Shown: positions 1 to 61,600 of the stretch, piece by piece
How positions within the stretch are numbered: the first letter of the stretch is position 1
Layout of the letters: the number at the start of each line of letters is the position of its first letter
Sequence record: NC_048193.1
DNA length: 61,600 bases
Source: Escherichia phage PTXU04
Direction: 5' to 3' (one strand)
The notes under the pieces: model-generated
Seen by the model: only the letters and a program-made list of their open reading frames with translations
The model's database searches: none
Told to the model about the DNA's origin: nothing
Position numbers and translations under genes: made by a program

Positions 1-245
1 GTGGCCTCTTCTCTTAAAGAGCGCCAGAAATTTTCTTCAAACGTTTACCTTAATCAAACGCTCAAAGAGTTACCTTACTCCTTCAGTTGCTCAAAGTTTA
101 ACCAATTCCCGTAGCGCTACACGAAATCTGAGAAAGCGGCAAGGTAAGACACCTGGCCTTTTTACGCAGATGCGCGGTATTTGTGTGACGCAGGTCACAG
201 TGTTAAGCTATGCAGGTGATCACAAACACATAAAGGAATGACGTC

Positions 246-992
246 ATGACACCAGAAACCCGCGCGGGGTTTATCCTGGAGTACATCGAAGGCGACCTGA
301 CCGATCAGTTGCTGGCGGCAAAGTACGGCCTCGATGACTACCAGTTTAAAACCGCTGTACATATCGGAACCGGGAACATCATCAAGCCGGAACCTCTAAC
401 CCGTGGATTAAAGCGCGGTATGCGTAACAGTATGGCGGTGACTCATCTCGCTACCAAAACACTTGACGCTGAAGAGATGGCATTGAGTCCCCTTCAGTCG
501 GCTGAGATTATCGAACCGAAGGCGCGCGACCTGGCGCTATTCCTCAATAACGCGGAGCTATCTTTCGCTAATAACGTGCTCAGGGGAATGAACGCCACCG
601 CAGCAGCCGCCGCCAGCTTTGAGATCTTCAATAAACAACTGGCTGATAAGAAGGCCGCCGAATTATTGCGGTCATCTCACGTTGCCGACTACCTGGCGAG
701 CATGAAGGGTAAAAGCCTGTTTGCCCCGGTGCGGAACAAAGCATACCTTGAGGCCGTACTATGGCAGGTCATCGACCGTGGCCTACAACTGAGGCAGGAA
801 GTCGACACGCTTACAGGGTTACCAGTTGAAGGCCAATGTAAGTACGATCCGAAGTCGGTCATTGCTGCAAGTGCGTTACTGTCACGCCTCAAAGGCTGGG
901 ATAACGTGGAGCAGGGACAAGGTGAAGCCGAAACACAACGCGATCGCTTACGTCGACTGCAAGCAAACTTTAAACAGAATGGGGGCGAGTAA
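246..992 (+). CDS. hypothetical protein, possible terminase small subunit
   Basis: 248-aa ORF with AAAGGAA RBS-like sequence upstream; stop abuts the start of the large terminase at 992. Function inferred from position only; no motif recognised. Confidence 0.45.
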   Translation: MTPETRAGFILEYIEGDLTDQLLAAKYGLDDYQFKTAVHIGTGNIIKPEPLTRGLKRGMRNSMAVTHLATKTLDAEEMALSPLQSAEIIEPKARDLALFLNNAELSFANNVLRGMNATAAAAASFEIFNKQLADKKAAELLRSSHVADYLASMKGKSLFAPVRNKAYLEAVLWQVIDRGLQLRQEVDTLTGLPVEGQCKYDPKSVIAASALLSRLKGWDNVEQGQGEAETQRDRLRRLQANFKQNGGE

Positions 993-2623
993 TGTCTAAA
1001 CGTGACGTGTGGGAGTTTACCAACACCGACGAAGATGTGTGGATGTTGGTCGACTACTTAGAGAAGAAGGCAAATAGCGTTAACTTCACCTTTGAGGATG
1101 ACTCGGAGATGGATGCCTTTTTCCTCAAGTGTCGTAACGAGTTCCAATTCTTCGCTGAGCGGTGCCTTGTTATTCGTGGTAAGGACAACACGATCGCCCC
1201 CATCCGGCTTAACAAAGCTCAGCAATACATGAATGCAATCGCAGCCTGGCAGATGCACCACACCGGAAAGGTGCGGATTGTGGTCGTTAAAGGTCGCCAG
1301 CAGGGGATGAGTACCACGGTCCAGGCCAGAGCATACTGGAAGACGATTCACACCGAGGCTTATCACTCGTTAATTATGGCGCATCAGGCTAAGTCATCAT
1401 CAGCGTTGTTCGACATGACCAAGCGTTACCATCAGCATTGCCCTCCAGACTTGCAGCCTGTTAAGGGTCACGATAACGGCATGATGCTCAGCTTTCCTGA
1501 GTTAGATAGCAAGTACGCCGTGGCAACCGCTGGATCTACATCTGCCGGACGTGGCCTTACAGCTTCCTTCTTCCACGGGTCGGAGGTCGGCTTCTTTGAT
1601 GATGGTGCTGAGATTGCTTCCGGTATCATGCAGGCCATCCCTAATGCCGACGGTACCGAGGTCTATTTAGAGTCAACCGCCAACGGTGCTTCGGGCTATT
1701 TCTACACCCAATGGATGCTGGCAGCGCCTGCGGTCAATGATAGCCTGACGGATGCCGATAGCTCTGGTTTTATCCGTGTATTCGTGCCGTGGTTCTGGCA
1801 AGACGAGTACCGCAGTCCGGCTCCTGATTCCTTCGTGTACAGCGATGAAGAAAGCAAGTATGCCCGACTCTATGGACTGGACCGCGATCAGATGTTCTGG
1901 CGTCGTAAGCAAATCAAGTTGCTTGATGGCGACTCCCGACGCTTCGACCGTGACTATCCGGCAACCGCTGAGTTAGCTTTCCAGGCTACAGGCGACAACC
2001 TGCTTATTACTGGTGACATGGTGGCCTCTGCGTTGTACTGGGCGAAATCCGGTAAGCTCGATCCTGTCGGTGCTACTGTAATGGGCGTAGACGTTGCGGC
2101 AATGGGTGATGACTCGACGGCATTCGTGGTGCGTCGTGGTCGTGTGGTCCTGCATTGTGAGAAGCTGAGCAAGGCCAGCAACGGCGAGATTGCCAACCGT
2201 CTTCATGTACTGCGGGAACTGTACGGCGTCAACCATACGTTCATTGATGGGACTGGCGGCTACGGTACTGGCGTTCATGATCTTCTGGCTGCCCGTGGTG
2301 CTGCACATAATGTTACGCTGGTCCACTTCTCCGAGAAGGCGACGGAAGACCACAAGTACGCCAATAAACGTGCTGAAATGTGGGTTCGTATTCGTGACTG
2401 GATGCGTAACGCTGCCTCACTTCCTCAGGGTCATGACTGGGGCCGCGACCTCTGCGCGCCTACCTACCGCTTTGATGGTGACCGCCTGCGCCTTGAGAAG
2501 AAGGACGAAATTAAGAAGCGTATCGGTCGTTCGCCTGATATTGGTGACGCGCTGGCCCTTACATTCGCCTTCCCGGTTATCGAGGGTGGCTACAACGACA
2601 GCTATGAACCGGATGTCGCTTAA
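992..2623 (+). CDS. terminase large subunit
   Basis: 543 aa; N-terminal ATPase with VVVKGRQQGMSTT Walker-A-like motif typical of phage large terminases; C-terminal nuclease-like region (FIDGTGGYG). Confidence 0.85.
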   Translation: MSKRDVWEFTNTDEDVWMLVDYLEKKANSVNFTFEDDSEMDAFFLKCRNEFQFFAERCLVIRGKDNTIAPIRLNKAQQYMNAIAAWQMHHTGKVRIVVVKGRQQGMSTTVQARAYWKTIHTEAYHSLIMAHQAKSSSALFDMTKRYHQHCPPDLQPVKGHDNGMMLSFPELDSKYAVATAGSTSAGRGLTASFFHGSEVGFFDDGAEIASGIMQAIPNADGTEVYLESTANGASGYFYTQWMLAAPAVNDSLTDADSSGFIRVFVPWFWQDEYRSPAPDSFVYSDEESKYARLYGLDRDQMFWRRKQIKLLDGDSRRFDRDYPATAELAFQATGDNLLITGDMVASALYWAKSGKLDPVGATVMGVDVAAMGDDSTAFVVRRGRVVLHCEKLSKASNGEIANRLHVLRELYGVNHTFIDGTGGYGTGVHDLLAARGAAHNVTLVHFSEKATEDHKYANKRAEMWVRIRDWMRNAASLPQGHDWGRDLCAPTYRFDGDRLRLEKKDEIKKRIGRSPDIGDALALTFAFPVIEGGYNDSYEPDVA

Positions 2624-2682
2624 GATATACTCATCACACGGGGCGCATGGAGTGCCCCACTTCGCCCAGGGAGGGCCAGCTA

Positions 2683-3519
2683 ATGACCGTTACCGTCAAG
2701 CTCATCACCGAGCAAACCACTAACAAACTCGTCGACTCTGTAAACGCGGCTCAGGCTATGGGCTGGTTCCCGGTGTGCGGCGTGGTCTGCTTCAACGCTC
2801 GCTACACTCAGCTAATGACACTGGATACCGACGCTACCGAGGTTCCCGCCTGTAACTATTTTATCGTGGACGCTGCCGACAGCGTATCGTTCACCCAGCG
2901 CGTCAATCAATTACTCGACATTAATCCGGGCGCTGTGTGCCTTTCACCCGTGCAGTATTCACATGCTCGTTACATTCAGGCTTACGGCGATAACGTTGAT
3001 GACAACCGTCCGGTAAGTGCTGTGTTTCGTGCATCCTTCACTACTACAGGTCTTGCGCTGAATCAGTACGTTACCACCGACAACACCCCGCAGGTTGTGG
3101 TGTTCAATGCTCAGGCATTACCTAACGCCGCTCTAGGTACGCTCGACAATGCCACAGGTATATTCACAGCGGCGCGACGCATTGTCGGTACTCTGGCTAT
3201 AACCTGTCAGGTGCGTCGAACTACTGGTGGCGCTGCCGCTGTAACGTGGGGTTTTCAGGTGGAGACATCACCGGACGGCGTAACGTGGACACCTACAGCC
3301 GGGAGCGCACGTTATATCAACCTTCGCGGTGCAGGTGATAACAACGTTTTGCAGGTCATCGGGCTGACATCAGCAGTTGACATCCCGTCCGGCACCCGCC
3401 TCCGTATTACTCAGATGACCGATACATCATCGGCAAACGTTGGTCTGGCAGCACTCCCGGCTATGTTGGGTGGCGCTACGGCTGCGGGTCTGGTGTTCTC
3501 GTTAATTACCACGCTGTGA
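2683..3519 (+). CDS. hypothetical protein
   Basis: ORF-track frame 2647-3519; start moved to in-frame ATG at 2683 preceded by GGAGGG RBS. Followed by GGGGC-TTCG-GCCCC hairpin at 3527-3540. Confidence 0.5.
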   Translation: MTVTVKLITEQTTNKLVDSVNAAQAMGWFPVCGVVCFNARYTQLMTLDTDATEVPACNYFIVDAADSVSFTQRVNQLLDINPGAVCLSPVQYSHARYIQAYGDNVDDNRPVSAVFRASFTTTGLALNQYVTTDNTPQVVVFNAQALPNAALGTLDNATGIFTAARRIVGTLAITCQVRRTTGGAAAVTWGFQVETSPDGVTWTPTAGSARYINLRGAGDNNVLQVIGLTSAVDIPSGTRLRITQMTDTSSANVGLAALPAMLGGATAAGLVFSLITTL

Positions 3520-3560
3520 TACCATAGGGGCTTCGGCCCCTTATTCACGGAGTACATGAC

Positions 3561-5009
3561 ATGGAATTAACAGTTGCGGGTGGCTACTTCATTCCCGGCA
3601 AGACGCCGCAAATTATCAATAAGGTTAATGAGTTAATCGCTCTCGGCTACGTTCCCTACGGTACCCCGACGTATAACGAGGCCAGCGGTTGGGTAAGTCA
3701 GCTAATGGTGCTGGGCTACGGCGGCAGCGCTACTGACTACACTCTCACGACTGGTTATCTCGATAAGACTCCCTACTTCCCTAAGAAGCCGCCAGTTAAC
3801 GGTAATTGGGTGTTGCTCGGCTCACTACTGGCGCGCTCCAATAATTTCTACGTGCACGCATGGCTTGACGGCGTAGCCGCTGGCCCACTCATCAATATCG
3901 ACACGGGCACCACTGGCACGCTACCAATCAGCCGGGGCGGTACCGGGGCAACTACGGAACTGGACGCACGCAACAATCTGGAGTTAGGCGCAGAGGATGA
4001 CGTGACGTTTAACAGCGTTACCAGTCGCAAGCGCAACACCGGAACGTCAGCGTTCATCGCTCAGGGCGTTGATGGCTACACTCCAGCATCCAGCTTTACA
4101 ACGCAGATGTACGACACCGCAGGTACCACGTTGCTCGGTCAGGGCGAGTTCCGCGCCAACAATAACGGTACGCTGCAAATCATCAACCGCGATCCTGTAG
4201 GTTCAACGTCATACTTCTGGACCTTCGGACGCGACGGGACTACTGAGTTTCCGGGACAAACAATTATTCCCGCAACTCCGGGTAAACCTTGCATCCTCAG
4301 GTCGGGTGCTCCGGTTCTCCAGTTTGAGGAAACCGATACTGGCAAGGTTTACACGATGGTTGCCGATGGTAGCGGTCTGCGTATCAATGCTAACAACACA
4401 AGCGGTCCGATCGTATGGGGTTATAGCGGAACAACATCTCGTCTACAATTACCTGGTATCGAGGGTAACATTCAGATGTATAGCGGCACCACAACCAGCC
4501 TCGGTGTAATCACTACTGGCGGCGGTACCACAGCGGTGGGTACTCGCAACCAGTTTGAGGTGACCACTTCGGCGGGGTTCTATCTGGTGCGACGTAACAC
4601 TCAGAACACCACCGGACAATATATTATCAACTTCCCTACGAGTGCAGGAACCCTGGCCCTCGCAGGTACGTCAGGTATCAATTTCAAACATGACATTACT
4701 GACGCCGATTTACTGGAAGCTGTGAACCGCATCGACGCGCTACGCATGGTCAACTTTGTCTACAACGACGACGAGCAAAACCGCCAGCGCTTCGGGATTA
4801 TCGCGGAAGAGGCGGAAACTATAGCTCCGCAGTACATTAAACATCGTGAAGAAATGTATGAATGCGACATTGACGAGAACGGATCATCCATCAACCAGAA
4901 GTTCCGCGACCGTCCGTTTGTTGACGTTAACCCCATCGTCATGGATTTACTGGGCTACGTTAAGCACTTGTCGGCACGCGTGGCTGAACTGGAAGAGAAA
5001 TTAAAGTGA
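3561..5009 (+). CDS. tail fiber/spike protein with C-terminal intramolecular chaperone (peptidase S74-like) domain
   Basis: 482 aa; Gly/Thr-rich beta region; C-terminus (FGIIAEEAETIAPQYI ... LLGYVKHLSARVAELEEKLK) resembles the self-cleaving chaperone domain of phage fibers/endosialidases. GGAG RBS 9 nt upstream. Confidence 0.6.
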   Translation: MELTVAGGYFIPGKTPQIINKVNELIALGYVPYGTPTYNEASGWVSQLMVLGYGGSATDYTLTTGYLDKTPYFPKKPPVNGNWVLLGSLLARSNNFYVHAWLDGVAAGPLINIDTGTTGTLPISRGGTGATTELDARNNLELGAEDDVTFNSVTSRKRNTGTSAFIAQGVDGYTPASSFTTQMYDTAGTTLLGQGEFRANNNGTLQIINRDPVGSTSYFWTFGRDGTTEFPGQTIIPATPGKPCILRSGAPVLQFEETDTGKVYTMVADGSGLRINANNTSGPIVWGYSGTTSRLQLPGIEGNIQMYSGTTTSLGVITTGGGTTAVGTRNQFEVTTSAGFYLVRRNTQNTTGQYIINFPTSAGTLALAGTSGINFKHDITDADLLEAVNRIDALRMVNFVYNDDEQNRQRFGIIAEEAETIAPQYIKHREEMYECDIDENGSSINQKFRDRPFVDVNPIVMDLLGYVKHLSARVAELEEKLK

Positions 5010-5041
5010 TGTTATCATGCACTGATTAACGGAGGTGTACT

Positions 5042-5230
5042 ATGGCAGGACGTCAAGTTTCATACACTACCCGCAGCTTCACTGAAATCGTGAATCGCCT
5101 GGACCCGAAGCGACTGTCTACCCCGGAAGCGGTATACGTGTTCGACAACGGAAAGGTGAAGAGCGAGCAGCCGACGCTACCGGGTCACGACTATCGTTGG
5201 ACTAAGGACATTGAGAATGACAACAGTTAA
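5042..5230 (+). CDS. hypothetical protein
   Basis: 62-aa ORF with strong GGAGGTG RBS. Confidence 0.45.
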   Translation: MAGRQVSYTTRSFTEIVNRLDPKRLSTPEAVYVFDNGKVKSEQPTLPGHDYRWTKDIENDNS

Positions 5231-5585
5231 CCATGCAGTGATTTACACGCGCGGTACAGGTAGTGACGCTATCGAGATTGCAAACTACGAACTGGCCTCC
5301 ATCATCGGCGAGTGTCTGCACAACGCATACCCCGGCTACCTGTGGCGTGTAAACGCTGAGATTGAAGGTGGTATCGTTAACATCCTGTGTGGCGACGTGT
5401 CCTACGAGTCCGGCGCTACGTTGATGATCGCTGACCTGGAAGAACCTGTCGCGGCCAAGCGTCACGTACTGAAGGCTGGTGGTGAAATTCTGGAACGCGC
5501 CAGACTGCACCGTGGACGTATGCGCGAGCATGAACTGGTGGAAGCCAAGCGCGACATTCGTGGTAACATCATTGGTTTAAACTGA
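5211..5585 (+). CDS. hypothetical protein
   Basis: 124-aa ORF overlapping the previous stop; AAGGA RBS. Confidence 0.45.
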   Translation: MRMTTVNHAVIYTRGTGSDAIEIANYELASIIGECLHNAYPGYLWRVNAEIEGGIVNILCGDVSYESGATLMIADLEEPVAAKRHVLKAGGEILERARLHRGRMREHELVEAKRDIRGNIIGLN

Positions 5586-5595
5586 GGATTAAGAG

Positions 5596-7977
5596 ATGCC
5601 GAACGCACAAAAGGGGATTAGTGAGTCCCTCGTTGGTCGCGCGCCGGACACCCAGTCGCCTTACGGCGGCGGTGGTGCTCGCGGGATTACGCAGGTAAAC
5701 GACGATCCGTACCGCGCTAACCAGATTATTCCGGGCGCTGAACTGGACATCAACCAGGCATCCTTCGGTGAGATGGACTCATTCTCCCAGTTCGAGAAGG
5801 AAGGCGATACGCTGCAAGCCGAGGAACAGACCTACGACCAACCGGACGACTCCGGCGTTGCTGGCATGTCTGAAACTGAGTGGGTAGACCTCGGTCGCCG
5901 TTGCTATGACACGGGCCGCACCTTCTACCGTCAGGGCTACCAGACGCAGCACATCAACGACACCTATCTGTTTAAAGGTCGCCACGAACCGGGCAGCAAG
6001 TATTACAGCGAAGCGTTCCGCAACCGCTCGAAAGTTTTCCGCCCGTTAACCCGCATGGCCTCCCGTAGCTGGGAAGCGGACATTGCAACCGCTCTGTTCC
6101 TGAACGATGACTACATGCACATCTCGCCACGCAACGTAACCGATCAGGATGCGGATAAAGCGGCGGCAGTGCTGAAGGAAATTGTAAACCTTCGTCTGGA
6201 TAAAATCTGGTACCCGATTTGTATCGGTGCGGCGCAGGACTCATTCATCAATGGGCCAGCAATCGCTAAGGTTTTCTGGTGGCGTGAAACTACCGTTACC
6301 AAAACTGACATTCCGGTGCTGGATGAGATGGGTAATCTGGTCGGTCTGGAAACTACCGAGAACGAAATCGTCGTTCACGATGAGCCGTACATCGACCTGA
6401 TCCTGCCGGAAAACTTTATCTTTGACCCGACCGCAAAAGCGAACGATGTCATCGGTACTGGCAAGTATTTCATCCACAGAAAAATGATGTCTGTTGATGA
6501 CGTCATGGTACGGATGGAACGCGGCGAGTGGAACATGCTGTCACCTGGCGAAATCCTGACGTGTCGCTGGGCGATGGAAGACGACGCCACGCAGCAGGCA
6601 AAACGCGGTGAAGGTAAGCCGGACCCAATCAACAACGACAACGCTGATACCCGTTACGAATCCGTGATGGTTAACGAAGTGTTCGTCCGCCGTGACGGTA
6701 TCTGGTACACCTACCACATGATGGGTACCCAGTTCTTACTGGAAATGCCTGTGGAACTGAAGAACCGCTATCACCACGGTCGCCTGCCGTTCGTTTACGG
6801 TACCTGCATGATTGAGTCTCACAACAACGTGCCGGACTCAAAAGCCCACCTGGGTAGCGAGTTGCAGAAGGCAGTGAACGAAATCAGTAACCAGCGCGTG
6901 GACAACGTTAAGCTCGTACTGAACAAGCGTTATCTGGCGCGTCGCGGTGCATCTATCGACCTGGCCGCTCTGACACGCTCCACTCCGGGCGGCGTAATTT
7001 TCACCAGCGACCCGGCTGGCGACCTGATCCCGCAGGAAGTGAACGACGTCACCAGTAGCAGCTATGAGGAAACTCAGCGCCTGACTATGGAGATGAACGA
7101 AGCGCAGGGTACCTTCAGCGGCCAGGCTGTAGCCAACAACCGCGAGATGAACGAAACCGTCGGTGGTATGAAGTTGCTGAGCAACGCCGCTACCAAAGTG
7201 AACGACTTCGACATCCGTACCTTCGTTTTCACCTTCGTGCGCCCGGTGCTGGAACTGTTCATGCTCACCGTTCAGTATTATGAGAACGACGAGACGATCA
7301 TGCACATCGCCGTCGACAACTCGGCCTACTTCCCGCGCCTCAACGTGGAAGACCTGACCGACGATCTCATGACTAAACAGCTTGAGATGAAAGTCGATAC
7401 AGGTATTGGTGCAACTGATCCGGTACAGCGCGTAAACACCTTGATGTACGGTGTGACGACGGTAATGCAGTTACCCGGCATGGCTGACAACATGGATAGT
7501 AAAGCCGTCGGCAGCGCTATCTTCTCAACGCTCGGTCAGGGTGACGGTAGTAAATTCTTCCCGAATCTGGCGAAGAACTTCCAGGAGCCGCCTCCGTCAG
7601 AACCACCAGTTGATCCGCTGGTACAGGCTGCACAGGAAGAAGCGAAAGGTCGAGTGCAGGAAGCGCAGATTAAAGCTGAACTGGAACTCCAGAAGCAAGC
7701 CAACCAACTGGCCGCCGACCGCGAACTGAAGTTGATTCAGATGGCGCTCGACGCAGAACTGGAAGGTAAGCGCGGTCAGCTTGATATGTTGCTGTCTATG
7801 CTGGATAATGAAACCCGGCTACGGATTGCCGAAGCACAGGACAAGACCAAGCGTCAGACCACCGCACTCCAGCACGGAAGCTCATTGCAGCAGACGGCGA
7901 TGCAGCAGGCCCAGCAAATCGGCCAGCAGGTAACGCCTACTCAGCAGGAAGTTATCAATGAGTCAAACGTCAAGTAA
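5596..7977 (+). CDS. portal protein
   Basis: 793-aa protein between terminase and scaffold/capsid genes; size, position and coiled-coil C-terminus fit a podovirus-type portal. Positional call. Confidence 0.65.
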   Translation: MPNAQKGISESLVGRAPDTQSPYGGGGARGITQVNDDPYRANQIIPGAELDINQASFGEMDSFSQFEKEGDTLQAEEQTYDQPDDSGVAGMSETEWVDLGRRCYDTGRTFYRQGYQTQHINDTYLFKGRHEPGSKYYSEAFRNRSKVFRPLTRMASRSWEADIATALFLNDDYMHISPRNVTDQDADKAAAVLKEIVNLRLDKIWYPICIGAAQDSFINGPAIAKVFWWRETTVTKTDIPVLDEMGNLVGLETTENEIVVHDEPYIDLILPENFIFDPTAKANDVIGTGKYFIHRKMMSVDDVMVRMERGEWNMLSPGEILTCRWAMEDDATQQAKRGEGKPDPINNDNADTRYESVMVNEVFVRRDGIWYTYHMMGTQFLLEMPVELKNRYHHGRLPFVYGTCMIESHNNVPDSKAHLGSELQKAVNEISNQRVDNVKLVLNKRYLARRGASIDLAALTRSTPGGVIFTSDPAGDLIPQEVNDVTSSSYEETQRLTMEMNEAQGTFSGQAVANNREMNETVGGMKLLSNAATKVNDFDIRTFVFTFVRPVLELFMLTVQYYENDETIMHIAVDNSAYFPRLNVEDLTDDLMTKQLEMKVDTGIGATDPVQRVNTLMYGVTTVMQLPGMADNMDSKAVGSAIFSTLGQGDGSKFFPNLAKNFQEPPPSEPPVDPLVQAAQEEAKGRVQEAQIKAELELQKQANQLAADRELKLIQMALDAELEGKRGQLDMLLSMLDNETRLRIAEAQDKTKRQTTALQHGSSLQQTAMQQAQQIGQQVTPTQQEVINESNVK

Positions 7978-8356
7978 ATCACCTACGAGCGCGCATGTAG
8001 TATATGCGCGCAACATTAATCACATTGATATGCGGCAAGATGATTTGATGTCGGATACCTTGCCCGTCAATTATCTTTACAGTAAGATAAACATCGGTGA
8101 GGATGCCGCTCACTTTTTTACCGAAACGTTGCTGGGCGCGGATTTCGATGTGCGCCTTCGCGAGCAGTTCACCGCAGGCTTTGAGAAGTTGCTCACGGCT
8201 AACCCGGCGAACACTAGCGAAATTGTAGAGGCACAGATTGCCTGCCTGACCGTCATCAAAATTTACGAAACGATTGGCGCTCAGATTGAAGAAAAGGAAA
8301 GCAGCAAGCAGCAGTTAAACCAACAGCAGTTAGATGAAGACGGAGAAACAGCATGA
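7958..8356 (+). CDS. hypothetical protein
   Basis: 132-aa acidic ORF between portal and scaffold; translationally coupled on both sides. Confidence 0.45.
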   Translation: MSQTSSKSPTSAHVVYARNINHIDMRQDDLMSDTLPVNYLYSKINIGEDAAHFFTETLLGADFDVRLREQFTAGFEKLLTANPANTSEIVEAQIACLTVIKIYETIGAQIEEKESSKQQLNQQQLDEDGETA

Positions 8357-9633
8357 CTATCCAACAGGACGCCATGACCCGTAAAGCAACCGAAGTATCA
8401 AAGCAACAGGTCATTGAAGAGAACAACGCAGCAGCCGTGGCCGCTGGATTCACCCAGCAGGAAATCGAAGGTGCCAGCGATCATCTGGATGCCGTCGAGC
8501 AGACCGCCGAGGCCAAGAAAAGTATCTCTGACCGGGTGCGCGAAAACCAAGCCGCTCAGGCAAAAGATTCCGAAGACTTCCTCGCCAGCATCGCCGAACG
8601 TCGCCGCCAGCATTTAGCTGAAGGTGCAGATGAAGGTTTCGACCTTTACGGTCTTGACAACGATGAAGAAAGTCAGGACAATCAGGTACAGGAAGAAGAA
8701 ACTGAGGTAGAGCAGGACGCTCAGGTGCAGCAGGAAGCCGCGCCGCAAGTGGATAACAATGCCCCTCGCTTCTTCACCGACGCCAACGGTAACCAGAAAG
8801 TTGAACTTCTGGTAAATGGCAAAGTTCAAGTAGTCGATGCTTCACGCGTTATCGCGGCAGCCCAAAAGCTGGAAGCAGGTGACGAGCGGTTGCGCCAGGC
8901 CGCAGAAGAACGCCAGCGTTTAGAACGCGAACGTGCTGAACTTGAACAATTACGACTGGCCTCGCAACAGACTCAACAGCCATCCAGTACGGACGCTGAC
9001 CCTGATCTGAAAGCGAAATTGCGACAAGGTTTTGAACGCCTTTATAACGAAGGCGACGATAGCGCACTGGACGAGCTAGTAGATACCCTGGCAAAAGGAC
9101 GCCAACAGGCCATCCCACAGGTTGATACCACTCAGGTTGTTCAGCAAGTAATCGTAGAGCAAAACCGTAAAGCATGGGATCACTCCCTGCAAGTTGACGC
9201 ACAGACTTACGAGTCTGATCCGCAATATGCAGATGTGGTCGGTAACCCGGCACTCAGTGCTAAAGCAGCGCAGTATGCTCAGCAACTGGTACGTGAAAGT
9301 AATGCTCGCGATAACAACATCCGTCCTCTGGACATCATGGTGCGCGCGGCAAACATGGCACGTAACGAAGCTCGTGAACTGGCAGCAGCTTTAGGTTATA
9401 CTGGTCAACAGGTTACCACAACGCAGCAGGTTAACTCGCGCGCAGCAGCAGTTGAAGCTCGTAAGAGTCAGGTAGGTCAAACCGTGCTGGGTAGCGGTGC
9501 GCAACGTGAAAGCGAAGCGCCGAAAAAAGCAGCAGTACCGGATGGTGGCCGCAGCCCGTCTTCAATGGACGCTAAGTTGGCAGCCTTCTCAGGTCTGACG
9601 CAGGGCAGAACCGCCCCAGCAATTAAACGTTAA
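8353..9633 (+). CDS. scaffolding protein (putative)
   Basis: 426 aa, highly acidic and coiled-coil rich (EE/QQ/RQR runs), directly upstream of the capsid gene. Confidence 0.55.
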   Translation: MTIQQDAMTRKATEVSKQQVIEENNAAAVAAGFTQQEIEGASDHLDAVEQTAEAKKSISDRVRENQAAQAKDSEDFLASIAERRRQHLAEGADEGFDLYGLDNDEESQDNQVQEEETEVEQDAQVQQEAAPQVDNNAPRFFTDANGNQKVELLVNGKVQVVDASRVIAAAQKLEAGDERLRQAAEERQRLERERAELEQLRLASQQTQQPSSTDADPDLKAKLRQGFERLYNEGDDSALDELVDTLAKGRQQAIPQVDTTQVVQQVIVEQNRKAWDHSLQVDAQTYESDPQYADVVGNPALSAKAAQYAQQLVRESNARDNNIRPLDIMVRAANMARNEARELAAALGYTGQQVTTTQQVNSRAAAVEARKSQVGQTVLGSGAQRESEAPKKAAVPDGGRSPSSMDAKLAAFSGLTQGRTAPAIKR

Positions 9634-9655
9634 TCGTTGAAAGGAGAGTAACACT

Positions 9656-10627
9656 ATGGCAGGTCAATTGTGGGGCGTTGAGCGTCTCGGCGGGTTCATG
9701 TACTCAGACCAACTGAGTCAGTATCTGCGTAAAGAAGTACAGCCGATGATGCGTTTCCGCCAGTTCTGCTCGGCGAAAGAAGCATTTACCTACGGTCGCG
9801 GTGATATTTTCCATTGGGACATCTTCACCAACGTACGTACCCAGGGCGGTCGTCTGAAAGAAGGTCAGGCTCTGCCAGAAACCAACTTCGAAATCCGCCA
9901 GGGTTCCTTGCAGATCGACGAGTTCGGTAACTCTGTACCGTACACCAAAAAACTGGACAACTTGTCCAAAGTTCCGGTTGAGAACATTATCCAGTCCGCT
10001 CTGAAAGACGACTGTGCTAAGACCCTCGACTACGAAGCGTACAGCCAGTTCAACCAGACTCGTCTGGTAGCTTCCCCGGTTAGCGGCACCTCCGCTACTC
10101 AGGTGAACATCGAAGCCGTGGCCGCCGCTGGTGACCATACTGCGACTGTGAACGACGCTGCACTGTCTCTGGACCACGTTAAAGCTATCATCGACGAGAT
10201 GAAAGAGCGTAACATTCCGGGCTACGACGGTGATGACTACTTCGCTCTGGCGCGTCCGACGACTTTCCGTCCGATTCGTAACGAGATCGAAGAACTGTCT
10301 AAGTACGTTGAAAGCGGCTGGCGTAACATTCGCCTGGGCGAAATCGGCAAATACGAAGGTTGCCGCTTTGTTGAGCAGACTAACATCCCGTCTAAGGGCT
10401 GGACCAATGGTAAGTCTGACGAAGCGTTCTTCTTCGGTGGCGATACCGTAACTGAAGCAGTTACCGATCCTGAACAGATTCGTGGTAAACTGCCTACCGA
10501 CTACGGTCGTTCCAAAGGTGTTGCGTGGTACTACATGGGTGGCTTCGGTATCGTTCACAACCAGTCTCAGGCTGACGATCCGCAGGCACTTCAGAACCGC
10601 ATCATCCGTTGGGACTCAGCGTCCTAA
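9656..10627 (+). CDS. major capsid protein (putative)
   Basis: 323 aa; strong AAAGGAGAG RBS; follows scaffold; followed at 10636-10651 by a GGGGGC-TTCG-GCCCCC hairpin, typical of highly expressed capsid genes. Confidence 0.6.
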   Translation: MAGQLWGVERLGGFMYSDQLSQYLRKEVQPMMRFRQFCSAKEAFTYGRGDIFHWDIFTNVRTQGGRLKEGQALPETNFEIRQGSLQIDEFGNSVPYTKKLDNLSKVPVENIIQSALKDDCAKTLDYEAYSQFNQTRLVASPVSGTSATQVNIEAVAAAGDHTATVNDAALSLDHVKAIIDEMKERNIPGYDGDDYFALARPTTFRPIRNEIEELSKYVESGWRNIRLGEIGKYEGCRFVEQTNIPSKGWTNGKSDEAFFFGGDTVTEAVTDPEQIRGKLPTDYGRSKGVAWYYMGGFGIVHNQSQADDPQALQNRIIRWDSAS

Positions 10628-10670
10628 GTTTAATCGGGGGCTTCGGCCCCCAAATTGAAGGAGAAGTAAC

Positions 10671-10871
10671 ATGGCTCAGAACAAAGCGTACGGTATGCCG
10701 ATCAACGATAGCGCGACTGGCGTACATGCAAAAGACACTGGCGACGCTAAGTGCGGTCTGTCCAGTCTGGAAAAGTTCAAACCGGAAGAATACCCGGTAA
10801 CTGAACAGGCTCGCTTCTCTGCGGGTCAACGTAACGAAGACGTCGGTGGCGGCTTCAAACTCGTACAGTAA
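10671..10871 (+). CDS. hypothetical small protein
   Basis: 66-aa ORF with GAAGGAGAAG RBS immediately after the capsid hairpin. Confidence 0.4.
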   Translation: MAQNKAYGMPINDSATGVHAKDTGDAKCGLSSLEKFKPEEYPVTEQARFSAGQRNEDVGGGFKLVQ

Positions 10872-10885
10872 TGGAGGCTCGCTAA

Positions 10886-11296
10886 ATGTACTCTTACGAT
10901 AAATCTTTGCTGGCAAGTTACACGCTGGGTACGGCTGGCGCTGTAACGTTTGGAACAACTCCGGCTACCACTCTACCTGTATCGGCCATTGCTGAACTGT
11001 CTCATGACGCCAGCCGCGTGGTTGAAGGTGCGGTAGTTCTCGGTATCTCCGCGATCTACACTTCCGGCACAGGTACTATCTCTGTCGGTGACGGTACCAC
11101 GGCTGACCGTTACGGTGTGTTCACTGTTGACAGCACGTCTACACCGGGTGGCCCGTTGAAGGGTAAACTGGTGCTGACTGAAGAAGGTTATCACATGGGC
11201 GTTTCCAACGACGTCAACACCCCGCAGGTGTTCGTGCTGACCTACTCCGGTGATGCCGTACTGGCTGCCGCTCAAGTCACCGTTGGCCGCTACTAA
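10886..11296 (+). CDS. hypothetical virion protein (beta-rich, Gly/Thr-rich)
   Basis: 136 aa; GGAGG RBS; followed by a strong rho-independent terminator (11315-11340). Confidence 0.45.
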   Translation: MYSYDKSLLASYTLGTAGAVTFGTTPATTLPVSAIAELSHDASRVVEGAVVLGISAIYTSGTGTISVGDGTTADRYGVFTVDSTSTPGGPLKGKLVLTEEGYHMGVSNDVNTPQVFVLTYSGDAVLAAAQVTVGRY

Positions 11297-11376
11297 TTAG
11301 CCGCCTTCCCGATTGGGGTCGCCTTGTGCGGCCCCTTTTTATTATGTATCATTGGAAGACCTATCTGGAGGAAGTG

Positions 11377-11685
11377 ATTATGAAACCATCATACAATCAG
11401 GACGATTCAATTTCGTGGGGCCAGCGTACAGAGTTTGACGTTGACGCCATGAACAGCCAAATGGATTACGGTCGCATGGGTGATTATTTACCACCTTCAG
11501 ACGGTACTCGCGGCGCTGAAGATGACCATCCAAATATTGAGAACTTCAATATTCGTGACGGTTATTTGCAGCATAAAGGTCTGGAATCGTTCCGTCCGCA
11601 CGACGACTGCGGTACGACGGTCAAACCGATGTACGATCAGCAGGCTGTGTACAAAGGCTATGGAGAAAAGAAACGTGGCTATTAA
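11377..11685 (+). CDS. hypothetical protein
   Basis: ORF-track frame 11326-11685; start moved to ATG 11377 with GGAGGAAG RBS. Confidence 0.4.
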   Translation: MMKPSYNQDDSISWGQRTEFDVDAMNSQMDYGRMGDYLPPSDGTRGAEDDHPNIENFNIRDGYLQHKGLESFRPHDDCGTTVKPMYDQQAVYKGYGEKKRGY

Positions 11686-11956
11686 ACTCGATAAAACCAA
11701 ACCGTATGGTGTCATTCGTGGTCAACAGACTGGCGCAGTGAAACTGGCCTTCTATCAGAACGGTCACTACTTCGACCCGAAAGGTGAATATGTTGATCTG
11801 AATCCTACTCCTGTGAAGGAACCGGAAGCGCCAGTAATCCCTGTGAAGGAACCGGAACCGGAAGTGCCAGTGGTAGTTGAAGAACCCGTGGCTGCCGTGA
11901 AACCGAAAGCGAAAGCAAAAGTGCAACTGCCTCCGGGCCTGCCAACTAAGGAGTAA
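11660..11956 (+). CDS. hypothetical Pro/Glu-rich protein
   Basis: Frame of ORF 11480-11956; likely start at ATG 11660 or GTG 11675; C-terminal PEAPVIPVKEPEPEVPVVVEEP linker. Overlaps the upstream gene end. Confidence 0.35.
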   Translation: MEKRNVAIKLDKTKPYGVIRGQQTGAVKLAFYQNGHYFDPKGEYVDLNPTPVKEPEAPVIPVKEPEPEVPVVVEEPVAAVKPKAKAKVQLPPGLPTKE

Positions 11957-11959
11957 GAT

Positions 11960-12622
11960 ATGTCGAATACCCTGTTAGGAATGTCTCAACGAGTTGCCCG
12001 TGACGCAGGGTATTCCGGCAATATCCAGTCGGTAGCTGTGGTGTCCGGCGACGCTGCGCGCATTGTGCAGTATGTGAAGGACGCCACCACTTATATTGAA
12101 AACCTGTGGGGTGACTGGCGCTTCCTGTGGGGCGGTATGCTTGAAGGTACCGTCGATACCGGGGAAACTCATATCGTGCCACCACTCGGTCATTATCGCT
12201 GGGATCAGGCTCGTCTCATGTTTGACAACCACCTGGTCTACCCGGAACTATTTCACAACTTCAGCCCGTACAGCACCATGCTGGAACAGGGATACCCGAC
12301 TCAGTTTGTCATCATGCCGGACTCGTCTATCCAGATGTACCCGCGCCCTGACAAGCAATTCAACTTTCAATTTTCCTGGTACCGTGAGTCCGTAGAGTTG
12401 GTCAACGACTCCGACACTCCGCTGGTACCCGCGCGCTTCTGCAACACAATCGTGGCCTATGCGCTGTGGCTGTATGCAATGTACGACGACGCGGCGGAAC
12501 TGGCAGCCAAGTCTCAGGCCGAATACGACAAATACCTGCGCCTGCTTGAAGCTGACCAACGTCCTGACGGTTTCCCAACCAACCAGTCGTCCGGTAACTT
12601 CTTCTCTATTTCAGCGAGCTAA
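11960..12622 (+). CDS. virion structural protein (tail tube A-like by position)
   Basis: 220 aa; strong AAGGAG RBS; sits directly before a 756-aa protein, the arrangement of podovirus tail tubular proteins A/B. Positional inference. Confidence 0.45.
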   Translation: MSNTLLGMSQRVARDAGYSGNIQSVAVVSGDAARIVQYVKDATTYIENLWGDWRFLWGGMLEGTVDTGETHIVPPLGHYRWDQARLMFDNHLVYPELFHNFSPYSTMLEQGYPTQFVIMPDSSIQMYPRPDKQFNFQFSWYRESVELVNDSDTPLVPARFCNTIVAYALWLYAMYDDAAELAAKSQAEYDKYLRLLEADQRPDGFPTNQSSGNFFSISAS

Positions 12623-12625
12623 ATC

Positions 12626-14896
12626 ATGGCTAATTATGATCGCTTTGCATTGCAAGGTGGCCTCGACACGGCCACTCCTTATCTCAGCCGCCAGCCCGGT
12701 ACGCTGACTGCCGCCACAAACTTCTCCCCTGAGACGGATGGCGGCTATGCGCTTGAGGCTGGTTACGAACGTTTCGACGGTCAGCCAGCACCGAGCGAGA
12801 CTGTGGTGTACAGCCTCAACATGACGGACGATGTTACAGGTCTGCTACCGGGTGACGTTATCACAGGATCAACGTCCGGCGCGGTAGCAACTGTCGGCGC
12901 GGTTTTCGGTAAAGAAATCTGGTGTGATGTCACTAATGGTGTCACATTCATGCCGGGTGAGAATATCGGCGCTAACGTTATCGAGTACCTCTCAACGGAA
13001 GCTATTGACCAACGCAGCTACAGTCCGACAGCTACACGCACTACGATTCTGTTGATGTCACCGCTGGCGGCTAACACACTGGAAGTCGGCGATGCGTTAC
13101 TGGGCTTATCCTCAGCCGCTACAGTGGAAGTGAACATCATCAAAGTTACCAACGCTGACATGTGGGTATACGTGTCCACGCTGGCTGGCGCGGTGCAGAT
13201 TGGCGAGACGATGGTGAAGGGTGATGGTACCGAGTACAAGGTTAACGGTGAGTACGAAGTGGAACCTATGCTGGCCTCCCCGGATACTCCCGCAGGTGTC
13301 TTCTTTTACCTGAGCGAATTACGTCGCGCTAAGATTGGTGTGGTGCCGGGTATCAACAGTGTGCGCGGTGTATGGGATCTGGAAGGTGTCGTGTACTCGT
13401 TCCGTGACGCTGACGCCGACAGCACCAAAATGTACCGCAGTACGGTGACAGGCTGGCAGGAAGTCGACCTGGGCTTTACGATGGGATGGGATACGCGCCC
13501 GTCTACAACCACTGACGATGAACTCGGTCCGGGTGATTCAATCCGTGGTGTGACGTCCGGCGCTACGGCAACCGTCGGCTGGGTAGGTTACATCGCTCAG
13601 GATCACTCGTCAGGCTACCTGACGTTCACCAACGTGACCGGAACGTTCCAGGCGGGTGAAGTAATTCGCAACGACACGTACAGCGTCGACATTGGTGAAG
13701 TGACTGCGGCGGCCACGGCTAACGTACTCCCGGCTAACGGTCTGTACCGTTTCACCAACCACAACTTCTTCGGCGGTCTGAACACCTTCGCAATGTACGG
13801 CGTGAACGGTGTCGGTAACGGTTTCGTATACAACGAGACGAACGGCTTCTCATTCATCCCGACGCAGGCAGATACGGATACACCGTTCGACGTGGTTGAA
13901 TACAAAGACCACTTATTCTATGCGTTCCCGAAAGGTAGCCTGCAACACAGCGTGCTGGGTAGTCCGATGGACTGGAGCGGTGGCCTCGGCGCACTGGCGG
14001 TCGGCGTAGGTTCGGAAATCTCTTCACTGATTCCGGCACCAAAATCGCTTATTATTTGTACAGAGAAAGACATCCAAAGTCTTGAGGGGAGCAGCATCGA
14101 TGACTGGCAAAAAGAGGTTATTACTCAGCATACTGGTATCTCTAAATTTACTGGGGTGTACCAGTCTCAATCACTCGTACTCGCCCAGGCAGGTATCATT
14201 AGTATCGACCGGACTGACCAATTTGGTAACTTTAGCGACGGTACTATCAGCGACATCATCCGAGACACCATCGTACCTAACTATTCTCGCTGCACTTGCG
14301 CAATGGCAAGGAAGAGTCGAGGGCAGTACAGACTACATTTCGAGGGAGACGTCAACATTGCCCTTTCCACTAACCAGGGGAATGTGATCGGCTTCTCGAT
14401 GTTTGACTACGGCGGTCTGACGGTGCGTACGGCGGTCAACCCGTACGGTCGTATCTTCTTCATTTCGGACACCGGATACGTCTATCAGGATTCCGTAGGG
14501 GCCAGTAACGATGGTGGTGAACGGTCATCTGTATTCCGCACATCCTTCGCCAACCAGGGTGACCCGGATACTCGCAAGCGGTACCGCCGTATGGACATGA
14601 GTATCCGTGCTCAATCTTACCTTAACGCGCGTGTCGTTTTCTCGTACAATAAAGGCGCATCCACGCCGCAGGCATCGGTCGAATCTGGCCTGTTAGTGTC
14701 CGGCGGCGGACGCTGGGATTTGTCGCTGTGGGGGCAAGTCTACTGGGATGCCACGGAAAACCCGACAATCTCGTCTGACATTGACGGTTTAGGTTTTGAC
14801 ATCAGCACCATGCTGTACATCCGGTCACGAATCCATCCGCAGTTTACCGCAGAGGATTTATCATTCGAATGGTCACCACGTAGAAAGGTACGATAA
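12626..14896 (+). CDS. virion structural protein (tail tube B-like by position)
   Basis: 756-aa beta-rich protein between the 220-aa protein and the fibers. Confidence 0.45.
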   Translation: MANYDRFALQGGLDTATPYLSRQPGTLTAATNFSPETDGGYALEAGYERFDGQPAPSETVVYSLNMTDDVTGLLPGDVITGSTSGAVATVGAVFGKEIWCDVTNGVTFMPGENIGANVIEYLSTEAIDQRSYSPTATRTTILLMSPLAANTLEVGDALLGLSSAATVEVNIIKVTNADMWVYVSTLAGAVQIGETMVKGDGTEYKVNGEYEVEPMLASPDTPAGVFFYLSELRRAKIGVVPGINSVRGVWDLEGVVYSFRDADADSTKMYRSTVTGWQEVDLGFTMGWDTRPSTTTDDELGPGDSIRGVTSGATATVGWVGYIAQDHSSGYLTFTNVTGTFQAGEVIRNDTYSVDIGEVTAAATANVLPANGLYRFTNHNFFGGLNTFAMYGVNGVGNGFVYNETNGFSFIPTQADTDTPFDVVEYKDHLFYAFPKGSLQHSVLGSPMDWSGGLGALAVGVGSEISSLIPAPKSLIICTEKDIQSLEGSSIDDWQKEVITQHTGISKFTGVYQSQSLVLAQAGIISIDRTDQFGNFSDGTISDIIRDTIVPNYSRCTCAMARKSRGQYRLHFEGDVNIALSTNQGNVIGFSMFDYGGLTVRTAVNPYGRIFFISDTGYVYQDSVGASNDGGERSSVFRTSFANQGDPDTRKRYRRMDMSIRAQSYLNARVVFSYNKGASTPQASVESGLLVSGGGRWDLSLWGQVYWDATENPTISSDIDGLGFDISTMLYIRSRIHPQFTAEDLSFEWSPRRKVR

Positions 14897-16521
14897 TGGC
14901 TAACACTTATTTCAACTACATGGACCCGGTAGAACCGGGCGACCGTCTGGAGTCGAACAAATACAACGGTGACTTCTCCGCGATCGCCCGTGCTTTCGAC
15001 ATTCTACCGTCGCCAGATGCGCTGGCCTCCAACACCGGAAACTATGCCCGGTCACAGGGTACATCCACGGCGTACACAGTAACCCTCCCGCGCTTCGATG
15101 GTAGCTTCGGTTACATCACGGGTATGCAGGTGTTGCTCAACATTCACGTCAACAACACCGGGGCGGCCACGCTCAACATTAACGGACTCGGCCCTAAGCC
15201 ACTCGTCAACCTGACTACCGCGCTCGGCCCACTGGTGGCTAATGATCTGCGTGCAGGTACCATCTATTCCATCCGTTATGATGGTACCCGTTTCCAGGTA
15301 GTCAACACTGTTTCCGGTGCCGTAAACGCATCGCAGACCGCAGCTACCCAGGCAACTACTGCCGCCACAAACGCTGGTACGTCCGCCACAAACGCAGCAG
15401 CCAGCGCCAGCGCCGCAGCGACAAGCGCGAGTAACGCAGCAGCCAGTGCCAGTACCGCATCTTCAGGTGTTACCGCCGCTGCAAACTCTGCCAGCGCCGC
15501 ATCAACATCTGCAACCAACGCCGCAAACTCTGCGTCTGCGGCAAACACATCTGCGGGTAACGCCGCCAGCAGCGCCACGGCAGCATCCGGCAGCGCCACG
15601 GCAGCGGCAAACTCTGCCACGGCAGCATCCGGCAGCGCCAGTACCGCTAACACTCGCGCTACGGCAGCGGCAGCAAGTGCTACGGCAGCAGCAAACTCCG
15701 CAACTCAGGCAGCGGCCAGTGCTCAGACTGCACTCAATGCTATCGGCGACGCGTCGTTCAAAGCGGCGGTGATGGGTGTCCTGTTGACCAGTTCGCTGGA
15801 CGTGGGTACCGTCAAGTTCTATGCGCTGAACATTGACCCTAATGTCAAATATCCCGGTACCACCTGGGTACGACTGCCCGTGTCCCAAAGCATCCGCACA
15901 TCCCTGGCCGACGCAAGTGACGTCATGACCACGGTAGGTGCTGACACTGTGACACTGGTAACAGCCAACATCCCGTCACACAGTCACACGGGTACAGCGA
16001 CGATTGCCAGTACGGATTTGGGTAACAAGACGTCAACCAGCTTTGACTACGGTACCAAAACATCCAGCACCAAAGACTACGGTAACCTTACGTCATCCAG
16101 CTTTGACTACGGTAACCTTACGTCATCCAGCTACGATTACGGCAATGCCACATCAAGCGCCGCAGGTAGTCACAGTCATACAGTACCCGCTATTATCGGT
16201 ACCGGTACTACACCATCGCTCAAATCAGCAGCAAACGACTCATCGTCTGCGGGTAACGTCGCCACATCCAGCGTTGGTAACCACACGCATACGTTCGACC
16301 TACCGTCACACAACCACACTGTTGGTATCGGCTCACATACACACACCGTGTCGTTGGGTACACACAGTCACACTGTAGCGGTGGGAAGCCACAGTCACAC
16401 CGTAGCGGTGGGAAGTCACAACCATACAGTGACAGCCAGCATCGGTAACACGGGTACTGGTCAGGCTTTCAGCATCGTGGCAAACTCTACTATCCTTGTC
16501 GGCTGGAGACGTACCGCATGA
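14896..16521 (+). CDS. tail fiber-like protein 1 (Ala/Ser-repeat shaft, His-X-His-X repeat tip)
   Basis: 541 aa; N-terminus MANTYFNYMDPVEPG similar to the next gene; long AANSASAA-type repeats; C-terminal SHSHTV/GSHSHTVAVGSHSHTVAVGSHNHTV repeats. Confidence 0.6.
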   Translation: MANTYFNYMDPVEPGDRLESNKYNGDFSAIARAFDILPSPDALASNTGNYARSQGTSTAYTVTLPRFDGSFGYITGMQVLLNIHVNNTGAATLNINGLGPKPLVNLTTALGPLVANDLRAGTIYSIRYDGTRFQVVNTVSGAVNASQTAATQATTAATNAGTSATNAAASASAAATSASNAAASASTASSGVTAAANSASAASTSATNAANSASAANTSAGNAASSATAASGSATAAANSATAASGSASTANTRATAAAASATAAANSATQAAASAQTALNAIGDASFKAAVMGVLLTSSLDVGTVKFYALNIDPNVKYPGTTWVRLPVSQSIRTSLADASDVMTTVGADTVTLVTANIPSHSHTGTATIASTDLGNKTSTSFDYGTKTSSTKDYGNLTSSSFDYGNLTSSSYDYGNATSSAAGSHSHTVPAIIGTGTTPSLKSAANDSSSAGNVATSSVGNHTHTFDLPSHNHTVGIGSHTHTVSLGTHSHTVAVGSHSHTVAVGSHNHTVTASIGNTGTGQAFSIVANSTILVGWRRTA

Positions 16522-18134
16522 GTAACCAATATTACAACTTTATCAATCCGGCTGAAGCGGGTACGATTGTCGACCCGTTCGACTACAACCGTGAGATGGA
16601 AAAGATCACCGAGGCTTTCTCGGTGGTCCCGCCTGCTTCCCAGTTAACTTCCGGTACCCTGAACTACTCAACGGATACGGGTACCGGGAATGATCACATC
16701 GCCACGCTGGATGACTTTGATACCGACTATGTTGCCGGGAGTAACGTTGCGCTCCGAATCAATGACGCGTCTACCGGACCGTCTACCCTGAGTGTAAACG
16801 GGCTGGCCGCTAAAGACGTCACGCTGTCTGTGTTCGGCGCTGTGGCGGCAGGTGACCTGTTTGCTGAAGGTGTCTATACCTTCGTATTCAACGGTGAGCG
16901 TTTCCAGATTCTGGAGATGGGCGCACGCTATTACACTACCGCCTTCGAACAGCTTTCAATCGCCCAGGCTAAAGCTGCACTCGCGGCGGCCAGTGAAGCT
17001 GCGGCACTGAGTGAGCGTAACGCAGCAGCAGCGTCGGCGGCAAACGCCCTCACGTCAGCAAACGCTATTACCGCGTCCAAAGATGCAGCAGCAGGTAGCG
17101 CTACGTCTGCGGCAAACTCTGCGTCGGCAGCAGCAGGTAGCGCTACGTCTGCGGCAAACTCTGCGTCGGCAGCCAACACCTCTGCGGTCAACTCCGCGTC
17201 AAGCGCAACGGCGGCGGCAAACTCCGCAACGGCGGCGGCAAACTCCGCGACGGCTTCCGACGCCAGCGCAACGGCGGCGGCAAACTCCGCAACAGCAGCA
17301 GCAGGTAGCGCGGCGGACGCAGCAACTTACGCACAGGAAGCTATCGACATCGTTAACGCGCCGAACTTTCTCGACCGCGTGCAGGCGGCTATTCTTGAAC
17401 TGGAACTGTTCCCCGGCTGTACCGAGTTCTTTGACGCTGACATCGATCCTAACGTTAAGTATCCGGGTACCACATGGGTACGCTTACCAGCGTCGACATC
17501 ATTACGTATGTCCAACGCCACGGGCAGTGACGTTAACGGAACGACAGGCGCTGACAGTGTGACACTTTCGACAAACAACCTGGCCTCGCACAACCATTCA
17601 GTGACAATGGGTACCGTGAGCAGCACCGACCTGGGTACCGACACTCTGGCATCTGTTGACCTGGGTACCGACACTCTGGCTAACACTACCATCGCAGCGA
17701 AGACCACATCCAGCTTCGACTATGGTACCAAAACGGCATCAGGTTACGATCCCGGTGCGATTTCCACCAGTGGTGCTGGCGGCCACAGTCACACGTTTAC
17801 GGCGTATACCGCAGACGGATCGGGAGTGAGAATACGCTCAGCAGCGAACGACTCGACGTCTGCGGGTAACGTCACCACATCAAGTGCTGGTAACCACACG
17901 CACACTGTAGCTTTAGGTGCGCACACGCACACTGTAGCTTTAGGTGCGCACACTCACACCTTCCCGGTCGGCAGTCACACGCACACTGTAGCTTTGGGAG
18001 CGCACAGCCACACAGTGGCTTACGGCAGTCACGGACATAGTGCCACATTGTCGTTAAGCAACACTGGTTCCGGTACGTCCTTTGGCGTGGTAGAATCGTC
18101 TCTAATCTTAGTTGCATGGTACAGGAGCGCATAA
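16518..18134 (+). CDS. tail fiber-like protein 2 (paralog of 14896-16521)
   Basis: 538 aa; N-terminus MSNQYYNFINPAEAG; Ala/Ser repeats including a perfect 42-bp tandem DNA repeat; C-terminal LGAHTHTVALGAHTHTVALGAHTHTF repeats. Confidence 0.6.
   Translation: MSNQYYNFINPAEAGTIVDPFDYNREMEKITEAFSVVPPASQLTSGTLNYSTDTGTGNDHIATLDDFDTDYVAGSNVALRINDASTGPSTLSVNGLAAKDVTLSVFGAVAAGDLFAEGVYTFVFNGERFQILEMGARYYTTAFEQLSIAQAKAALAAASEAAALSERNAAAASAANALTSANAITASKDAAAGSATSAANSASAAAGSATSAANSASAANTSAVNSASSATAAANSATAAANSATASDASATAAANSATAAAGSAADAATYAQEAIDIVNAPNFLDRVQAAILELELFPGCTEFFDADIDPNVKYPGTTWVRLPASTSLRMSNATGSDVNGTTGADSVTLSTNNLASHNHSVTMGTVSSTDLGTDTLASVDLGTDTLANTTIAAKTTSSFDYGTKTASGYDPGAISTSGAGGHSHTFTAYTADGSGVRIRSAANDSTSAGNVTTSSAGNHTHTVALGAHTHTVALGAHTHTFPVGSHTHTVALGAHSHTVAYGSHGHSATLSLSNTGSGTSFGVVESSLILVAWYRSA
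17089..17172. repeat. perfect 42-bp tandem duplication inside fiber gene 2
   Basis: cagcaggtagcgctacgtctgcggcaaactctgcgtcggcag occurs twice back to back (17089-17130, 17131-17172). Confidence 0.7.
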
Positions 18135-19267
18135 TGTCAGGATTAACTAACCCGGCACAGTCGGATAGCACCACTACTAACCAGCCGGATCAGGTGCTCG
18201 CTACGAGCACCCCTTCGTCCACGTCCGGTGCGCTGGGTGCGAGCAACATTCAGAACGACGCGTCACAGCAGTCGAATGTGGCCTCGTCAATGGCGCAGGC
18301 GGCACAGGCTCAGCAGCAGCAGCAACAGCCGCAGCAGCAGCAGGCGGTACCCGTTGCGTCACAGCCAGCACCGCAGCAGGTGACCAATGGTGCCGTAGCA
18401 AACAACAATAACGCCAACGCCGCCAACAACTACCAGACTGTGGACCAGGCGTACAGCCAGTTGACCGCACAGAATAGCCCGATGATGCAGCAGGCAGCGG
18501 CTACGGCCCAGCGTCAGGCAGCACGTCGCGGTATGGGTAACTCGTCTATGGCTGTCGGCATGGGTCAGGCGGCCACGGATGCGGCTGCACAAAACATGGC
18601 GTCACAGATGGCTACCCAGTCGCAAGGTCAAGCGCAGTACAATCGCAGCCAGACGGAAGCTGAACGCGCCAAGCAGGTACAAGAAGGTCAGACGGATCGT
18701 CAATTGACAGAAGCCGAACGTGCCGCCCTGGTGCAAGAAGGGCAAGGACAACAGCAAATCACCAACCAGGCGTCACAGTTCGCACAGTCTTTAGAAGAAC
18801 AGATTCGTTCCGGTAAGGTCAGCGAGCAGCAAGCCCAGCAGCAGATCAACAACCAGGCGTCACAGTTCAGCCAAAGCCTGGCCGAGCAAATCCGCTCCGG
18901 TAAAGTGACGGAAGCGCAGGCTGCCGAGCAGATTAAGAATCAGGCGTCGCAGTTTAAAGATTCCCTGAAGCAACAACAGTTTGAGTTCAACGCCAACCTC
19001 GGTCTGGAGAACGCCAAGCTGAAGCAGGACGCCGCACAGTTCGCAACGTCTATTCAGGCTAACGCCCGTGGCAGCTATACGGACTCGGTGAACAACCTGT
19101 TAAACAACAGTTCGGTGAACATCAACAATATTTCTTCCAACCCGGATTTGACCACGGACCAGAAGAACAAGCTGATCTCGCAGGAACTGAGCAACCGTAA
19201 CAATGACCTGAAGTATTTGCAGTCACTTTATGGTAACGTTACATCCTGGTCCGACAAACTGAAATAA
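18116..19267 (+). CDS. Gln-rich repeat protein (possible internal virion protein)
   Basis: 383 aa; QQQQQQPQQQQ run; three tandem peptide repeats NQASQF-QSL-EQIRSGKV. Confidence 0.5.
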   Translation: MVQERIMSGLTNPAQSDSTTTNQPDQVLATSTPSSTSGALGASNIQNDASQQSNVASSMAQAAQAQQQQQQPQQQQAVPVASQPAPQQVTNGAVANNNNANAANNYQTVDQAYSQLTAQNSPMMQQAAATAQRQAARRGMGNSSMAVGMGQAATDAAAQNMASQMATQSQGQAQYNRSQTEAERAKQVQEGQTDRQLTEAERAALVQEGQGQQQITNQASQFAQSLEEQIRSGKVSEQQAQQQINNQASQFSQSLAEQIRSGKVTEAQAAEQIKNQASQFKDSLKQQQFEFNANLGLENAKLKQDAAQFATSIQANARGSYTDSVNNLLNNSSVNINNISSNPDLTTDQKNKLISQELSNRNNDLKYLQSLYGNVTSWSDKLK

Positions 19268-19276
19268 GGGGCGGCT

Positions 19277-19579
19277 ATGAGTTTCTTCGGTAGTTTTCTC
19301 GATACGGCGTCCAGCGCTTTCAACTGGCTGAGCAACAACAAGGCGGCACTGGATTTAATCTCCGGTGCTGCAAAAGGTTACGGTGCTTACATGCAGTACA
19401 AGCAGGGTAACCAGCAAATGAAATTGATGCAGAAGCAGCAGGAGAACGAGCAGCGTCGCTGGAATGATACGCACGGTGTCATCGACAGTTACGACAACTC
19501 TATCCCTCCGGGGCAGCAGGCTAACTCTGCGTTACTGTCAGGCAGCATGGCCGACGCAATGAAGCAAGGAGTTAAATAA
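19277..19579 (+). CDS. hypothetical protein
   Basis: 100-aa ORF; translationally coupled to flanking genes. Confidence 0.45.
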   Translation: MSFFGSFLDTASSAFNWLSNNKAALDLISGAAKGYGAYMQYKQGNQQMKLMQKQQENEQRRWNDTHGVIDSYDNSIPPGQQANSALLSGSMADAMKQGVK

Positions 19580-20535
19580 TGGCACAGGCACAAGGCGGTA
19601 CCGCAGGTAGCTCATCAACCCGTGGCAACGGCAGCTTATCGGCTGGCGCATCTTCGCGTGGCGGCGGCTTAGGCGGTGGCCTCGGTGGTAGCAACGGCGG
19701 CAGCAATAACGCGGGTAACAGCAAAGGTAACGCTGCGTCGAGCAATGCGGCCAGTGGGGCTTCAGCAGGCGCAGCAGCGGCAGGCGCAACGGCGGCAGCG
19801 GCAGGTGACTCTAAGCAGACTGGCGGCAGCCTCATGGGCGGTCTGAAGTCGGCGGTGGATAGCGCACGTTCTTCACGCACCGCAGCAGCCGCACCGTCAA
19901 CCAGCGCACCACAAGGTACTTTGTCGGCGTCCGACGTTGCAGGCATTGACAGCGAAAGCCATTCAGCCGCTGCGAACCTGGCAGCACGCGATCAAGGTTT
20001 CCGTGACACAGCTAACGCTAAGACCACCGCAGCAACAATGGGCGGCCTCGGTATGGCTGGTAGTCTCGTAGGCAATCTTGCCAGTAAACTGACAGCAGCG
20101 GCAGCACCGACTGAAGGTAGCGACCTGAGCGCTAACCACAACGTTGGTAAGGCGTGGGCTAACAGCGTCGGTCCCAGCAAAACTGTGAGCATGGCTGCAA
20201 GCCTGGCTGGCGGTATTCTCGGCGGTCCTATCGGTTCCGCACTGGCTGGCTTCGCGCTGGGTATTGCTAACGATCAGGCGGCCAAAGCAGCTAACCCGCA
20301 AGCGATGGCCGCTACACCACAGCAGATTGCCAACCGCGCTACGTTCGGTCAGCAGGCGGGTACCAGCAGTTCCGATCAGTACGATGCGACTGGTGCTAGT
20401 TCCGGTACCAACAATAGCAGCAACATGATGTCATCCATGAGCGCCGCCGCTCAACCGGGCGCTGGCTTCCAGGCGGCTGACGATTTCAGCGAGCAGCGTA
20501 AAGTGGACAACCTCAACTTAGGGAGCATCATCTAA
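19579..20535 (+). CDS. Gly/Ala/Ser-rich low-complexity protein
   Basis: 318 aa; GGGLGGGLGGSNGGSNNAGN and poly-Ala tracts. Confidence 0.45.
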   Translation: MAQAQGGTAGSSSTRGNGSLSAGASSRGGGLGGGLGGSNGGSNNAGNSKGNAASSNAASGASAGAAAAGATAAAAGDSKQTGGSLMGGLKSAVDSARSSRTAAAAPSTSAPQGTLSASDVAGIDSESHSAAANLAARDQGFRDTANAKTTAATMGGLGMAGSLVGNLASKLTAAAAPTEGSDLSANHNVGKAWANSVGPSKTVSMAASLAGGILGGPIGSALAGFALGIANDQAAKAANPQAMAATPQQIANRATFGQQAGTSSSDQYDATGASSGTNNSSNMMSSMSAAAQPGAGFQAADDFSEQRKVDNLNLGSII

Positions 20536-21092
20536 TGGGCGTTAGTCAGGAATATATCGATCAGCAGAAATACTACGCTGACGCAGTACAGGCATACAAA
20601 GCCAACGGTATGAGCCACAACGCAGCCTGGAAAAAGGCGGAAGCTGACTGGGCCGCAGGTGAACGTAACGTTGCCCGGAACGCGGATACCACAGGTTACA
20701 AGCCTCAGAACGCTGATACCAAAGCGTCACAGGGTGTTGTCCCGGCGTCACAGCGTAACGAAGATGGTACCCCCATCAACACGGCAAGCTCCGGTAGTAA
20801 CAGTAGTGGCAACTCTACTGAAGCCGTGCGCTACCGTGGTTCAACATCACAGACTCGCGTGGGTACCGATACCCGTGTGCGTGGTGGTACCGAAGCATCC
20901 AAAGCTGGTCAGGGTATGGGTAACACCGATCAGGGTATGGCTGCGGCAATGAAGAGTGCCACAGGCAAACAATTCGCTGACTCCAGTGACGTTCAACCCG
21001 TGGCCTCCAAGCAGAACGCATGGCAGGGAAACCGGACTCCGGTTAATCTGGCTTCCGTACAGCAACGTGTGTTAAAGTCTATCGGTCAATAA
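20535..21092 (+). CDS. hypothetical protein
   Basis: 185 aa; coupled start (ATG overlaps upstream stop). Confidence 0.45.
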   Translation: MGVSQEYIDQQKYYADAVQAYKANGMSHNAAWKKAEADWAAGERNVARNADTTGYKPQNADTKASQGVVPASQRNEDGTPINTASSGSNSSGNSTEAVRYRGSTSQTRVGTDTRVRGGTEASKAGQGMGNTDQGMAAAMKSATGKQFADSSDVQPVASKQNAWQGNRTPVNLASVQQRVLKSIGQ

Positions 21093-21107
21093 ATTAAGGG
21101 GCGAATT

Positions 21108-21794
21108 ATGTCAATGATGGATGCAATGAGTATGGGCGGCCAGCCTCCGCAGCAGGAAACGCAGGCACCACAGACTCAACCAATGGACCAGAAGACGTTG
21201 CGTATGGGCGGCGATGACCCTGCGGAAATGGAGAAGCTCTATAACAAAGTTATGGCGCTGATCTCTTCCGAGATTTGGGAAGGTCAGGGTGCCGACCAGG
21301 TGTCTGCACAGTTGATGGAAGATGACTCTGAGCCAGCCGAGGTTGTCGGCAAGTTCACTGGCTTCTATCTTATGATGGCTACTGCCGCTGCCAGAACTAA
21401 CGGTGGTTCATTCCCGCCTGTGGTTATCGTGGGTGCTGCCGCAGAGACGTCGAGTCAGCTTACTGATCTGGCGCTTATGCTGAAACTGATCTCCCCGGAA
21501 GAAGCGGACGATACCGCAGACGCTGGCGCACTGATTGGTCTGGAAGTTCTCATCGCCCAGGGCGGTAACCAGATGGCACCTGAAGAGAAACAGGAATACG
21601 CCGACATCGTTAAGGCTGTCATCAACGCATCGCCGAACGCTCAGGAAATCGCTGAGGAAGGTGCCGAGGATGCCATCGAAGAAGTTGAAGAAATGGGCGC
21701 ACCGGACGACAGCGCTGAAGAGATGGAAGCACAGACCGATGTTGATATGGCAGAGAAACCGCAGGGCATGGCCGCTGCAATGGGAGGCGCGTAA
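21108..21794 (+). CDS. acidic hypothetical protein
   Basis: 228 aa; Asp/Glu-rich C-terminus; GGGGCGAA RBS-like upstream. Confidence 0.45.
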   Translation: MSMMDAMSMGGQPPQQETQAPQTQPMDQKTLRMGGDDPAEMEKLYNKVMALISSEIWEGQGADQVSAQLMEDDSEPAEVVGKFTGFYLMMATAAARTNGGSFPPVVIVGAAAETSSQLTDLALMLKLISPEEADDTADAGALIGLEVLIAQGGNQMAPEEKQEYADIVKAVINASPNAQEIAEEGAEDAIEEVEEMGAPDDSAEEMEAQTDVDMAEKPQGMAAAMGGA

Positions 21795-22648
21795 TGAGTA
21801 TCGGTGAAGCACTGGCGGCAATGTTTGCAGGTGCAGCAGGTGAAGCGGCAGGTAACCGCGCGACTGAAATTCGTGACGAAGAAAAAGCTCGTCTGGCAGA
21901 AGCACGCGAACTGAAAATGATGGCGCTCCAGCAGAAGTACCAGACGTCCGAGCGTGAGGCCAGTCAGGCTTACGGTACGTCCGAGCGTAAGGATACTCAG
22001 GCTTACAACTCTGCCGAGAAGCAGAAAGACCGTGACTTCCAGTCTTCCGAGCGTCAGGCATCGCAGGCATTCCAGGCTGGCGAGAATGCTAAGTCACGCG
22101 CGGCTCAGGCTGGTAGCGATGGTGTTGGTCCGAACGGTAAGCGTCTGCAAGGTACACCGCAGATGGAGAAAGACGAAGACGGCAACATGACGGGTCGTAT
22201 GATCTTTACCTATCGTGACGGTACCGTACAGGTTAAAGCCATTGACGATCTGCCGGGTGGCGACGCTGACACCAAATCCAGCAAAGCACAGCGTGAGTCC
22301 GACGCCGCAGCATATGCTAAGAAGCGTGTCAGTGAGCAAGCTGGCCTCCTGTCATCCGATAAGGAAGACTTCAAAGATTATGGTGGTAGTCGCACCAAAG
22401 CTGAAGAAGCCTACAAGCAGGAGTATCTCAACAAGAACAAAGGTGGCGGCAGCAATGAAGAGTTACCGGGCAGCGGTCCTAAGTTCCAGGAGGGCGCAGA
22501 TCTGGCGACTAAGGAAGCTGAGAAAGGATACACCGCTAACCAGCAAGCCATGATCGCTCGCGTTAAGGAGAAGTACCCTGACGCATCCGATGACCAAATC
22601 GCGGCGGCCATTCGTGCTAATCCGCAATATGCACCAATGTTCAAATAA
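21794..22648 (+). CDS. repeat-containing hypothetical protein
   Basis: 284 aa; four SER-x-x-SQAY-type peptide repeats. Confidence 0.45.
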   Translation: MSIGEALAAMFAGAAGEAAGNRATEIRDEEKARLAEARELKMMALQQKYQTSEREASQAYGTSERKDTQAYNSAEKQKDRDFQSSERQASQAFQAGENAKSRAAQAGSDGVGPNGKRLQGTPQMEKDEDGNMTGRMIFTYRDGTVQVKAIDDLPGGDADTKSSKAQRESDAAAYAKKRVSEQAGLLSSDKEDFKDYGGSRTKAEEAYKQEYLNKNKGGGSNEELPGSGPKFQEGADLATKEAEKGYTANQQAMIARVKEKYPDASDDQIAAAIRANPQYAPMFK

Positions 22649-22689
22649 ATGTGCTATGCTTCCCCTATCAACAAGGGGGAGCATTTCTA

Positions 22690-25600
22690 ATGGCTAGTAA
22701 CATCGACCTTTCTGGACTGGACTTATCCCAGCCAAATCAACAACCTGCAACGAAGAAGTCTGAAAAGACTGCACCTGCTATTGACCTGTCGACGGTTAAC
22801 TTTGACCTGAGCGACGTAGACTTTTCCGGTATTGGAAATGAGAAGGCTGTCACAGAACCAGCAAAAGAAGATAGCTGGGGCGACGTAATTTACAAATCTC
22901 TCGCCGCGATGCCTGAGCGTATGCAACGTTCATGGCAGGGTATCAAACAAGGCGTGGCCGTTAAAGGTCAAGACCTGACTGACGGGGTGCTGGCTGAACG
23001 CCTGCGTAACGATCCGTCATATGCTGCCGAACTGGGGATTGACCCGGCTACCTTTACCGCTGCCGAAGGCGACACGTATGCGACCAAACTGCAAAAGAAT
23101 AAAGCTCTCTACGCCGCTATTGATAAAGCGAAGGCCGCAGAACTGAATAAGGATGCCGACTTTGTTGCCGCGCGTGATGAAGGTCTTCGCCTGTCAAACG
23201 AGATTGCCAAAACTGCACCGAAGACTGGTGACGAGTGGTCAGCTAAAAACCTGGTATCCACAATCCTCACTGGCGCGCAGGACATGTCTCCGGCAATCCT
23301 GACGTCCATCCTGTTGAAGCGTCCGGTCGCTGGCCTCGCTGAGATGACTGGTCAGGCGTACGGTTCCTACTATCAGGACTCAATCGACAAAGGTCTGTCT
23401 CCGGCAGAAGCCGATAACCGCGCTACCATGTTCGCCGCACTGGAACCAATCACTGAAGCGGTACCGCTGGGCCTCATCATGAAGAAGGGTGCGACTAGCC
23501 TGACTGACCTCGGTAAGTCTGCAATGGCTGAAGGTATCCAGGAGTCCGCTACCCAGGCTATCCAGAACGGTTACGACATTGGTGTGCTTGACGAAGATAT
23601 GACGGTAGGCCAGTTCCTGAATGACGTGGCGTTCTCCGGTGTAACTGGTGCTGGCGTAGGTGGCGTGCTGCATGGCGCGGTGCAAGCTCCCGGCATGGTC
23701 AAAGACTGGAAGGATAACCGCTCTGTTAACAACGCTATCGGTGACGCTGCGGCTGAGTCCGGTCAGGCGGTAGAAGGCGTGGACCCGAACGAGTACGACG
23801 CTGTGCGTGCTGAGATGGGCGGCGGTGACGTGCTGGACCAGATGGTTGAACAGGCATCTCCTGCAATCACTGAAGCTCGCAAGTCTGCCTACATGGAAGC
23901 GCGCGCCCAGGGTATGTCTCCGGCTGAAGCGATGGCCGCATCCCGTGAAGTCGGTGAAGTCGACGCTATGGATCAGATGGTCAGCGAACTGTTCGACTCC
24001 CCGGACTCCATCTACTATGCGAACAAGGCAAGCGCCACTAACGCACCGCAGTCTGTAGCACAGATGGTACAGCAGCAGGTAGCGCAGGGTGACATTGGTC
24101 CGCTTCCGGGCGAGACTAAAGGTCTGCCGTCTCCGGGGCAAACTTCCACCATCGCTATGCCCGGTCCAGTTGCGCAGGTTAAAGAGGCCACTGGCTACAA
24201 TCCACGCGGTGCGGCTGAAGAGTCTCCGGTACTGGCAGCAGTCCAGCAGAAACTGGAAGCGCCAGCACTGCCGCCGCAGGTTACTGAAGCTGTGGTACCG
24301 CCAGCACTGCCGCCTAAAGCTGAAGTGACTCCGCCTGCGTTACCGCAGATTGACGTAGCCGCTGCACTGGAACCTACCGTTCCTGCCGCTGAGCCAGCCG
24401 CTGCCGAGGTTAAACCGAAGCCAGCACTGTTTGCCCGTACCAAAAAGAAAGCCGCGCCAGAAGTCGATACAGAAGCACTGGCCGCCGAAGAAGCACGTCA
24501 GGCAGAACTGAAGGCGAAAGGTGACGAGGCTGTAGCCAAATACGTTGAGCGTGAATCCGTGCGTCCGGCGTTACCGGGTAAGAAGCCGCCAGCTATTCAG
24601 GTCACCAACAAGATCCTGAAGGAAGCCAACGAGCGTGGCGTTGACGTCGGCAATAAAGTGAACTGGAACGGCAAGGAGTATTCCGTCGATAAATTCCAGG
24701 GCCGTGCTGTACGTCTGGTTGATGAGAACGGCAACGGTCACATTGTTGATGCCCGTGAAATCAACGTGCCGTCTGTGGTACCGGAAGGTATGAAGCGTGT
24801 ATCCCAGGAAACCAAAGACGCCCGTGAGCGTTACGACCTGGCCCCTGTAGAGTTCGAAGATGAGCGCAACCTGGGTGAGATGGTTACCGATGCACAGCAG
24901 GCGACCGACGATGTACTGGCGCAGTCTGCCGAAGTTCAGCGTGACCTGGGTGAGATGATCGCTGAGAAGGAGAAGGACAACGCCGCAATTGAAGGTGAGT
25001 CCACTCGCGTTACCGACGTTGAAGGTCGTGTTGGTTTTGAACCAGTGGAAGGTACCGACCTGGACGGGAAGTATGCGAAAGACTCCCACGGTGAAGTCCG
25101 CAAGATTACTGGCGTGCAAGGTCGTCGCTTCGTGCTGGACAATGGCGACATCATGATTCGTCGCATTGGTGACACCAACGTGATGGATGCTCCACCTAAA
25201 GGCGCACGTAAAGCGATGTCGATGGAGGAACGTATTGTAGCTAACACGCTGCAAGGTATGCTGCATTCACTGAACGATACCAAGCGTCCGCTAAACAAAC
25301 TGCGCGAAAACATGTCTCACGCTAGTAATCAGGTTGATGAACAGTACCGCCATCTGTACGCGCCACTGAAGGGTAAGACTCGCGCGGCCATGCGCAAGGA
25401 ACTGGAAGACCGTATGTCCAGTATCGCTGAGCAGTCACCTAAAGGTCTGAGCAAAGAAAGTCAGGCGACGGCTGACCGCCTGCGTGAGAAGTCTTCCGCA
25501 CGCGCTGAGTCTTTCGAGAAGTCACTGGAAGATTTCACGCGTGGTATGAAACCGCTGGTACGTCGCAACTACATTCGCGCCCTGGAGAAGATGCAACCGG

Positions 25601-28600
25601 ACGGCATTACCCTGAAGGAAACCATCGACCGTGCGTATGCCCGTGGCGATAAAGTTGACTCCCGTGACATGTCGGCACCAGCCAGACATTACGTGGCCTA
25701 CAAAGAAGCTCGCGTACCGAAGAAGACTGACAAGCCGGACGTTACCCCGAACGTCGACTATCACACGCTGGTAGGTAAAACTTTCGAGGAAGACGGCGAG
25801 ACGTTCACCGTCAAGTCTATTCACGACACGTACCTGGCTACCGAAGACTCACAAGGTCGTCGTGAGATTTTCGGCAAGGATTACGCTAAGCGTAAGATCG
25901 ACAAGCAGTCCGGCGCGGCCAGCGTTAAGCCTGCGACCGAGAAGAAAGGGATGTCACCTGAAGATGTGGCTGTGGTTGCTACCGACTTCCTGAAGAAGTT
26001 CAAAGGTGCGCAGGCAATCAACATGTCCGTCATGCAGCGTCAGGAAGACATGGGTATCGACCTGCCGGAAGGTAGCGTACTGCTCGGCTTCTACGATGCT
26101 GGCAACGTGAGCGCCAAGCTGATCTCTGAAAACCTGACCAGCAAGGAAGAAGTGGAAGCGCTGTTGCGTCACGAAATCATCGTGCACTACGGCCTGCGCG
26201 CTCGCCTGTCTAAACCGGAATACGACGCTGAGATGGATAAAATCCTGGCCGCTGATAAGTCCCCGGCGCTGGCGAAGTATTTCAAAACTGTACGCGAGCA
26301 ATACAGCGACCTGTATGACATGAACTCACCTGACGCACAACGCATGATGGCTGAAGAAGTCCTGGCGCTGGCGGCAGAAAACCCGGCTATCCTGGAGAAG
26401 TCCAACGTCATTACCCGCGTGATTGAAGCTCTGCGTCAGTTGATGATTAAAGCCAAACTGATTGACGGTCGCGCCAGCATGGAGTCAGTACGCCAGCTTA
26501 TTCAGGCCAATGCTCAGTACCTGCGTGACAACACTGTCAACCGTGACGACGTGCGTAAGTCTCTGCCGCCGATGCAATACAGCGCGCCGAAGAACTTTGC
26601 CGCCAGCCTGAAAAAGAAAAATGACATCGAGTCTGCGGAAGTGGACGAAGACATCAAGCAGGGTATGCGTGACACCATGTACCGCGATGACCGCTCTCTG
26701 TTCCAGCGCATCAAAGACATCATGAAAGACAACGGTCTGACGATGGAAGGCTTGTATCAGAAAGGCGTGGATGACCTGTACACCATCGCCAAATATGAGA
26801 AGGCTGGCAACAATGGTGAACTGCGTCAGGGTAAAGAGTCAGCGTACAAGATGGCAATGCTGGCGAAGAACGTGAACAGCACCGTGGCCGTCGCAATGAA
26901 CCACGGCGCTCCGGTATACAAAGACGGCGGCATCAGCCTGAACAAGAACACCAAAGGCTTCACCGAAATCTTCAAGCCAGTGCTGGAGATGAAAGGTAAC
27001 ATGCTGCCAGTGTGGGAATACTGGGCGGGTGCTGTGCGTGCTAAGCGCTTGATGGAAGAAGGCCGCGAAAACCTGTATACCGAGAAGCAGATTAAAGACA
27101 TCATCGACTATGTTAACCGTCGCCCGGAAATGCGTAAGGTGTTCAACCAGGCACACAAAGACTGGCGTGAGTTCAACAAAGCTATCCTCGACTTCGGTGA
27201 GCAAACTGGCATCGTGGATCCTGAGCAGCGTAAACTGTTCGAGTCCGATGACTACGTTCCGTTCTACCGTGTGGATGAGGAAGTGGACCGTGTGACAGCA
27301 CCGTCTGGAAAACGTGGCCTCGCTGATCAGTCTTCCGGTATCCGCCGTCTGAAAGGTGGCGCTGGTAAGATGGACATTCTGGAGAACATGGCGCGTAACG
27401 TTAACCACATGATCACCTCCGGCTACAAGAACGCGGCCATGCAGAAGGTGCGTGACATCACCATCAACGCAGCGCTGGAAGAAGTACCGCATAACTTCAA
27501 GCCAGTCGGCATCAGCAACGAGCAGATGAAACGTGCGCTGACCAACCTGGGTCTGAAGGTTGAAGGTATGACCGCTGAGCAGATGGCGCAATACTCCAAC
27601 CTGTTCACCGCAGTAGCACCGCAGGGCGCTAACATTATCTCCGTGCGTGAAGGTGGTAAGCCGAAGTATTACGAAGTGACGGATCCTCAGTTGTTGGAAG
27701 CTATCGCAGGTGTTGGCCCGGAAGCCGTTGATACCCTCATCAACATTCTCGGCTGGCCTAAGCGTGTGTTCACCGCAGCCGTGACGTCAACGCCTAACTT
27801 CGTTATGACCAACTTCGTACGTGACGTGATGGGTAACTATGTGCAGATGGCTAAAGCAACTGGCCGCAACGAGACGTCAACGATTGTCAAAGATGTACTG
27901 ACATTCCGTCCGTTCTTTAAAGCGTTCCAGGGTGCGATGCGTTCTATCCGTAACGATAACATGACTGTCGATTACCATGTGGCTGGCGGCATGATGGGTG
28001 GTTATGACAACTCACGTCCAGAGTCGGTTGCCAAAAACCTGCGCAAGCTGGAGAAAGGCGGCACCATCATTAACTCACCGAAGAAGCTGTGGGAAATGTA
28101 CAGCAAGTTGCTGACCGCATCTGAACAGGCCACGCGCATGGGTGTGTACGAAGATGTCCTGAAGCACACTGGGGATCCGGTGGAAGCGGCATACCAGTCT
28201 AACGATGTGCTGAACTTCAGCCGCCGTGGTAGCAGTCGTTTGACCAAAGCGGTCATGGCGATCACCCCGTTCCTGAATGCCCGTGTACAGGGTCTGGACC
28301 GTATGGTGCGCGGTGGTAAAGAGAACCCGAAAGCCTTCATGCTAAAAGGTGCTCTGCTTGTTGGTGCAACGATGGCCCTTATGGCAATCAACGCAGACGA
28401 CGAACGTTACTGGGCGCTGCCGGAACACGAACGTGATTCCTTCTGGATCATCTTCGCTGGCGACACTCGCTACCGTATCCCGAAACCGTTCGAACTGGGA
28501 GCACTGTTCGGCACTATCCCTGAGCGTGCATTCGAAGCGCTGTACCGTGATGACCGTATGTTCGGTGCACGCATGGGCTTCATGCTGGGTAACACCTTCG

Positions 28601-29283
28601 CGATGGACTGGCCTCAATTCTTCAAGCCAATCTACGAAGACCAGACCAACATGAACAGCTTTACTCAGCGTCCGGTTGTACCGCAGTCACTGCAACGTCT
28701 GGAAGCTAACCAGCAGTACAGCACCACGACGCCGGAATGGATTAAGGATGTGAGTAAGGCGTTACCTGAAGCTGCCCCGGAATGGATGCGTAGTCCGCTG
28801 CGTCTCCAGCATATGATTGAAGGTTACACCGGAACAGTCGGTCAGTACATCATCGGCGTAACGGACGTGGCCTACCGCAAAGGAACGGGTACCGAAAAAG
28901 TTGCCCCGGCTAAAAAGGATTTTGATTACCCGGTGGTAAAAACTTTCGTACGTGGCGGTGTGTCCGGCGACAAATACACCGACCGTCTGTACCAGATGAG
29001 CGAGAAGGCTGGTCAAACGTACGGTACCCTGAAGGCGTACAAAGACCAGAAGAACATGCAGGCGTATCGGGAGTTCAAGACCGAGAAGGCCAGCGTGTTG
29101 TCTGCCCGTAAGTCAATTGAGAAAGGCGTTGCCCGGATGCAGAAGTACAACCGCCAGACGAAAGAGATTTACGCGAACGACAGTATGTCACCTGAAGCGA
29201 AGCGTGCGGAACTGGACGCCTTACAGGTTAAGAAGAACGAACTGGCGAAAGAATTGAGTGACAAATATTGGATGTTGTTTTAA
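22690..29283 (+). CDS. giant virion-associated protein (~2200 aa; putative internal/ejection protein)
   Basis: ORF-track frame 22651-29283; start moved to ATG 22690 with AAGGGGGAG RBS. No P-loop or polymerase motif recognised; last gene of the structural block; followed by hairpin plus T8 (29324-29354). Confidence 0.55.
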   Translation: MASNIDLSGLDLSQPNQQPATKKSEKTAPAIDLSTVNFDLSDVDFSGIGNEKAVTEPAKEDSWGDVIYKSLAAMPERMQRSWQGIKQGVAVKGQDLTDGVLAERLRNDPSYAAELGIDPATFTAAEGDTYATKLQKNKALYAAIDKAKAAELNKDADFVAARDEGLRLSNEIAKTAPKTGDEWSAKNLVSTILTGAQDMSPAILTSILLKRPVAGLAEMTGQAYGSYYQDSIDKGLSPAEADNRATMFAALEPITEAVPLGLIMKKGATSLTDLGKSAMAEGIQESATQAIQNGYDIGVLDEDMTVGQFLNDVAFSGVTGAGVGGVLHGAVQAPGMVKDWKDNRSVNNAIGDAAAESGQAVEGVDPNEYDAVRAEMGGGDVLDQMVEQASPAITEARKSAYMEARAQGMSPAEAMAASREVGEVDAMDQMVSELFDSPDSIYYANKASATNAPQSVAQMVQQQVAQGDIGPLPGETKGLPSPGQTSTIAMPGPVAQVKEATGYNPRGAAEESPVLAAVQQKLEAPALPPQVTEAVVPPALPPKAEVTPPALPQIDVAAALEPTVPAAEPAAAEVKPKPALFARTKKKAAPEVDTEALAAEEARQAELKAKGDEAVAKYVERESVRPALPGKKPPAIQVTNKILKEANERGVDVGNKVNWNGKEYSVDKFQGRAVRLVDENGNGHIVDAREINVPSVVPEGMKRVSQETKDARERYDLAPVEFEDERNLGEMVTDAQQATDDVLAQSAEVQRDLGEMIAEKEKDNAAIEGESTRVTDVEGRVGFEPVEGTDLDGKYAKDSHGEVRKITGVQGRRFVLDNGDIMIRRIGDTNVMDAPPKGARKAMSMEERIVANTLQGMLHSLNDTKRPLNKLRENMSHASNQVDEQYRHLYAPLKGKTRAAMRKELEDRMSSIAEQSPKGLSKESQATADRLREKSSARAESFEKSLEDFTRGMKPLVRRNYIRALEKMQPDGITLKETIDRAYARGDKVDSRDMSAPARHYVAYKEARVPKKTDKPDVTPNVDYHTLVGKTFEEDGETFTVKSIHDTYLATEDSQGRREIFGKDYAKRKIDKQSGAASVKPATEKKGMSPEDVAVVATDFLKKFKGAQAINMSVMQRQEDMGIDLPEGSVLLGFYDAGNVSAKLISENLTSKEEVEALLRHEIIVHYGLRARLSKPEYDAEMDKILAADKSPALAKYFKTVREQYSDLYDMNSPDAQRMMAEEVLALAAENPAILEKSNVITRVIEALRQLMIKAKLIDGRASMESVRQLIQANAQYLRDNTVNRDDVRKSLPPMQYSAPKNFAASLKKKNDIESAEVDEDIKQGMRDTMYRDDRSLFQRIKDIMKDNGLTMEGLYQKGVDDLYTIAKYEKAGNNGELRQGKESAYKMAMLAKNVNSTVAVAMNHGAPVYKDGGISLNKNTKGFTEIFKPVLEMKGNMLPVWEYWAGAVRAKRLMEEGRENLYTEKQIKDIIDYVNRRPEMRKVFNQAHKDWREFNKAILDFGEQTGIVDPEQRKLFESDDYVPFYRVDEEVDRVTAPSGKRGLADQSSGIRRLKGGAGKMDILENMARNVNHMITSGYKNAAMQKVRDITINAALEEVPHNFKPVGISNEQMKRALTNLGLKVEGMTAEQMAQYSNLFTAVAPQGANIISVREGGKPKYYEVTDPQLLEAIAGVGPEAVDTLINILGWPKRVFTAAVTSTPNFVMTNFVRDVMGNYVQMAKATGRNETSTIVKDVLTFRPFFKAFQGAMRSIRNDNMTVDYHVAGGMMGGYDNSRPESVAKNLRKLEKGGTIINSPKKLWEMYSKLLTASEQATRMGVYEDVLKHTGDPVEAAYQSNDVLNFSRRGSSRLTKAVMAITPFLNARVQGLDRMVRGGKENPKAFMLKGALLVGATMALMAINADDERYWALPEHERDSFWIIFAGDTRYRIPKPFELGALFGTIPERAFEALYRDDRMFGARMGFMLGNTFAMDWPQFFKPIYEDQTNMNSFTQRPVVPQSLQRLEANQQYSTTTPEWIKDVSKALPEAAPEWMRSPLRLQHMIEGYTGTVGQYIIGVTDVAYRKGTGTEKVAPAKKDFDYPVVKTFVRGGVSGDKYTDRLYQMSEKAGQTYGTLKAYKDQKNMQAYREFKTEKASVLSARKSIEKGVARMQKYNRQTKEIYANDSMSPEAKRAELDALQVKKNELAKELSDKYWMLF

Positions 29284-29323
29284 TATTTAGATCTCGATGA
29301 CATTCCCTGTAAATTGATAGCGC

Positions 29324-29354
29324 GCCCTTTCCACTTTGGTTAGGGCTTTTTTTT
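29324..29354 (+). terminator. putative rho-independent terminator after the giant gene
   Basis: Imperfect stem (GCCCT ... AGGGC) followed by a run of eight T. Confidence 0.4.
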
Positions 29355-29399
29355 GTGCTATGCTTTTGGTGGGAGTTCTAAGGGCATGGAGCATTTCAT

Positions 29400-29774
29400 A
29401 TGGACATGGGATATTACAACATGAACAAGCAAATCAGAGTGGAAATGCTTGTCGGCATGGTGACATTAACGTGGTCAATCGTGGCGGCAGTATTCAAACA
29501 GCCAGTCATTATTGATGAGTTAACTGGTATCATGCCTGGCGCATGGTGGGTATTCTCAGGCATTGTAATTGGTGGCGCTCAGATCTATATCTCCCGCAAC
29601 CCTGAGCGATGGATGGGAACATTCAGCCACTGGTGTGTAGCGTTCTTCAGTTGTATCTTCTGGTGTTATCTCGGCATGGCCGCACAAGCCGCCGCAGTCG
29701 GAGTAGTTCCCATCCTGATTTTCTGGTCTACCGCTGGCGTCACTTTATGGGAGTTGGCACATGTTCGAACTTAG
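29400..29774 (+). CDS. membrane protein (about 4 predicted TM segments)
   Basis: 124 aa; hydrophobic stretches LVGMVTLTWSIVAAVF, WWVFSGIVIGGAQIYI, WCVAFFSCIFWCYLGMAA, VGVVPILIFWSTAGVTLW; GGAG RBS. Confidence 0.45.
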   Translation: MDMGYYNMNKQIRVEMLVGMVTLTWSIVAAVFKQPVIIDELTGIMPGAWWVFSGIVIGGAQIYISRNPERWMGTFSHWCVAFFSCIFWCYLGMAAQAAAVGVVPILIFWSTAGVTLWELAHVRT

Positions 29775-29994
29775 TTCAATCCCGGTGGACGCTCCGTTAC
29801 CTTTCATTGCGATCGCAGTGTTATTCAACCTGGTACGCCATGCGTTGAATCTTCACCACGAACGTAAGAAGGAGGCAGCGGAAGAGGCCACGAACGAAAG
29901 GATTGTTGTGTTGTCGTCGAAGCTGGCGAAGGCGGAACAGACTATCGAGCACTTGAGGGAAGAGGTGGAACGATTGAAAAACAAAGGGGCTTAA
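29761..29994 (+). CDS. small TM plus coiled-coil protein (spanin-like or antiholin-like?)
   Basis: 77 aa; N-terminal TM (PFIAIAVLFNLV) then charged coiled coil; GGGAG RBS; stop lies in the loop of the bidirectional terminator. Confidence 0.4.
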   Translation: MFELSSIPVDAPLPFIAIAVLFNLVRHALNLHHERKKEAAEEATNERIVVLSSKLAKAEQTIEHLREEVERLKNKGA

Positions 29995-30005
29995 CGCCCC
30001 TTTTT
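29986..30005. terminator. bidirectional rho-independent terminator at the convergence of late (+) and early (-) blocks
   Basis: AAA GGGGC TTAAC GCCCC TTTTT; the stop codons of 29761-29994 (+) and 29991-30191 (-) both sit in the loop. Confidence 0.6.
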
Positions 30006-30191
30006 GATACTCGCTGCAATCTTCAGTTCGACAGGTACGCGATTGAGATCGCGGTGAATGCCTACATCCGGTGGTGCGGAAATACGTAGACCGACGTTAC
30101 CATTCTCAGAGTTCTCTACCGTCACGACAATATCGTTACCGATGTAGACGCTCTGACCTTCACGTCTGGTAATACGGAGTCCCTTAGCCAT
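29991..30191 (-). CDS. CsrA-like RNA-binding protein (carbon storage regulator homolog)
   Basis: ORF-track frame 29991-30257 trimmed to ATG 30191 (GGAG RBS 6 nt upstream). Product MAKGLRITRREGQSVYIGNDIVVTVENSENGNVGLRISAPPDVGIHRDLNRV aligns with E. coli CsrA ([21 protein letters not shown] ... VRIGVNAPKEVSVHREE), including the beta1 TRR and beta5 HR(D/E) RNA-binding residues. Confidence 0.6.
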   Translation of the reverse strand: MAKGLRITRREGQSVYIGNDIVVTVENSENGNVGLRISAPPDVGIHRDLNRVPVELKIAASIKKGR

Positions 30192-30417
30192 TCTTCTCCG
30201 CCTTAGCTTTCTTAGCTTTGATGACGCGACTGATCGCCACCAGTAAAGTAATGACACCAGACACGACCGGGAGATATTCTTCCGGTACCACAGCCTGGAA
30301 TAAATGCGGGGCAGTCTGCCACACTACTAATGCTGCATCAGGTACCGTGGTCAACACGGTAGTAACGGCGATACCGATAGTGATACCAGCGTCATGCAGC
30401 GCTTTGGATTTGTCCAT
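30184..30417 (-). CDS. holin (putative, two TM segments)
   Basis: 77 aa; two hydrophobic helices and a lysine-rich C-terminus (KAKKAKAEKNG); strong AAGGAG RBS; immediately downstream of the endolysin. Confidence 0.6.
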   Translation of the reverse strand: MDKSKALHDAGITIGIAVTTVLTTVPDAALVVWQTAPHLFQAVVPEEYLPVVSGVITLLVAISRVIKAKKAKAEKNG

Positions 30418-30473
30418 CTGTGAAGCTCCTTATATTGGCGTCCTTGCCAGGATTGACGACCTCGACTGGCCGC

Positions 30474-31004
30474 TTAGATGTTCACGCGGTTGGCGACCCA
30501 TCCATAAATGAATGAGCGATTTTTGGCGTTACTTTCGGTAAGCTCAATATACCGCACACACTGTAGGCTGTTAAGCATTTTCAATAATACTTTCGTACCA
30601 GCGCTACCACGCAACCGCAGGAAATCGTCCAGGGCATTAATCGTACGTTTACCGACCTTACCATCCACTACTAGGCCAGCGCCTGACGCGGCGTTGAGCG
30701 CACGCTGGAGGAATTTACCAGCCACCGCCGGACCCATGTTCACGCCAGTGTCTACCACTTCAGCACCGATTGCTGAGTCGAGTTCCGCCACCACGTAGAA
30801 TCCGGTGTTCACTACATAATCGTTGTAGTAAATCTCATACGCTGTAGATTGCGGCAAATCTTTCATGTGACCTTTGTACCCGGCGTTGCGAGCAACCTTC
30901 TCGGTAATTCCGTATTTGGTGGCACCGCCCGGATCATTCGGATGGTCCACGTATCCACCTTCGACCCGGATAATCTCTTCAATGATTTCGCGTACTGTAC
31001 TCAT
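30474..31004 (-). CDS. endolysin (GH108-like lysozyme with PG_binding_3-like domain)
   Basis: 176 aa; N-terminal VEGGYVDHPNDPGGATKYGIT matches the GH108 catalytic signature; AAAGGAG RBS. Confidence 0.8.
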   Translation of the reverse strand: MSTVREIIEEIIRVEGGYVDHPNDPGGATKYGITEKVARNAGYKGHMKDLPQSTAYEIYYNDYVVNTGFYVVAELDSAIGAEVVDTGVNMGPAVAGKFLQRALNAASGAGLVVDGKVGKRTINALDDFLRLRGSAGTKVLLKMLNSLQCVRYIELTESNAKNRSFIYGWVANRVNI

Positions 31005-31855
31005 AGCTTCGCTCCTTTCTCAGTTACGTATGGCTCGCAAACTTCAGCGAGGATGTCAAGATAACGACTGGCCTTGTCGTACTGCAACAGGATGTCGCCG
31101 CAGTCATCAAGCTCCTTGTCCTTGTCGTAAGGTACCACCATGTCGGTGTACCGGGTACACGCGAAGTAACCTTCGTCACCAGCGTACGAGAAGTTGGCCG
31201 CCTGCACATTCGGGAAGTCCTTCAGCGTGGAAAACACCTTGTCGTTACCTGACAGGTTGTCCATTTTGCGGAAGGTTGCCGTAGCTTTGAAAGCACCGTA
31301 CAGGTCCAGGCTGTCGCCCAGTTCCAGAGGATGCTCATCTTCCCTGTCGATGTTCAGCGTAGCTCGTACCATTTGACAAAACGCCGTAGGCTGGAGATAA
31401 CTTTCGATCGGCAGGCTGTTAAACGCCTGGCGTAAGAGTTGCGTAACCTTTTCAACCACACGGGGAGAAGCGCCCACAAAAAGAGCATCTCGATCTGGAT
31501 CATACGCCACCCAGCCGTAGTCGTTAGAAGGAAGTACATTCTCCCACATTTCTGCTTTAACTTGCTCATAGATAGCGTTGGCCTCATCACGGTTGAAGGT
31601 TTTATCTTTGGTGCGGCGAGCGAACTCAGCACGCAACCACTTGTCCGGTACCTTGCGTTTCTGGTACTGGAATTGCAGGAAGGTGATACCGTTGTGTACC
31701 CAGGTCATCTCATCCTGCATAGGGTTAGCCGCGATGAGGCCAATGCTTTCTTCGTTCCCGGCAGTGCACGGTTTGAAGTACGCATCCTCATTCGGCTTCG
31801 ACAGGTCGAGTTCCTTCTCGACCGTGAACGCGGTGACTTTAAATTTTGCCGTCAT
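31001..31855 (-). CDS. hypothetical protein
   Basis: 284-aa ORF; 4-nt overlap with the endolysin start. Confidence 0.5.
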   Translation of the reverse strand: MTAKFKVTAFTVEKELDLSKPNEDAYFKPCTAGNEESIGLIAANPMQDEMTWVHNGITFLQFQYQKRKVPDKWLRAEFARRTKDKTFNRDEANAIYEQVKAEMWENVLPSNDYGWVAYDPDRDALFVGASPRVVEKVTQLLRQAFNSLPIESYLQPTAFCQMVRATLNIDREDEHPLELGDSLDLYGAFKATATFRKMDNLSGNDKVFSTLKDFPNVQAANFSYAGDEGYFACTRYTDMVVPYDKDKELDDCGDILLQYDKASRYLDILAEVCEPYVTEKGAKL

Positions 31856-32363
31856 GTTCTTCCCACCAGATTAATTTTTCCAGGCAGTCTTTCGCCTTGT
31901 TCAAATCCTTAATGCGGTCAGCCTTGTCGCCTTTCTTGCGCAGGTATTTGACCACGCTGAACTCCAGACTGTTCAGGTTGTTCGCCATTGCATATTCGAA
32001 AGGCTGGATACCTTCCTTATAGTGCTGACCGCCCACCTGGTTGTCCCACGGATTGACAGGCGTGTCTTTCAGCGGTACATGTTCGACCGCAGGATCAGCT
32101 TTGAATACAGCCGGACTAGCTTTCGCATAAGTACCCTTCGGGCAGAACACCACCGAATGTGGTCCACCACACTGCGAACATTCTTTAGCCGTGGTGATCG
32201 TGTGGTAATGTCGGTTAGAAAGGTTGGGTGACGTAACGTGCGGCGCGTTGGGTGTATACGTGTGTTCATACACACCACTGACCGCAGGCTTCCACGGACA
32301 TTCGTCAGCTTTGTGAAATGTACCGCAACCAGCACACCAACTTGTTAAAGTTTGATTAGCCAT
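31839..32363 (-). CDS. DUF3310-like protein with N-terminal Cys-rich zinc-ribbon
   Basis: C-terminal QVGGQHYKEGIQPFEYAMANNLNSLEFSVVKYLRKKGDKADRIKDLNKAKDCLEKLI matches the phage DUF3310 pattern; N-terminal CxxC ... CxxC pairs. Confidence 0.55.
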   Translation of the reverse strand: MANQTLTSWCAGCGTFHKADECPWKPAVSGVYEHTYTPNAPHVTSPNLSNRHYHTITTAKECSQCGGPHSVVFCPKGTYAKASPAVFKADPAVEHVPLKDTPVNPWDNQVGGQHYKEGIQPFEYAMANNLNSLEFSVVKYLRKKGDKADRIKDLNKAKDCLEKLIWWEEHDGKI

Positions 32364-32827
32364 CAGAATTTCTTCCCATGTGCTTCAGCGCGAGCGCCGG
32401 GTTGATGATCGGCACGCTTACGGTTGTAAGCAACCTTCTCAATGATGGCCCCGATCACATCCAGGTTTTCGCTTTCGGCGATGTCGAGGATGCGGATGAT
32501 TGCGTCGGCCAGTTCCACTTCCAGCATGGAGCGGTGAGGCAGGTGGTCATCCATCAGGTTCTTACGGGCACCTTCCATCGCTTCAGAGATCTCACTGTGC
32601 ACCAGGCACAACAGAGTACCCATCTCACGCGGCTTATCCCACCAACCCATCTGACGATTCTGACGGTGGATGCGACGTTGCAGGATAGCGAACGGGATAC
32701 TGCGGTACAGTTCGGTGCTGGTTGATTCGCTACTTTCAACACCCATAATTGCCGGAATAGATTTACCGTTTGCAGGCTCACCATGTTTGCCAACTGTCAT
32801 ATTGCTGATCAGTTTTTCTTCATTCAT
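32363..32827 (-). CDS. mazG: MazG-like nucleotide pyrophosphohydrolase
   Basis: ORF-track frame 32363-32920 trimmed to ATG 32827 (AAGGGGAA RBS); LVHSEISEAMEGARK ... EVELADAIIRILDIAE matches MazG/NTP-PPase motifs. Confidence 0.6.
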   Translation of the reverse strand: MNEEKLISNMTVGKHGEPANGKSIPAIMGVESSESTSTELYRSIPFAILQRRIHRQNRQMGWWDKPREMGTLLCLVHSEISEAMEGARKNLMDDHLPHRSMLEVELADAIIRILDIAESENLDVIGAIIEKVAYNRKRADHQPGARAEAHGKKF

Positions 32828-32954
32828 CTTTTTCATTCCCCTTTTTACGACCAACTTTCCCACTACACACAGGGCATTTCTCGCCCCACCGTTTAGCACT
32901 GTAATGACCGTGCTCGTCACACTTCCGTAAATCGTTAAGCCATAAGATAGCCAT
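32820..32954 (-). CDS. small zinc-ribbon protein (tentative)
   Basis: 44-aa internal-start version of ORF 32820-33065 (MAILWLNDLRKCDEHGHYSAKRWGEKCPVCSGKV...); AGGAAA RBS; overlaps the MazG start by 8 nt. Confidence 0.3.
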   Translation of the reverse strand: MAILWLNDLRKCDEHGHYSAKRWGEKCPVCSGKVGRKKGNEKDE

Positions 32955-32975
32955 TTGTATTTTCCTAACTGGTTT

Positions 32976-33019
32976 ACTTGACGGGGCTAATGTACCCCGC
33001 CAGTAATTCACCGTCAAGT
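32976..33019 (-). terminator. nested inverted-repeat hairpin at the 3' end of the polymerase gene
   Basis: Outer arms ACTTGACGG (32976-32984) and CCGTCAAGT (33011-33019) enclose an inner CGGGG-loop-CCCCG hairpin. Terminator or regulatory element; function not established. Confidence 0.35.
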
Positions 33020-35179
33020 CTTTTTGTCGACAATTAATAATTTGCACGCTTCGAACACGTACCACAGATAGTTAACCTTGCTCCAGTCGAACTTGCTGAA
33101 GTCGCTACAGTCGGCCACGGTCTGACCGGAACACATGTTGGCCTCGGTTACCAGACCCCACTGACTTTTATTCTTCGTGTGGATGCGCTCGTCGTGCGGT
33201 ACCCCGGCAGCGTCCAGCTTGAGGAACGGTGTCGCCGGATCAGCCAGCAGTTCAGCAATAACACTGTCGTAATACTGGTCAGTGATTTTGTTCTTACGCT
33301 TCCACGTTCCGGGCGTACCCTTCGGTGCCGTGCGCTTAACCAGGCTGCCGCCGGACTGCGTGACGTAATACCGGATAGTGTTGGACAACTTCTCTTCGTG
33401 GCCGTCCGGGTAAACCAGATGCAACGACGAGTCACGGTTGACCTTGCCACGGATCATGAAGTCGAACTCGTCACGGTGGTTGATGATGAACGACGTCATG
33501 TCAGCACCGTGGACCATGCGCGCTTCAACCGCCTTCTGCACCACCAGGGCCGAGTGATCTTTATGCCACTCACGTTTGTATTCGTATGCACCTTTACGCT
33601 TGTAGCGGCTGTCTGGCTTCTCAGGATTGTAGTAACCTTCGCTGTACTCAGCGATGTACGAGTTCACGTCACGGATAAAGAAGCGGTCATAGCGGTTCTC
33701 TTCCAGTTCCAGTTTGGTAACCTGCTCCCACCACACGCGCAGATCGTTGGCGTGCTCCAGGTACTGGTCCGGGCAATGGAAGGTGATACCGTCAGTGTTA
33801 CACTGAATCATCTGTAACCCCGGCACCTTCAGTAATTGCTCAACCAGCATACACAGAGAAAGCTGCCCGTTGATTGTGATCTTCATGGTGTACATCGGGT
33901 CATAGAACACGCTGTATTCGTTGTTGCTGTTACCGTACGTACCGTTGAGGGCCAGCTTATACGCGCCACCCATCATTGTCTTTTTACCTACGCGGTTACG
34001 TTCGTTGAACAAGAACTCCGATACGTCACAGTAAACTTCCGACAGGTGCGCCGGGAAGATGCGGTTCTTGATTGACAGGTTCGGATAGTAACTTGCCACG
34101 TCCAGGTCGACGATGGTAAAGCCGTTACCGGTACGCACAATCTGGCGGTGTAGTGATGCGTGCAATCCCCCGGTACCGAAGTCATAGTTGAAACCGTCGA
34201 TGCGACAGTGCAAACTGACCGCTACAAACTTTGCCCCGGTCAGGTCGACATCAGCCGGGAGGTGCGCCAGGCGGCGCGGCTTCTTAACACCCTTCAGCCA
34301 GACCTTCACACGCTTCGGGTCCATCCACTTAACCATCTCAGGTGTACACCGGATGTCGGAGAACACACCCTTAGTTTCCTTGATTGTCTGCGCCATCAGA
34401 TAGTTTTGCACCATCTGGAATGCCGGATGTTCCAGACGGATGTAAGGTAGGATGCACTCGGCCAGTACGATTTGTGAGCGCGGAGTCTGGCGCGGTACAC
34501 GCTTGCCACCGAGTTTGCCGTAGCACTGTACCCCGGCTTTCTCCAGGGCGTGAATCAATACCTCACTGCCGATCTTCGTATCGTTCAGGTTCATGAAGTC
34601 CGACCCGTATTTCTCGGATAGTTCTTCACGGAACGCAATCATGTCATAGGACTTGATATAGAAGTCAGTGGTGGCATCAACGTCATGATCGTTGTACACC
34701 CACAGAATATCTTTTTGTTCGTTGGTGAGATGGGTACCGACCGGGAACGGCAGGTCTTCCACCTGCTTCATGCGCATGGCAATCTCAAGCGACTTCAGGC
34801 TGGTTGCCTTCGCCTTGTTGTCATAGTGGTGAATCTTCAGCAGGTCAATCTGCTTGACGAGGCGAGCGTCGGCCCACATCGGATAGGTGTTATCACCTTT
34901 GATGCGGGACATGGCCTTATTGTAGATACCCGCGACTGAACACCAGGGATTCTCATAGATCCACTGGACCACTTCCCAGTCGAACCACAGGTTGTTGAAT
35001 CCCACCATACGCTGATCGTTATTCCGCAGGTAGTTCAGGAAGTAGAACATCTTCTCCCGGTCATCGCGGCGGTCAGAGATTTCGTAGCGATAACGGTTAC
35101 CTGTCGCAACGTGACGAGCACTGAAGGTAAACGTATTCGGGTACGTCTCTATGTCGTAGGTGTAATCGCGAGCATCCAT
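33014..35179 (-). CDS. DNA polymerase, family B-like, with 3'-5' exonuclease domain
   Basis: 721 aa; YDIETY (Exo I), FNNLWFDWEVV (Exo II), DVASYYPNL (motif A, DxxSLYPS-like), KLALNGTYGNS (motif B), QCNTDGITF (motif C, DTD). Confidence 0.7.
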   Translation of the reverse strand: MDARDYTYDIETYPNTFTFSARHVATGNRYRYEISDRRDDREKMFYFLNYLRNNDQRMVGFNNLWFDWEVVQWIYENPWCSVAGIYNKAMSRIKGDNTYPMWADARLVKQIDLLKIHHYDNKAKATSLKSLEIAMRMKQVEDLPFPVGTHLTNEQKDILWVYNDHDVDATTDFYIKSYDMIAFREELSEKYGSDFMNLNDTKIGSEVLIHALEKAGVQCYGKLGGKRVPRQTPRSQIVLAECILPYIRLEHPAFQMVQNYLMAQTIKETKGVFSDIRCTPEMVKWMDPKRVKVWLKGVKKPRRLAHLPADVDLTGAKFVAVSLHCRIDGFNYDFGTGGLHASLHRQIVRTGNGFTIVDLDVASYYPNLSIKNRIFPAHLSEVYCDVSEFLFNERNRVGKKTMMGGAYKLALNGTYGNSNNEYSVFYDPMYTMKITINGQLSLCMLVEQLLKVPGLQMIQCNTDGITFHCPDQYLEHANDLRVWWEQVTKLELEENRYDRFFIRDVNSYIAEYSEGYYNPEKPDSRYKRKGAYEYKREWHKDHSALVVQKAVEARMVHGADMTSFIINHRDEFDFMIRGKVNRDSSLHLVYPDGHEEKLSNTIRYYVTQSGGSLVKRTAPKGTPGTWKRKNKITDQYYDSVIAELLADPATPFLKLDAAGVPHDERIHTKNKSQWGLVTEANMCSGQTVADCSDFSKFDWSKVNYLWYVFEACKLLIVDKKT

Positions 35180-35188
35180 TTTAAGTCC

Positions 35189-35854
35189 TTACAGTTTCGG
35201 CAATGGTGGTAAACCTGGTGCACCCGGCAGCTTCGGTGGTAATGACGGCGCGCCCGGTAGCGGTGGCAACGATGGTGTCGCCAGTGACGGTGCGGCAGTC
35301 TTCAGGATCTTCACGTTCGGACTGTCAACGTCATGCCCCAGCAGCTTCTTAGCTTTGTAGAAGAGTTCTTCCAGCATCATCAGACCTTTGTCCGGGCTAT
35401 CGGTCATCGTCGGGATACTGCGTTCTTGCTCAGCCACAAAACGGTTGGCCGCGTTGAGTGTCGAACCATCAAAGTTGTGACCCTTCAGCATCAGTTGCTT
35501 CTTATCGTTCGTCACCGCGTACAGATAAGCGTAGTGGCTGACGTGTGACTCGTAGTGATTCTGCCAGATAGTAGCGTTGCACTGGTGCTGAGTCTGGCGA
35601 CCGACGATGCGGGAGGCCATCATATTGGCACCAATCAATTCGGCCCCGGAGTTTACCAGCGTCTGCACGTTGGAGTAAATGAACTTTTTGAAAACGTCAT
35701 CACCGTAGTGGTCTGTAACTTTCTCCCAGTCCTGCAACACGTAATCGTAGCGGTGTTTCTCTTCACCGAAGATTGAGATGGACGCGGCGATAATGGGGGA
35801 ACCTAATGCAGAGTTGGCGGGGATGAGGTGTATTGCAGCGATTCGTTGTGCCAT
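35189..35854 (-). CDS. hypothetical protein with Pro-rich C-terminal tail
   Basis: ORF-track frame 35189-35869; alternative ATG at 35854; C-terminal PSLATPSLPPLPGAPSLPPKLPGAPGLPPLPKL. Confidence 0.45.
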   Translation of the reverse strand: MAQRIAAIHLIPANSALGSPIIAASISIFGEEKHRYDYVLQDWEKVTDHYGDDVFKKFIYSNVQTLVNSGAELIGANMMASRIVGRQTQHQCNATIWQNHYESHVSHYAYLYAVTNDKKQLMLKGHNFDGSTLNAANRFVAEQERSIPTMTDSPDKGLMMLEELFYKAKKLLGHDVDSPNVKILKTAAPSLATPSLPPLPGAPSLPPKLPGAPGLPPLPKL

Positions 35855-35896
35855 GATTTCGGATTCCATAAAACGCCATCCGTGGCGTGGGGATTG

Positions 35897-36208
35897 TTAC
35901 AGGCTGTTAAGCAGGTACGTCAGCTTGTCGCCCATTTCGTTCAACTTGACCGACAGATCGCGCGCTTGACGGTTCAGACTGACGAGACTTGTACCATCAG
36001 CTACAGGTTCTCCGACTGTCCCAGCCGTTGTCGGATTGTTGCCGAAGATACGACCGTACACAGCATCAAGCAGAGATTCGATACGGTCCTGACTCATAGA
36101 GATGTTATTCAGATGATCCTGAAGTTCATCGGTCAAGGTCTGCTTGACTTTAGCTTGATCGTTGTATTGTGATTCTAAAGCAGCTTTCAATTCTTTCTCG
36201 TTGTACAT
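35897..36208 (-). CDS. hypothetical coiled-coil protein
   Basis: ORF-track frame 35897-36448 trimmed to ATG 36208 (AGAGGAAAA RBS); the longer N-terminal extension runs through the upstream gene's repeat region in another frame. Confidence 0.4.
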   Translation of the reverse strand: MYNEKELKAALESQYNDQAKVKQTLTDELQDHLNNISMSQDRIESLLDAVYGRIFGNNPTTAGTVGEPVADGTSLVSLNRQARDLSVKLNEMGDKLTYLLNSL

Positions 36209-36229
36209 GGTGTTTTCCTCTTCAGTGTT

Positions 36230-36245
36230 GGCCCCTTGCGGGGCC
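36230..36245 (-). terminator. GC hairpin between genes (GGCCCC-GCAA-GGGGCC on the - strand transcript)
   Basis: Perfect 6-bp stem with GNRA-type loop between the stop of 36255-37331 and the RBS of 35897-36208. Confidence 0.4.
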
Positions 36246-36254
36246 GTGGGTTGG

Positions 36255-37331
36255 TTATGCGTTGTAAGGGTGTCCGCCAGGTGCAGCAGGTGCAGCCGGA
36301 GGTGCCATTGGTGCAGCAGGTGCAGCCGGAGGTGCCATCGGTGCAGCAGGTGCAGCGGCTGCCGCAGGTTGCATCTTACCGTTAGCGACCAGTGCTTCTT
36401 CGGTCCAGCCGCTGGCGATGTACTGATCGTAAGTGTAATCAGTCGCAATCATGCGGCTCTGCGGCGTCGGTGCTACAGGCGCAACAGGAGGTACAGCAGG
36501 AGCGGCGGCAGGTGCAGGAGCAGCAGGAGGTAGACCAGCGCCCGGAACAGCCGGAGCAGCGGGAGTTGCCGGAGGCATACCAGCGCCGGGTAAACCAGGC
36601 ATACCAGCCGGAGGCATACCAGCGCCAGGTAAACCAGGCATACCAGGTTGTGCACCCATCGCCGGAGTAGCGCCGCCAACAGGCATTGTGCTCATACCAG
36701 TCAGTGCTGCGGCAGGTGCCTGATTCAGAATGCTGGTGTAGTCAGGACCGCTCACGATCGGCGTACCGTAACCCACACGCTGAATCATGTGGAAGTTAAT
36801 GTAGATGCCGGACTGCGGTGGCGCTGAGTCGTTGCACTTGATAGAGCACAGTACGCGAACATAGTGGCCGCACGGGAAAGTGTGAGCGCCTTTAAGCTGT
36901 TGCACTTTCTTACCGTCAGGACCGATGGTGTCGTTGTACGGAGACGGTACCGCAGACTGATCAACGTCGAACACCTGTGGCTGGAAGCCGTTCTTGAATT
37001 TGATAACCCAGCAACCTTTCCAGCCAGGTTTAGCTACGTTCTGCGGAGCGTCGCCATCTTCCATCTTCCAGTGGAAACCTACCCACTGAGTCGCCTGATA
37101 TGACGCAGCGTATTTGTGAGTAGCCGCTACCTGTTGCATCAGTGCGTACAGTTCATCGAAGCGAGTGGCCGCTGGCTGGTCTTTCGGGAAGGCCACCGCG
37201 CAGAAATATTCCTCACGACCGTTCTTCAGTTCAACACCCTGGAAACCAGTGGTGTTAGCGCGGAACGGGTCGCCTGATACCAGGATGCCAGTACCAGTCA
37301 GGAATTGATCAGCAGAGTTTTGAATAGCCAT
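36255..37331 (-). CDS. hypothetical protein with Pro/Ala/Met-rich repeat C-terminus (possible ssDNA-binding protein by position)
   Basis: 358 aa; globular N-terminal domain then PGMPGLPGAGMPPAGMPGLPGAGMPP and AAPAAPMAPPAAPAAPMAPPAAPAAP repeats encoded by 30-36 bp tandem DNA repeats; sits directly after the PD-(D/E)XK nuclease. Function is positional inference. Confidence 0.45.
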   Translation of the reverse strand: MAIQNSADQFLTGTGILVSGDPFRANTTGFQGVELKNGREEYFCAVAFPKDQPAATRFDELYALMQQVAATHKYAASYQATQWVGFHWKMEDGDAPQNVAKPGWKGCWVIKFKNGFQPQVFDVDQSAVPSPYNDTIGPDGKKVQQLKGAHTFPCGHYVRVLCSIKCNDSAPPQSGIYINFHMIQRVGYGTPIVSGPDYTSILNQAPAAALTGMSTMPVGGATPAMGAQPGMPGLPGAGMPPAGMPGLPGAGMPPATPAAPAVPGAGLPPAAPAPAAAPAVPPVAPVAPTPQSRMIATDYTYDQYIASGWTEEALVANGKMQPAAAAAPAAPMAPPAAPAAPMAPPAAPAAPGGHPYNA

Positions 37332-37334
37332 TAA

Positions 37335-38510
37335 TTACTTCTCCAGTTTTGTAATAGGTTGATTCAACGCAATCATCATTGGGCTTTGTTCCGGGGTACC
37401 AGCTTCTTCGATACCACGTAGCGCCAACGTTTCAGTTTTCGGTTCGCTCAGCATCTTAGCCACGGCGTCACCGTACGTCTTCCTTATTTCTGACAGCGCC
37501 CCAATCTTACGCGGTGCTATCTTGTCCATGTCTGGTTCCATCCCGGTCACCAGCTTAATTGCTTTGGCCGCTTCCTCGACCGTCAAACTTTTCTTAGGCG
37601 CTTCCCTGGATTTTACTTTGACCATTTTCAGGTCTTTCATCACCGTGCCCTGACGCGCTAACTGTAATCCCCACTGGTACGCCCCGTCAATAAAATTCTT
37701 CACCAATTTTGATTGTTTGATGATTTTCTGAACTTCTTCCGAGGATAACAGGTTCGGATTAAACTTCACTGGCTCAGCCATGCTCATGACATACTCAGCA
37801 TTGGCGCGGCACCGACCGATAGCTTCACACCAGATACAGTGTGGACCAGCGGTCGCTAACTGGATTTCGTTGCTGTGATTAGCGGCCTGATATTCTGCCG
37901 CCACACCTGCAAATAACTCCAGTTCAGCACGCGTATACGTGGCTGTACGTATTGCTCCGGTTGCGCCGAGGCAACGTGGCTGGATGATTTCAAAGCGCAC
38001 TTCCTCCACGTTCGGGTAACGAAGAACAATGTCGAGCGCATAGCACATTAACTGACGGTTATCGTTGGCCGATACAAACGTGCGACCGAACTTCAGGTCT
38101 GCCACGATAGCCCAGTTGTTGGCAATAGCAATCGCGTGTAAATCTCGCGTGCCGAAGAAGCCCGGATGGATGTGCGTCAGGTCGACGCGATACTCGCTCT
38201 TAATATCAACAGCGACACCCAAAGCGTTACACATGTCCACTAACTGCTTGACGCGGCCAGTGTACACGTTGCAAAACTCTGCCATCTCTTCCGTGCACTC
38301 TATCCCTGTGCGGTCATAGACTTGTCCAACGAATTGACGAACATCGTAATGACCGCACTTGATTGCTTCTTCTGAAAAGTGGTGAGCCGTAGTACCTTCC
38401 TGGGCCTGGTACCCGGATTCTTCTTCCGGGCAGTTGCGGCGCATCTGGAGATAGGCTTTACAGTTCGACCACAATTCGGCACTCGATGGTCCGGTTATAA
38501 AGTGTTCCAT
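37335..38510 (-). CDS. PD-(D/E)XK nuclease with C-terminal Cys cluster (Cas4/RecB-like, DUF2800-like)
   Basis: 391 aa; GTRDLH and ADLKFG (D ... D-x-K) motifs; N-terminal Cys plus C-terminal CIWCEAIGRC cluster typical of Cas4/RecB-family phage exonucleases. Confidence 0.6.
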   Translation of the reverse strand: MEHFITGPSSAELWSNCKAYLQMRRNCPEEESGYQAQEGTTAHHFSEEAIKCGHYDVRQFVGQVYDRTGIECTEEMAEFCNVYTGRVKQLVDMCNALGVAVDIKSEYRVDLTHIHPGFFGTRDLHAIAIANNWAIVADLKFGRTFVSANDNRQLMCYALDIVLRYPNVEEVRFEIIQPRCLGATGAIRTATYTRAELELFAGVAAEYQAANHSNEIQLATAGPHCIWCEAIGRCRANAEYVMSMAEPVKFNPNLLSSEEVQKIIKQSKLVKNFIDGAYQWGLQLARQGTVMKDLKMVKVKSREAPKKSLTVEEAAKAIKLVTGMEPDMDKIAPRKIGALSEIRKTYGDAVAKMLSEPKTETLALRGIEEAGTPEQSPMMIALNQPITKLEK

Positions 38511-38522
38511 CGAGTGGTCCCC

Positions 38523-39257
38523 TTAGATAACTGACTGGCTGCGCAGGAAGTCATCGTTGGTGGCGTACTGCCAGAAGGTAAACTTGTAGCCAGACTGGAT
38601 GTCTTTCGCAGTCTTACCACCAGTGATACCGAACAGGCCGTACAGTTTTTCCAGTGCATCAGCACCATGCTTGTGGGCCAGCGCCGCAGCGGTCTGTTCC
38701 ATCGCTTCGTCGGTAGCACCGGACTCATCAGCGATTGCCGGGAAGTCGATCGCAACAGGTACCTGCGGTGCCAGCGGCGGCAGACCTACGCCAGCCAGCG
38801 GCGGTAAACCAGGCTGCGGTGCGACAGGTGCCTGCGGTGCAACGGCAGGTGCTTCAACTTCTTCAGCAGTGGCAACTTCACCACGCAGTTCCGCTTCAAC
38901 CTGCGGTACCAGCACTTCACGATCAACACCGCGCAGATATTTCCAGGTGCCGTCAGCATTGAAGGTCTTAGCCGCAGAGTGGATACGGGAGTCCCACGGT
39001 AGACCGTTCTTATCCAGCGTGGTAGCATCCGTTTCCTGACCGATTGACTGCGCTACTTCTTCAGCAACTTCGTCAGCAGCATCAGCGAAGGACTGTTGGT
39101 TACCAGCGGTACCGACCGGAGTCAGACCTTTCGCTACAGCGCCACCGAATACTGACTTCAGATCAGCTTCCAACAATTCGTAAACGCTGCCAGGCATGTT
39201 GTTAGCGCGAATCAGTTCAACGATCAGGTTGTATTTTTGTTCGATAGTAAAAGCCAT
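38523..39257 (-). CDS. hypothetical protein with Pro/Ala-rich linker
   Basis: 244 aa; GGAG RBS; internal PAVAPQAPVAPQPGLPPLAGVGLPPLAPQVPVA linker. Confidence 0.5.
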   Translation of the reverse strand: MAFTIEQKYNLIVELIRANNMPGSVYELLEADLKSVFGGAVAKGLTPVGTAGNQQSFADAADEVAEEVAQSIGQETDATTLDKNGLPWDSRIHSAAKTFNADGTWKYLRGVDREVLVPQVEAELRGEVATAEEVEAPAVAPQAPVAPQPGLPPLAGVGLPPLAPQVPVAIDFPAIADESGATDEAMEQTAAALAHKHGADALEKLYGLFGITGGKTAKDIQSGYKFTFWQYATNDDFLRSQSVI

Positions 39258-39310
39258 GTTGTATTACTCCAGGTTGATTAAAGTTTTGTTGTGTCGTGTT
39301 GACGGAATGA

Positions 39311-39340
39311 ATCATACACTCAACCAAAAACCGATTGCAA
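39311..39340 (-). promoter_or_regulatory. putative sigma70-like promoter for 38523-39257
   Basis: On the - strand: -35 TTGCAA (39340-39335), 18-nt spacer, -10 TATGAT (39316-39311). Confidence 0.35.
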
Positions 39341-39363
39341 TACTTTTTTAAAAATTTTATTAT
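39335..39363 (+). promoter_or_regulatory. putative sigma70-like promoter for the + strand helicase/primase island
   Basis: -35 TTGCAA (39335-39340), 17-nt AT-rich spacer, -10 TATTAT (39358-39363). The palindromic -35 hexamer is shared with the divergent - strand promoter. Confidence 0.4.
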
Positions 39364-39398
39364 CCTCTTCGTCAACACACATATAAGAGAACATCGAG

Positions 39399-41267
39399 AT
39401 GGCAAAACGTACCGCACGCCCCTATCAGGCGAAGGTTATCAATGAGTATTTCACCTGCTTGCACGCAGGCTACAAGGCACCTGTCATCATAATGAGTACG
39501 GGCGCAGGTAAAACTTTTTGCTTCACCAGCATAGTTGAACAGATGGTTGCCGCTGGTCACATGTGTATCGTCTTCTGTCACCGTTCAGAACTGGTGCGTC
39601 AAATCTCAATGAGTCTGGCAACACAGGAGTTGCATCACGACTTTATATGCAGCGACAAGACTCGCGCCATCTGCGGTAACGTGCAGCAGGCAGAGTTCGG
39701 TCGCACCTATTATCGCCCCGGCGCACCTATAATCGTGGCCTCTGTACAGACCGTCAACGCCAGACTTAAAGAAAGTCCGAAGTCTACCCCTCAGCGTAAA
39801 GCTATGCGCGAGGCCACGCTTCAGTTATTAATGCGCTGCACCTTTGGTGTATTTGATGAGTCGCACCACCTGACGCGCGACAATACCTTCGGTCGCCCTC
39901 TACAATATATGAATCCTCAAGCACGCTATTTGCTGGTAACGGCAACACCGGAACGTGCCGACGGTAAAGGTATGGGCGCGGTATCAATGCAGGGTAGTGG
40001 CATCGTCGACGTTGTGATCAAAGGGCCGGAAATGCGCTGGCTGATTGACCAGGGTAACTTGTGCGACTATAAAATTTATGAGCCACCTACGGAACAGGCT
40101 GACTTTACTAAGGTGCGCGTGACTGCCAGCGGGGACTACAACCAGCAGGACCAGGCGCGTGAGATGGACAAGGCTAAAATCACTGGCGATGTAGTGCGCC
40201 ACTACCAGGAACTCATCAATGGAAAACTCACAATTGTATTTTGCTGTGACATCTCCCACGCTCAGTCTGTGGCCAACGCTTACCAGCGCGCAGGGATACC
40301 AGCCGCCGTACTCCACGGAGGCGATGATGAATCTACACGTTTCAAGACCCTCCAGGCTTTCGAGCGCCGTGAAATACTTGTGCTCGTTACCGTTGATCTT
40401 GTCTCAGAAGGGTTCGACTTACCTGCAATTGAGGCAGCACAATTTCTGCGACGCACAATGTCTTTATCCTGGTTCATGCAAGCGTTCGGTCGTGTCCTGC
40501 GCCCGTCGCCCGGTAAAGATTATGCGATTATACTCGATCATGTGGGAAACTGGCGGGAGCATGGCCTTCCCGATAAGCCCCGCGTCTGGTCAATGGCAGA
40601 CCGAAAAGGCGGCAAGTCTTCGAGCAGCGATGATGACACAGTTCCGGTTACCCGTTGTCGTGTCCCTGTCGACAAGTCCGGCAGGTTCACACCTGAGCAA
40701 TGCGCCGTCATGTCAGCCGACGAGCAACTCAACAACGGAATCAGACCATGTGGATACATCTACGAAATCACCGAGCCACGCTGCCCCGATTGTGGGTGTC
40801 GACAGCCACTGGCCCCGCGAGGTGAACCCGTCATGGTTAAAGGTCAATTAGTAGAAGTGTCTGCGGAAGAACTGGCGAAGATGCGAGCGGGTGACGATTC
40901 CATCAGCGACCAGGCTGCGGTATGGCGTCAGGAGATTCAGGAAGATTTACTCAAACTGAAGATGTCACCGGAAGAATACGTAGCCCGGATGCACGTACCC
41001 GCCGTTGCTCATACTACGCAGATCAATAACCATCGCCGCTGGCGTGCAATGCAGGCCACACTCAAGCCATTGATGGATGAATGGATGGAGTACCACCAGA
41101 AAGGTGACGTGCACAAGGAAGCCGCACAACAGCTTTTCTTAAACCGCTTCGGCATCAACGTCTACTATGCGCAGGTGCTGAAACCTAAAGAGTGTTTTGA
41201 ACTGATTGAGAAAATCAAAGCACACCTCGAAGAGATTCATGCCAAAGGAGGCTTGACCTATGCGTAA
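39399..41267 (+). CDS. superfamily 2 (DEAD/DEAH-type) helicase
   Basis: 622 aa; motif I MSTGAGKTF, motif II FDESHH, motif VI QAFGRVLR; C-terminal CPDCGC zinc-finger-like element. Confidence 0.75.
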   Translation: MAKRTARPYQAKVINEYFTCLHAGYKAPVIIMSTGAGKTFCFTSIVEQMVAAGHMCIVFCHRSELVRQISMSLATQELHHDFICSDKTRAICGNVQQAEFGRTYYRPGAPIIVASVQTVNARLKESPKSTPQRKAMREATLQLLMRCTFGVFDESHHLTRDNTFGRPLQYMNPQARYLLVTATPERADGKGMGAVSMQGSGIVDVVIKGPEMRWLIDQGNLCDYKIYEPPTEQADFTKVRVTASGDYNQQDQAREMDKAKITGDVVRHYQELINGKLTIVFCCDISHAQSVANAYQRAGIPAAVLHGGDDESTRFKTLQAFERREILVLVTVDLVSEGFDLPAIEAAQFLRRTMSLSWFMQAFGRVLRPSPGKDYAIILDHVGNWREHGLPDKPRVWSMADRKGGKSSSSDDDTVPVTRCRVPVDKSGRFTPEQCAVMSADEQLNNGIRPCGYIYEITEPRCPDCGCRQPLAPRGEPVMVKGQLVEVSAEELAKMRAGDDSISDQAAVWRQEIQEDLLKLKMSPEEYVARMHVPAVAHTTQINNHRRWRAMQATLKPLMDEWMEYHQKGDVHKEAAQQLFLNRFGINVYYAQVLKPKECFELIEKIKAHLEEIHAKGGLTYA

Positions 41268-41395
41268 ACTTTGGGAGTGGATATTTGTTACCACCGTCAT
41301 CGTGTGTTTCGTGATTGATTTACTTTACGGCTTATAAAATTCTTTTCAAAGTATTTTAAATACTGTATGCTCGGTTTCTCACTGGAGGAATTACC

Positions 41396-41806
41396 ATGTC
41401 ACAAGCAGAGAAAAAGCTATTCGACCACAGCGCGATGAAGATGCAGCGCGAGTACAAAGGATTGTTGTATCGCAACAACTCCGGCGCATTGCCAGACCGC
41501 AACGGTACGCTCGTTCGCTTTGGACTCGGTAATGACTCCAAGCAACTCAACGAAGTATGGAAGTCACCCGACTCCATCGGCGGCACGCCAATCACCATTA
41601 CGCCTGATATGGTAGGTCGCACGTTTCTTGTGTTAACCGGATTCGAATTTAAGAAACCAGGCTGGCACATGACACCGGGAGACAAACGAGCGAAAGCCCA
41701 GCACGCCTGCATCCTCGACTGGCGACAGGCAGGTGGTATCGCAGGTTTCGTAACCGACGTTACCCACATCGACTACTACATTCAGGAATTTAAAAATGGC
41801 AAGTAA
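41396..41806 (+). CDS. VRR-NUC-like nuclease (tentative)
   Basis: 136 aa; KSPDSIGGTPITITPD and GFEFKK resemble the PD ... E-x-K core of VRR-NUC domains; GGAGG RBS. Confidence 0.4.
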   Translation: MSQAEKKLFDHSAMKMQREYKGLLYRNNSGALPDRNGTLVRFGLGNDSKQLNEVWKSPDSIGGTPITITPDMVGRTFLVLTGFEFKKPGWHMTPGDKRAKAQHACILDWRQAGGIAGFVTDVTHIDYYIQEFKNGK

Positions 41807-41990
41807 TAAAGAGTTACACCCGAACAATCAGAAGCTGGCCGAACTTATCGAAGAATTTGGCTTTGAAAAAGTGATGGCCGCTACCGGATACAAGATCAGC
41901 ACGTTGGCGGTATACATGAAAGGCCATTGCGGTGTTATCCCTGACGCGCGCCTGAACATTGCTATCACGGTACTGAACTCTAATAAATAA
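41796..41990 (+). CDS. hypothetical protein
   Basis: 64-aa ORF overlapping the upstream stop. Confidence 0.4.
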   Translation: MASNKELHPNNQKLAELIEEFGFEKVMAATGYKISTLAVYMKGHCGVIPDARLNIAITVLNSNK

Positions 41991-41999
41991 GGTTATCTC

Positions 42000-44420
42000 A
42001 TGACCTATAAGCCTGAACAGGCGCAGTTGTTTTATGCCGCGCTAACTGGAATGCAAAACCCGCCGCTCGTCTGGCAGTGGTTCTGTGACTATGACAAAGA
42101 AAGACGCGACCTGGCTGGCTGGGAATACGCGTACATGAATCCGGCAAAGCTGGCGGACCTTCAGGCTCGCGGTTGCGGCGTGTTCACATCTGTCAACGGT
42201 TCGACTACAGGCGGTCGTGGTAAGAATGACATCGACATCTTCCGTGCAGTGTTCATGGATAGTGACGGTGCTCCGTTCCCGGATCAGTGGCCTGTTCCGC
42301 CACACGCTATCGTCAAGCGCGACGACACGCATTATCACGCCTACTGGTTTATCGACGGTGACTGCTCCGCTATGGAGTGGATGATCGCACAGAAGCAGAT
42401 CGCTCTGCACTTCGGTAGCGACGAGTCAATGGTAAACCCTGACCGCGTTATGCGTGTACCGGGATTCCTCCACCAGAAGTCTCTGGACAACCGCGTTCTC
42501 TACGAACTGGCGGAACTCCACGCTGACATGCCACGCTACAAACTGCGCGACGTTATCTCACGCTTCACGTTAACCGACGAGAAGATGATGAAGATGGGCG
42601 AATGGGTGCGCCAGCGCAGCGCTCAGTACGTGGGCGGCATGGATGACTTCGACGACAACGAGCACAACTGTAAACAGTTTATCACCTATCTGAAGAACCG
42701 CGCCGAGCAATCCATCAGCGGCCAGGGTGGTAACCATGTGCTGTTTAAGACTGCCGCCGCCGGACGTGACTACCAACTGTCACCGCAGAAAACCTACGAG
42801 TTAATGCTGGACTACTGGGACGCCAACAACGAACCGCCGTGGGGCGATGAGATGTGGCCGACCGTCCAGAACGTTTACAAGTACAGCCAGAATGGTGTCG
42901 GTGCGCGCTCGTTCGCTGCACGTCTCACTGAGCAGGCCGCTATGCTGCCAGGTATGTCACTGACTCCGGTTGAGCAGGCTATCTATATGCCGGAAGCGCC
43001 AGTCGTTGACGAGAAACAACAGATGGCTGAGTCGGTAGCACGCCTGGCCGCCGCTATTGAGTCCGGCGATGACAGCATGATGCAACCTGACGACATGGTT
43101 TACAGTTCCAACCATACGCGTAACGCCATGCTGTTCATGTGGCTGCATTGCCGCAAGGGTGAGTACCTTGTGGATGACGGTATCATGTACCAGTTCAACG
43201 GTAAAATTTACGAAGCACAAGCACCGGACTTTCTGAAGGTTAAGCTGGCTACCGAGATGCAACTCAGCTTCCCGTCTGAGTCAACCATCAACGGTACCGC
43301 CAACCTCATCAAGCTGTTGCTGGCACGCTCTGCTCCGTCCAAATGGCCTGAGTGGAAAGGTGATCCCGACAAGGATACGTCCGGTTTGATTTGCTTCAAC
43401 AACGGCATCCTGGATATTAACGAGAATCTCTGGTATGAGCACACGCACTTACTGCGTATTCGTACCATTCTCCCGTTTGATTATGACTATAAGGCCACTT
43501 GCCCTACGTGGGAAAACTTCCTGCGTGAAGTGTGGGGTAACAGTAAATACGAACCGCTGATTGAACAGTTACAGATGTGGTTTGGCTATATGCTTATGGA
43601 TGATACCAGTCAACAGAAGATGCTCATCATGTCCGGTACCGGGGGCGCTGGTAAGTCGACCATCATGCGTACGCTTAACAAAATGGTAGGCGATTACAAC
43701 TGCGCGTTCCCTAACCTGAACGGTTTAACTAAAGATTCGCAACTGGCCGCTTTATTCGATAAACCTGTGGCAATCCTGAACGACGTATCTGATCCGTCTC
43801 CATCCAACGCTACCGCAGTAGTTGAACGTATTAAAGGTATCGTGGGTCAGGATAAATTAACGATTGACCGCAAATACCTGACGTCGATTGAGGTCAGTTT
43901 CCGGTGCCGTCTGAACGTTACCTGCAACGCCTTCCCGCGTTTGTCGGAATCATCGAACGCTATGCTGCGTCGTGGTCTGTTCTTCACAACCAAGCGTTCG
44001 TTTGTCGGCAAGGAAGACATGACACTGGAACCTCGTATCGACAAAGAGATGACTGGTATCATCAACTGGGCGATCGCAGGTATCAAAAAGTTACAGAAGA
44101 TTGGCAAGCTGGAAAACCACCCTTGCATGAATGACGATATTGAAATCTTCCGCATGTTGACATCGCCGCTTGAAACGTTCGTACAGGATGCACTGGTATA
44201 CCGCGAGGATGCTTACATTACCATCCCTGATCTGTGCAAACGTTACAAAGCGTGGTGCACACTGAACGAAGGATCGCGCATGTTCAGCAACCAGTCACTG
44301 ATAAGTAAGATCGGTGTATTCCCCGGCTTGAGTCTGGCGAAACGTGGCCGCGACTATGTACTGGAAGGTGCTTACCTCCGACCGGACGATGAACCAGACA
44401 ACGGAGTGATTTACGAATGA
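42000..44420 (+). CDS. DNA primase (prim-pol-like N-terminus plus P-loop NTPase C-terminus)
   Basis: 806 aa; N-terminal DIDIFRAVFMDSDGAPF ... HYHAYWF resembles bifunctional primase-polymerase; Walker A MSGTGGAGKST in the C-terminal half, as in phage/plasmid P4-type primases. Confidence 0.7.
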   Translation: MTYKPEQAQLFYAALTGMQNPPLVWQWFCDYDKERRDLAGWEYAYMNPAKLADLQARGCGVFTSVNGSTTGGRGKNDIDIFRAVFMDSDGAPFPDQWPVPPHAIVKRDDTHYHAYWFIDGDCSAMEWMIAQKQIALHFGSDESMVNPDRVMRVPGFLHQKSLDNRVLYELAELHADMPRYKLRDVISRFTLTDEKMMKMGEWVRQRSAQYVGGMDDFDDNEHNCKQFITYLKNRAEQSISGQGGNHVLFKTAAAGRDYQLSPQKTYELMLDYWDANNEPPWGDEMWPTVQNVYKYSQNGVGARSFAARLTEQAAMLPGMSLTPVEQAIYMPEAPVVDEKQQMAESVARLAAAIESGDDSMMQPDDMVYSSNHTRNAMLFMWLHCRKGEYLVDDGIMYQFNGKIYEAQAPDFLKVKLATEMQLSFPSESTINGTANLIKLLLARSAPSKWPEWKGDPDKDTSGLICFNNGILDINENLWYEHTHLLRIRTILPFDYDYKATCPTWENFLREVWGNSKYEPLIEQLQMWFGYMLMDDTSQQKMLIMSGTGGAGKSTIMRTLNKMVGDYNCAFPNLNGLTKDSQLAALFDKPVAILNDVSDPSPSNATAVVERIKGIVGQDKLTIDRKYLTSIEVSFRCRLNVTCNAFPRLSESSNAMLRRGLFFTTKRSFVGKEDMTLEPRIDKEMTGIINWAIAGIKKLQKIGKLENHPCMNDDIEIFRMLTSPLETFVQDALVYREDAYITIPDLCKRYKAWCTLNEGSRMFSNQSLISKIGVFPGLSLAKRGRDYVLEGAYLRPDDEPDNGVIYE

Positions 44421-44911
44421 AACCTTTCTACGCAAGCAAGACACCAAAGGAGTTACGCGATTGCTGGGGTACGCCCCAGTGGTTGATTGACCGCCTGTCG
44501 CTGGAGTTTGATTTCGCAATCGACGCGGCGGCAGATGAGCACAACAGAAAGTTCCCCCTGTATTTCAAGCAGGGATTAGGCTTTAACTGGGCGGACTTCT
44601 GCCCGGAAGGTAAATGGGTATGGAACAACCCTCCGTTCTCCTTAGTGGACCCGTGGGTGGATCAGTGGATACAGTGCAGCGAATCGGACCGTGGTGTGGT
44701 GTCAATCGTCAACGCACAGACTGCCGCTCGCTGGTTTCACAAGGCGCTGGAGGCTTGCTCGGAGGCCAGGTTTAGCATCGGGCGTGTGGCCTTCATTCAT
44801 CCCGTTACCGGAAAGCGTGTAGCCGGAAACAACCTGGGGCAAGTGCTGTTCGTGTTTGAACCGGGCAAGCTGGGCGAAAAAAGAATTGGCACTTTCAAAG
44901 GAACCAAGTAG
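44417..44911 (+). CDS. DNA N6-adenine methyltransferase (phage Dam-like)
   Basis: 164 aa; WGTPQWLIDRL ... FDFAIDAAA ... NPPFS motifs characteristic of the phage N6A-methyltransferase family. Confidence 0.8.
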   Translation: MKPFYASKTPKELRDCWGTPQWLIDRLSLEFDFAIDAAADEHNRKFPLYFKQGLGFNWADFCPEGKWVWNNPPFSLVDPWVDQWIQCSESDRGVVSIVNAQTAARWFHKALEACSEARFSIGRVAFIHPVTGKRVAGNNLGQVLFVFEPGKLGEKRIGTFKGTK

Positions 44912-44938
44912 AATGGATTACTTGACAAAGGAGGATGT

Positions 44939-45127
44939 ATGAAAATCACACCACTGAAGGAATGGATTGAAGGTCACCGCTCGTTAACGGCTGCGGCTGA
45001 AGTGCTCGACGTTCCAAAACAAAACCTGTCGTTTGCTTTGAACAAAGTGAAGGGCGCTACGTTTGTGCTGGAGGAAGACGACGGGACACTGCGGTTGTTA
45101 CGTGAGGTTGCAAAAAGGGGCGCATAA
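44939..45127 (+). CDS. hypothetical protein
   Basis: 62-aa ORF with AAGGAGG RBS; stop in the loop of the terminator at 45118-45142. Confidence 0.4.
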   Translation: MKITPLKEWIEGHRSLTAAAEVLDVPKQNLSFALNKVKGATFVLEEDDGTLRLLREVAKRGA

Positions 45128-45142
45128 GCGCCCTTAGTTTTT
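45118..45142. terminator. rho-independent terminator at the convergent junction
   Basis: GGGCGC-ATAA-GCGCCC stem-loop followed by TTAGTTTTT; the stop codons of 44939-45127 (+) and 45141-45323 (-) flank or overlap it. Confidence 0.5.
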
Positions 45143-45323
45143 ACATTAATATCAGCAGTTGCACACATCCTATAATCAGACCTACCAGGAAAATAGTCGC
45201 ACCCGCATAAAATAAAATCGTTGCATTATCGGTATCACTCACCACAGCTTTGAAAGACTTTACTATCCCCGATAAAGCCATCGCGATGATCGCTATCAAC
45301 ATTAAACCCGCAGCATAAAACAT
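45141..45323 (-). CDS. small membrane protein
   Basis: 60 aa; two hydrophobic helices (LMLIAIIAMALSGIV, ILFYAGATIFLVGLIIGCV). Confidence 0.4.
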   Translation of the reverse strand: MFYAAGLMLIAIIAMALSGIVKSFKAVVSDTDNATILFYAGATIFLVGLIIGCVQLLILM

Positions 45324-45332
45324 AATTACCTC

Positions 45333-45584
45333 TCAGTGAAATGTCAGTTTGAGTTGTTCAAAGATTACCGGATCATCAAGCTGAATCTCCAGTTCTTCAT
45401 CATGCACCTGATACTCTTCGACATCACTCGCCGCCAGCACCAGTTGCACACCGTCAACCACACCCAGTACAGCAAACACTCCCTGACTGCGGTCACTGTT
45501 TACGATACTGAGCATGTCGCTCAGCACGTCTCCCAGCCCGTTTGGGTTAACGCAAAGGTCGATATGTTTAGGTTCATTTGACAT
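45333..45584 (-). CDS. hypothetical acidic protein
   Basis: ORF-track frame 45333-45647 trimmed to ATG 45584 (AGGAGG RBS). Confidence 0.4.
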   Translation of the reverse strand: MSNEPKHIDLCVNPNGLGDVLSDMLSIVNSDRSQGVFAVLGVVDGVQLVLAASDVEEYQVHDEELEIQLDDPVIFEQLKLTFH

Positions 45585-45888
45585 GGCGGCTGGCCTCCTG
45601 TGCGTCAATGATTGCTTCGTTTGTGGCGACAATGAGATCCACCACATGCTTTGCGAGTACGGTCAGATTCCCGTGTCGCGCTTGATTCACCACGTTGATC
45701 GCGGTGTTGGTGTCCGTCATCATTTCCACGCCGTCAATCAGGTCGACAATGAATTTGTGGCGGTCGTACTCCCGGTTAAAGCTGGCTATGTCCGGGTGGT
45801 TATCAAGATGAAAGCAGCAGTGATAACCCTTTGGTAAATTGGCAACACGATCACCTACTCGCGGCCCGTCGATTAAAAGGATGGTCAT
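45574..45888 (-). CDS. hypothetical protein
   Basis: 104-aa ORF, translationally coupled to neighbours. Confidence 0.4.
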   Translation of the reverse strand: MTILLIDGPRVGDRVANLPKGYHCCFHLDNHPDIASFNREYDRHKFIVDLIDGVEMMTDTNTAINVVNQARHGNLTVLAKHVVDLIVATNEAIIDAQEASRHVK

Positions 45889-46136
45889 ATAAAGCTCGCC
45901 TTAATTAGCGCGGCCTCCCGGTGGCCTCTGTGAATGGTAACGACTCCAGCCGTTTCAAGTTTCTTCACCGCCTTGCGCACATGCTCTTTGTCGTAGCCGG
46001 TATAGGAGGCCAGTTCATCGAACGTTACAGGTGCGTCAGCCGATGCTATACAGCATAGCAGGTAACGACCGAACACGTTAACCTTGTGTTGCGCCATCTG
46101 GTAGTCTTCGCCCGGTGTGAATACCTTAATTGCCAC
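45885..46136 (-). CDS. winged-helix DNA-binding protein (putative transcriptional regulator)
   Basis: 83 aa; FDELASYTGYDKEHVRKAVKKLETAGVVTI resembles a MarR/winged-HTH recognition helix. Confidence 0.4.
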   Translation of the reverse strand: MAIKVFTPGEDYQMAQHKVNVFGRYLLCCIASADAPVTFDELASYTGYDKEHVRKAVKKLETAGVVTIHRGHREAALIKASFI

Positions 46137-46746
46137 GGTAGTAAGCCTCCACTGCGCTGGTTATCAAACTGATTTTGTCGTCATTAAAATCATCGGCATC
46201 ATACGCAGCTTTGACCGTGGCGATCACGTCGTTGGCTTTGTTAAGTTTAGATTCCAGGTCAACAACTCTGTCACCGAGACGGTTGGATTCTTTAATCATT
46301 TCTATAGCCTGACTGAACACGCCAGCAGTTGCTAACCCTTTGTCGGCATCCGTCGCCACGCGCAGACCTTCAACCCACTTGCGGAAATACTTCAGGGATT
46401 CGTCGTCCTGTTTAGCGTCGTTTTCCAGGTCTTCTACTCTACGACACAGACGGGTGTTACGCTCACCGCTGTTTCTCAACTCATCACGCAGAGTGGTTTC
46501 AGTCTGTTTGGCTTTCTCCAGTGCGCGCTCATAGTCATACACTTGTTGATTTAATGACTTCAGGTTTTGCTTTAAGATCTCCACTTGCTTAAGAGCATCA
46601 TTATACGCGTCGTTGCTCGGATAAATTACAGGTGCCGGGGCGTCAGCGTTACGCAGCTTGTTAGCCAGCGACTTGACGTTATTCATCGTCATACCTTCGG
46701 CGATCAGGACCAGTGCTTCATTAAAAGTAAGGGTGATAGTTTTCAT
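46126..46746 (-). CDS. coiled-coil hypothetical protein
   Basis: 206 aa; extended heptad-like charged regions. Confidence 0.45.
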   Translation of the reverse strand: MKTITLTFNEALVLIAEGMTMNNVKSLANKLRNADAPAPVIYPSNDAYNDALKQVEILKQNLKSLNQQVYDYERALEKAKQTETTLRDELRNSGERNTRLCRRVEDLENDAKQDDESLKYFRKWVEGLRVATDADKGLATAGVFSQAIEMIKESNRLGDRVVDLESKLNKANDVIATVKAAYDADDFNDDKISLITSAVEAYYRGN

Positions 46747-47009
46747 TTAACGCGCTCCACTTCGTAGGCAAATGCTGAGTAGGTGTTGGCCGCCAGCAGT
46801 CCGGCGGTCGGGGATACAGGTAATTTGAGTTTCTTCAATGCCAGGCGCACGACCATTACGCGCAACCAGATCACGGCTTGCTCCTTATCAGGTGTGGTTT
46901 GAGTGATACGACGGTGATTGTCATCGACAACGTAGTAGCCAGCGGCTTCACGTTTGATGTGGTAGGTTGCTTCTGCTTCACGCAGGATATTGATTTGGAA
47001 TCTGAACAT
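46743..47009 (-). CDS. hypothetical protein
   Basis: 88-aa ORF downstream of a predicted promoter at 47045-47073. Confidence 0.45.
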   Translation of the reverse strand: MFRFQINILREAEATYHIKREAAGYYVVDDNHRRITQTTPDKEQAVIWLRVMVVRLALKKLKLPVSPTAGLLAANTYSAFAYEVERVK

Positions 47010-47044
47010 GACTATTTACCCCATTGCTCGTTAGCGATAGGGTA

Positions 47045-47073
47045 AATATAGGTTAGTTAAATCTGACTGTCAA
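47045..47073 (-). promoter_or_regulatory. putative sigma70-like early promoter
   Basis: On the - strand: -35 TTGACA (47073-47068), 17-nt spacer, -10 TATATT (47050-47045); about 35 nt upstream of ATG 47009. Confidence 0.45.
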
Positions 47074-47078
47074 TAGAT

Positions 47079-47774
47079 TTATTCGTAGGCTTCTAACGCG
47101 AGTCTACAAATATGTGATCTAACGCAATCATTTTTGTGGAAGAGAATACCCTGAACGTCATCAGAGTCCTGGAACCGTGCTAACGCATCGCTGAGTCCGT
47201 CCGGCACGCCCTTCGGTAAGTCGCACTGAGTGATGTCACCGTTAACGACCACGATGCAGTTGTCACCGATACGCGTCAGGAAGAGTTTCATCTGCTTAGG
47301 TGTGACGTTCTGCGCTTCGTCGAGGATGATAAACGCATTGTCAAAGCTGCGACCCCGCATGTAGGCGAACGGTGCAATCTCAATCTTGCCGTGCTCCATG
47401 CAGTATTTGAAATGCGTCTCGCCCAGGCGTTTAATCAGCGTGTCCTTAACCGGACGGAAGTACGGATCAAACTTCTCTGCCAGACCTCCCGGCAGGAAGC
47501 CCATGTCTTCGTCAGCATTGAGTACGGGACGTGTGACAACGATGCGTTCGACAATCTTATCGGTGAGATACTCCGCAGCTTTGCAGGCTGCAATAAACGT
47601 TTTACCGCACCCAGCCTCGCCGCTCGCAAATATAAGTGACTTAGTTCGGATGGCCTCAAGATAGGATTCCTGATTTACGGTGCGCGGTTCAATCGGCGAT
47701 TTGTCTGCGCGGGTGACGGGGGAAGGGTTGGTGTTGAACTCTACAACTTCAGCGGTGTTGCGTTTCTTACTCAT
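47079..47774 (-). CDS. phoH: PhoH-like ATPase
   Basis: ORF-track frame 47079-47816 trimmed to ATG 47774 (GAGGTG RBS); Walker A GEAGCGKTF, Walker B ILDEAQN. Confidence 0.75.
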   Translation of the reverse strand: MSKKRNTAEVVEFNTNPSPVTRADKSPIEPRTVNQESYLEAIRTKSLIFASGEAGCGKTFIAACKAAEYLTDKIVERIVVTRPVLNADEDMGFLPGGLAEKFDPYFRPVKDTLIKRLGETHFKYCMEHGKIEIAPFAYMRGRSFDNAFIILDEAQNVTPKQMKLFLTRIGDNCIVVVNGDITQCDLPKGVPDGLSDALARFQDSDDVQGILFHKNDCVRSHICRLALEAYE

Positions 47775-47793
47775 AGAGCACCTCGTTTGAGAG

Positions 47794-47811
47794 GGGCGCG
47801 GAATTGCGCCC
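47794..47811 (-). terminator. GC hairpin between genes
   Basis: GGGCGC-GGAATT-GCGCCC stem-loop between the stop of 47820-48020 and the PhoH RBS. Confidence 0.35.
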
Positions 47812-47819
47812 ATCATTTA

Positions 47820-48020
47820 CTACATCCAGCCAGCAATCGCCCCCGGCAACCAGGTGAAAATGCCCACGATGCGTATGACAGTTTCAGCAGTGGAGTCGGA
47901 CGCGTTACCACCTCCAATATACGCCAGGCAGTGTACCAGGTTCAAGAACCAGCCGATCCAGCCGCCGATGAACACTATCCAAAGACCTAACACTGCCAAA
48001 AGACCAAAGTATTTACCCAT
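47820..48020 (-). CDS. small membrane protein
   Basis: ORF-track frame 47820-48107 trimmed to ATG 48020 (GGGGGAG RBS); two TM helices. Confidence 0.4.
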   Translation of the reverse strand: MGKYFGLLAVLGLWIVFIGGWIGWFLNLVHCLAYIGGGNASDSTAETVIRIVGIFTWLPGAIAGWM

Positions 48021-48501
48021 TTTTACGACTCCCCCGTGGCCGCGTAACGTGACGCGTGATGTTGTGCTGTTTGCACAGTTTATAAATGCGTGATGAAAAC
48101 ACCCCAATTACAGCAGCGTAATCGCTGGCGGTCATGGTTAGCATCGCTTTACGCAGATGATTGATGTCTACCTTCACGCCCTTCTCAGGACTTTTCCAGC
48201 CGTACTTCTTGCGCACCGTATCAAGCTGGCGCGGTAGGATCCCCAGCAGTTTGGCAGCTTCGACACGCGACTTACGCTCGACGATCATTTTGTTCATCGG
48301 CGTGTTTGCTACTGGTACCCGGTACCGCTCGATAGGTTGCCAGTTCTGCCAGACTACCCGATGTTTGTAACGATGGTTGACACGCTGGACCGCCCGATAT
48401 TTTCCTTTGTGCGTCACGACGCAGTAAGGTTTGTTGAGCACCGCAGACATACGTTCAGCCTGCTTGATGGCCTCGTCCAGTGTGTCACAGGTGATTGCCA
48501 T
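48013..48501 (-). CDS. putative DNA-binding protein
   Basis: 162 aa; basic, with HTH-like segment RVEAAKLLGILPRQLDTVRKKYGW. Confidence 0.4.
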   Translation of the reverse strand: MAITCDTLDEAIKQAERMSAVLNKPYCVVTHKGKYRAVQRVNHRYKHRVVWQNWQPIERYRVPVANTPMNKMIVERKSRVEAAKLLGILPRQLDTVRKKYGWKSPEKGVKVDINHLRKAMLTMTASDYAAVIGVFSSRIYKLCKQHNITRHVTRPRGSRKNG

Positions 48502-48692
48502 TAGCGACGAGCCTTACCACGGCTACGGCCAGGGAGTGCACGAACTTCTAAAGGAATGATGCGAACACCTTTACGGGTATAGCGCTTCGTGTACGATACG
48601 ATCTCGGTGCGCTGCGGTGGTGCCAGGTCACGCAGAGCAGCGGCGAAAGGTGTAGAGAAAGCGTTACCGAACAGCATTTTAAATAAGCTCAT
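48501..48692 (-). CDS. hypothetical basic protein
   Basis: 63-aa ORF with AGGAAA RBS, downstream of the promoter at 48728-48756. Confidence 0.4.
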   Translation of the reverse strand: MSLFKMLFGNAFSTPFAAALRDLAPPQRTEIVSYTKRYTRKGVRIIPLEVRALPGRSRGKARR

Positions 48693-48727
48693 TTTGATTT
48701 TCCTATTGTCGCGTTTGTAGAATAATG

Positions 48728-48756
48728 AATTTAGTATAGTCGTCCCTGACTGTCAA
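48728..48756 (-). promoter_or_regulatory. putative sigma70-like early promoter
   Basis: On the - strand: -35 TTGACA (48756-48751), 17-nt spacer containing CAGGGACG, -10 TAAATT (48733-48728). Confidence 0.35.
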
Positions 48757-48760
48757 GTAA

Positions 48761-49390
48761 TTAATCCGCGCTAATGAATGAATCTACATCCGGCGGCCAC
48801 ACGTCTTGCGATTGCGGCGGTAACGCGGGTTTGTTATTGAGTTTGGCGTAAGCCTTACACACCCACTCAACCTGGTACCGGGCATCATGCAGCGCGTTAT
48901 GATACTGGATATGTGCCGGACGCGTGCGGGGCATCTGCATACCTGCAAGCATCATGATTGTGCGCATGTCGTAGATATTCCAGTATTTCCACGGGTATTG
49001 ATGTCCATACGTGCTGATCACAGGGTTGGTTTGACGTAGCCACCATTCAAGCTGGGCGATGTCCATCACCGATCCGTTACCCCAAATGCCGGAGTTGCCC
49101 AGGTTGTATTTATAGAACCACTCACGCAGGCTACGCGCCACGTTGCGCGGGTCGCTGGTACCGTTGTACGCTTCAGCCCTGGCCGCTTCGTCCTGACTTT
49201 CCCACCACTTCAGGGTAGAAAGGCTGGGCGTGCCGTATTTCTGCGCCAGGTTGCGGTCCATGCGCTCGTAAAACTCTGCCACAATCTCACCGCTGGTAAT
49301 GTCAAACGCTACCAGGCCGATGGTAAGGATTGGACCGTTTGGCTCAACGCTGAGGTTCTCAACGTCTGCCATTACGTGAATATTACTCAC
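48761..49390 (-). CDS. 3'-5' exonuclease (DnaQ-like, DEDDh)
   Basis: 209 aa; ADVENL (Exo I D-x-E) and YHNALHDARYQ (Exo III H-x4-D) motifs. Confidence 0.55.
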   Translation of the reverse strand: MSNIHVMADVENLSVEPNGPILTIGLVAFDITSGEIVAEFYERMDRNLAQKYGTPSLSTLKWWESQDEAARAEAYNGTSDPRNVARSLREWFYKYNLGNSGIWGNGSVMDIAQLEWWLRQTNPVISTYGHQYPWKYWNIYDMRTIMMLAGMQMPRTRPAHIQYHNALHDARYQVEWVCKAYAKLNNKPALPPQSQDVWPPDVDSFISAD

Positions 49391-49626
49391 GGTTTAATCT
49401 CCTTCAGTGAGTCGCGCCATTCACCCGGTGGCAACTCAAGTTGGGGGCAGTCGGTGTCAAAGCACGTACCGATACCGCTTAACAGACCGTCTTCAGGCCA
49501 CCAGATAAAATTACGCAGCTTAGGTTCGCCGACGAACGCGTAAACAGTCCCGTCACTGTCAGCCGCCAGGTGTGTAGCGTTATCCGGTACATCGACATCG
49601 TGACCGTAATAATTTACTGTTTTCAT
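49387..49626 (-). CDS. hypothetical protein
   Basis: 79-aa ORF, 4-nt overlaps with flanking genes. Confidence 0.4.
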   Translation of the reverse strand: MKTVNYYGHDVDVPDNATHLAADSDGTVYAFVGEPKLRNFIWWPEDGLLSGIGTCFDTDCPQLELPPGEWRDSLKEIKP

Positions 49627-50156
49627 TTATTACTCTCCCCATCCAGTACAGCAGCACACAGGCTATCAACCTGCACCACGATCACCCGGTCCGAAAGCGC
49701 TTCGAATGCTGCGCAAACTTTAGGGTCATCCTCAAAGCACGTAAATTTCTCAGTGCCGTAGGTCTTCAGCAGGCGGAGCAGGGCATCAGCTTTGAACTCT
49801 TCCGCGCTGCGGTGGTCATCCATCGGTCGCATCTGCAACTTAATGAGCGTGCGGCTCAACTCCAGATCATTATGCAGGCGGTCCATCGTCGGCAGGTAGG
49901 CAGACTTACCGCGCCCGGTGAGGAATCGCACATCTTCGCCACTGGCTAACAGTTGTTTGATAATAGCCAACATGTTAGGGATCGGCTTATCACCACGGCA
50001 CGCACCATTAAACTGCGCCCAGGCTTCGGTGCTGTTGCGGTTGTCGCCAGTTGGCATCAGGTGCGCGCGGTGGCGATTGTCGTACAGGGTACCGTCTAAA
50101 TCACAGATGTAGATCATTTCAATATCATCTCCAGGACTTTGTAGAAAAAGTAACAC
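49623..50156 (-). CDS. HAD-superfamily phosphatase-like protein
   Basis: 177 aa; N-terminal ICDLDGTLYD (DxDGT motif of HAD phosphatases/nucleotidases). Confidence 0.5.
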   Translation of the reverse strand: MLLFLQSPGDDIEMIYICDLDGTLYDNRHRAHLMPTGDNRNSTEAWAQFNGACRGDKPIPNMLAIIKQLLASGEDVRFLTGRGKSAYLPTMDRLHNDLELSRTLIKLQMRPMDDHRSAEEFKADALLRLLKTYGTEKFTCFEDDPKVCAAFEALSDRVIVVQVDSLCAAVLDGESNK

Positions 50157-50172
50157 AGCACGATAAGAAATA

Positions 50173-50514
50173 TTAACGCGATGATTTGTTCCATAACTTT
50201 AAAGTCTCCGTAAAAATATACTCGGCCAGGTAGGTTAGTGCTTCATGGTTGTCATGGTCAACCCTGATCCCTACGTGATTTAAAACATCCCATGCTGAGT
50301 GTATAGCTTCGTGCATCACCAGTGACGGTGAAGGCTCCCTGATATACACCACACATGGCCCTATGTGCTCAACGGTAGCGAAGGCGTTTGTTAATGCGTA
50401 ATCATCGCCCTTGCGGTCCGGGAAGTCCTTCAGGTATTTTTCAAGACTGAAGTAGACCCGGAGTTTTCCGGGGTAGATTTTGAATTTGATGATGCCGTCT
50501 GCCATAGTACCCAC
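50173..50514 (-). CDS. small HExxH-motif protein (possible zinc metallopeptidase-like)
   Basis: 113 aa; HEAIHSAW contains a HExxH zinc-binding signature. Confidence 0.4.
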   Translation of the reverse strand: MGTMADGIIKFKIYPGKLRVYFSLEKYLKDFPDRKGDDYALTNAFATVEHIGPCVVYIREPSPSLVMHEAIHSAWDVLNHVGIRVDHDNHEALTYLAEYIFTETLKLWNKSSR

Positions 50515-50699
50515 TCGTTTCGCTCATCGCCCGGTACCAGCCAGCCTTCTTTCACCAGTTGGTCGCACGTTTCATCAAGACTGGCGGGAACAACCTTCGC
50601 CCCCGTCAGCGCCCAGCGGTGGCCGCCTACTTGCTGCGGGTAGTGGTACAGCTTCGCACCCGCTTTAAGCTCGACCGTCAGCACATAGCCGCGCATCAT
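50430..50699 (-). CDS. hypothetical protein (overlaps 50173-50514 in another frame)
   Basis: 89-aa ORF filling the gap to the next gene; the ~75-85 nt overlap lowers confidence. Confidence 0.3.
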   Translation of the reverse strand: MMRGYVLTVELKAGAKLYHYPQQVGGHRWALTGAKVVPASLDETCDQLVKEGWLVPGDERNEWVLWQTASSNSKSTPENSGSTSVLKNT

Positions 50700-50980
50700 G
50701 ACTTGCTTAACTCCAGACCGTCCAGAGTGAAGTCAAGGATTGCCGTCGGGTCATCCTTGCGGATCAGCTGCGCCATAATGCGTACAGCACGATCGCAGGT
50801 GTTTGGTGTGACCAGTGGCATCCCACCGCCGGAGATAATGCACGCCGGAATCTTATCGGCTTCCGTCACAATATACGTTGTGGTGAAACTGTATTTGTGA
50901 GTTTTAATGTTAGCGTGTGCTACGTTCATGCCTACAGCCATTGCCGCGTATGCAGCCACAATCATAATAATGTATTTCAT
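50696..50980 (-). CDS. secreted/periplasmic protein with signal peptide
   Basis: 94 aa; N-terminal MKYIIMIVAAYAAMAVGMNVAHA looks like a Sec signal peptide with AHA cleavage site. Confidence 0.45.
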   Translation of the reverse strand: MKYIIMIVAAYAAMAVGMNVAHANIKTHKYSFTTTYIVTEADKIPACIISGGGMPLVTPNTCDRAVRIMAQLIRKDDPTAILDFTLDGLELSKS

Positions 50981-51312
50981 TTTAAAGTCCTCAATGATAG
51001 GAAAAGTTTTTCGCGGCGCGACTCAAACGCCCGGCGACAGTCGTCGATTGCGGCTTGTGCTGTAAGGTACGCATTACTTTCGTACTCACGTTCATCGTTA
51101 GCGCGAGCAACGCATACCCATGTACCGTTACGATAACGCTTCAGTAAATGCGAATCGCGTTTGTATTGACATGCACCCATATTGTCAAAGCTGATCAGTT
51201 CCCAGCCTTCCGGTGCGATACTCAGTGCTTCGTTTACGTTCACTCGATTAACCCTCTGTGTTGTTGGTGAACTAAATATAATTGATGGCTTCCATGCCGT
51301 CAAGTAAATCAT
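50977..51312 (-). CDS. hypothetical protein (start uncertain)
   Basis: 111-aa ORF; a predicted promoter (51275-51303) lies inside its first codons, so an alternative GTG start at 51243 (AGAGGG RBS) is plausible. Confidence 0.4.
   Translation of the reverse strand: MIYLTAWKPSIIFSSPTTQRVNRVNVNEALSIAPEGWELISFDNMGACQYKRDSHLLKRYRNGTWVCVARANDEREYESNAYLTAQAAIDDCRRAFESRREKLFLSLRTLK
51275..51303 (-). promoter_or_regulatory. putative sigma70-like early promoter
   Basis: On the - strand: -35 TTGACG (51303-51298), 17-nt spacer, -10 TATATT (51280-51275). Confidence 0.4.
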
Positions 51313-51525
51313 TTACCAACTAGCAAAACATTTATCGGTCGGTTGGCGGATCATCCATTCACCATAAATAAACTTAATCGTTAGAAACGTGTCGTTGCGG
51401 TTACCTTTAATCGCCTTAACTTTTAGCGCCCGTCTAAGGTTCCGCCAGCGCGGCTCCCATACCAGATCGCCAGGGTTAAGTTTGCCGTAGGTAGTCAGGC
51501 GGAAGTGTGGTTTATTTGTTGCCAT
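51313..51525 (-). CDS. hypothetical protein
   Basis: ORF-track frame 51313-51573; likely start at ATG 51525 to limit overlap with the upstream gene. Confidence 0.35.
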   Translation of the reverse strand: MATNKPHFRLTTYGKLNPGDLVWEPRWRNLRRALKVKAIKGNRNDTFLTIKFIYGEWMIRQPTDKCFASW

Positions 51526-52165
51526 CGGATGGTACCCCACACAGCGCGTTAAGCGTGGACACATCAAGCGCAATCTCGGTTGACTGCGGTTTCTCGGTCG
51601 CCGGGATTAATTCAGCCGCTTCCGGCCAGGCTTTCAACAGCGCAGCAACATTGCGGAACGGCTTAAGCTGGGCTTTCAGTGTGGAGTGAAGGTTCTCGTA
51701 GTCCTTGCGCAGCGCCTTAGCGTCGGCATCGATCGCCATAAGCTCATCGCGTGCGGATTCATACGGGTAGACCAGACCTTCACCAACAGGCCAGGCGGGT
51801 ACGATGCAATGCTCGACGTCAGCGCCGCTGTCAGCGAACAATGACCGCGCCTCATCATAACGGTTGCCGTAGTGCAGACCGTCAATGCGTAAGTTGTGAC
51901 TGTGACCGCACACGTTGACGTAAAAGTAATCGCTCGTTACCTGAGCGTGAACAGTGCCGAACGCTTTTAAGTCGTCATTGATATGATCAGCGTCACGTTT
52001 GAGCGCCAAGATTTCCTCAATGCTCAGACCGGATTGCTTCAGGAAGTAGTCACGGATACGCACAGCCACCGCAGAGCGACGGGCGCAGATGGCCTTGTCG
52101 CGTTCGACGATACCGGATTTGTGCTCGGCGTTGCGTAAGATAGCGTCTATAATTGATTGTTTCAT
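51512..52165 (-). CDS. hypothetical protein
   Basis: 217-aa ORF; no confident motif (a CGHSHN segment is not enough to call a phosphoesterase). Confidence 0.45.
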   Translation of the reverse strand: MKQSIIDAILRNAEHKSGIVERDKAICARRSAVAVRIRDYFLKQSGLSIEEILALKRDADHINDDLKAFGTVHAQVTSDYFYVNVCGHSHNLRIDGLHYGNRYDEARSLFADSGADVEHCIVPAWPVGEGLVYPYESARDELMAIDADAKALRKDYENLHSTLKAQLKPFRNVAALLKAWPEAAELIPATEKPQSTEIALDVSTLNALCGVPSDGNK

Positions 52166-52863
52166 TATTTGTTAGCCTCATATACTGCACGGGCAAAGCC
52201 GCGCGGGGTTAGTGATCGGATGGTTTTAGTCTTCGCAGACTTGCCGCCTAACTTGTGGTACTGTTTGCTGTACCCTGGCGGGATGGGTATTGGCAATTTA
52301 ACAGGATACCGGAAGCCGTTACCCGTCCAAAGGTTTGTAGTCTTCGGATACATGTCGCGCGCTTCGATGTACTCAGGGAAGAACGGATTAATATCATCTT
52401 CCGGCAGGTACCCGGCAAACTCCCACGGCTGGAAAGTATAATCAGGCTTTTGCCATAGCGTTGATAATACTCCGCGCGGGTTCTCCACCATGTACGGCAC
52501 GTTAAACCAGCACCCTAAACCCTCGGCAATGCGTGCGGTCTTCGTGGCCTCAATCTGAAAATCAGGATTCTTCTCACGCTTGCGCGGGAATGCTGGCGCA
52601 CCGGATACCGCTAAATCCGTGCACGGTGGGAACGCAAATATTAAATCCGGTGTTCCCCACTCACCCGCGATCGCCTTCAGAGTCCACAGGCTATCAATCC
52701 AGGCGTTTACGTAGTGAATGTTTGGATGCTCCACTCGGCACCCGAATTTAGTGTAAGGCCCGTGGTCGCCCTCGTCCGCGTTGAAACAGTAGACTGTGTG
52801 ACCAGCCTCCGCCCACGGCTGACCCATCAGGCCGGACCCGTCGAACAGGGACCAGATGATCAT
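52165..52863 (-). CDS. DNA cytosine-C5 methyltransferase-like protein (compact)
   Basis: 232 aa; motif I-like LFDGSG, motif IV-like FPPCTDLAVSG (Pro-Cys), motif VI-like YMVENPRG (ENV-like). Unusually short for a C5-MTase; no obvious target-recognition domain. Confidence 0.45.
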   Translation of the reverse strand: MIIWSLFDGSGLMGQPWAEAGHTVYCFNADEGDHGPYTKFGCRVEHPNIHYVNAWIDSLWTLKAIAGEWGTPDLIFAFPPCTDLAVSGAPAFPRKREKNPDFQIEATKTARIAEGLGCWFNVPYMVENPRGVLSTLWQKPDYTFQPWEFAGYLPEDDINPFFPEYIEARDMYPKTTNLWTGNGFRYPVKLPIPIPPGYSKQYHKLGGKSAKTKTIRSLTPRGFARAVYEANK

Positions 52864-53096
52864 TGCATTTTCTCCAGACCTTTACGCGCACAGTCAACCA
52901 TGCAGCGTATGACGCCTTCAGGATCGTTGACATGCTCCAACATCATTTTACTGACAACGCGCGATATACCATACGTTTGACCTAACACGTCATCATAACC
53001 ACGCCAAACAAACATAATGCGGTCACCATCGCTTGAGATTTCACAGCGAAAACCGTCGATGTATACCAGTTCCAGCAGTTTCATAAAGTCGATCAT
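52860..53096 (-). CDS. hypothetical protein
   Basis: 78-aa ORF, coupled to neighbours. Confidence 0.4.
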   Translation of the reverse strand: MIDFMKLLELVYIDGFRCEISSDGDRIMFVWRGYDDVLGQTYGISRVVSKMMLEHVNDPEGVIRCMVDCARKGLEKMQ

Positions 53097-53278
53097 TGTC
53101 TTTTCTCCAGCCGCTCCAGTCGGTCGAACAGTTCATCAATCGCATCGTTACGTGTATCGCCACGCACGGTCTGAGGTCTACCGCAACCAGATAAACAATA
53201 CACTTCCTCTTTCAGTATTTCGCGTGCGGTAGGTTGCACTACTGGCGCGCCGCAGTGCTCGCAATAAGCCCATGCCAT
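53093..53278 (-). CDS. zinc-ribbon protein
   Basis: 61 aa; CEHCGAP ... CLSGCGRP (CxxC-x17-CxxxC). Confidence 0.4.
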   Translation of the reverse strand: MAWAYCEHCGAPVVQPTAREILKEEVYCLSGCGRPQTVRGDTRNDAIDELFDRLERLEKRQ

Positions 53279-53279
53279 G

Positions 53280-53507
53280 TTATTTCCCCCACCATTTCTT
53301 TTTATCGTTAAGCCAGGCTTGCGCCGCTTCCAGGCTGTCTAAGTTACCAGACCATTTGCCGTTATATTGTGCGTAATAAATACCGCGCAGCTTGTGAATC
53401 TCGTTACCGTTACGATCACGATAGTAGGCGGTGTCCATGTCAGCGATGAAGTAAAACAGTTTGAAGCCGCCCGGTGTTAACGCTAAAGCCTGCTCGATGG
53501 TCATCAT
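53280..53507 (-). CDS. hypothetical protein
   Basis: 75-aa ORF. Confidence 0.4.
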   Translation of the reverse strand: MMTIEQALALTPGGFKLFYFIADMDTAYYRDRNGNEIHKLRGIYYAQYNGKWSGNLDSLEAAQAWLNDKKKWWGK

Positions 53508-53698
53508 GATATTAATTCACCTATCGTTACGTTGAGCGCCGCAGCTAACTCGGTTAGAGTTTTCAGGCGCGGGTTGTTTGCTTTCAGTACCATGAACAGA
53601 GCGCCACGTTTCCAGCCTGCGCGCCGTTCCACCTCACTAAGACTTATGGCCTCCCGCTCGGCCAGGTATTGCACACGGGCTTTTAAATTAATCGCCAT
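53504..53698 (-). CDS. HTH (XRE/Cro-like) DNA-binding protein
   Basis: ORF-track frame 53504-53758; ATG 53698 chosen because the longer form would translate through the hairpin at 53704-53718. LSEVERRAGWKRGALFMVLKANNPRLKTLTELAAALNVTIGELI is HTH-like. No clear SD. Confidence 0.4.
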   Translation of the reverse strand: MAINLKARVQYLAEREAISLSEVERRAGWKRGALFMVLKANNPRLKTLTELAAALNVTIGELIS

Positions 53699-53703
53699 AG
53701 TTT

Positions 53704-53718
53704 GGGGGCCGAAGCCCC
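53704..53718 (-). terminator. GGGGC-UUCG-GCCCC tetraloop hairpin (- strand transcript)
   Basis: Same hairpin sequence as the + strand copies at 3527-3540 and 10636-10651; lies between the lipoprotein gene stop and the HTH gene start. Confidence 0.4.
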
Positions 53719-53726
53719 ACCCTTTA

Positions 53727-53912
53727 TTACTTTTCGCCACCCTTAGCCGCAGCATCACGGGAAGCCTGAGCGTTCTCGGCGCGTTGCTGCGCGTTAGGTG
53801 AATCCGACTCAGCGCGCCCGGTTTGACCGGATACGTTTGGATTGTACCCGACGTTGGCAGAGCAACCAGCCAGCAGAGTAGCCAGAACGATAGCGATGAT
53901 AGATTTAGACAT
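53727..53912 (-). CDS. small lipoprotein (signal peptide with lipobox LLAGC)
   Basis: ORF-track frame 53727-54050 trimmed to ATG 53912 (AGGAG RBS 8 nt upstream); MSKSIIAIVLATLLAGCSANVG is a canonical lipoprotein signal; 61 aa. Confidence 0.5.
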   Translation of the reverse strand: MSKSIIAIVLATLLAGCSANVGYNPNVSGQTGRAESDSPNAQQRAENAQASRDAAAKGGEK

Positions 53913-54090
53913 GTTTGAAGCTCCTATTGTTTGTGATGGAAAGGAGGCCGCCACCACGTCGACCATAAAATTTGTTAACGCCAGAGTTCTACCGGAAGAC
54001 CGAACACGAACCGGAGAACCGCCCACACTGCAACCATTGACATCACCCACAACGCCAGGGAGAAGGCAAGACCTGTGATTATGCTTTGCA

Positions 54091-54225
54091 TTACAACCGC
54101 CTTAATTGTGTGATAATGTCGTTAAAGGTGGCGTAGTCGCACGTCATAACCCACAGCGCTGACAGTATGAAAATGGCGATTGACAGTTTAAGTGCCGCGC
54201 TTGCGAATACATTAAAACCAGCCAT
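54091..54225 (-). CDS. small hydrophobic protein (tentative, below ORF-track cutoff)
   Basis: Hand-translated 44-aa ORF MAGFNVFASAALKLSIAIFILSALWVMTCDYATFNDIITQLRRL with one predicted TM helix; start overlaps the end of 54212-54571. Confidence 0.25.
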   Translation of the reverse strand: MAGFNVFASAALKLSIAIFILSALWVMTCDYATFNDIITQLRRL

Positions 54226-54571
54226 AGATCCCCCCGCAGTGTTTCATTGCGTCGTACAGGTTAGAAAATGCCATACCTTGTGTAAGGCCGTTCATGGTGT
54301 ACCATTTACCGTTACGCTCGTCCAGCTTGATAGCCCGGTTTAACGCATTGTGATAAAGGGCGTTCCCACCGTACACGCGGACCATGTAAACTTCCCCGTT
54401 GCGTGCGGTCACTGACACGGTGATCAGATGACCTTCCTCGGTACCCACCAGGGTAGCACCGTCACAAAAGTAAATGTTATCGCCCTGGTGCTCGCTGCGC
54501 TCCAGCGGAAAGTCTGTAATGTGCGCGACGGCGGCAATAATTCTCGGTAAGTTACTCACAGGAAACCCCAC
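54212..54571 (-). CDS. hypothetical protein
   Basis: 119-aa ORF. Confidence 0.45.
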   Translation of the reverse strand: MGFPVSNLPRIIAAVAHITDFPLERSEHQGDNIYFCDGATLVGTEEGHLITVSVTARNGEVYMVRVYGGNALYHNALNRAIKLDERNGKWYTMNGLTQGMAFSNLYDAMKHCGGIYGWF

Positions 54572-54721
54572 ATTTCACAAATATATTTCACGGTTGCCGA
54601 TATTGCGATCAGCGTCATGCAAGCACTTAACACAGCCACAAAATGATCTTTCACAGGAACCCCCACAACGTTAACGACAGATAACCCAGCGTTACATAGA
54701 AACCGATTGTTAATGTAGTGC

Positions 54722-55000
54722 TCACTGGCTGGCCTCCTTCACCATCCGGGCAGCCTCGCGCATTATCTTAGCGCGGTTGGCTACCGTGGACTTGATGCCG
54801 TGCTGAGCTAACAGGCGGCGCGTCGTGGTAAACTGGTGCGGCGGGAAGATAGCCGCAAAAAAGTTATCGTCGTAACGCTCCAGTCGGTCGAGGTCCACCA
54901 GGTCAGCTACTGCGTGACGCATAGCCTTTGATACAAAGATTGACCAGTCGGTACCCTCCGGTGCTTTGCGTGCTAAGGTATTCATGACACCATCTCCCAT
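54722..55000 (-). CDS. hypothetical protein
   Basis: 92-aa ORF. Confidence 0.45.
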   Translation of the reverse strand: MGDGVMNTLARKAPEGTDWSIFVSKAMRHAVADLVDLDRLERYDDNFFAAIFPPHQFTTTRRLLAQHGIKSTVANRAKIMREAARMVKEASQ

Positions 55001-55242
55001 GCGTGATGAACAATCTTACCCATTGCCTCATCAAAGCTATTACATTGCACACTATCGAGATTGCGGAACCGTACTAGGTTATCGCGGTAAGCAACAGCCA
55101 TCAGGTGAGCGCCATAATACAATTCAATCTCAATAGAGTGACCTTTGTTAGCCTTTATCACCCAGCCGAGCGGCAACACGTTAGCGCGCCCGGTGTTTTC
55201 TGCATAGGCCAGCGCTTCGGCTGGCGTTGGGTATTTGTTCAT
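54982..55242 (-). CDS. hypothetical protein
   Basis: 86-aa ORF. Confidence 0.45.
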   Translation of the reverse strand: MNKYPTPAEALAYAENTGRANVLPLGWVIKANKGHSIEIELYYGAHLMAVAYRDNLVRFRNLDSVQCNSFDEAMGKIVHHAWEMVS

Positions 55243-55244
55243 GA

Positions 55245-55559
55245 TCAGAATCTCACGTTCAGAATAACGATTACCGGTTTATTCCCCAGGCTGTAGGAGT
55301 CACCGAACAACAGCGCGCCCATGAAGTCACCGCGTGACAGGTTGGAGGCGCTCACGGTGCACACCTGGCCGTTATGCAGCACGGTATCACCTGGCTTGAT
55401 GGCGCTAATGTGCTTGCCGAATAACTGCGCGTCTTTGTAAACGCGGATGTTATATTCAGGCGCTACCGTCTTTTTCAGAGAAGCGATCACCGCCTCGCTA
55501 TCCAGCATGTTGATGTTTTCTGCCGCCATCAGTGCCGCAATATTTTCCAATGCTTTCAT
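55245..55559 (-). CDS. hypothetical protein
   Basis: 104-aa ORF; leader on the - strand is TTAACAGGAGATAAACAA-ATG with a hairpin (55577-55606) just upstream. Confidence 0.45.
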   Translation of the reverse strand: MKALENIAALMAAENINMLDSEAVIASLKKTVAPEYNIRVYKDAQLFGKHISAIKPGDTVLHNGQVCTVSASNLSRGDFMGALLFGDSYSLGNKPVIVILNVRF

Positions 55560-55625
55560 TTGTTTATCTCCTGTTAAGGGGTGTTAGTGGTTTTAATAAG
55601 GCACCCCGCAAGATGCCTGATAAAA

Positions 55626-55865
55626 CTACTGGATGATATAGGCGAATCCGGTACCGTCTGGAGTTTCACCGCTGGCAATGATTTTCCACTCAATATCAGT
55701 GCGCGCTTTCAGGTCTGCAATCAGAGCGTTGGCCGCTTCGGTGTGCGCTTCTTTAATCTCAGAGCAAGGGTAAGCGATAGTTACTTTACCGTTCCAGCAT
55801 TTAGCAACGATGCGAGCGCCACGGGAATTAGTAGGAGCCAGGAATTTAGTGATGATAGTTTGCAT
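55626..55865 (-). CDS. hypothetical protein
   Basis: 79-aa ORF; conserved leader AAAGAGAGAGAAACAAA-ATG; predicted promoter at 55918-55946. Confidence 0.45.
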   Translation of the reverse strand: MQTIITKFLAPTNSRGARIVAKCWNGKVTIAYPCSEIKEAHTEAANALIADLKARTDIEWKIIASGETPDGTGFAYIIQ

Positions 55866-55917
55866 TTTGTTTCTCTCTCTTTTTGAGGTGGGAAGCGGTA
55901 TTGCCTCCCAGTGATTT

Positions 55918-55946
55918 AAAGATACTACTAATCAGATTTAGCGTCA
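55918..55946 (-). promoter_or_regulatory. putative sigma70-like early promoter (weaker -10)
   Basis: On the - strand: -35 TTGACG (55946-55941), 17-nt spacer, -10 TATTTT (55923-55918). Confidence 0.3.
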
Positions 55947-55971
55947 AGTAATTATTTCACGAATTTTTAAA

Positions 55972-56298
55972 TTACTTTAGCGCCGCCACCAGCTTGATAT
56001 AGTCGATGGCATCCTCAAGCGTCCTGACATGTACCGGGGGACGGTCCCGCAGATGCACAATCACGTAGTTGGTGTACAGAATGCAGCGCGCGAACTCGTC
56101 GCCGTCAGGGTAACGCACAGACACAACCGGACCCACTTCCGATACTATGTAACCCTCGATGGCTGGCAGGCGCGCAGGGCGTACTACGGGCTTTAACTGG
56201 TCTATCGCATCCTGAAGCCAGGCGGTGACCTCTGCGGCTGACTTGCCGTTTTCCAGGGCGTGCAGGGCGTTGATAATATTAGCGCGTGCATTATTCAT
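55972..56298 (-). CDS. hypothetical protein
   Basis: 108-aa ORF. Confidence 0.45.
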   Translation of the reverse strand: MNNARANIINALHALENGKSAAEVTAWLQDAIDQLKPVVRPARLPAIEGYIVSEVGPVVSVRYPDGDEFARCILYTNYVIVHLRDRPPVHVRTLEDAIDYIKLVAALK

Positions 56299-56708
56299 TT
56301 GTTCAGACCTCCGTTAACAATAAAATTGAATGCGTCGTTAAAGTTATTAAAGCGGTGGCGCGGTACTGTACCAGCATCGCACACCACATATTTAAAACCG
56401 ACCTTAACGATCTGGCCTACCCGCTTGTCGTCATGTACACGGGCAACGCGCCAGGTATGCACGCCTACCTGCTCCGACTTATAGCGGATTTTGAATTTAA
56501 GGTACGCCGCCAGCACCTTGTCGGCCCACTTCTGGCGCTCCTCTTTTGGAACAAACGACGAGCAGCGATCCGCCAGCTTGAAGGTATTAACGGTTAACCC
56601 CCAGTCGTTATGACAAGAAAGGTACACCGAGAACGGCGTGAATTGCAGGCGCACGTTGCGATACTTAAAACTCTGTTTTACTGCATGGTTAACGGTTACT
56701 TTACGCAT
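56295..56708 (-). CDS. hypothetical protein
   Basis: 137-aa ORF; shares an FKLAD motif with the next gene upstream. Confidence 0.45.
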   Translation of the reverse strand: MRKVTVNHAVKQSFKYRNVRLQFTPFSVYLSCHNDWGLTVNTFKLADRCSSFVPKEERQKWADKVLAAYLKFKIRYKSEQVGVHTWRVARVHDDKRVGQIVKVGFKYVVCDAGTVPRHRFNNFNDAFNFIVNGGLNK

Positions 56709-57105
56709 AATTAGTGCCTTTGATTGAGCAGGTTAGAAAAAGATCCATAACGTCATTCGTCCACTGTTCCCGGTCGCCTTCCTGATCGGCCAGTTTGAAC
56801 ATCTCCACATTGGGCGCTATCAGGTAGACCCCGGTTGTCGTGAATGACAGGCGCACGCTTGAGTAATTGAGGCATTCATTGACAGCGTGGCGCATGTCAT
56901 CGGCGCACGTTCTGGTACTCCACATAAATTTTAAAGTGCTATCAGGACGGTGGACACGCACAGCCATCTCACCGTCTGCCGTCTGCACAATACCGTAATG
57001 CCTTCCGGTTGACTGGTAGCGCACCCTTGCCGCTTTGATAGCCGCCGGGATAGACGTATATCGCCGATAACCTGGCGCGCCCTTAAGCTGGTTGGGATGC
57101 GGCAT
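56701..57105 (-). CDS. hypothetical protein
   Basis: 134-aa ORF. Confidence 0.45.
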   Translation of the reverse strand: MPHPNQLKGAPGYRRYTSIPAAIKAARVRYQSTGRHYGIVQTADGEMAVRVHRPDSTLKFMWSTRTCADDMRHAVNECLNYSSVRLSFTTTGVYLIAPNVEMFKLADQEGDREQWTNDVMDLFLTCSIKGTNYA

Positions 57106-57421
57106 CGGCTGATCCCCAGGCGCGATCTATCAGTCCTTGCAGCGCTCCCAGTTGTGTAGCGTGGTACCCTGCATCGCCCGGATCGCGGTCAACGTAGGCC
57201 CAGGCGTGGCCCTCAGTAGTCCGGCGCACCTTGCCGAACGCTACGTTGCTGGCATCAATGAGGGTATAGGTTACGGTATGTTTACCCTCGCGCACCATGC
57301 GCCAGCCTTTAGGAATGTGTAACTGTTGCCCGTAATACTCAAAGATTGAATAGTTGCCGTCGTCGTCAATCTGTGCGAGCAGGTCTACCAGGGCGGCGCG
57401 GATCTCTGCAATAGTTTTCAT
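57083..57421 (-). CDS. hypothetical protein (PKGW motif)
   Basis: 112-aa ORF; shares MKT start and a PKGW segment with the adjacent 119-aa ORF. Confidence 0.45.
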   Translation of the reverse strand: MKTIAEIRAALVDLLAQIDDDGNYSIFEYYGQQLHIPKGWRMVREGKHTVTYTLIDASNVAFGKVRRTTEGHAWAYVDRDPGDAGYHATQLGALQGLIDRAWGSADAASQPA

Positions 57422-57777
57422 TTGTTGGCCTCACGGTTAAGCCATTCGATGGCCTCTTTTTGAGTTTTCACAGTGGTTTTATATTTACCGTCCCACCAGA
57501 TCACATGATTGCCTTCAATATTCCGGTATACATAGGCACGTCTGACTCCGCGCTGGTCGCTCAGAATAATGATGTTGTTGCTGTCGTGGTTGATGGCGAT
57601 ACCCCAGCCTTTAGGCAGGTTTACCGGTACGCCCAGGAAATGCGGTTGTTCCTCCTTTGGTTGCAGGCTGGCAATCAGCACGTCTAAAGCCTCGATTAAC
57701 TCATAAGCCGGGGCCGTCTTCGGGATAATGCAGGCATAATCATCCCGCAGGTTCTGGTAGTAGCTTAAAGTTTTCAT
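57418..57777 (-). CDS. hypothetical protein (PKGW motif)
   Basis: 119-aa ORF. Confidence 0.45.
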   Translation of the reverse strand: MKTLSYYQNLRDDYACIIPKTAPAYELIEALDVLIASLQPKEEQPHFLGVPVNLPKGWGIAINHDSNNIIILSDQRGVRRAYVYRNIEGNHVIWWDGKYKTTVKTQKEAIEWLNREANK

Positions 57778-58028
57778 TTGGTTAATCCCTCGATTGCCTC
57801 ACGGGCGTGGCGCTTTGCGTCGCCGTAAGCGTTGGGCGAATACTGCGACGTTTCATGACCAGCAAACCACGCGTTAACTAATAGCTCTTTGATTAGCTCA
57901 CTGTTGAGCAGGTCAAACGCGCCGTTAGTGTAAGGATGCGTGTAAGGATTGGCCTTGTTGCGCTGCGTCGGGTCGCTATCCTTATCAGTCATGTGGGCGT
58001 TGTTGATCCACTTCTCGAACTCTGTCAT
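57774..58028 (-). CDS. hypothetical protein
   Basis: 84-aa ORF; its ATG overlaps the TGA of the small ORF 58025-58201 (ATGA). Confidence 0.45.
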   Translation of the reverse strand: MTEFEKWINNAHMTDKDSDPTQRNKANPYTHPYTNGAFDLLNSELIKELLVNAWFAGHETSQYSPNAYGDAKRHAREAIEGLTK

Positions 58029-58201
58029 TTGAATTTACCCTCCAGTATTTTAGCGATGACCGCATCAATCCACATGTCACGCTGCGACGGCTCATAGGTG
58101 TGGCTGAGCACCTGGCCGATAGTAGCACCTGGGGCAAACGTGGTAATTAATATCACTGTATGCCCGATAAACTTTAATTTGATGTTACTGATTGTTTGCA
58201 T
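58025..58201 (-). CDS. small ORF, possible degenerate fourth copy of the tandem paralog family (tentative)
   Basis: Hand-translated 58-aa ORF (MQTISNIKLKFIGHTVILITTFAPGATIGQVLSHTYEPSQRDMWIDAVIAKILEGKFK) starting at the same conserved ATG (inside the KDHA codons) that starts each paralog; ends in ATGA overlap with the next gene. Confidence 0.3.
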   Translation of the reverse strand: MQTISNIKLKFIGHTVILITTFAPGATIGQVLSHTYEPSQRDMWIDAVIAKILEGKFK

Positions 58202-58475
58202 GGTCTTTTACCCACTTGATGCGCTCATGGTTAAGGTGCATGGTCGCGCCGTCAAACTCTATTTCGAATCGGTATTCACCGCCGAACGGGTAGATCGGAT
58301 CGAGTCCAGCCTCTTCCAGTTGCTTCTTAATATGCCAGCGCGGCAGGCAATACGGCGCTTGCGTGACTGACATACATAATCCAACGTGACGATAGAACGG
58401 CTGGCCTTCCGGCGCGCCTTTATCCAGCCAGGCGGCATAGTCGTTATAGAATTGCTGTAATAATTTATTTTGCAT
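58185..58475 (-). CDS. tandem paralog C (about 95-aa family, unknown function)
   Basis: MQNKLLQQFYNDYAAWLDKGAP ... AGLDPIYPFGG ... RIKWVKDHA; similar along its length to the two genes upstream. Confidence 0.55.
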   Translation of the reverse strand: MQNKLLQQFYNDYAAWLDKGAPEGQPFYRHVGLCMSVTQAPYCLPRWHIKKQLEEAGLDPIYPFGGEYRFEIEFDGATMHLNHERIKWVKDHANNQ

Positions 58476-58752
58476 GGTCTTTCACCCATTGAACGCGTAA
58501 AGGGTTGAGGTGCATAGCCCGATTCTCTAAATCTATATCGAACTGAGGCACGCCGCCGAACGGGTATAATGAATCGAGTCCGGCCTCCGCAAACTGTTTT
58601 TTAATTTCGTTAAGAGGTACGCGGTACGGTCGTTTCATTGCTTGCGAGCATAAACCCTCGCCGCGCGTAAATTGCTTATCGTCTTCCGGCGCGCCAGCAT
58701 CAAGCCAGGCCGCGTAGTCGTTATAGAATTGCTGTAAGTTTTTATTGTGCAT
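58465..58752 (-). CDS. tandem paralog B (about 95-aa family, unknown function)
   Basis: MHNKNLQQFYNDYAAWLDAGAP ... AGLDSLYPFGG ... RVQWVKDHAK; start ATG lies inside the WVKDHA codons of paralog A (11-nt overlap). Confidence 0.55.
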   Translation of the reverse strand: MHNKNLQQFYNDYAAWLDAGAPEDDKQFTRGEGLCSQAMKRPYRVPLNEIKKQFAEAGLDSLYPFGGVPQFDIDLENRAMHLNPLRVQWVKDHAK

Positions 58753-59029
58753 GGTCTTTTACCCACTTGATGCGTAAAGGGTTGATGTGATGGTCGCTAT
58801 TGAATGACTTAGTAAGATAATCCGCCTCACCGTCATTGAAAGGATACTGAAAATCAAGACCAGCCGCCTCGAACTGGCGACCCATCTCGATATAAGCGTC
58901 ACGGTCGCCGCCGAACTTCCCCAGGTTATGACATAACCCAGCGTCTCGATAAAACGGTTGTTTGTGTGGCGCGCCAGCGTCAAGCCACGCGGCGTATGCG
59001 TTATAGAATGCCTGTAATAATTTATTCAT
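58742..59029 (-). CDS. tandem paralog A (about 95-aa family, unknown function)
   Basis: MNKLLQAFYNAYAAWLDAGAP ... AGLDFQYPFNDG ... RIKWVKDHAQ. Confidence 0.55.
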   Translation of the reverse strand: MNKLLQAFYNAYAAWLDAGAPHKQPFYRDAGLCHNLGKFGGDRDAYIEMGRQFEAAGLDFQYPFNDGEADYLTKSFNSDHHINPLRIKWVKDHAQ

Positions 59030-59164
59030 TTCAATAAGTCCTCGATTGCTAAGTGGATGCCTACCAGCCGCGCCCGGTCACGCTGGGCTTTAATGCGGCT
59101 CACTACAGTGGCGAGGGACTCCCCGCCGTACAGGGTGATTTTAAACAGGGTGGTCACCCGGCTG

Positions 59165-59461
59165 TTATATTTTGCGCAAAGCACGTAAGGCTTCATTGTA
59201 GTATTCCGTCATTTCAATTTTCATGTGGTGGCTTACGCAATCCTCGTTGGCCCATACTAGCCAGTCGCTCGGCAATGCGCAGGCAATGAACTCCTGCCAG
59301 TAGTCATAATCGCGCTGGCTGAGCGTACCCATTGCCGCTATTTTGTTGCGCACATCGAAACCAGCGTTAAAGATTTGCTGACAGATAGCGGCCAGGGTGG
59401 GGCGCAGTGCCAGTTTGCGGAAGTAGCGCGCGTCTTCAGCGTCGATAATTTGATTGGTCAT
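59165..59461 (-). CDS. hypothetical protein
   Basis: 98-aa ORF; leader TTAACAGGAGATGCAATC-ATG with hairpin 59484-59499 upstream. Confidence 0.45.
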   Translation of the reverse strand: MTNQIIDAEDARYFRKLALRPTLAAICQQIFNAGFDVRNKIAAMGTLSQRDYDYWQEFIACALPSDWLVWANEDCVSHHMKIEMTEYYNEALRALRKI

Positions 59462-59483
59462 GATTGCATCTCCTGTTAAGGGT

Positions 59484-59499
59484 GGGGCACGATGGCCCC
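59484..59499 (-). terminator. GC hairpin (GGGGC-loop-GCCCC) in hairpin/leader cassette
   Basis: Between the stop of 59509-60306 and the RBS of 59165-61; flanking CCTGTTAAGGGTGGGGC sequence recurs at 60322-60348 and 55569-55583. Confidence 0.4.
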
Positions 59500-59508
59500 G
59501 GTGGTTGA

Positions 59509-60306
59509 TTATAAGCCGTTAATGCGGTTGGCGTAGCTCACAGCGTTGTATTCGTCGTCGAACTCGTACAGGTGCTTACCGTCGAGCATTACGAAGTGAC
59601 GACCTTTGTCAGTGCTGTACACGGCGCGCCCGTTGGTGATAGTGGTGTAAGCGTTGATGTCTGCCTCTGTTACCTCCAGCGCGCCCATGTTGATGAGGTT
59701 GCGGATACCGATCTGAATGTCGACCCACTCGCGCGACTCGTTAACCCAGCGATAAACGAAACCTGACTTGCTCACCTTGTATACGGAGTCAGCCACGAAG
59801 TAGCGCGGTGTTTCTTTATTGATGAAGTCGGTCAGTTGCTGTTGCTTACGCTCAAACTCTTTGCGGTTAAACGCTACAGTCAGGTCCAGTTCTTCACCAG
59901 CATATAAATGCTGCGGCGCTTTCGCCAGGTCACACAGGTCATTGTGATTGGTGATGCGTGCGTCGTGACCGTCTACGATACGCTGCGCCATACCTGCCAG
60001 CAGGTTAGCGGTGCGCTCGCGGTCCATTTTAAACGCTTCATCATGAGCGGCGGCAATGGAGTTACCGGAAAACTCGCGGTTGTCCTTGCCGTCCCAGCCC
60101 ATGCGGGAATCGCGGGAATTAAGCTCAATGATGGCCGCCTCCAGGCGCTCAATCAGCTTAGCGCGACGTGTCGGGGTGGAGAAAGACAACCCGGTGTTAG
60201 CTTCGAAGTTAATGCGGTTCCACTCAGCACAGATAGCGCCGATAGTAGTTGTGTTGTCGCGAATCATACGTTCGGCAGTCTGGATCAGGAAAGTGATATT
60301 AGTCAT
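59509..60306 (-). CDS. hypothetical protein
   Basis: 265-aa ORF; conserved leader CAAAGAGCGAGAAACAAAA-ATG. Confidence 0.5.
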   Translation of the reverse strand: MTNITFLIQTAERMIRDNTTTIGAICAEWNRINFEANTGLSFSTPTRRAKLIERLEAAIIELNSRDSRMGWDGKDNREFSGNSIAAAHDEAFKMDRERTANLLAGMAQRIVDGHDARITNHNDLCDLAKAPQHLYAGEELDLTVAFNRKEFERKQQQLTDFINKETPRYFVADSVYKVSKSGFVYRWVNESREWVDIQIGIRNLINMGALEVTEADINAYTTITNGRAVYSTDKGRHFVMLDGKHLYEFDDEYNAVSYANRINGL

Positions 60307-60333
60307 TTTTGTTTCTCGCTCTTTGTTGAGGGT

Positions 60334-60348
60334 GGGGCCGATGGCCCC
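60334..60348 (-). terminator. GC hairpin (GGGGCC-loop-GGCCCC) in hairpin/leader cassette
   Basis: Between the stop of 60358-60540 and the leader of 59509-60306. Confidence 0.4.
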
Positions 60349-60357
60349 GTCACGTTA

Positions 60358-60540
60358 TTAATAGAAAGATACGTAGGTCGCAATCCCTTTGGCGTCATCG
60401 TTAGGCAGCGCCTTGATCGCCAGGTCGTAACCTGCTTCGACTTTAGCCTTAGCGCTGGCCTCGTTGTAACCCCACATAGTCAGAATGGTCACAACGTTTT
60501 CCTTATTTACTACTTTGAGCGCTTTAGTGATACGTGCCAT
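60358..60540 (-). CDS. hypothetical small protein
   Basis: 60-aa ORF; conserved leader GAAAGAGAGAAACAAA-ATG; predicted promoter at 60579-60607. Confidence 0.4.
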   Translation of the reverse strand: MARITKALKVVNKENVVTILTMWGYNEASAKAKVEAGYDLAIKALPNDDAKGIATYVSFY

Positions 60541-60578
60541 TTTGTTTCTCTCTTTCGTTAATTGGGTGGTGCAAGCTA

Positions 60579-60607
60579 ACTATAAGTAGTGGCGTCCCTG
60601 CCGTCAA
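60579..60607 (-). promoter_or_regulatory. putative sigma70-like early promoter
   Basis: On the - strand: -35 TTGACG (60607-60602), 17-nt spacer containing CAGGGACG, -10 TATAGT (60584-60579). Confidence 0.45.
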
Positions 60608-60635
60608 GTGTTTTATTTATGATTTTGTGATGCAC

Positions 60636-61352
60636 TTAACACTTTTTGCGTGTTTCCTTACGGCGGCGGCAGTAGTCGAGGTAAGCCGCTCTTAATGGTG
60701 CGGCGATATGTGGCAGGATGTCGTGATGACCTCCAGCACGTTGCACACCCATTACCATTTCGTTTAATAACCACTGTGCAAACTCCGGTCTTTCCATTAC
60801 ATCCCGACCAGTAAGGAGGCGATCGCCACCAGGCATCAAATGTTTCGCGTCAGTGTAACGAACCGACCATTGACCGCCGTCCGGTCGAGCGGCCAGGGCT
60901 GGGATTTGCTGATAGTAATGCTCACAGCCTTTAGCTGGCGCATGGTTGACCCACATGATTAAAGAGTCATCAGAATGATAAGCCTTCGCACGGTTACGCC
61001 GGAACGCATCACGCTTTACCGCTGCACAATGTGTACACCCGGCGTTAAGCGTATACTTGATTGTATTGCTGCACACCTTACACGGTCGCCCGGTGTATGT
61101 GCTCTCGCCTTTATGTACAGCGATCTCCCTGGCTAATTTAGCTTTCTGGTATTCCCTGCTCACATTCTTATCCCTTGCACACTGCACACACCCACGGCTG
61201 GAAACGTAGCGCTCGCGCTCCCCACAATGGCGGCAAGGATTCTTCGCGAGGAATACGGCAGCCTTGCGCGTCGGAAGTTGTGCCCCGTCCACGGCGTCAT
61301 CTACCAGGTCGGCCCCGTAGTGGTTCATGATGTCGTCAATGTTGATGGTCAT
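60636..61352 (-). CDS. Cys-rich (multiple CxxC) putative zinc-binding protein; first gene of the - strand early block
   Basis: 238 aa; CRHCGERE ... CVQCARD ... CKVCSNT ... CTHCAAV pairs; ACAGGAAAC RBS region; promoter-like TATAAT upstream. Confidence 0.5.
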   Translation of the reverse strand: MTINIDDIMNHYGADLVDDAVDGAQLPTRKAAVFLAKNPCRHCGERERYVSSRGCVQCARDKNVSREYQKAKLAREIAVHKGESTYTGRPCKVCSNTIKYTLNAGCTHCAAVKRDAFRRNRAKAYHSDDSLIMWVNHAPAKGCEHYYQQIPALAARPDGGQWSVRYTDAKHLMPGGDRLLTGRDVMERPEFAQWLLNEMVMGVQRAGGHHDILPHIAAPLRAAYLDYCRRRKETRKKC

Positions 61353-61385
61353 TCTTAGTTTCCTGTGGTTGTTGATAGAATTTTA

Positions 61386-61414
61386 ATTATACCTTTATCA
61401 CGATGATTAAGTAA
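61386..61414 (-). promoter_or_regulatory. putative early promoter for the first - strand gene
   Basis: On the - strand: perfect -10 TATAAT (61391-61386) about 34 nt upstream of ATG 61352; weak -35 (TTACTT, 61414-61409). Confidence 0.35.
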
Positions 61415-61415
61415 A

Positions 61416-61574
61416 ACATTACTAACTACCGAAAACCTACATAATCACTGATTAAGGCAGGTTTACATTTTCTTAAGAGATAACTTAATCTCACCTAGCG
61501 TGAAAATAAAAACTAGACTTAACCAATGGTTTTGTAGGTTTCCCGTAGTTAGTAATGTATTACTTAATCACTGA
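61416..61574. repeat. 26-bp imperfect inverted repeat (24/26) with associated 10-bp direct repeat
   Basis: Arm 1 ACATTACTAACTACCGAAAACCTACA (61416-61441); arm 2 is its reverse complement with 2 mismatches (61533-61558); each arm is followed by TAATCACTGA (61442-61451, 61565-61574); arms are 91 bp apart. Confidence 0.6.
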
Positions 61575-61600
61575 CATTTACTACAAGAAAGCGCCAACCC

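Follow-up and report, generated by a model that had tools for sequence, protein, structure and literature searches.

A giant LPD38-family protein of Escherichia phage PTXU04, a probable ejection protein reduced to the conserved frame of the polyvalent class

The giant protein gp25 of Escherichia phage PTXU04, a podovirus with a 61.6-kb genome, is probably (we would put it at roughly 60%, by analogy with its homologs) a head-packaged internal virion protein, or ejection protein, of the polyvalent class, of which it would retain no more than the conserved frame. We favor this reading because of its virion-proven homologs, the genomic slot of the gene, its essentiality, the absence of cysteine, an N-terminal module (N-module), and a metallopeptidase motif. 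The protein itself is already known, having been published as a "putative polyvalent protein" with LPD38 as its only domain, and it was reported to be essential in a CRISPRi-ART screen and to be toxic upon expression; in that screen, performed in BL21, gp25 was scored Fit and the drop in EOP was validated. What is new here is a frame in three parts: the N-module, a probable metallopeptidase of the zincin type, and a C-terminal super-module of 840 aa.

The window, i.e., the whole stretch of 61,600 nucleotides that was analyzed (NC_048193.1), contains an uninterrupted reading frame on the + strand (22651..29283), with a likely start at the ATG at position 22690 and a stop at 29283, giving a product of 2,197 aa. 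The giant ORF of about 6.6 kb described in the original prediction proved to be real: it has the same boundaries as the GenBank CDS PTXU04_00025 (22690..29283), and it is intact in a colinear ortholog in Pondi (95.5% amino acid identity) and in about 40 metagenomic orthologs (2,010-2,458 aa) located on contigs of ~60 kb. These orthologs exclude the frameshift or assembly error, splitting the ORF into several genes, that had been raised against it. That several genes were instead fused through a sequencing or assembly error has nothing in its favor except the unusual size of the ORF, and its likelihood is practically negligible, since Pondi and dozens of independent assemblies (57-95% identity) keep the full-length frame and both end modules of gp25 are found within single ORFs in hundreds of other phages. 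The features of the region, with their basis in brackets, are as follows.

18116..22648, + strand: gp19-gp24, six low-complexity, cysteine-free genes upstream of gp25 (candidate co-ejected or internal proteins)
22673..22681, + strand: strong Shine-Dalgarno sequence AAGGGGGAG, 8 nt 5' of the gp25 ATG (read directly from the sequence)
22690..29283, + strand: gp25 CDS (PTXU04_00025), 2,197 aa plus stop, 0 cysteines (orthologs)
22690..22869, + strand: first ~60 aa, disordered, bearing (I/V/F)D(L/F)S motifs in tandem (gp25 sequence, model)
22867..23694, + strand: helical N-module, aa ~60-335, core 170-335 (HMMER search, alignment, hhalign)
23707..24579, + strand: Pro/Ala-rich, predicted disordered linker, aa ~340-630 (composition; pLDDT <50)
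24580..24807, + strand: small beta-rich repeat 1, aa 631-706 (sequence comparison, model)
25000..25233, + strand: small beta-rich repeat 2, aa 771-848 (sequence comparison)
25720..25881, + strand: degenerate beta-rich repeat 3, aa 1011-1064 (sequence comparison)
25957..26589, + strand: probable zincin-like metallopeptidase domain, aa ~1090-1300 (conserved motif; model)
26170..26187, + strand: HEIIVH (HExxxH) motif, aa 1161-1166 (sequence)
26752..29280, + strand: mainly helical C-terminal super-module, aa 1355-2197 (homolog alignments, model)
28333..28389, + strand: hydrophobic helix, conserved, aa 1882-1900, with an acidic DDE motif after it (sequence)
28399..28932, + strand: Pfam LPD38 (PF18857), aa 1904-2081 (133.1 bits versus a cut-off of 27, E 1.6e-38)

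gp25 is thus a very large multidomain protein with at least three conserved modules, encoded among the late genes of a portal-terminase phage. Its domain content had been regarded as unknown, but the LPD38 match (133 bits) places it in a known family, and, on the strength of its sequence, gp25 belongs to the LPD38/polyvalent-protein family. Its homologs (n = 81) include distant members that are classical polyvalent proteins with the same C-terminal module. In family members, the super-module is always C-terminal and its end lies a median of 21 aa from the C-terminus. The hydrophobic helix preceding LPD38 may be a membrane helix in latent form, or it may be buried in the core.

Several relatives carrying this module are known from virions. 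L0134 of the Stx phage 933W contains both an MPTase-like domain (E 8e-25) and a complete C-module (E 1.4e-73) homologous to those of gp25. Its ortholog group includes phi24B gp47, which is abundant in virions, invisible in the cryo-EM map, and proposed as an ejection protein in the phi24B preprint. As in gp25, the MPTase-like domain of these two proteins is followed, in the same order, by the complete LPD38 super-module at the C-terminus, and, again as for gp25, the gene lies where the structural genes of a podovirus end. Identity between gp25 and L0134 is ~26% over the shared part; unlike gp25, L0134, an LPD5-LPD1-LPD38 polyvalent protein, has no detectable N-module and contains LPD5, LPD1, and MuF-C-type domains. 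The Bcep22-like "DarB-like" giants JC1 gp69 and Bcep22 gp75 also resemble gp25 in having LPD38 near the C-terminus and in being encoded by the final large gene of the morphogenesis module, with a CsrA gene in the same phage. They are virion-associated by mass spectrometry (MS), JC1 gp69 being a major virion protein detected with 51 unique peptides, but they are twice as large (4,515 aa) and, unlike gp25, have lytic-transglycosylase, methylase, and helicase domains.

The genomic context is consistent with these homologies. As originally described, the giant ORF follows the fibers and the low-complexity proteins, the complete gene order being terminase, portal, capsid, tail, fibers, six low-complexity ORFs, gp25, two small ORFs, and a strand switch. 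No cysteine was found in gp25 or in the whole gp19-25 block, compared with 0.44% and 1.87% elsewhere in the PTXU04 genome, and 87% of the gp25-family giants also lack this residue. Four of the upstream genes (gp19, 20, 23, and 24) were scored Fit in CRISPRi-ART. In the colinear relative HelliStehle, the slot of gp25 holds a classical ejection protein, a PHROG 770 "DNA transfer protein," plus a transglycosylase match (E 2.4e-40), and the small beta-rich repeat is the only part of gp25 with a match there; the LPD38 frame is therefore dispensable in this type of phage if another ejection protein is present. In a P22-like contig, P0054 fills the equivalent slot, that of the P22 ejection proteins. 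The original assignment of gp25, by position, to the internal core or ejection proteins of podoviruses gained good, though indirect, support from the virion-protein homologs and from the HelliStehle slot, but not from PTXU04 virions, in which the peptide fingerprinting of Korf et al. assigned four gel bands only, to gp7, 10, 11, and 12.

An exhaustive HMMER search detected the N-module in 459 cluster representatives, where it is nearly always located in the first 100-600 aa of proteins of 2,000-5,800 aa, several of which are annotated as DarB-like or methylase. Its conserved elements are the motifs SWG..K.L.N.P.R.QR, Y...G.SP..A, and AEGxQE, together with a hydrophobic end rich in Gly. Analogous tandem motifs to those of the disordered N-terminus of gp25 are present in distant family members, although the strict (I/V/F)D(L/F)S form is not general outside the gp25 orthologs; speculatively, these motifs might act as a docking or packaging signal. 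The structure model of the N-terminal half was poor (pLDDT 50.5).

Comparison by hhalign aligned the N-module with the N-terminal region of N4-like virion RNA polymerases (vRNAP) with a P value of 1.2e-4 and a probability of 56% over only 84 columns. The score was 39.9, whereas all 81 controls scored 26 or less. The match is remote and pairs aa ~227-312 of gp25 with aa ~324-423 of N4 gp50, in the same register as a match of PHROG 2206 (vRNAP) to gp25 (E 5e-4). The signal came solely from profile-profile comparison, as direct HMM searches of the N-module, MPTase-like, and C-module models against N4 gp50 gave nothing significant. When the C-terminal half of gp25 was compared by profile-profile alignment with the C-terminal "encapsidation" region of vRNAP, the LPD38 super-module remained unmatched. 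The idea that gp25 is a vRNAP minus its polymerase was dropped, as the super-module has no counterpart in vRNAP. N4 gp50 is likewise a giant protein, one that is encapsidated and injected, and gp25 shows to it this remote N-terminal match and a weak match of the metallopeptidase core; the RNA polymerase domain of gp50, however, is missing from gp25.

The middle of gp25 is disordered and plastic, with one to three copies of the beta-rich repeat among the orthologs. The charged and coiled-coil stretches noted at first sight have their match in long charged and helical stretches, which are present along with disordered ones, as judged from composition and the model.

Downstream of the repeats, no peptidase signature had been noticed at first, but a conserved zincin-like HExxxH...E arrangement was found (aa 1161-1166, 1223). 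H1161, E1162, and H1166 are invariant and the downstream E1223, which would be the third zinc ligand, is near-invariant in 19 diverse sequences; some homologs of this domain have HExxH where others have HExxxH, and the domain is modeled as a three-strand sheet followed by helices. All matches to zincins were sub-threshold and all were centered on the HExxxH motif (3e11, E~1; Peptidase_M90, M56, M76, and Tox-MPTase4; MATCAP, E~3 with Foldseek), and the core matched the HELVH of N4 gp50 weakly (P 0.012). No significant match to any curated zincin model was obtained, and Pfam scans of tiles, individual domain members, and profile consensus sequences revealed no significant new family. Together, the conserved motif and the model point to a probable zincin-type metallopeptidase at aa ~1090-1300.

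Such a domain raises the question of whether gp25 is a polyprotein precursor, as put forward by Adler et al., that its own metallopeptidase cuts into several mature virion or non-virion proteins acting separately. In addition to the conserved HExxxH...E domain, long disordered linkers separate the folded modules of gp25, and Iyer et al. proposed MPTase-driven processing of polyvalent proteins, P1 DdrB being processed. However, N4 vRNAP is packaged unprocessed (Iyer et al.), and in the phi24B preprint gp47 is a single large ejection protein, with no mention of processing. We consider self-cleavage into separate products rather unlikely. It would be compatible with ejection and does not exclude it.

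Scans of the whole protein and of tiles against Pfam and PHROGs detected no methylase, helicase, ART, nuclease, ParB, or similar domain, and the gp25 sequence contains no Walker A, HExxH, or CxxC motif. The initial impression that gp25 lacks a P-loop and any polymerase or peptidoglycan-hydrolase signature agrees with the absence of a Walker A motif and of any polymerase or lysozyme HMM match among Pfam and PHROG tiles. The transglycosylase, ADP-ribosyltransferase, or RNAP cargo suggested at the same time was, in contrast, absent from the tile scans, and the sole candidate enzyme is the probable metallopeptidase. As far as can be read from the sequence, gp25 is the conserved frame of the polyvalent class only, without a known effector enzyme.

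This composition bears on whether gp25 might be an injected anti-defense or host-takeover effector, like P1 DarB, needed to neutralize a host system and not for delivery. This is the standard reading of polyvalent proteins and the one adopted for gp25 by Adler et al. Members of the LPD38 polyvalent family do carry methylase-helicase, ART, ParB, RNase, and similar domains, and the probable peptidase of gp25 could itself be an effector. However, an effector domain was found in none of the gp25 tiles, the variable, cargo-bearing middle of its relatives is in gp25 just a disordered linker with small repeats, and the corresponding slot in HelliStehle is occupied by a DNA transfer protein. Furthermore, gp25 is essential in BL21, a strain devoid of a type I restriction system. 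An effector role is thus unlikely. gp25 falls, with P1 DarB, into the broad class of polyvalent proteins that virions deliver, but it lacks the module that defines DarB (LPD36, an N6-adenine methylase, and an SNF2-type helicase).

It is very unlikely that gp25 is a morphogenetic or structural factor that is not ejected, such as an internal scaffold, a DNA-organizing core, or a tail-assembly ruler. Its location in the late operon, its long helical and coiled segments, and its essentiality would all suit such a role, but homologs are abundant in mature virions yet lie outside the ordered structure, podovirus tails need no tape measure, and both the avoidance of cysteine and the DNA transfer protein that takes the place of gp25 in HelliStehle point to ejection.

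The ejection proteins of P22 (gp7/gp20/gp16) and T7 (gp14/15/16) are encoded in the same genomic slot as gp25 and presumably share its role, although no sequence or fold similarity to gp25 was detected. Each of these sets consists of three medium-sized proteins, whereas gp25 is one giant chain, and T7 gp16 has an N-terminal lytic transglycosylase that gp25 does not possess.

The position of the gene, the final large one of the structural operon, shows that gp25 is made late. If gp25 is an ejection protein, it would, by analogy with its virion-proven homologs, be built into the capsid, probably with the cysteine-free, low-complexity gp19-gp24. Upon adsorption, it would leave through the portal-tail channel before the DNA in an extended state, which the absence of cysteine and the long disordered linkers would fit. 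The N-module may function in the entry of protein and DNA, because it is remotely related to the N-terminal region of the N4 virion RNAP, which has been implicated in injection. More speculatively, the 840-aa LPD38 super-module, with its one conserved hydrophobic helix, could refold at the envelope and build or extend a conduit, and the HExxxH...E domain, as a zincin-type metallopeptidase, could process either gp25 itself or a target in the envelope or the host. As the scans revealed no domain of a known effector enzyme, the essentiality of gp25 would reflect a role in delivery and not in anti-restriction. Points against the ejection reading are the fingerprinting of PTXU04 virions, which did not assign gp25, the remoteness of the vRNAP link (~85 residues), the missing counterpart of the C-module in vRNAP, the sub-threshold level of the zincin matches, a helix that may be buried, and the dispensability of the LPD38 frame seen in HelliStehle.

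A broader proposal, which we advance tentatively and at less than even odds, is that the N-module and the LPD38 super-module form the delivery machine by themselves and would constitute a third type of podovirus ejectosome beside T7 gp14-16 and P22 gp7/20/16. In relatives, the "polyvalent" enzymes would then represent spliced-in cargo, and gp25 would be a natural, minimal, cargo-free version. This would explain why gp25 is essential in a restriction-deficient host and would make it the cleanest model for the packaging and threading of 200-600-kDa proteins through a podovirus tail. That gp25 is essential and toxic, yet has no recognizable effector, suggests that a "frame" function is separable from a "cargo" function. 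Giant LPD38 polyvalent proteins make up 10-20% of many podovirus genomes, including those of Stx-converting phages. If the frame is an ejection device, it would account for the entry of very large proteins into cells alongside phage DNA, many "DarB-like" annotations would have to be reinterpreted, and the frame would offer a starting point for engineering phages as carriers of custom protein cargo.

The giant frame of PTXU04, a podovirus and the type phage of the genus Xuquatrovirus, was delimited as 22651..29283 by an open-frame scan of the window. Its ATG at 22690 lies 8 nt downstream of AAGGGGGAG and matches the CDS that Adler et al. took from GenBank, giving a protein (gp25, PTXU04_00025) of 2,197 aa, in agreement with the predicted size of about 2200 aa. 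The mechanical ORF opens at a GTG 39 nt 5' of this true start (22651-22689), and since a hairpin-like TTCCCC...GGGGGAG element (22660-22681) overlaps the RBS, it could conceivably modulate translation initiation. The best database match, at 100% identity, was "hypothetical protein PTXU04_00025", and the ortholog of the sole close annotated relative, Pondi, is likewise labelled hypothetical (93.5% nucleotide and 95.5% amino-acid identity across the whole gene). A split of the giant by a frameshift or assembly error, raised in the original prediction, is excluded because the frame was unbroken both in Pondi and across about 40 orthologs from metagenomes (2,010-2,458 aa, ~60-kb contigs). Composition and motif scans showed gp25 to be cysteine-free and to have a single HExxxH, a single hydrophobic 19-mer (aa 1882-1900) and a Pro/Ala-rich stretch (aa ~400-620); the lack of a Walker A motif bears out the predicted absence of a P-loop.

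That gp25 belongs to the LPD38 polyvalent-protein family has been published before. Adler et al. (Nat Microbiol 2025) described it as a putative polyvalent protein with LPD38 as the sole confident annotation; both terms were defined by Iyer et al. 2017, who found LPD38 restricted to the phage type. Adler et al. also scored the gene, like gp19, 20, 23 and 24, as "Fit" in a CRISPRi-ART screen with E. coli BL21 as host, confirmed with single guides that EOP falls strongly, and reported that its expression is toxic or interferes with infection.

LPD38 (aa 1904-2081, 133 bits) was the only Pfam domain that we detected. BLAST of gp25 against 81 retrieved homologs delimited three zones, within which we place three modules:

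Features of gp25 (22690-29283, + strand)
aa 1-694: zone 1, conserved among orthologs, containing the N-module (aa ~60-335)
aa ~695-1075: zone 2, with indels and rearrangements
aa ~1075-2197: zone 3, highly conserved, containing the MPTase-like domain (aa ~1090-1300) and the C-module with LPD38 (aa 1355-2197)

A ~70-aa beta-rich repeat in the middle (window 24580-25881) occurs three times in PTXU04 and in 1-3 copies in close orthologs, and in these comparisons the middle of gp25 behaves like a plastic spacer. PHROG profiles of other giant proteins aligned through their own C-termini with aa ~1380-2188. Distant relatives (22-33% identity) are classical polyvalent proteins carrying ART-PolyVal, ddrB-ParB, MuF_C, SNF2/ResIII, Eco57I methylase, SLT, InPase, RadC and other domains; the region equal to aa ~1355-2190 stands at their extreme C-terminus, and part of them also have an equivalent of aa ~50-330 at the N-terminus. 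No effector domain was found in gp25.

The N-module is widespread. An exhaustive HMMER search with aa 41-360 retrieved 459 cluster representatives (208 at E <=1e-10), in which it nearly always occupied the first 100-600 residues of 2,000-5,800-aa proteins. Among 102 N-module proteins of at least 1,800 aa, half (51) contained the C-module, whose end lay a median 21 residues short of the C-terminus, and 25 the MPTase-like domain; all three scanned proteins devoid of the C-module were other polyvalent types (LPD5/LPD1/PBECR1; helicase and methylase; LPD39). Among phages with annotation, it stands at the front of giants named "DarB-like" or "methylase" (Vibrio podoviruses, Pseudomonas phage Itty13), and Pfam scans returned no model for it. 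A tile scan of gp25 matched the PHROG of N4-type virion RNA polymerases (vRNAP; E 5e-4). When a 193-sequence N-module profile was compared by hhalign with nine Schitoviridae vRNAP N-terminal regions, aa ~227-312 aligned with aa ~324-423 of N4 gp50 (P 1.2e-4, probability 56%) with a score of 39.9, against 19.3 for the reversed template, at most 17.9 for 40 column shuffles and at most 26.0 for 40 block shuffles. The two tests gave an identical register, suggesting a remote but reproducible tie to the N4 N-terminal region, which Iyer et al. cited as involved in polymerase injection. The AlphaFold2 model of aa 1-1040 was poor (pLDDT 50.5): it was extensively disordered, the N-module formed long helices, and two small beta-domains were modelled with confidence. 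At the disordered N-terminus, the initial ~60 residues (window 22690-22869) contain five tandem (I/V/F)D(L/F)S motifs, and distant family members show analogous acidic-hydrophobic tandems (FDFS, IDLSG, LDLG, EFDF) ahead of the conserved module start; these may act as a multivalent signal for docking or packaging.

H1161, E1162 and H1166 were present in all of 19 diverse, cleanly aligned sequences and E1223 was nearly invariant among them, and the motif switched between HExxH and HExxxH among homologs. All links of this domain to curated zincins, by sequence or by fold, were sub-threshold, and each had the motif at its centre: 3e11 "zincin-like metalloprotease" (E~1), Peptidase_M90, M56, M76 and Tox-MPTase4, MATCAP (Foldseek E~3), itself an HExxxH gluzincin, and the N4 vRNAP MPTase core at HELVH (P 0.012). 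In the AlphaFold2 model of aa 1040-2197, three beta-strands precede the motif helix and more helices follow, as Iyer et al. describe for zincins. We regard the domain as a probable, though unproven, metallopeptidase.

The model of aa 1040-2197 (31 sequences) was mainly helical (mean pLDDT 75.5, pTM 0.64). Its best Foldseek match in the PDB reached only E 0.19, and the named ones among 73 significant BFVD matches were C-terminal chunks of giant viral LPD38-type proteins, none being a named ejection protein, with TM-scores of ~0.5-0.7 across ~1,000 residues for the top matches. The predicted C-terminal fold is therefore specific to the family and lacks a solved counterpart. Conservation throughout the family extends to the hydrophobic helix (aa 1882-1900) and the acidic DDE motif that comes after it; the helix may either lie buried or be a membrane segment in latent form.

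Evidence for packaging comes from relatives. L0134 of 933W (2,806 aa, phi24B gp47 group) shares two modules with gp25, ordered alike: the MPTase-like domain (E 8e-25), then the entire C-module (E 1.4e-73). Its counterpart phi24B gp47 is plentiful in virion proteomics, missing from the cryo-EM map and proposed to be an encapsidated ejection protein. By MS, JC1 gp69 (4,515 aa, LPD38 at 4195-4401) ranks second in strength among the virion proteins. A relative on a P22-like contig (P0054) comes after coat, SU10-type adaptor and gp10-like genes, the slot of P22 ejection proteins, and the layout of another contig (P0044) mirrors PTXU04. In the colinear phage HelliStehle, the gp26/gp27/CsrA homologs are preceded, in the giant's slot, by Bas95_0028 (734 aa, no cysteine), in which no gp25 module was found and which matched PHROG 770 "DNA transfer protein" (E 2.4e-40) and a transglycosylase PHROG. 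Here a classical ejection protein replaces the giant non-orthologously. The HelliStehle segment L020:5584-9313 (PQ850607.1 22158-25887) comprises Bas95_0028, two minus-strand ORFs and an unannotated stretch with an orphan copy of the small beta-rich repeat (L020:9001-9204, 50% identity).

Seven consecutive late genes, gp19-gp25 (window 18116-29283), encode 3,695 aa without a single cysteine, a residue that makes up 0.44% of the other late proteins and 1.87% of the products of the remaining, non-structural genes. For gp25 alone, the probability at the late-gene rate is about 6e-5, and 87% of 181 family giants are cysteine-free. We infer a constraint on proteins crossing the tail channel and the oxidising periplasm. 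gp19-24 are low-complexity, Q/G/A-rich and lack a family match, and CRISPRi shows four of the six to be essential; as a group they are likely to be co-packaged or ejected.

As predicted, gp25 lies behind the fibres and low-complexity genes: terminase, portal, capsid, tail, two fibre genes and six ORFs lacking a family match precede it, and two small ORFs and a leftward operon (csrA, holin, endolysin, exonuclease, DNA polymerase) follow. The csrA homolog (29991-30191, - strand) lies just 3' of the giant slot, as do its counterparts in a contig with a distant LPD38 giant (L003:20818-21039) and in HelliStehle (L020:9905-10105); JC1, whose LPD38 giant is mentioned above, is a further podovirus with a CsrA gene, and one CsrA peptide was found in its virions. 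The association of CsrA with the giant-protein slot is recurring. gp26 (29400-29774), immediately 3' of the giant, is a small protein with three cysteines and several hydrophobic stretches that look membrane-like. It is non-essential by CRISPRi, is kept in Pondi and HelliStehle, and may be a membrane protein related to superinfection exclusion or lysis. Where the convergent late and leftward operons meet, a GC-rich hairpin AAAGGGGC...GCCCCTTT with a T-run (29983-30003) is probably their common terminator. Because aa 369-749 of a 756-aa tail-region protein (12626-14896) matched PHROG 'amidase' (E 2e-19), any virion-borne cell-wall-degrading activity may reside there rather than in gp25.

The positional prediction of an internal core or ejection protein was largely right, given the virion-proven relatives and the P22 and HelliStehle slots, but is unproven for PTXU04 itself, whose virion gel bands were assigned by Korf et al. 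to gp7, 10, 11 and 12 only. We estimate a probability of roughly 60% that gp25 is an ejection protein. BL21 is commonly described as lacking type I restriction; gp25 being essential in this host and devoid of an effector domain argues for a core delivery role. New for gp25 are the three-module frame, the widespread N-module with its remote tie to the N4 vRNAP N-terminus, the probable HExxxH metallopeptidase, the plastic middle, the cysteine-free gene block and the HelliStehle replacement, and together they support the reading of gp25 as a cargo-less "chassis" ejection protein.

Follow-up and report, generated by a model that had tools for sequence, protein, structure and literature searches.

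A CsrA-like protein and the holin leader of Escherichia phage PTXU04: candidate elements of post-transcriptional lysis timing

In Escherichia phage PTXU04 the genes for the endolysin (gp30), the holin (gp29) and a CsrA-like protein (gp28) close the replication gene cluster on the minus strand, and converge across a bidirectional terminator on two plus-strand genes, gp26 and gp27, that encode membrane proteins. This arrangement raises the question of how lysis is timed in this phage, whether the CsrA-like protein takes part in it, and what the two facing membrane proteins do.

The window analysed here is the complete 61,600-bp genome of PTXU04, and its coordinates are identical to those of the public record NC_048193.1. 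All five ORFs from gp26 to gp30 were found at their expected coordinates, in exact agreement with the published PTXU04 annotation. The locus is the lysis region of PTXU04, and annotations of its endolysin and holin were already public. The gene identities and the convergent arrangement given in the initial annotation are upheld by the ORF coordinates and the family matches. The genes, and the elements that lie between and upstream of the minus-strand genes, are as follows:

29400..29774, plus strand: gp26, a 124-aa four-helix inner-membrane protein, predicted N-in/C-in
29761..29994, plus strand: gp27, a 77-aa single-pass membrane protein with a C-terminal coiled coil, predicted N-out/C-in
29983..30003, both strands: bidirectional intrinsic terminator, AAAGGGGC-TTAAC-GCCCCTTTTT, with predicted termination
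29991..30191, minus strand: gp28, a 66-aa CsrA-like RNA-binding protein, whose start overlaps the holin stop by 8 nt
30184..30417, minus strand: gp29, a 77-aa holin (DUF7940, PHROG 1356), which has two membrane helices and whose C-terminal tail is basic
30474..31004, minus strand: gp30, a 176-aa soluble endolysin (GH108 and PG_binding_3) without a signal or SAR sequence
30546..30574, minus strand: putative internal sigma70-type promoter of holin-csrA, TTAACA, 17 nt, TATATT, within the endolysin gene at its 3' end
32989..33017, minus strand: putative early-type sigma70 promoter, ACTTGACG-17-TACATT, close behind the DNA polymerase gene

Relatives were gathered from a protein collection and one metagenome scan; scans of IMG/VR for close relatives using gp26, gp29 and a gp27 alignment returned no matches. 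The gp26-gp30 block is constant and its flanks are variable. Rfam at gathering thresholds gave zero matches in the window.

The lysis genes and their promoters

gp30 is a GH108 endolysin with predicted muralytic activity. It matches the Pfam families Glyco_hydro_108 (PF05838; 76.3 bits against a cutoff of 21.2) and PG_binding_3 (PF09374; 60.8 bits against a cutoff of 24.6) as well as the endolysin family PHROG 315 (7.8e-44), and it scores 70.2 against the NCBIfam equivalog 'holin-associated N-acetylmuramidase', which is below the cutoff of 240. Its N-terminus (MSTVREIIEEIIRVEGGY) is hydrophilic and contains no hydrophobic stretch. A pinholin/SAR-endolysin system was ruled out because gp30 has no N-terminal signal-anchor-release domain, and the endolysins that partner the two homologous holins we checked are likewise soluble. 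gp30 was scored as semi-fit in CRISPRi-ART.

gp29 is a holin, for which timed hole formation is predicted. It matches DUF7940 (30.2 bits, cutoff 27) and PHROG 1356 'holin' (3.5e-8), starts 56 nt downstream of gp30 and has the features of a class II holin, being small, with two helices, a charged C-terminal tail and an endolysin neighbour. The helices span residues ~14-32 and 48-66, in line with two segments in the hydropathy scan, and the tail reads KAKKAKAEKNG; a dual-start antiholin motif is absent. Tblastn matched gp29 to annotated holin genes at 33-44% identity. Two of these records, Pseudomonas phage Ab26 and Klebsiella phage Kmi2C, were inspected, and in both the gp29-like holin adjoins endolysin and Rz/Rz1 genes. 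The holins of these two phages, the former being vB_PaeS_SCH_Ab26 (Septimatrevirus), are 38-39% identical to gp29 and are clustered with soluble endolysins. Their cassettes lie before the terminase genes, contain no csrA and end in spanins (Rz/Rz1 in Ab26, one annotated Rz-like gene in Kmi2C), whereas the order in PTXU04 is endolysin-holin-csrA and spanins are absent. Knockdown of gp29 was 'Not fit' in CRISPRi-ART (-1.32, threshold -1.1).

The early-type promoter at 33017 heads the series gp34-gp33-gp32-gp31-gp30-gp29-gp28. It is kept in Pondi and Bas95, and its ACTTGAC(A/G) signature is common to five early-region promoters. The product of the first gene in this series, gp34, resembles a zinc ribbon. 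The internal promoter scored 10 of 12 matches in a consensus scan. Among eight representative sequences, the last 75 codons of the endolysin gene include 33 invariant degenerate codons, only three of which use a single codon; these three (Leu CTT, Asn AAC and Tyr TAT) all fall inside the two promoter hexamers. We describe here for the first time this predicted sigma70-type promoter within the endolysin gene, dedicated to holin-csrA. The lysis genes do lie near the end of the minus-strand unit, as had been annotated; they are 3' of the replication genes and behind putative sigma70-type promoters. Their description as the last genes of an early/middle unit is correct for their position at the end of the minus-strand cluster, but it is incomplete because holin-csrA has its own internal promoter.

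The bidirectional terminator that had been placed between the two strands is a G+C-rich stem of 8 bp with U-runs on both strands, located around the stop codons of gp27 and gp28, whose ends overlap by 4 nt within it. The structure is kept in every relative examined, distant ones included.

The CsrA-like protein and the holin leader

gp28 matches the Pfam CsrA family (PF02599) with 46.5 bits (cutoff 27), and its residues 6-50 align to the RsmE/CsrA structures PDB 2JPP, 7YR6 and 1Y00 (E = 3e-6 to 2e-5). The TRR of beta1 and the HR(D/E) of beta5, which we take to hold the RNA-contact arginines of CsrA, do not vary among the phage CsrA sequences of the PTXU04 clade and are the same in the reference. 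gp28 falls below the NCBIfam CsrA equivalog cutoffs (36.1 against 73 bits and 28.3 against 70.1). Judged by these matches, it is a member of a divergent phage CsrA subfamily with a C-terminal tail different from that of bacterial CsrA. Pseudomonas phages F116 and phi297 and Burkholderia phage CSP3 likewise encode small CsrA-family proteins, and those of the Pseudomonas phages are no more than 46-54% identical to gp28, across some 45 residues. The csrA gene of CSP3 lies upstream of the major capsid gene and was termed a moron by the CSP3 paper.

At every locus of the PTXU04 clade the stop codon of the holin gene overlaps the start codon of csrA, which suggests that the translation of holin and csrA is coupled. 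Codon 4 of csrA is GGA in 10 of 12 sequences (5 of 7 lineages), and GGA makes up 8% of Gly codons. CRISPRi-ART provides the sole functional data on gp28, whose role its authors describe as previously untested; the gene was semi-fit, plaques were small upon its knockdown, and expressing it proved toxic or disturbed infection (PMC11879866). These phenotypes are compatible with mistimed lysis, while the small plaques could instead reflect effects on host mRNAs, or guides disturbing the overlapping end of the holin gene.

The region between the endolysin and holin genes has the following elements:

30418..30473, minus strand: endolysin-holin intercistronic leader, with two hairpins and a Shine-Dalgarno sequence
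within 30418..30473, minus strand: leader hairpin 1, GCGGCC...GGUCGU
30436-30449, minus strand: leader hairpin 2, UGGC-AAGGAC-GCCA, with GGA in the loop
30426-30431, minus strand: holin Shine-Dalgarno sequence AAGGAG, which contains GGA

Hairpin 2 is found in all five clade lineages and carries GGA in its loop in four of them (nine of ten sequences); the clade member L004 has UUGA in place of GGA. Its stems differ by lineage (UGGC/GCCA, CCGC/GCGG, UCGCA/UGCGA, CGC/GCG and CGCA/UGCG), and its loops (AAGGAC, AGGGAC or AGGGAU, CGGA, AUGGA) agree with the core of the CsrA SELEX consensus RUACARGGAUGU (quoted in PMC2896534). Another GGA follows 11-14 nt downstream, within the Shine-Dalgarno sequence of the holin. 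Compensatory changes occur at two stem pairs and 82.5% of cells pair, compared with 26-58% in shifted controls, figures that come from a 4-bp stem with two covarying pairs in sequences related to one another. Under a lax definition, 12% of random windows contain a GGA-loop hairpin and 23% of PTXU04 genes are preceded by one, and CANGGANG is not enriched genome-wide (24 found, 30 expected); our argument for CsrA therefore draws on positional conservation and covariation and not on motif counts.

The hairpin upstream of the holin was also considered as a promoter, and was rejected for its poor -35, wrong spacing and a -10 that is not kept in relatives. A 13-mer near-identical to the holin hairpin sits in the spacer of an early promoter, from which it would not be transcribed; this copy hints at a DNA-level or other role.

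In the ColE7 lysis gene cel and in glgC, CsrA represses translation through a two-site layout, as has been shown experimentally (Yang et al. 2010, PMC2896534). The PTXU04 holin leader appears to share this layout with ColE7 cel and E. coli glgC, having one GGA in a hairpin loop and one in the Shine-Dalgarno sequence, and CsrA is predicted to bind it; it is described here for the first time as a candidate CsrA-repressed leader. The two lysis systems differ in that ColE7 relies on host CsrA and the target is a colicin-release lipoprotein, whereas in PTXU04 a self-encoded CsrA coupled to the holin is predicted from the sequence. The initial annotation had raised the CsrA-like protein as a possible regulator of lysis, and the covarying GGA-loop hairpin, the GGA-containing Shine-Dalgarno sequence, the apparent coupling and the GGA at codon 4 all point in that direction.

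We propose the following model. The endolysin, holin and csrA genes would be read from the host-type promoter at 33017, behind which they lie, and holin-csrA also from its near-consensus internal promoter, so that holin mRNA is probably made well before lysis. A dimer of CsrA, from the phage and possibly from the host too, would bind the leader loop GGA and the holin Shine-Dalgarno GGA and block ribosome entry on the holin mRNA. As csrA would itself be translated by coupling to the holin, a negative feedback loop would arise that holds holin synthesis low, and the delay until holin reaches its triggering level would then be set after transcription and not by late transcription. That CsrA represses the translation of holin-csrA and makes lysis timing post-transcriptional is in our judgement close to an even proposition, the binding, the repression, the effect on timing and any role of gp26 and gp27 all being read from sequence features. 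We hold more tentatively the wider idea that phage CsrA is a lysis clock, coupled to the holin (or to the o-spanin in relatives) and feeding back on the holin leader and perhaps on the gp26-gp27 leader. The placement of csrA in distant relatives, where it follows the o-spanin and not the holin, speaks against the CsrA model, as do their less clearly CsrA-like leaders and the 'Not fit' score of the holin knockdown.

The locus could instead be an ordinary lysis cassette in which gp28 acts on host mRNAs (carbon storage, motility, biofilm, defence) and stands after the holin by inherited order. The GGA hairpins would then be plain Shine-Dalgarno or intercistronic structures, and timing would follow from the properties of the holin and the strength of its promoters. 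We regard this as a serious but less than even possibility. The genomes of the phage group are collinear, so that synteny alone is weak evidence; the csrA of the related Vibrio phage 1.232.O is not beside its amidase gene, L028 keeps the csrA-gp26 junction without an adjoining endolysin or holin, and csrA also occurs in Pseudomonas temperate phages. Furthermore, GGA hairpins are common by chance, and the literature proposes host manipulation by other phage and plasmid CsrA homologues. However, an ordinary cassette leaves unexplained the covarying stem whose conserved CA-N-GGA loop keeps a constant spacing to the holin Shine-Dalgarno sequence, the rare GGA at csrA codon 4, and the universal overlap of the csrA start with the stop of the preceding lysis gene.

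The gp26-gp27 module

Upstream of gp26 the plus strand carries three elements:

29324..29354, plus strand: intrinsic terminator after gp25, hairpin GCCCTTTCC-ACT-TTGGTTAGGGC followed by T8
29336..29364, plus strand: promoter-like element of gp26-gp27, -35 TTGGTT, 17 nt, TGn-extended -10 TATGCT, overlapping the terminator
29365..29399, plus strand: gp26 leader with two GGA: a hairpin loop (UGGGAGUU) holds one, and the other is part of the Shine-Dalgarno sequence, which is sequestered in the stem

The plus-strand late genes had been annotated as ending in gp26 and gp27. This is accurate as to position, but a conserved terminator cuts the two genes off from gp25, and their promoter-like element overlaps that terminator. 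The hairpin and T-run after gp25 are in the same place in all relatives, with differing stem sequences, and a -10-like TAT(G/T)CT or TAGGCT lies directly 3' of the T-run in all PTXU04-clade loci. The -35 of this element is TTGGCA in L004 and L008. Its 12-mer TGTGCTATGCTT recurs exactly upstream of gp25, and GCTATGC is also found upstream of gp1. The gp26 leaders of all ten orthologues hold 2-3 GGA per 50 nt, where at least two occur in 15% of random 50-nt windows, often within the AUGGA loops of short hairpins; the stems of these hairpins, and of those with AGGGA or ACGGA loops, covary. We thus describe gp26-gp27, for the first time, as an apparent module between two terminators with its own promoter-like element and GGA-rich leader. 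Since this leader resembles that of the holin, gp26-gp27 may belong to the same regulon.

Both products are predicted membrane proteins, as initially annotated, with four membrane helices in gp26 and one helix and a coiled coil in gp27. For gp26 the hydropathy scan gave three segments above threshold and the AF2 model has four long helices (pLDDT 88.9). gp26 has no Pfam, PHROG or NCBIfam match, and its homologues are confined to the phage group of PTXU04. A profile search and an AF2 fold search returned no informative family or fold for gp26. All fold matches had an E of 0.01 or more; those in the PDB were generic four-helix bundles, and the viral ones, including a protein annotated as holin/anti-holin, were four-helix membrane proteins that are otherwise uncharacterised. 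The start of gp27 overlaps the end of gp26 by 14 nt. gp27 has an acidic N-tail (E3, D10), one N-terminal hydrophobic segment and then a conserved RHALNLHHERK; its net charge is about -1 and its family matches are weak and of coiled-coil type only. The acidic N-tail and the basic stretch past the membrane helix predict an N-out/C-in topology with the coiled coil in the cytoplasm. Both genes were 'Not fit' in CRISPRi-ART.

One explanation is that gp26-gp27 is an antiholin or holin partner that contacts gp29 in the inner membrane and delays or sharpens triggering, as modelled on LysA of phage P2, a four-helix membrane protein that affects lysis timing. The two genes always adjoin the csrA-lysis block, encode inner-membrane proteins whose translation appears coupled and have a GGA-rich leader like that of the holin, which itself has no dual-start antiholin motif. 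The likeness of the gp26 model to four-helix phage membrane proteins, including the one annotated as holin/anti-holin, and the dispensability of the module in CRISPRi-ART also fit, antiholins being usually dispensable. Nevertheless, neither protein is homologous to a known antiholin, the matches by fold are weak and generic, L028 has gp26-gp27 without adjoining lysis genes, and synteny inside one collinear phage group is weak evidence, and we consider this role rather unlikely. We give a slightly lower rating to a moron-like accessory module for superinfection exclusion or another non-lysis envelope function. Such a module would account for the promoter-like element, the terminators on both sides and the small, non-essential membrane products, but typical morons are variable, whereas gp26-gp27 is kept throughout the phage group, at identities as low as 24%, and shares its promoter motif with the structural genes gp25 and gp1. 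Most likely gp26-gp27 is an accessory that modulates holin timing or serves some other function in the membrane, and it is dispensable under laboratory conditions.

Spanins and the setting of phage CsrA

The PTXU04 clade has no spanin pair that we could recognise in its sequences. As the initial annotation had stated, no o-spanin is adjacent to the lysis genes: a search of all frames between 29 and 31 kb gave no lipobox ORF. A conserved o-spanin is likewise absent from the rest of the clade's sequences, credible lipobox ORFs are missing from Bas95 altogether, and PTXU04 has no homologue of the i-spanin or o-spanin of its distant relatives. Two candidates were rejected. gp71 (53727-53912), the sole annotated lipoprotein, is in the early region without an adjacent type II partner, occurs otherwise only in Pondi and is missing from Bas95, and it has no C-terminal membrane helix that would make it a unimolecular spanin of the T1 gp11 type. 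Within gp16 lies a lipobox ORF (14100-14387) that is not kept in Bas95 and was therefore taken as a chance ORF.

The distant relatives L025, L027 and L029 (contigs of about 58-61 kb) have an overlapped i-/o-spanin pair between the holin and csrA. They share with PTXU04 the same backbone, with gp26 and gp27 on the plus strand, the bidirectional terminator and CsrA on the minus strand, and further upstream on that strand a DUF7940-type holin and a GH108 endolysin. Unlike PTXU04, they encode an i-spanin of 97-108 aa and a lipoprotein o-spanin, the end of which overlaps the csrA start; their GGA-hairpin leaders are less evident, and two of the three have GGG or GGT at csrA codon 4. Vibrio phages D65 and 1.232.O, which have a related capsid, were rejected as relatives of the locus, as what they have in common with PTXU04 is confined to the structural module; the genes in the corresponding place (136 aa and 79 aa) do not encode membrane proteins.

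This comparison bears on the suggestion that gp27, by itself or together with gp26, serves as a spanin equivalent and breaks the outer membrane. The lack of a recognisable spanin in the PTXU04 clade, the membrane helix and coiled coil of gp27 and a marginal match to PHROG 89 'Rz-like spanin' (E = 0.037) would agree with it. However, the predicted N-out/C-in topology puts the coiled coil in the cytoplasm, so gp27 is not expected to be an i-spanin; its soluble part of roughly 50 aa is short for spanning the periplasm, and it has no lipoprotein partner. Because homologues of gp26 and gp27 coexist with the canonical pair in L025, L027 and L029, they do not replace spanins. The spanin-like role put forward initially for these proteins is already largely refuted, and we consider it highly improbable.

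About 13-15% of phages of Gram-negative hosts have no identifiable two-component or unimolecular spanin (Kongari et al. 2018, PMC6139136; Holt et al., bioRxiv 10.1101/515445), and PTXU04 would belong to the subclass of Kongari et al. that has one lipoprotein gene (here gp71) and no linked i-spanin. The spanin-less coliphage phiKT uses a small cationic peptide, the disruptin. PTXU04 resembles phiKT in having no identifiable spanin, but no disruptin-like small cationic peptide was recognised at its lysis locus.

Lysis is known to be scheduled by late transcription, by dual-start antiholins and by RI-type antiholins, and we know of no phage CsrA homologue with an assigned function. If the proposed model is true, it would assign a first function to a phage CsrA, add a post-transcriptional timer based on an RNA-binding protein to the known ways of scheduling lysis, and link PTXU04 to ColE7 cel, the only lysis gene so far known to be under CsrA control. 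From the small-plaque result for gp28 our analysis derives a concrete hypothesis that can be tested at low cost, for which the RNA sites and a promoter are defined and a knockdown tool already exists. The new mode of lysis timing would operate in a clade that has dispensed with spanins. The spanin-less phages PTXU04, Pondi and Bas95 grow on E. coli, and their spanin-bearing distant relatives are known only as metagenomic contigs; this contrast in the presence of spanins bears on how the outer membrane is breached without them.

The five-gene lysis block and its relatives

PTXU04 belongs to the genus Xuquatrovirus and has a genome of 61,600 bp (Korf et al. 2019, PMC6563267); the biology of PTXU04-like phages has been termed largely enigmatic (PMC11990801). 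The ORFs of the window agree exactly with the gene coordinates for NC_048193 in the supplement of CRISPRi-ART, a published knockdown screen, and the five ORFs that the initial annotation described around the lysis cassette all lie where it placed them:

29400-29774, plus strand: gp26, membrane protein, 124 aa
29761-29994, plus strand: gp27, membrane protein, 77 aa
29991-30191, minus strand: gp28, CsrA match, 66 aa
30184-30417, minus strand: gp29, holin, 77 aa
30474-31004, minus strand: gp30, endolysin, 176 aa

The cassette itself was already known, as the holin and endolysin are annotated in the genome paper and in the CRISPRi-ART re-annotation. Searches against Pfam matched gp30 to Glyco_hydro_108 and PG_binding_3, both far over cutoffs, and PHROG 315 (endolysin) was also matched. 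The N-terminus of gp30 is hydrophilic, and it is therefore a soluble endolysin that requires a hole-forming holin. A hydropathy scan of gp29 revealed a pair of hydrophobic helices ahead of a basic C-terminal tail; the protein matches DUF7940 and PHROG 1356 ("holin") and is 33-44% identical to holin-annotated genes of many phages. In the two records inspected, from Pseudomonas phage Ab26 and Klebsiella phage Kmi2C, the gp29 homologues adjoin soluble endolysins and Rz-like spanin genes. The endolysin is a standard GH108 enzyme, and in many phages members of the holin's family carry the same annotation. The third minus-strand protein, gp28, matches Pfam CsrA, aligns with solved RsmE and CsrA structures across beta1-beta5, and retains the "TRR" and "HR(D/E)" residues.

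Homologues of gp26 and gp27 are confined to the PTXU04 phage group. The closest phage-collection records over 29.0-32.0 kb are Pondi (92.9% identity) and HelliStehle_Bas95 (89.3%; hereafter Bas95), and contigs from public assemblies provided approximately 10 further loci. All loci of the PTXU04 clade (gp26 at least 56% identical) share the same order, with gp26 and gp27 on the plus strand, a terminator, and then csrA, the holin gene and the GH108 endolysin gene on the minus strand. The flanks of this block vary: the upstream side encodes a polyvalent protein of ~2,200 aa in some loci and, in others, a MuF-like protein of 733 aa accompanied by extra genes. In PTXU04 the upstream gene is gp25 (22690-29283, plus strand; 2,198 aa, polyvalent, with Pfam LPD38 in relatives), which in Bas95 and several contigs (e.g., 2380-5694 of contig L001) is replaced by the ~733-aa MuF-like protein together with one or two extra genes (in Bas95, two on the opposite strand). 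This exchange is the main variable region beside the conserved lysis block.

Four much more distant genomes of ~58-61 kb (L025, L027, L028 and L029), in which gp26 identity falls to 24-36%, retain the convergent arrangement of gp26-gp27 and csrA as well as the terminator between them. In L028 the csrA-gp26 junction is present with no adjoining lysis genes; a 202-aa protein and an Rv2179c-like exonuclease (6572-8153, minus strand) lie upstream of csrA instead of a holin and endolysin. The lysis genes of L028 must therefore be elsewhere in its genome.

Spanins and the plus-strand membrane proteins

An all-frame scan detected no lipobox ORF at the lysis locus of PTXU04, in line with the initial annotation, which had reported no adjacent lipoprotein o-spanin, and Bas95 has no credible lipobox ORF anywhere in its genome. 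Directly after the holin gene, three of the distant genomes encode a protein of 97-108 aa whose membrane helix is N-terminal and, in L025, where this was checked, is preceded by basic residues; its C-terminal part has a motif common to all three. An overlapping ORF encodes a lipoprotein with conserved cysteines and an LLTGC or LMSC lipobox (the L025 and L029 copies are 49% identical), and its 3' end extends, out of frame, across the first ~38 nt of csrA. The two ORFs are a standard overlapped i-/o-spanin pair between the holin gene and csrA:

L025 6719-7166, minus strand: i-/o-spanin pair
L027 ~6700-7166, minus strand: i-/o-spanin pair
L029 6770-7241, minus strand: i-/o-spanin pair

Neither spanin has a homologue in PTXU04-clade sequences. 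No canonical spanin pair was found in the clade, and the pair was seen only in these three distant relatives. The sequences are most simply explained by loss of the pair in the PTXU04 clade, a loss that would have brought the holin stop codon directly onto the csrA start. As no spanin was identified, PTXU04 falls among the ~13-15% of phages of Gram-negative hosts without an identifiable spanin (PMC6139136; bioRxiv 10.1101/515445).

Two other ORFs were considered as spanins and rejected. One is the sole annotated lipoprotein:

53727-53912, minus strand: gp71, 61 aa, lipobox LAGC, early region

It has a weak match to the Lpp/OprI alanine zipper and its neighbour, gp72, is a 38-aa single-helix protein. 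It lacks an adjacent type II membrane partner, is common to Pondi only and is absent from Bas95; a role in exclusion or in modifying the envelope is more probable for gp71 than one as a spanin. The other is an out-of-frame ORF embedded in gp16 (14100-14387, plus strand) with a very good lipoprotein signal (MTGKKRLLLSILVSLNLLGC), which is not kept in Bas95 and is therefore probably a chance ORF.

The initial annotation had also listed spanin-like functions among the options for gp26 and gp27. The N-terminal tail of gp27 is acidic (E/D3, invariant D10) and precedes a short hydrophobic helix, which leads directly into an invariant basic stretch, R(H/K)AL.LHH.R. Under the positive-inside rule, a basic segment following a membrane helix lies on the cytoplasmic side, so the gp27 coiled coil is predicted to be cytoplasmic, the opposite of an i-spanin. 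Together with the co-occurrence of gp26 and gp27 with true spanins in the distant relatives, this topology largely refutes the spanin-like option. The structure of gp26 is predicted with high confidence to be a four-helix membrane bundle (pLDDT 88.9), with a charge distribution that suggests an N-in/C-in orientation. Fold searches with gp26 gave no match at E <=0.001; the hits were four-helix bundles of a generic kind and phage membrane proteins, likewise four-helix and uncharacterised, one of them annotated as holin/anti-holin. Both genes scored "Not fit" in CRISPRi-ART. The function of gp26 and gp27 may be an antiholin-like role in timing or may lie in the envelope and be unrelated to lysis.

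Transcription units around the cassette

The bidirectional terminator proposed in the initial annotation is borne out by AAAGGGGC-TTAAC-GCCCCTTTTT at 29983-30003, which forms a hairpin with a U-run on both strands and encloses the stop codons of gp27 and gp28 (4-nt overlap). The minus-strand genes leading to it are, in order, the DNA polymerase (gp35), gp34, an NTP pyrophosphatase (gp33), gp32, an RdgC-like protein (gp31), endolysin, holin and CsrA. Directly downstream of the polymerase gene is a host-type promoter, ACTTGACG-17-TACATT at 33017 (minus strand), which is kept in Pondi and Bas95 and has the ACTTGAC(A/G) signature common to five early-region promoters:

60607, 55947, 51303, 48756, 47073 and 33017, minus strand: ACTTGAC(A/G)-17-TA(T/A/C)NTT promoters (n = 6)

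A consensus scan identified a further element, TTAACA-17-TATATT (10/12 matches), at 30574-30546 (minus strand), within the 3' end of the endolysin gene. We compared synonymous sites across the last 75 codons of eight representative PTXU04-clade endolysin genes, using the 33 columns with an invariant residue and degenerate codons. At least two codons are used in 30 of these columns; the only three with a single codon, Leu146 (CTT), Asn147 (AAC) and Tyr154 (TAT), are all in the promoter hexamers. Codon 155, also within the hexamers, is ATT (Ile) in seven of the eight genes and AGT (Ser) in the remaining one, that of L009, which still gives TATAGT. As synonymous constraint is limited to the two hexamers, this comparison provides good evidence that the internal element is a functional promoter. 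The holin gene and csrA would then form their own unit with a ~120-nt leader, besides being the tail of a longer operon.

On the plus strand, a hairpin with T8 at 29324-29354 follows gp25, and every relative has an equivalent hairpin and T-run with different stem sequences. It is overlapped by a promoter-like element (in PTXU04, -35 TTGGTT, 17 nt, TGn TATGCT; in L004 and L008, -35 TTGGCA and -10 TATTCT). The gp26-gp27 pair thus lies between two terminators and has a promoter-like start signal of its own. A 12-mer, TGTGCTATGCTT, and a 10-mer, GGAGCATTTC, each have exactly two genome copies, upstream of gp25 (22650-22689) and gp26 (29354-29399); GCTATGC also occurs 39 nt upstream of gp1 (207-213), and the gp25 and gp26 leaders both fold with the Shine-Dalgarno sequestered in a hairpin. 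There may thus be a shared TGnTATGCT promoter/leader class for plus-strand structural genes, to which the gp26-gp27 start signal may belong. The minus-strand cassette does lie at the end of a longer operon, as first described, but the internal promoter argues against holin-csrA being merely its tail and the terminator at 29324-29354 against gp26-gp27 being the end of the gp25 unit.

A possible role of CsrA in the timing of lysis

The leader between the endolysin and holin genes has a short G+C-rich hairpin 22-26 nt before the start codon in all five PTXU04-clade lineages. Its stems differ by lineage (UGGC/GCCA, CCGC/GCGG, UCGCA/UGCGA, CGC/GCG and CGCA/UGCG) and its loops are AAGGAC, AGGGAC or AGGGAU, CGGA, or AUGGA, with the exception of L004 (UUGA). 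In PTXU04 the loop GGA occupies 30441-30443. A second GGA lies inside the holin Shine-Dalgarno, 11-14 nt downstream of the loop GGA. The stem is paired in 82.5% of alignment cells, compared to 26-58% in shifted registers, and two of the four stem pairs have compensatory changes, although support from covariation is modest, given the short stem and the relatedness of the sequences. CsrA has been shown by experiment to repress glgC and the ColE7 lysis gene cel through the same two-site layout (PMC2896534). The gp26 leader contains two or three GGA in 10/10 orthologues (at least two occur in 15% of random 50-nt windows), often in AUGGA, AGGGA or ACGGA loops with covarying stems (e.g., CGA/UCG, AGA/UCU, UGA/UCA, CCG/CGG, GCAU/AUGC and GCUC/GAGC). 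Judged by sequence, the holin and gp26-gp27 leaders resemble CsrA targets.

In all clade members the end of the holin gene and the start of csrA overlap, sharing 8, 4 or 1 nt. Ten of 12 sequences (five of seven lineages) have GGA at codon 4 of csrA (Gly), and neighbouring codons are synonymously variable; in PTXU04 as a whole, only 8% of Gly codons are GGA. We propose that holin mRNA would be transcribed from host-type promoters, and that phage CsrA, possibly with host CsrA, would bind both GGA sites, in the hairpin loop and in the Shine-Dalgarno, and limit holin-csrA translation. As csrA would be translated by coupling to the holin gene, the circuit would be a negative feedback loop, slowing holin accumulation so that lysis time may be fixed post-transcriptionally. 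CsrA binding and its effect on lysis timing are only inferred here, from sequence. Knockdown of gp28 results in small plaques, and its ectopic expression is toxic or interferes with infection (CRISPRi-ART, PMC11879866); both phenotypes are compatible with mistimed lysis and neither is specific to it. In the main rival explanation, gp28 targets host mRNAs and owes its place after the holin gene only to inherited gene order.

In the distant relatives, holin leaders are less CsrA-like and csrA codon 4 varies. When loosely defined, a GGA-loop hairpin is found in 12% of random windows and precedes 23% of PTXU04 genes, and CANGGANG has no genome-wide enrichment in PTXU04. Three of the early promoters, those at 60607, 51303 and 48756, have GGA-loop palindromes in their spacers (GGCAGGGACGCC, GGCATGGAAGCC and GTCAGGGACGAC). 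All three palindromes closely resemble the holin hairpin, GGCAAGGACGCC, and GGCAGGGACGCC in particular almost matches it. Bas95 has two of them unchanged and no counterpart of the 60607 copy. The palindromes may have arisen by chance, may act as a DNA operator or may be bound by CsrA in read-through RNA, and the GGA-loop motif may also, or instead, have another role. Similar hairpins are present in the leaders of gp36 (35870-35896, minus strand; ACGCCA-CGGA-TGGCGT and TTTT, with the Shine-Dalgarno in the loop), gp3 (2624-2682, plus strand; two GGA-loop hairpins) and gp46 (44912-44938, plus strand; three), which may be further phage CsrA targets or chance.

Compared to known cassettes, that of PTXU04 is distinguished by a translationally coupled CsrA gene at the end of the lysis operon, by a holin leader and a convergent gp26-gp27 leader that both look like CsrA targets, and by a holin-csrA promoter concealed inside the endolysin gene; spanins, which its more distant relatives have, are also missing from its clade. 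We found no report in the literature giving a phage CsrA a function, and the closest mechanistic precedent for the proposed model is the ColE7 lysis gene, which is repressed by host CsrA. The hypothesis that CsrA may time lysis in PTXU04 is directly testable with existing tools.

Follow-up and report, generated by a model that had tools for sequence, protein, structure and literature searches.

Escherichia phage PTXU04 encodes a genuine CsrA-family protein (PTXU04_00028, gp28), and its gene closes the lysis cassette and overlaps the gene before it, a position that is conserved in the clade. Support for the family assignment comes from profile matches, predicted structure, residue conservation and purifying selection. 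We put the probability at roughly 0.8 that gp28 works as a homodimeric RNA-binding protein of the CsrA type and represses translation via GGA motifs at ribosome-binding sites. By homology, two gp28 chains would pair into an interdigitated beta-sheet homodimer, which would use its beta1/beta5 surfaces to bind single-stranded GGA at or near Shine-Dalgarno sequences, and the GGA-bound protein would block ribosome loading. The window referred to below is the whole stretch of 61,600 nt that was analyzed, and the features discussed are collected in Table 1.

Table 1 Features of the csrA locus, with positions in the window
Feature	Position	Strand	Description
Predicted terminator hairpin, AAAGGGGC-GTTAA-GCCCCTTT	29983..30003	predicted on -	Intrinsic terminator
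csrA homologue (PTXU04_00028 / gp28)	29991..30191	-	66 aa; open reading frame and translation
GGA codon of Gly4	30180..30182	-	17 nt downstream of the Shine-Dalgarno GGA; candidate second CsrA site
Overlap of csrA start and putative holin stop, ATGGCTAA	30184..30191	-	8 nt; csrA ATG at 30191
Putative holin (PTXU04_00029), 77 aa	30184..30417	-	Two hydrophobic segments, basic tail
Shine-Dalgarno GGAG of csrA	30196..30199	-	GGA at -8
Shine-Dalgarno AAGGAG of putative holin	GGA 30427..30429	-	GGA at -12; from sequence
Holin-leader hairpin uggc-AAGGAC-gcca	30436..30449	-	GGA in hexaloop; candidate CsrA-type binding site
Endolysin (PTXU04_00030)	30474..31004	-	GH108 and PG_binding_3, Pfam 76.3 and 60.8 bits

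Profiles, alignment and predicted structure place gp28 in the CsrA family

The open reading frame translates to MAKGLRITRREGQSVYIGNDIVVTVENSENGNVGLRISAPPDVGIHRDLNRVPVELKIAASIKKGR, which is 100% identical to PTXU04_00028 (P0001), and its coordinates equal those in NC_048193. A longer frame of 88 aa starting from a GTG at 30257 was rejected, as homologues all begin with M-[ASG]-K-G-L and the additional N-terminal part is another frame of the holin gene. The profile HMM search that had been proposed in the earlier note returned a match to Pfam PF02599 (CsrA) of 47.5 bits relative to a gathering score of 27 (E=1.7e-12), with gp28 residues 5-47 falling on profile positions 2-44 of 53. Two PHROG profiles were also matched, phrog_5527 (E=5.9e-9) and phrog_9500, which is annotated as a 'CsrA-like regulator' (E=1.2e-8). 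Searching the PDB by sequence gave eight matches, solely to CsrA, RsmA or RsmE (E 3e-6 to 4e-4). When 1.84 billion representative proteins were searched exhaustively without a profile, no more than two relatives came out below E=1e-10. Both NCBIfam CsrA equivalogs scored below their cut-offs (NF002469, 36.1 vs 73; TIGR00202, 28.3 vs 70.1). Because these scores are so far under the equivalog cut-offs, gp28 is best classified by sequence as a divergent member of the family and not as an orthologue of host CsrA. The CsrA-like identity claimed in the earlier note is therefore retained on the strength of profile, fold, residues and selection, but not at the level of a CsrA orthologue. Its term 'global regulator' is not established.

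The E. coli CsrA sequence was verified against PDB 1Y00, and BLASTP aligned it with gp28 at 36% identity across 44 residues, ungapped. The two numberings are shifted by three in this alignment, phage residue n being the counterpart of E. coli CsrA residue n-3, and phage RISAPPDVGIHRD is aligned with E. coli GVNAPKEVSVHRE. Two motif pairs had been put forward from inspection of the sequence; the likeness to CsrA is supported by the alignment, but the second pair was offset by two residues. The strongest RNA-binding mutants of E. coli CsrA, as Mercante 2006 is cited in PMC6692469 (also PMC7652899), are at R44, V42, L2, I47, V40, L4, R6 and R7. Seven of these eight critical residues are kept or conservatively replaced in gp28 (R47, I45, L5, V43, I7, R9, and R10, respectively), the exception being N50, the counterpart of E. 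coli I47. Judged from the alignment, the beta1/beta5 RNA-binding surface of gp28 is conserved. The C-terminal 18 residues (49-66, RVPVELKIAASIKKGR) are basic, contain proline and are unrelated to the sequence of the E. coli helix.

An AlphaFold2 monomer model of gp28, built from 81 homologues, had a mean pLDDT of 80, with values of 85-95 over residues 1-48 and below about 50 in the tail. When the protomer was compared to the PDB with Foldseek, the best 15 matches were all CsrA, RsmA or RsmE, and the following match had E>1. These 15 matches had an rmsd of 0.8-2.9 Å (14/15 at 0.8-1.8 Å) over 39-47 columns and target-normalised TM scores of 0.51-0.85. The gp28 protomer is thus predicted to adopt the five-beta-strand CsrA/RsmA/RsmE fold. 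In the monomer model beta1 and beta5 are without strand partners, and the tail (residues 49-66, pLDDT ~50 or lower) contains no helix. In a single-chain tandem model joined by a Gly-Ser linker, beta1 and beta5 become strands, the core pLDDT is 73-84 and a short, low-confidence tail helix appears (54-61). The tandem model fits an interdigitated dimer and does not prove it. Of the CsrA dimer fold that had been anticipated, the protomer is well supported (Foldseek, pLDDT 85-95), and the dimer was probed only indirectly, with this single-chain tandem model.

The gene is under strong purifying selection. Among five alleles, dN/dS was 0.03-0.15 (with dS up to 3.0, which is saturated), and the reading frame is intact in every relative, down to 52% identity. 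No megablast match to the endolysin-holin-csrA stretch was found among 5,426 complete E. coli genomes, which argues that csrA was not recently captured, and a recent capture from host or prophage was rejected on this basis. These results also bear on whether the gene could be left over from a captured bacterial csrA and be decaying or without function. The scores under the orthologue-level thresholds and the divergent C-terminus would fit such a remnant, but the dN/dS values effectively refute it, and the intact frames, the missing DNA match in the E. coli genomes and a knockdown phenotype (see below) all point the same way, leaving this explanation hardly credible.

The csrA gene is the last cistron of a lysis cassette in PTXU04 and its clade

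On the minus strand the gene order is endolysin, putative holin, csrA, and csrA is probably co-transcribed with the two genes ahead of it. The endolysin assignment is further supported by a match to PHROG 315 (E=7.8e-44). The upstream gene had been called a holin, a name that we keep as putative only, as it matches DUF7940 at 30.2 bits relative to a gathering score of 27 and PHROG 1356 ('holin') with E=3.5e-8. Two other observations in the earlier note were borne out, namely that a 66-aa frame overlaps the stop of the upstream frame by 8 nt (ATG at 30191, upstream stop at 30184) and that csrA is the last gene of the minus-strand unit, being followed by a terminator hairpin and then by convergent plus-strand genes. 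The ATGGCTAA overlap suggests translational coupling of csrA with the putative holin; since the csrA start overlaps the holin stop, gp28 would be made in step with holin translation.

The terminator hairpin is closely integrated with the coding sequence. Both csrA and the convergent gp27 take their stop codons from its TTAA loop, and its stem encodes KKGR, the C-terminus of gp28. It is flanked on both sides by T/A runs, from which we read it as probably bidirectional, and it is kept in 7/7 aligned loci and also in L016, a 60-kb contig from IMG/VR. Beyond it lie two convergent plus-strand genes for small membrane proteins.

Close relatives among annotated phages are Pondi (92.6% nucleotide identity to PTXU04) and HelliStehle_Bas95 (89.4%). 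Their CsrA proteins are 94% identical to gp28, have the same neighbor genes and are annotated as 'csrA, translational regulator' (Pondi_00074) and 'CsrA-like regulator' (Bas95_0033). Two phages, Pondi and Bas95, and four contigs from metagenomes keep the order endolysin, DUF7940 gene, csrA; CsrA identity in these six is 67-94%, and all of them have homologues of the two convergent membrane-protein genes after csrA. The overlap between csrA and the DUF7940 gene is 8 nt in PTXU04, Pondi, Bas95, L008 and L009, 4 nt in L003 and 1 nt in L010; in L007 csrA overlaps the preceding gene by 38 nt and in L016 by about 40 nt. L016 (63% identity) has a complete cassette in the order endolysin, holin, Rz-like spanin, Rz1-like spanin, csrA, with csrA overlapping the Rz1 gene, and a 744-bp contig (52% identity) has an Rz1-like spanin gene followed by csrA. 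In all, nine loci have csrA as the terminal cistron of the cassette, overlapping the gene before it, and this is a conserved trait of the clade. This analysis thereby adds to the record that csrA holds a conserved place at the 3' end of the lysis genes and overlaps a preceding holin or Rz1-type spanin gene. The position is not universal, as in the sister clade P0009 (59% identical) csrA follows a D5-type primase gene in its own terminator-bounded unit outside the lysis cassette.

GGA sites across the phage genome

Three features that could point to a CsrA regulon or a CsrA-sequestering RNA were searched for. First, no Rfam family, including the Csr/Rsm sponges, was found at the gathering score in the whole 61.6 kb. 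Second, a strand-specific scan of GGA density over the genome found no CsrB-like GGA cluster. The densest GGA region has 10 per 200 nt (36481-36680, plus strand), and it was rejected as a sponge RNA as it is the antisense of a Pro/Ala/Gly-rich, low-complexity linker of the SSB gene. Third, the 79 phage translation-initiation regions had no excess of GGA at -60 to -18 (34 observed vs 44 expected), and A(N)GGA sites in the same interval of the 79 annotated starts numbered 10 vs 11.4 expected. At these starts GGA is enriched solely in the Shine-Dalgarno window, neither upstream nor downstream of it. GGA is ubiquitous in Shine-Dalgarno sequences, so its presence there is uninformative about regulation by CsrA. 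A genome-wide CsrA regulon in phage initiation regions was therefore rejected, there being no additional GGA sites beyond background.

The lack of a global GGA-site signature in the phage's own initiation regions, together with the conserved RNA-binding surface of gp28, would fit a protein that mimics host CsrA and acts mainly on the mRNAs of the E. coli CsrA regulon or of defense systems. In this case, gp28 would impose a CsrA-like repression that the host cannot tune, reprogramming metabolism or immunity, and the end of the lysis cassette would be a permissive accessory slot next to a terminator. This fits less well with the integration of csrA by overlapping frames (by 8 nt in PTXU04 and by more in L007 and L016) with no promoter of its own, or with its conserved linkage to lysis genes across the clade. 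There is a promoter-like site at 30574..30546, from which csrA might be transcribed, or it might be transcribed along with the replication genes. Furthermore, given 36% identity to host CsrA and a different C-terminal tail, the target specificity of gp28 may differ from that of the host protein. We nevertheless consider action on host mRNAs a serious contender, somewhat short of even odds, and at least as likely as the feedback on the holin-csrA message discussed below; the two are not mutually exclusive.

Alternatively, instead of repressing translation directly, gp28 could alter the amount of free host CsrA, either by forming inactive gp28-CsrA heterodimers or by titrating CsrB/CsrC or competing for them. 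In favor of this, gp28 resembles CsrA in its beta-core, where the dimer interface is formed. As no phage sponge RNA was found, any interplay with sponges would have to use host RNAs. The RNA-binding residues of gp28 are under purifying selection, a constraint that would be superfluous in a pure poison subunit, and we regard this explanation as quite improbable.

Candidate sites in the holin leader and at the csrA start

The holin-csrA message is the only specific target candidate visible in the sequence. The holin gene is preceded by a spacer of 56 nt that contains the candidate leader hairpin, at a distance of 14 nt upstream from the Shine-Dalgarno GGA. The hairpin presents an ARGGAN hexaloop, which is the kind preferred by CsrA (PMC7652899). 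Such hexaloop hairpins with a stem of at least 4 bp occur only six times on both strands of the genome. Another of this type, upstream of gp56 (48747, minus strand), was rejected because it falls between the two hexamers of a promoter (TTGACA-17-TAAATT) showing 100% conservation in three phages, and its location there means that it is probably not transcribed. In the holin leader, GCAnGGAnGC is invariant in seven loci, although identity over the remaining spacer falls to 43-54% in the two loci that are most distant. Compensatory pairs in the hairpin were not found by RNAalifold, and a hand-registered alignment had 2 compensatory cells, a number matched by 85/500 shuffles, such that covariation is not significant. 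RNAfold z-scores of the holin leaders ranged from -2.3 to +0.5.

A second pair of GGA sites is found at the start of csrA, in its Shine-Dalgarno sequence and in the Gly4 codon. The former is kept in 6/7 aligned relatives and is missing in L003. GGA makes up 8% of the Gly codons of PTXU04 and is used at Gly4 in 4/7 lineages (post hoc binomial P about 0.001), being replaced by GGT in L009, L003 and L007. Strict conservation of an autoregulatory GGA pair was rejected, as it is broken in these three lineages. The csrA gene of E. coli is known to autoregulate its own translation (PMC7652899). The GGA sites in the holin leader and at the csrA start are weak hints of holin-csrA autoregulation, with which they are compatible and which they do not establish. 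Of the two roles proposed in the earlier note, retuning of host control and timing of the phage's own translation, these weak hints concern the second.

The hairpin and Shine-Dalgarno GGA in the holin leader, along with the Shine-Dalgarno and Gly4 GGA at the csrA start, lead us to favor, tentatively and at about one chance in three, a negative feedback on holin and CsrA synthesis that would tune the timing of lysis. Several results count against it. Covariation in the hairpin is not significant, and the GGA motif of the holin leader is absent in L016. Three lineages have lost the +9 GGA, and the Shine-Dalgarno GGA is missing in L003. The 79 initiation regions have no additional GGA excess, and in sister clade P0009 csrA is located after a primase gene and not in the lysis cassette.

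Published record and knockdown phenotype

The csrA gene of PTXU04 has already been annotated, published and experimentally perturbed, and its identification here is correct but not new. vB_EcoP_PTXU04 (QBQ76642.1, 36% identity) is among 30 csrA-positive phages listed by Sobrero & Valverde 2020 (PMC7366521, Table 3), and phage RsmA/CsrA proteins were surveyed and proposed to suppress host defenses by Campa et al. 2021 (PMC8450108). PTXU04_00028 itself was knocked down by CRISPRi-ART, with smaller plaques from single guides (Adler et al. 2025, PMC11879866). The question raised in the earlier note, whether phage CsrA homologues had been described, is thus answered in the affirmative by these three studies, this gene included, and the novelty that the note implied does not hold given PMC7366521 Table 3 and the knockdown in PMC11879866. 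No biochemical study of gp28 or of any phage CsrA was found among the papers searched.

In the CRISPRi-ART data the gp28 gene had a fitness of -0.22 (P=0.1075) and was called 'Semi-fit', while knockdown of the putative holin was 'Not fit' (-1.32) and that of the endolysin 'Semi-fit' (PMC11879866). Under the feedback that we favor, loss of gp28 would lead to premature lysis and small plaques. The phenotype might instead come, at least in part, from an unintended effect on the holin gene, the 3' end of which overlaps csrA, and not from loss of CsrA. The guide window for PTXU04_00028 is centered on 30174-30204 (PMC11879866). It also takes in the final 21 nt of the holin gene, so that dCas13d may affect synthesis of the holin or stability of the mRNA. 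The knockdown of gp28 was uncomplemented, as its expression, like that of other genes, was toxic or interfered with infection (PMC11879866), and the P value of the Semi-fit call adds to this concern. Set against these points are the 'Not fit' score with guides at the holin ribosome-binding site (-1.32, vs -0.22 for gp28), the report by the CRISPRi-ART authors that their method had no polar effects on a lambda operon (PMC11879866), and the strong purifying selection on csrA. We consider a side effect of this kind unlikely, at around one chance in five; given the strength of selection, the gene matters whatever the cause of the plaque phenotype.

A more specific form of the favored feedback would make CsrA and the holin of the PTXU04 clade a translationally coupled feedback module, in effect a 'CsrA-based lysis clock'. 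CsrA from the phage, possibly with host CsrA, would bind the holin-leader hairpin and the Shine-Dalgarno GGA, and would also bind at its own start, to the paired GGA sites of the Shine-Dalgarno sequence and Gly4. Binding would throttle holin synthesis and so set the lysis time. We regard this as speculative and give it about one chance in four, but if true it would explain both why csrA is the last overlapping lysis cistron and why knockdown gives small plaques. If confirmed, feedback of this type would be a new way to time lysis, and a viral CsrA would for the first time have a defined target.

CsrA homologues carried by phages are recognized as a route by which mobile elements affect post-transcriptional control, though one that is mechanistically unexplored, and gp28 of PTXU04 is the one case with a published loss-of-function phenotype. 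Its conserved operon position, the holin leader with its candidate RNA site, and residues such as R47 are all usable for testing.

Comparison with other CsrA-family regulators

Like E. coli CsrA (1Y00) and Pseudomonas RsmA/RsmE (1VPZ, 2JPP), gp28 is a single-domain protein of about 60-70 aa. It shares with E. coli CsrA the beta1 motif L-x-[IL]-T-R-R, the beta5 motif V-x-[VI]-H-R-[DE] and the critical arginine (R44, which is R47 here). It differs from E. coli CsrA by substitutions that include I3 to Arg, K38 to Pro, E46 to Leu and I47 to Asn, and in being encoded by a gene of a virulent phage that is coupled to a holin-like gene. A further difference from the Csr/Rsm systems of E. coli and Pseudomonas is that no cognate RNA of the CsrB/RsmY type was found in the phage genome. 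The literature on PTXU04_00028 (QBQ76642.1), which is the same gene as the one described here, is without comment on the linkage to the lysis cassette.

Other mobile elements carry their own CsrA-family regulators, including pMBA19a of Sinorhizobium meliloti and the CsrT proteins of Legionella ICEs, and these plasmid and ICE homologues have been proposed to cross-talk with host post-transcriptional control (PMC7366521, PMC8450108). Compared by description only, they differ from gp28 in the type of element and in gene context. The temperate Pseudomonas phages F116, phi297 and PA8 encode CsrA proteins of the 'rsmM' type (PMC7366521; PHROG 5527) that are 46-54% identical to gp28 over a 43-46-aa core. 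These are 123 aa in length relative to 66 aa in PTXU04, and their genes are located in the early region near repressor and ParA genes, in contrast to the lysis cassette position of csrA in PTXU04.

Genes and RNA structures facing the lysis cassette

Two small genes, gp26 and gp27, are oriented toward the lysis cassette of endolysin, putative holin and csrA (gp28), and homologues of both accompany csrA in each relative with enough sequence context, including the distant csrA-bearing contigs L016 and L007. Searches of Pfam and PHROG found no function for either protein, and both were scored as Not fit in the published CRISPRi-ART knockdown screen (PMC11879866). They might be additional lysis or membrane factors. 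In L016 and L007 the gp26/gp27 homologues are present alongside separate Rz/Rz1 spanins, which are encoded as Rz-like and Rz1-like genes between holin and csrA (regions compared: L016 1412-3067 and L007 53-452). No spanin genes were found at that position in PTXU04 (window 30184-31004) or in its annotated relatives Pondi and Bas95, so that the spanins of these three phages are either located elsewhere or missing. The gene annotated as "phage lipoprotein" (gp71, 53727..53912) had no PHROG match.

The convergent csrA and gp27 genes overlap by 4 nt (29991-29994), and the TAA stop codons of both come from the palindromic TTAA loop of a terminator hairpin. The stem of this hairpin is coding sequence for the ends of CsrA (...KKGR) and gp27 (...KNKGA), and RNA structure thus constrains the C-termini of both proteins. 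The hairpin is kept in all relatives. A terminator was called by the scan on the - strand only; from the sequence, we read it as bidirectional.

In our reading of the alignment, the leader of gp26 has a GCCC...GGGC stem that resembles a terminator, with eight consecutive T after it; 3' of these lies a 12-bp hairpin with the loop UGGGAGUU. No more than 40 nt separate the gp26 start from each of four GGA motifs (at -28, -12, +2, and +9). On these sequence features, the region could be another CsrA-type site, or merely a structured leader.

Features discussed in this section and their positions in the PTXU04 genome
Feature	Coordinates	Strand	Description
gp26 leader	29284-29399	+	Downstream of gp25 (2,198 aa)
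gp26	29400-29774	+	124 aa; several hydrophobic segments
gp27	29761-29994	+	77 aa; one hydrophobic segment, then a charged coiled-coil-like stretch
Terminator hairpin	29983-30003	Both	Within the 3' ends of convergent csrA and gp27
Conserved block AGCGGCC...	30455-30473	-	Directly 3' of the endolysin stop
Promoter-like TTAACA-17-TATATT	30546-30574	-	Within the endolysin gene; 10/12 matches
SSB (gp38) linker region	36440-36720	-	Long repetitive Pro/Ala/Gly/Met-rich stretch, ...GMPGLPGAGMPPAGMPGLPGAGMPPA...
gp57-gp56 spacer	about 48720-48755	-	Upstream of gp56 (48501..48692); gp57 is the exonuclease gene

Promoter-like sites and GGA density

The promoter-like site in the endolysin gene precedes the holin start by approximately 130 nt and, if active, would give rise to a separate holin-csrA transcript. 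In the consensus fold, the conserved block after the endolysin stop is the first hairpin of the spacer (GCGGCC-AGUCGA-GGUCGU), with no T-run following it. Elsewhere, the gp57-gp56 spacer is 100% identical among PTXU04, Bas95, and Pondi, compared to 85-96% for the flanking genes, and we read its TTGACA-17 nt-TAAATT as a likely sigma-70 promoter. Across the genome, GGA motifs are densest on the antisense strand of the SSB linker; an RNA element was considered there and rejected, as the density is an artefact of the composition of the linker antisense.

Multiple CsrA-like stretches in related proteins

Many of the database relatives (P0010-P0031, P0016, P0131) contain two to five CsrA-like stretches per chain. 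Chain lengths among the examples are 131, 310, and 627 aa, and a 2,399-aa protein has four such stretches. Such stretches would be naturally occurring CsrA domains, either in tandem or embedded.
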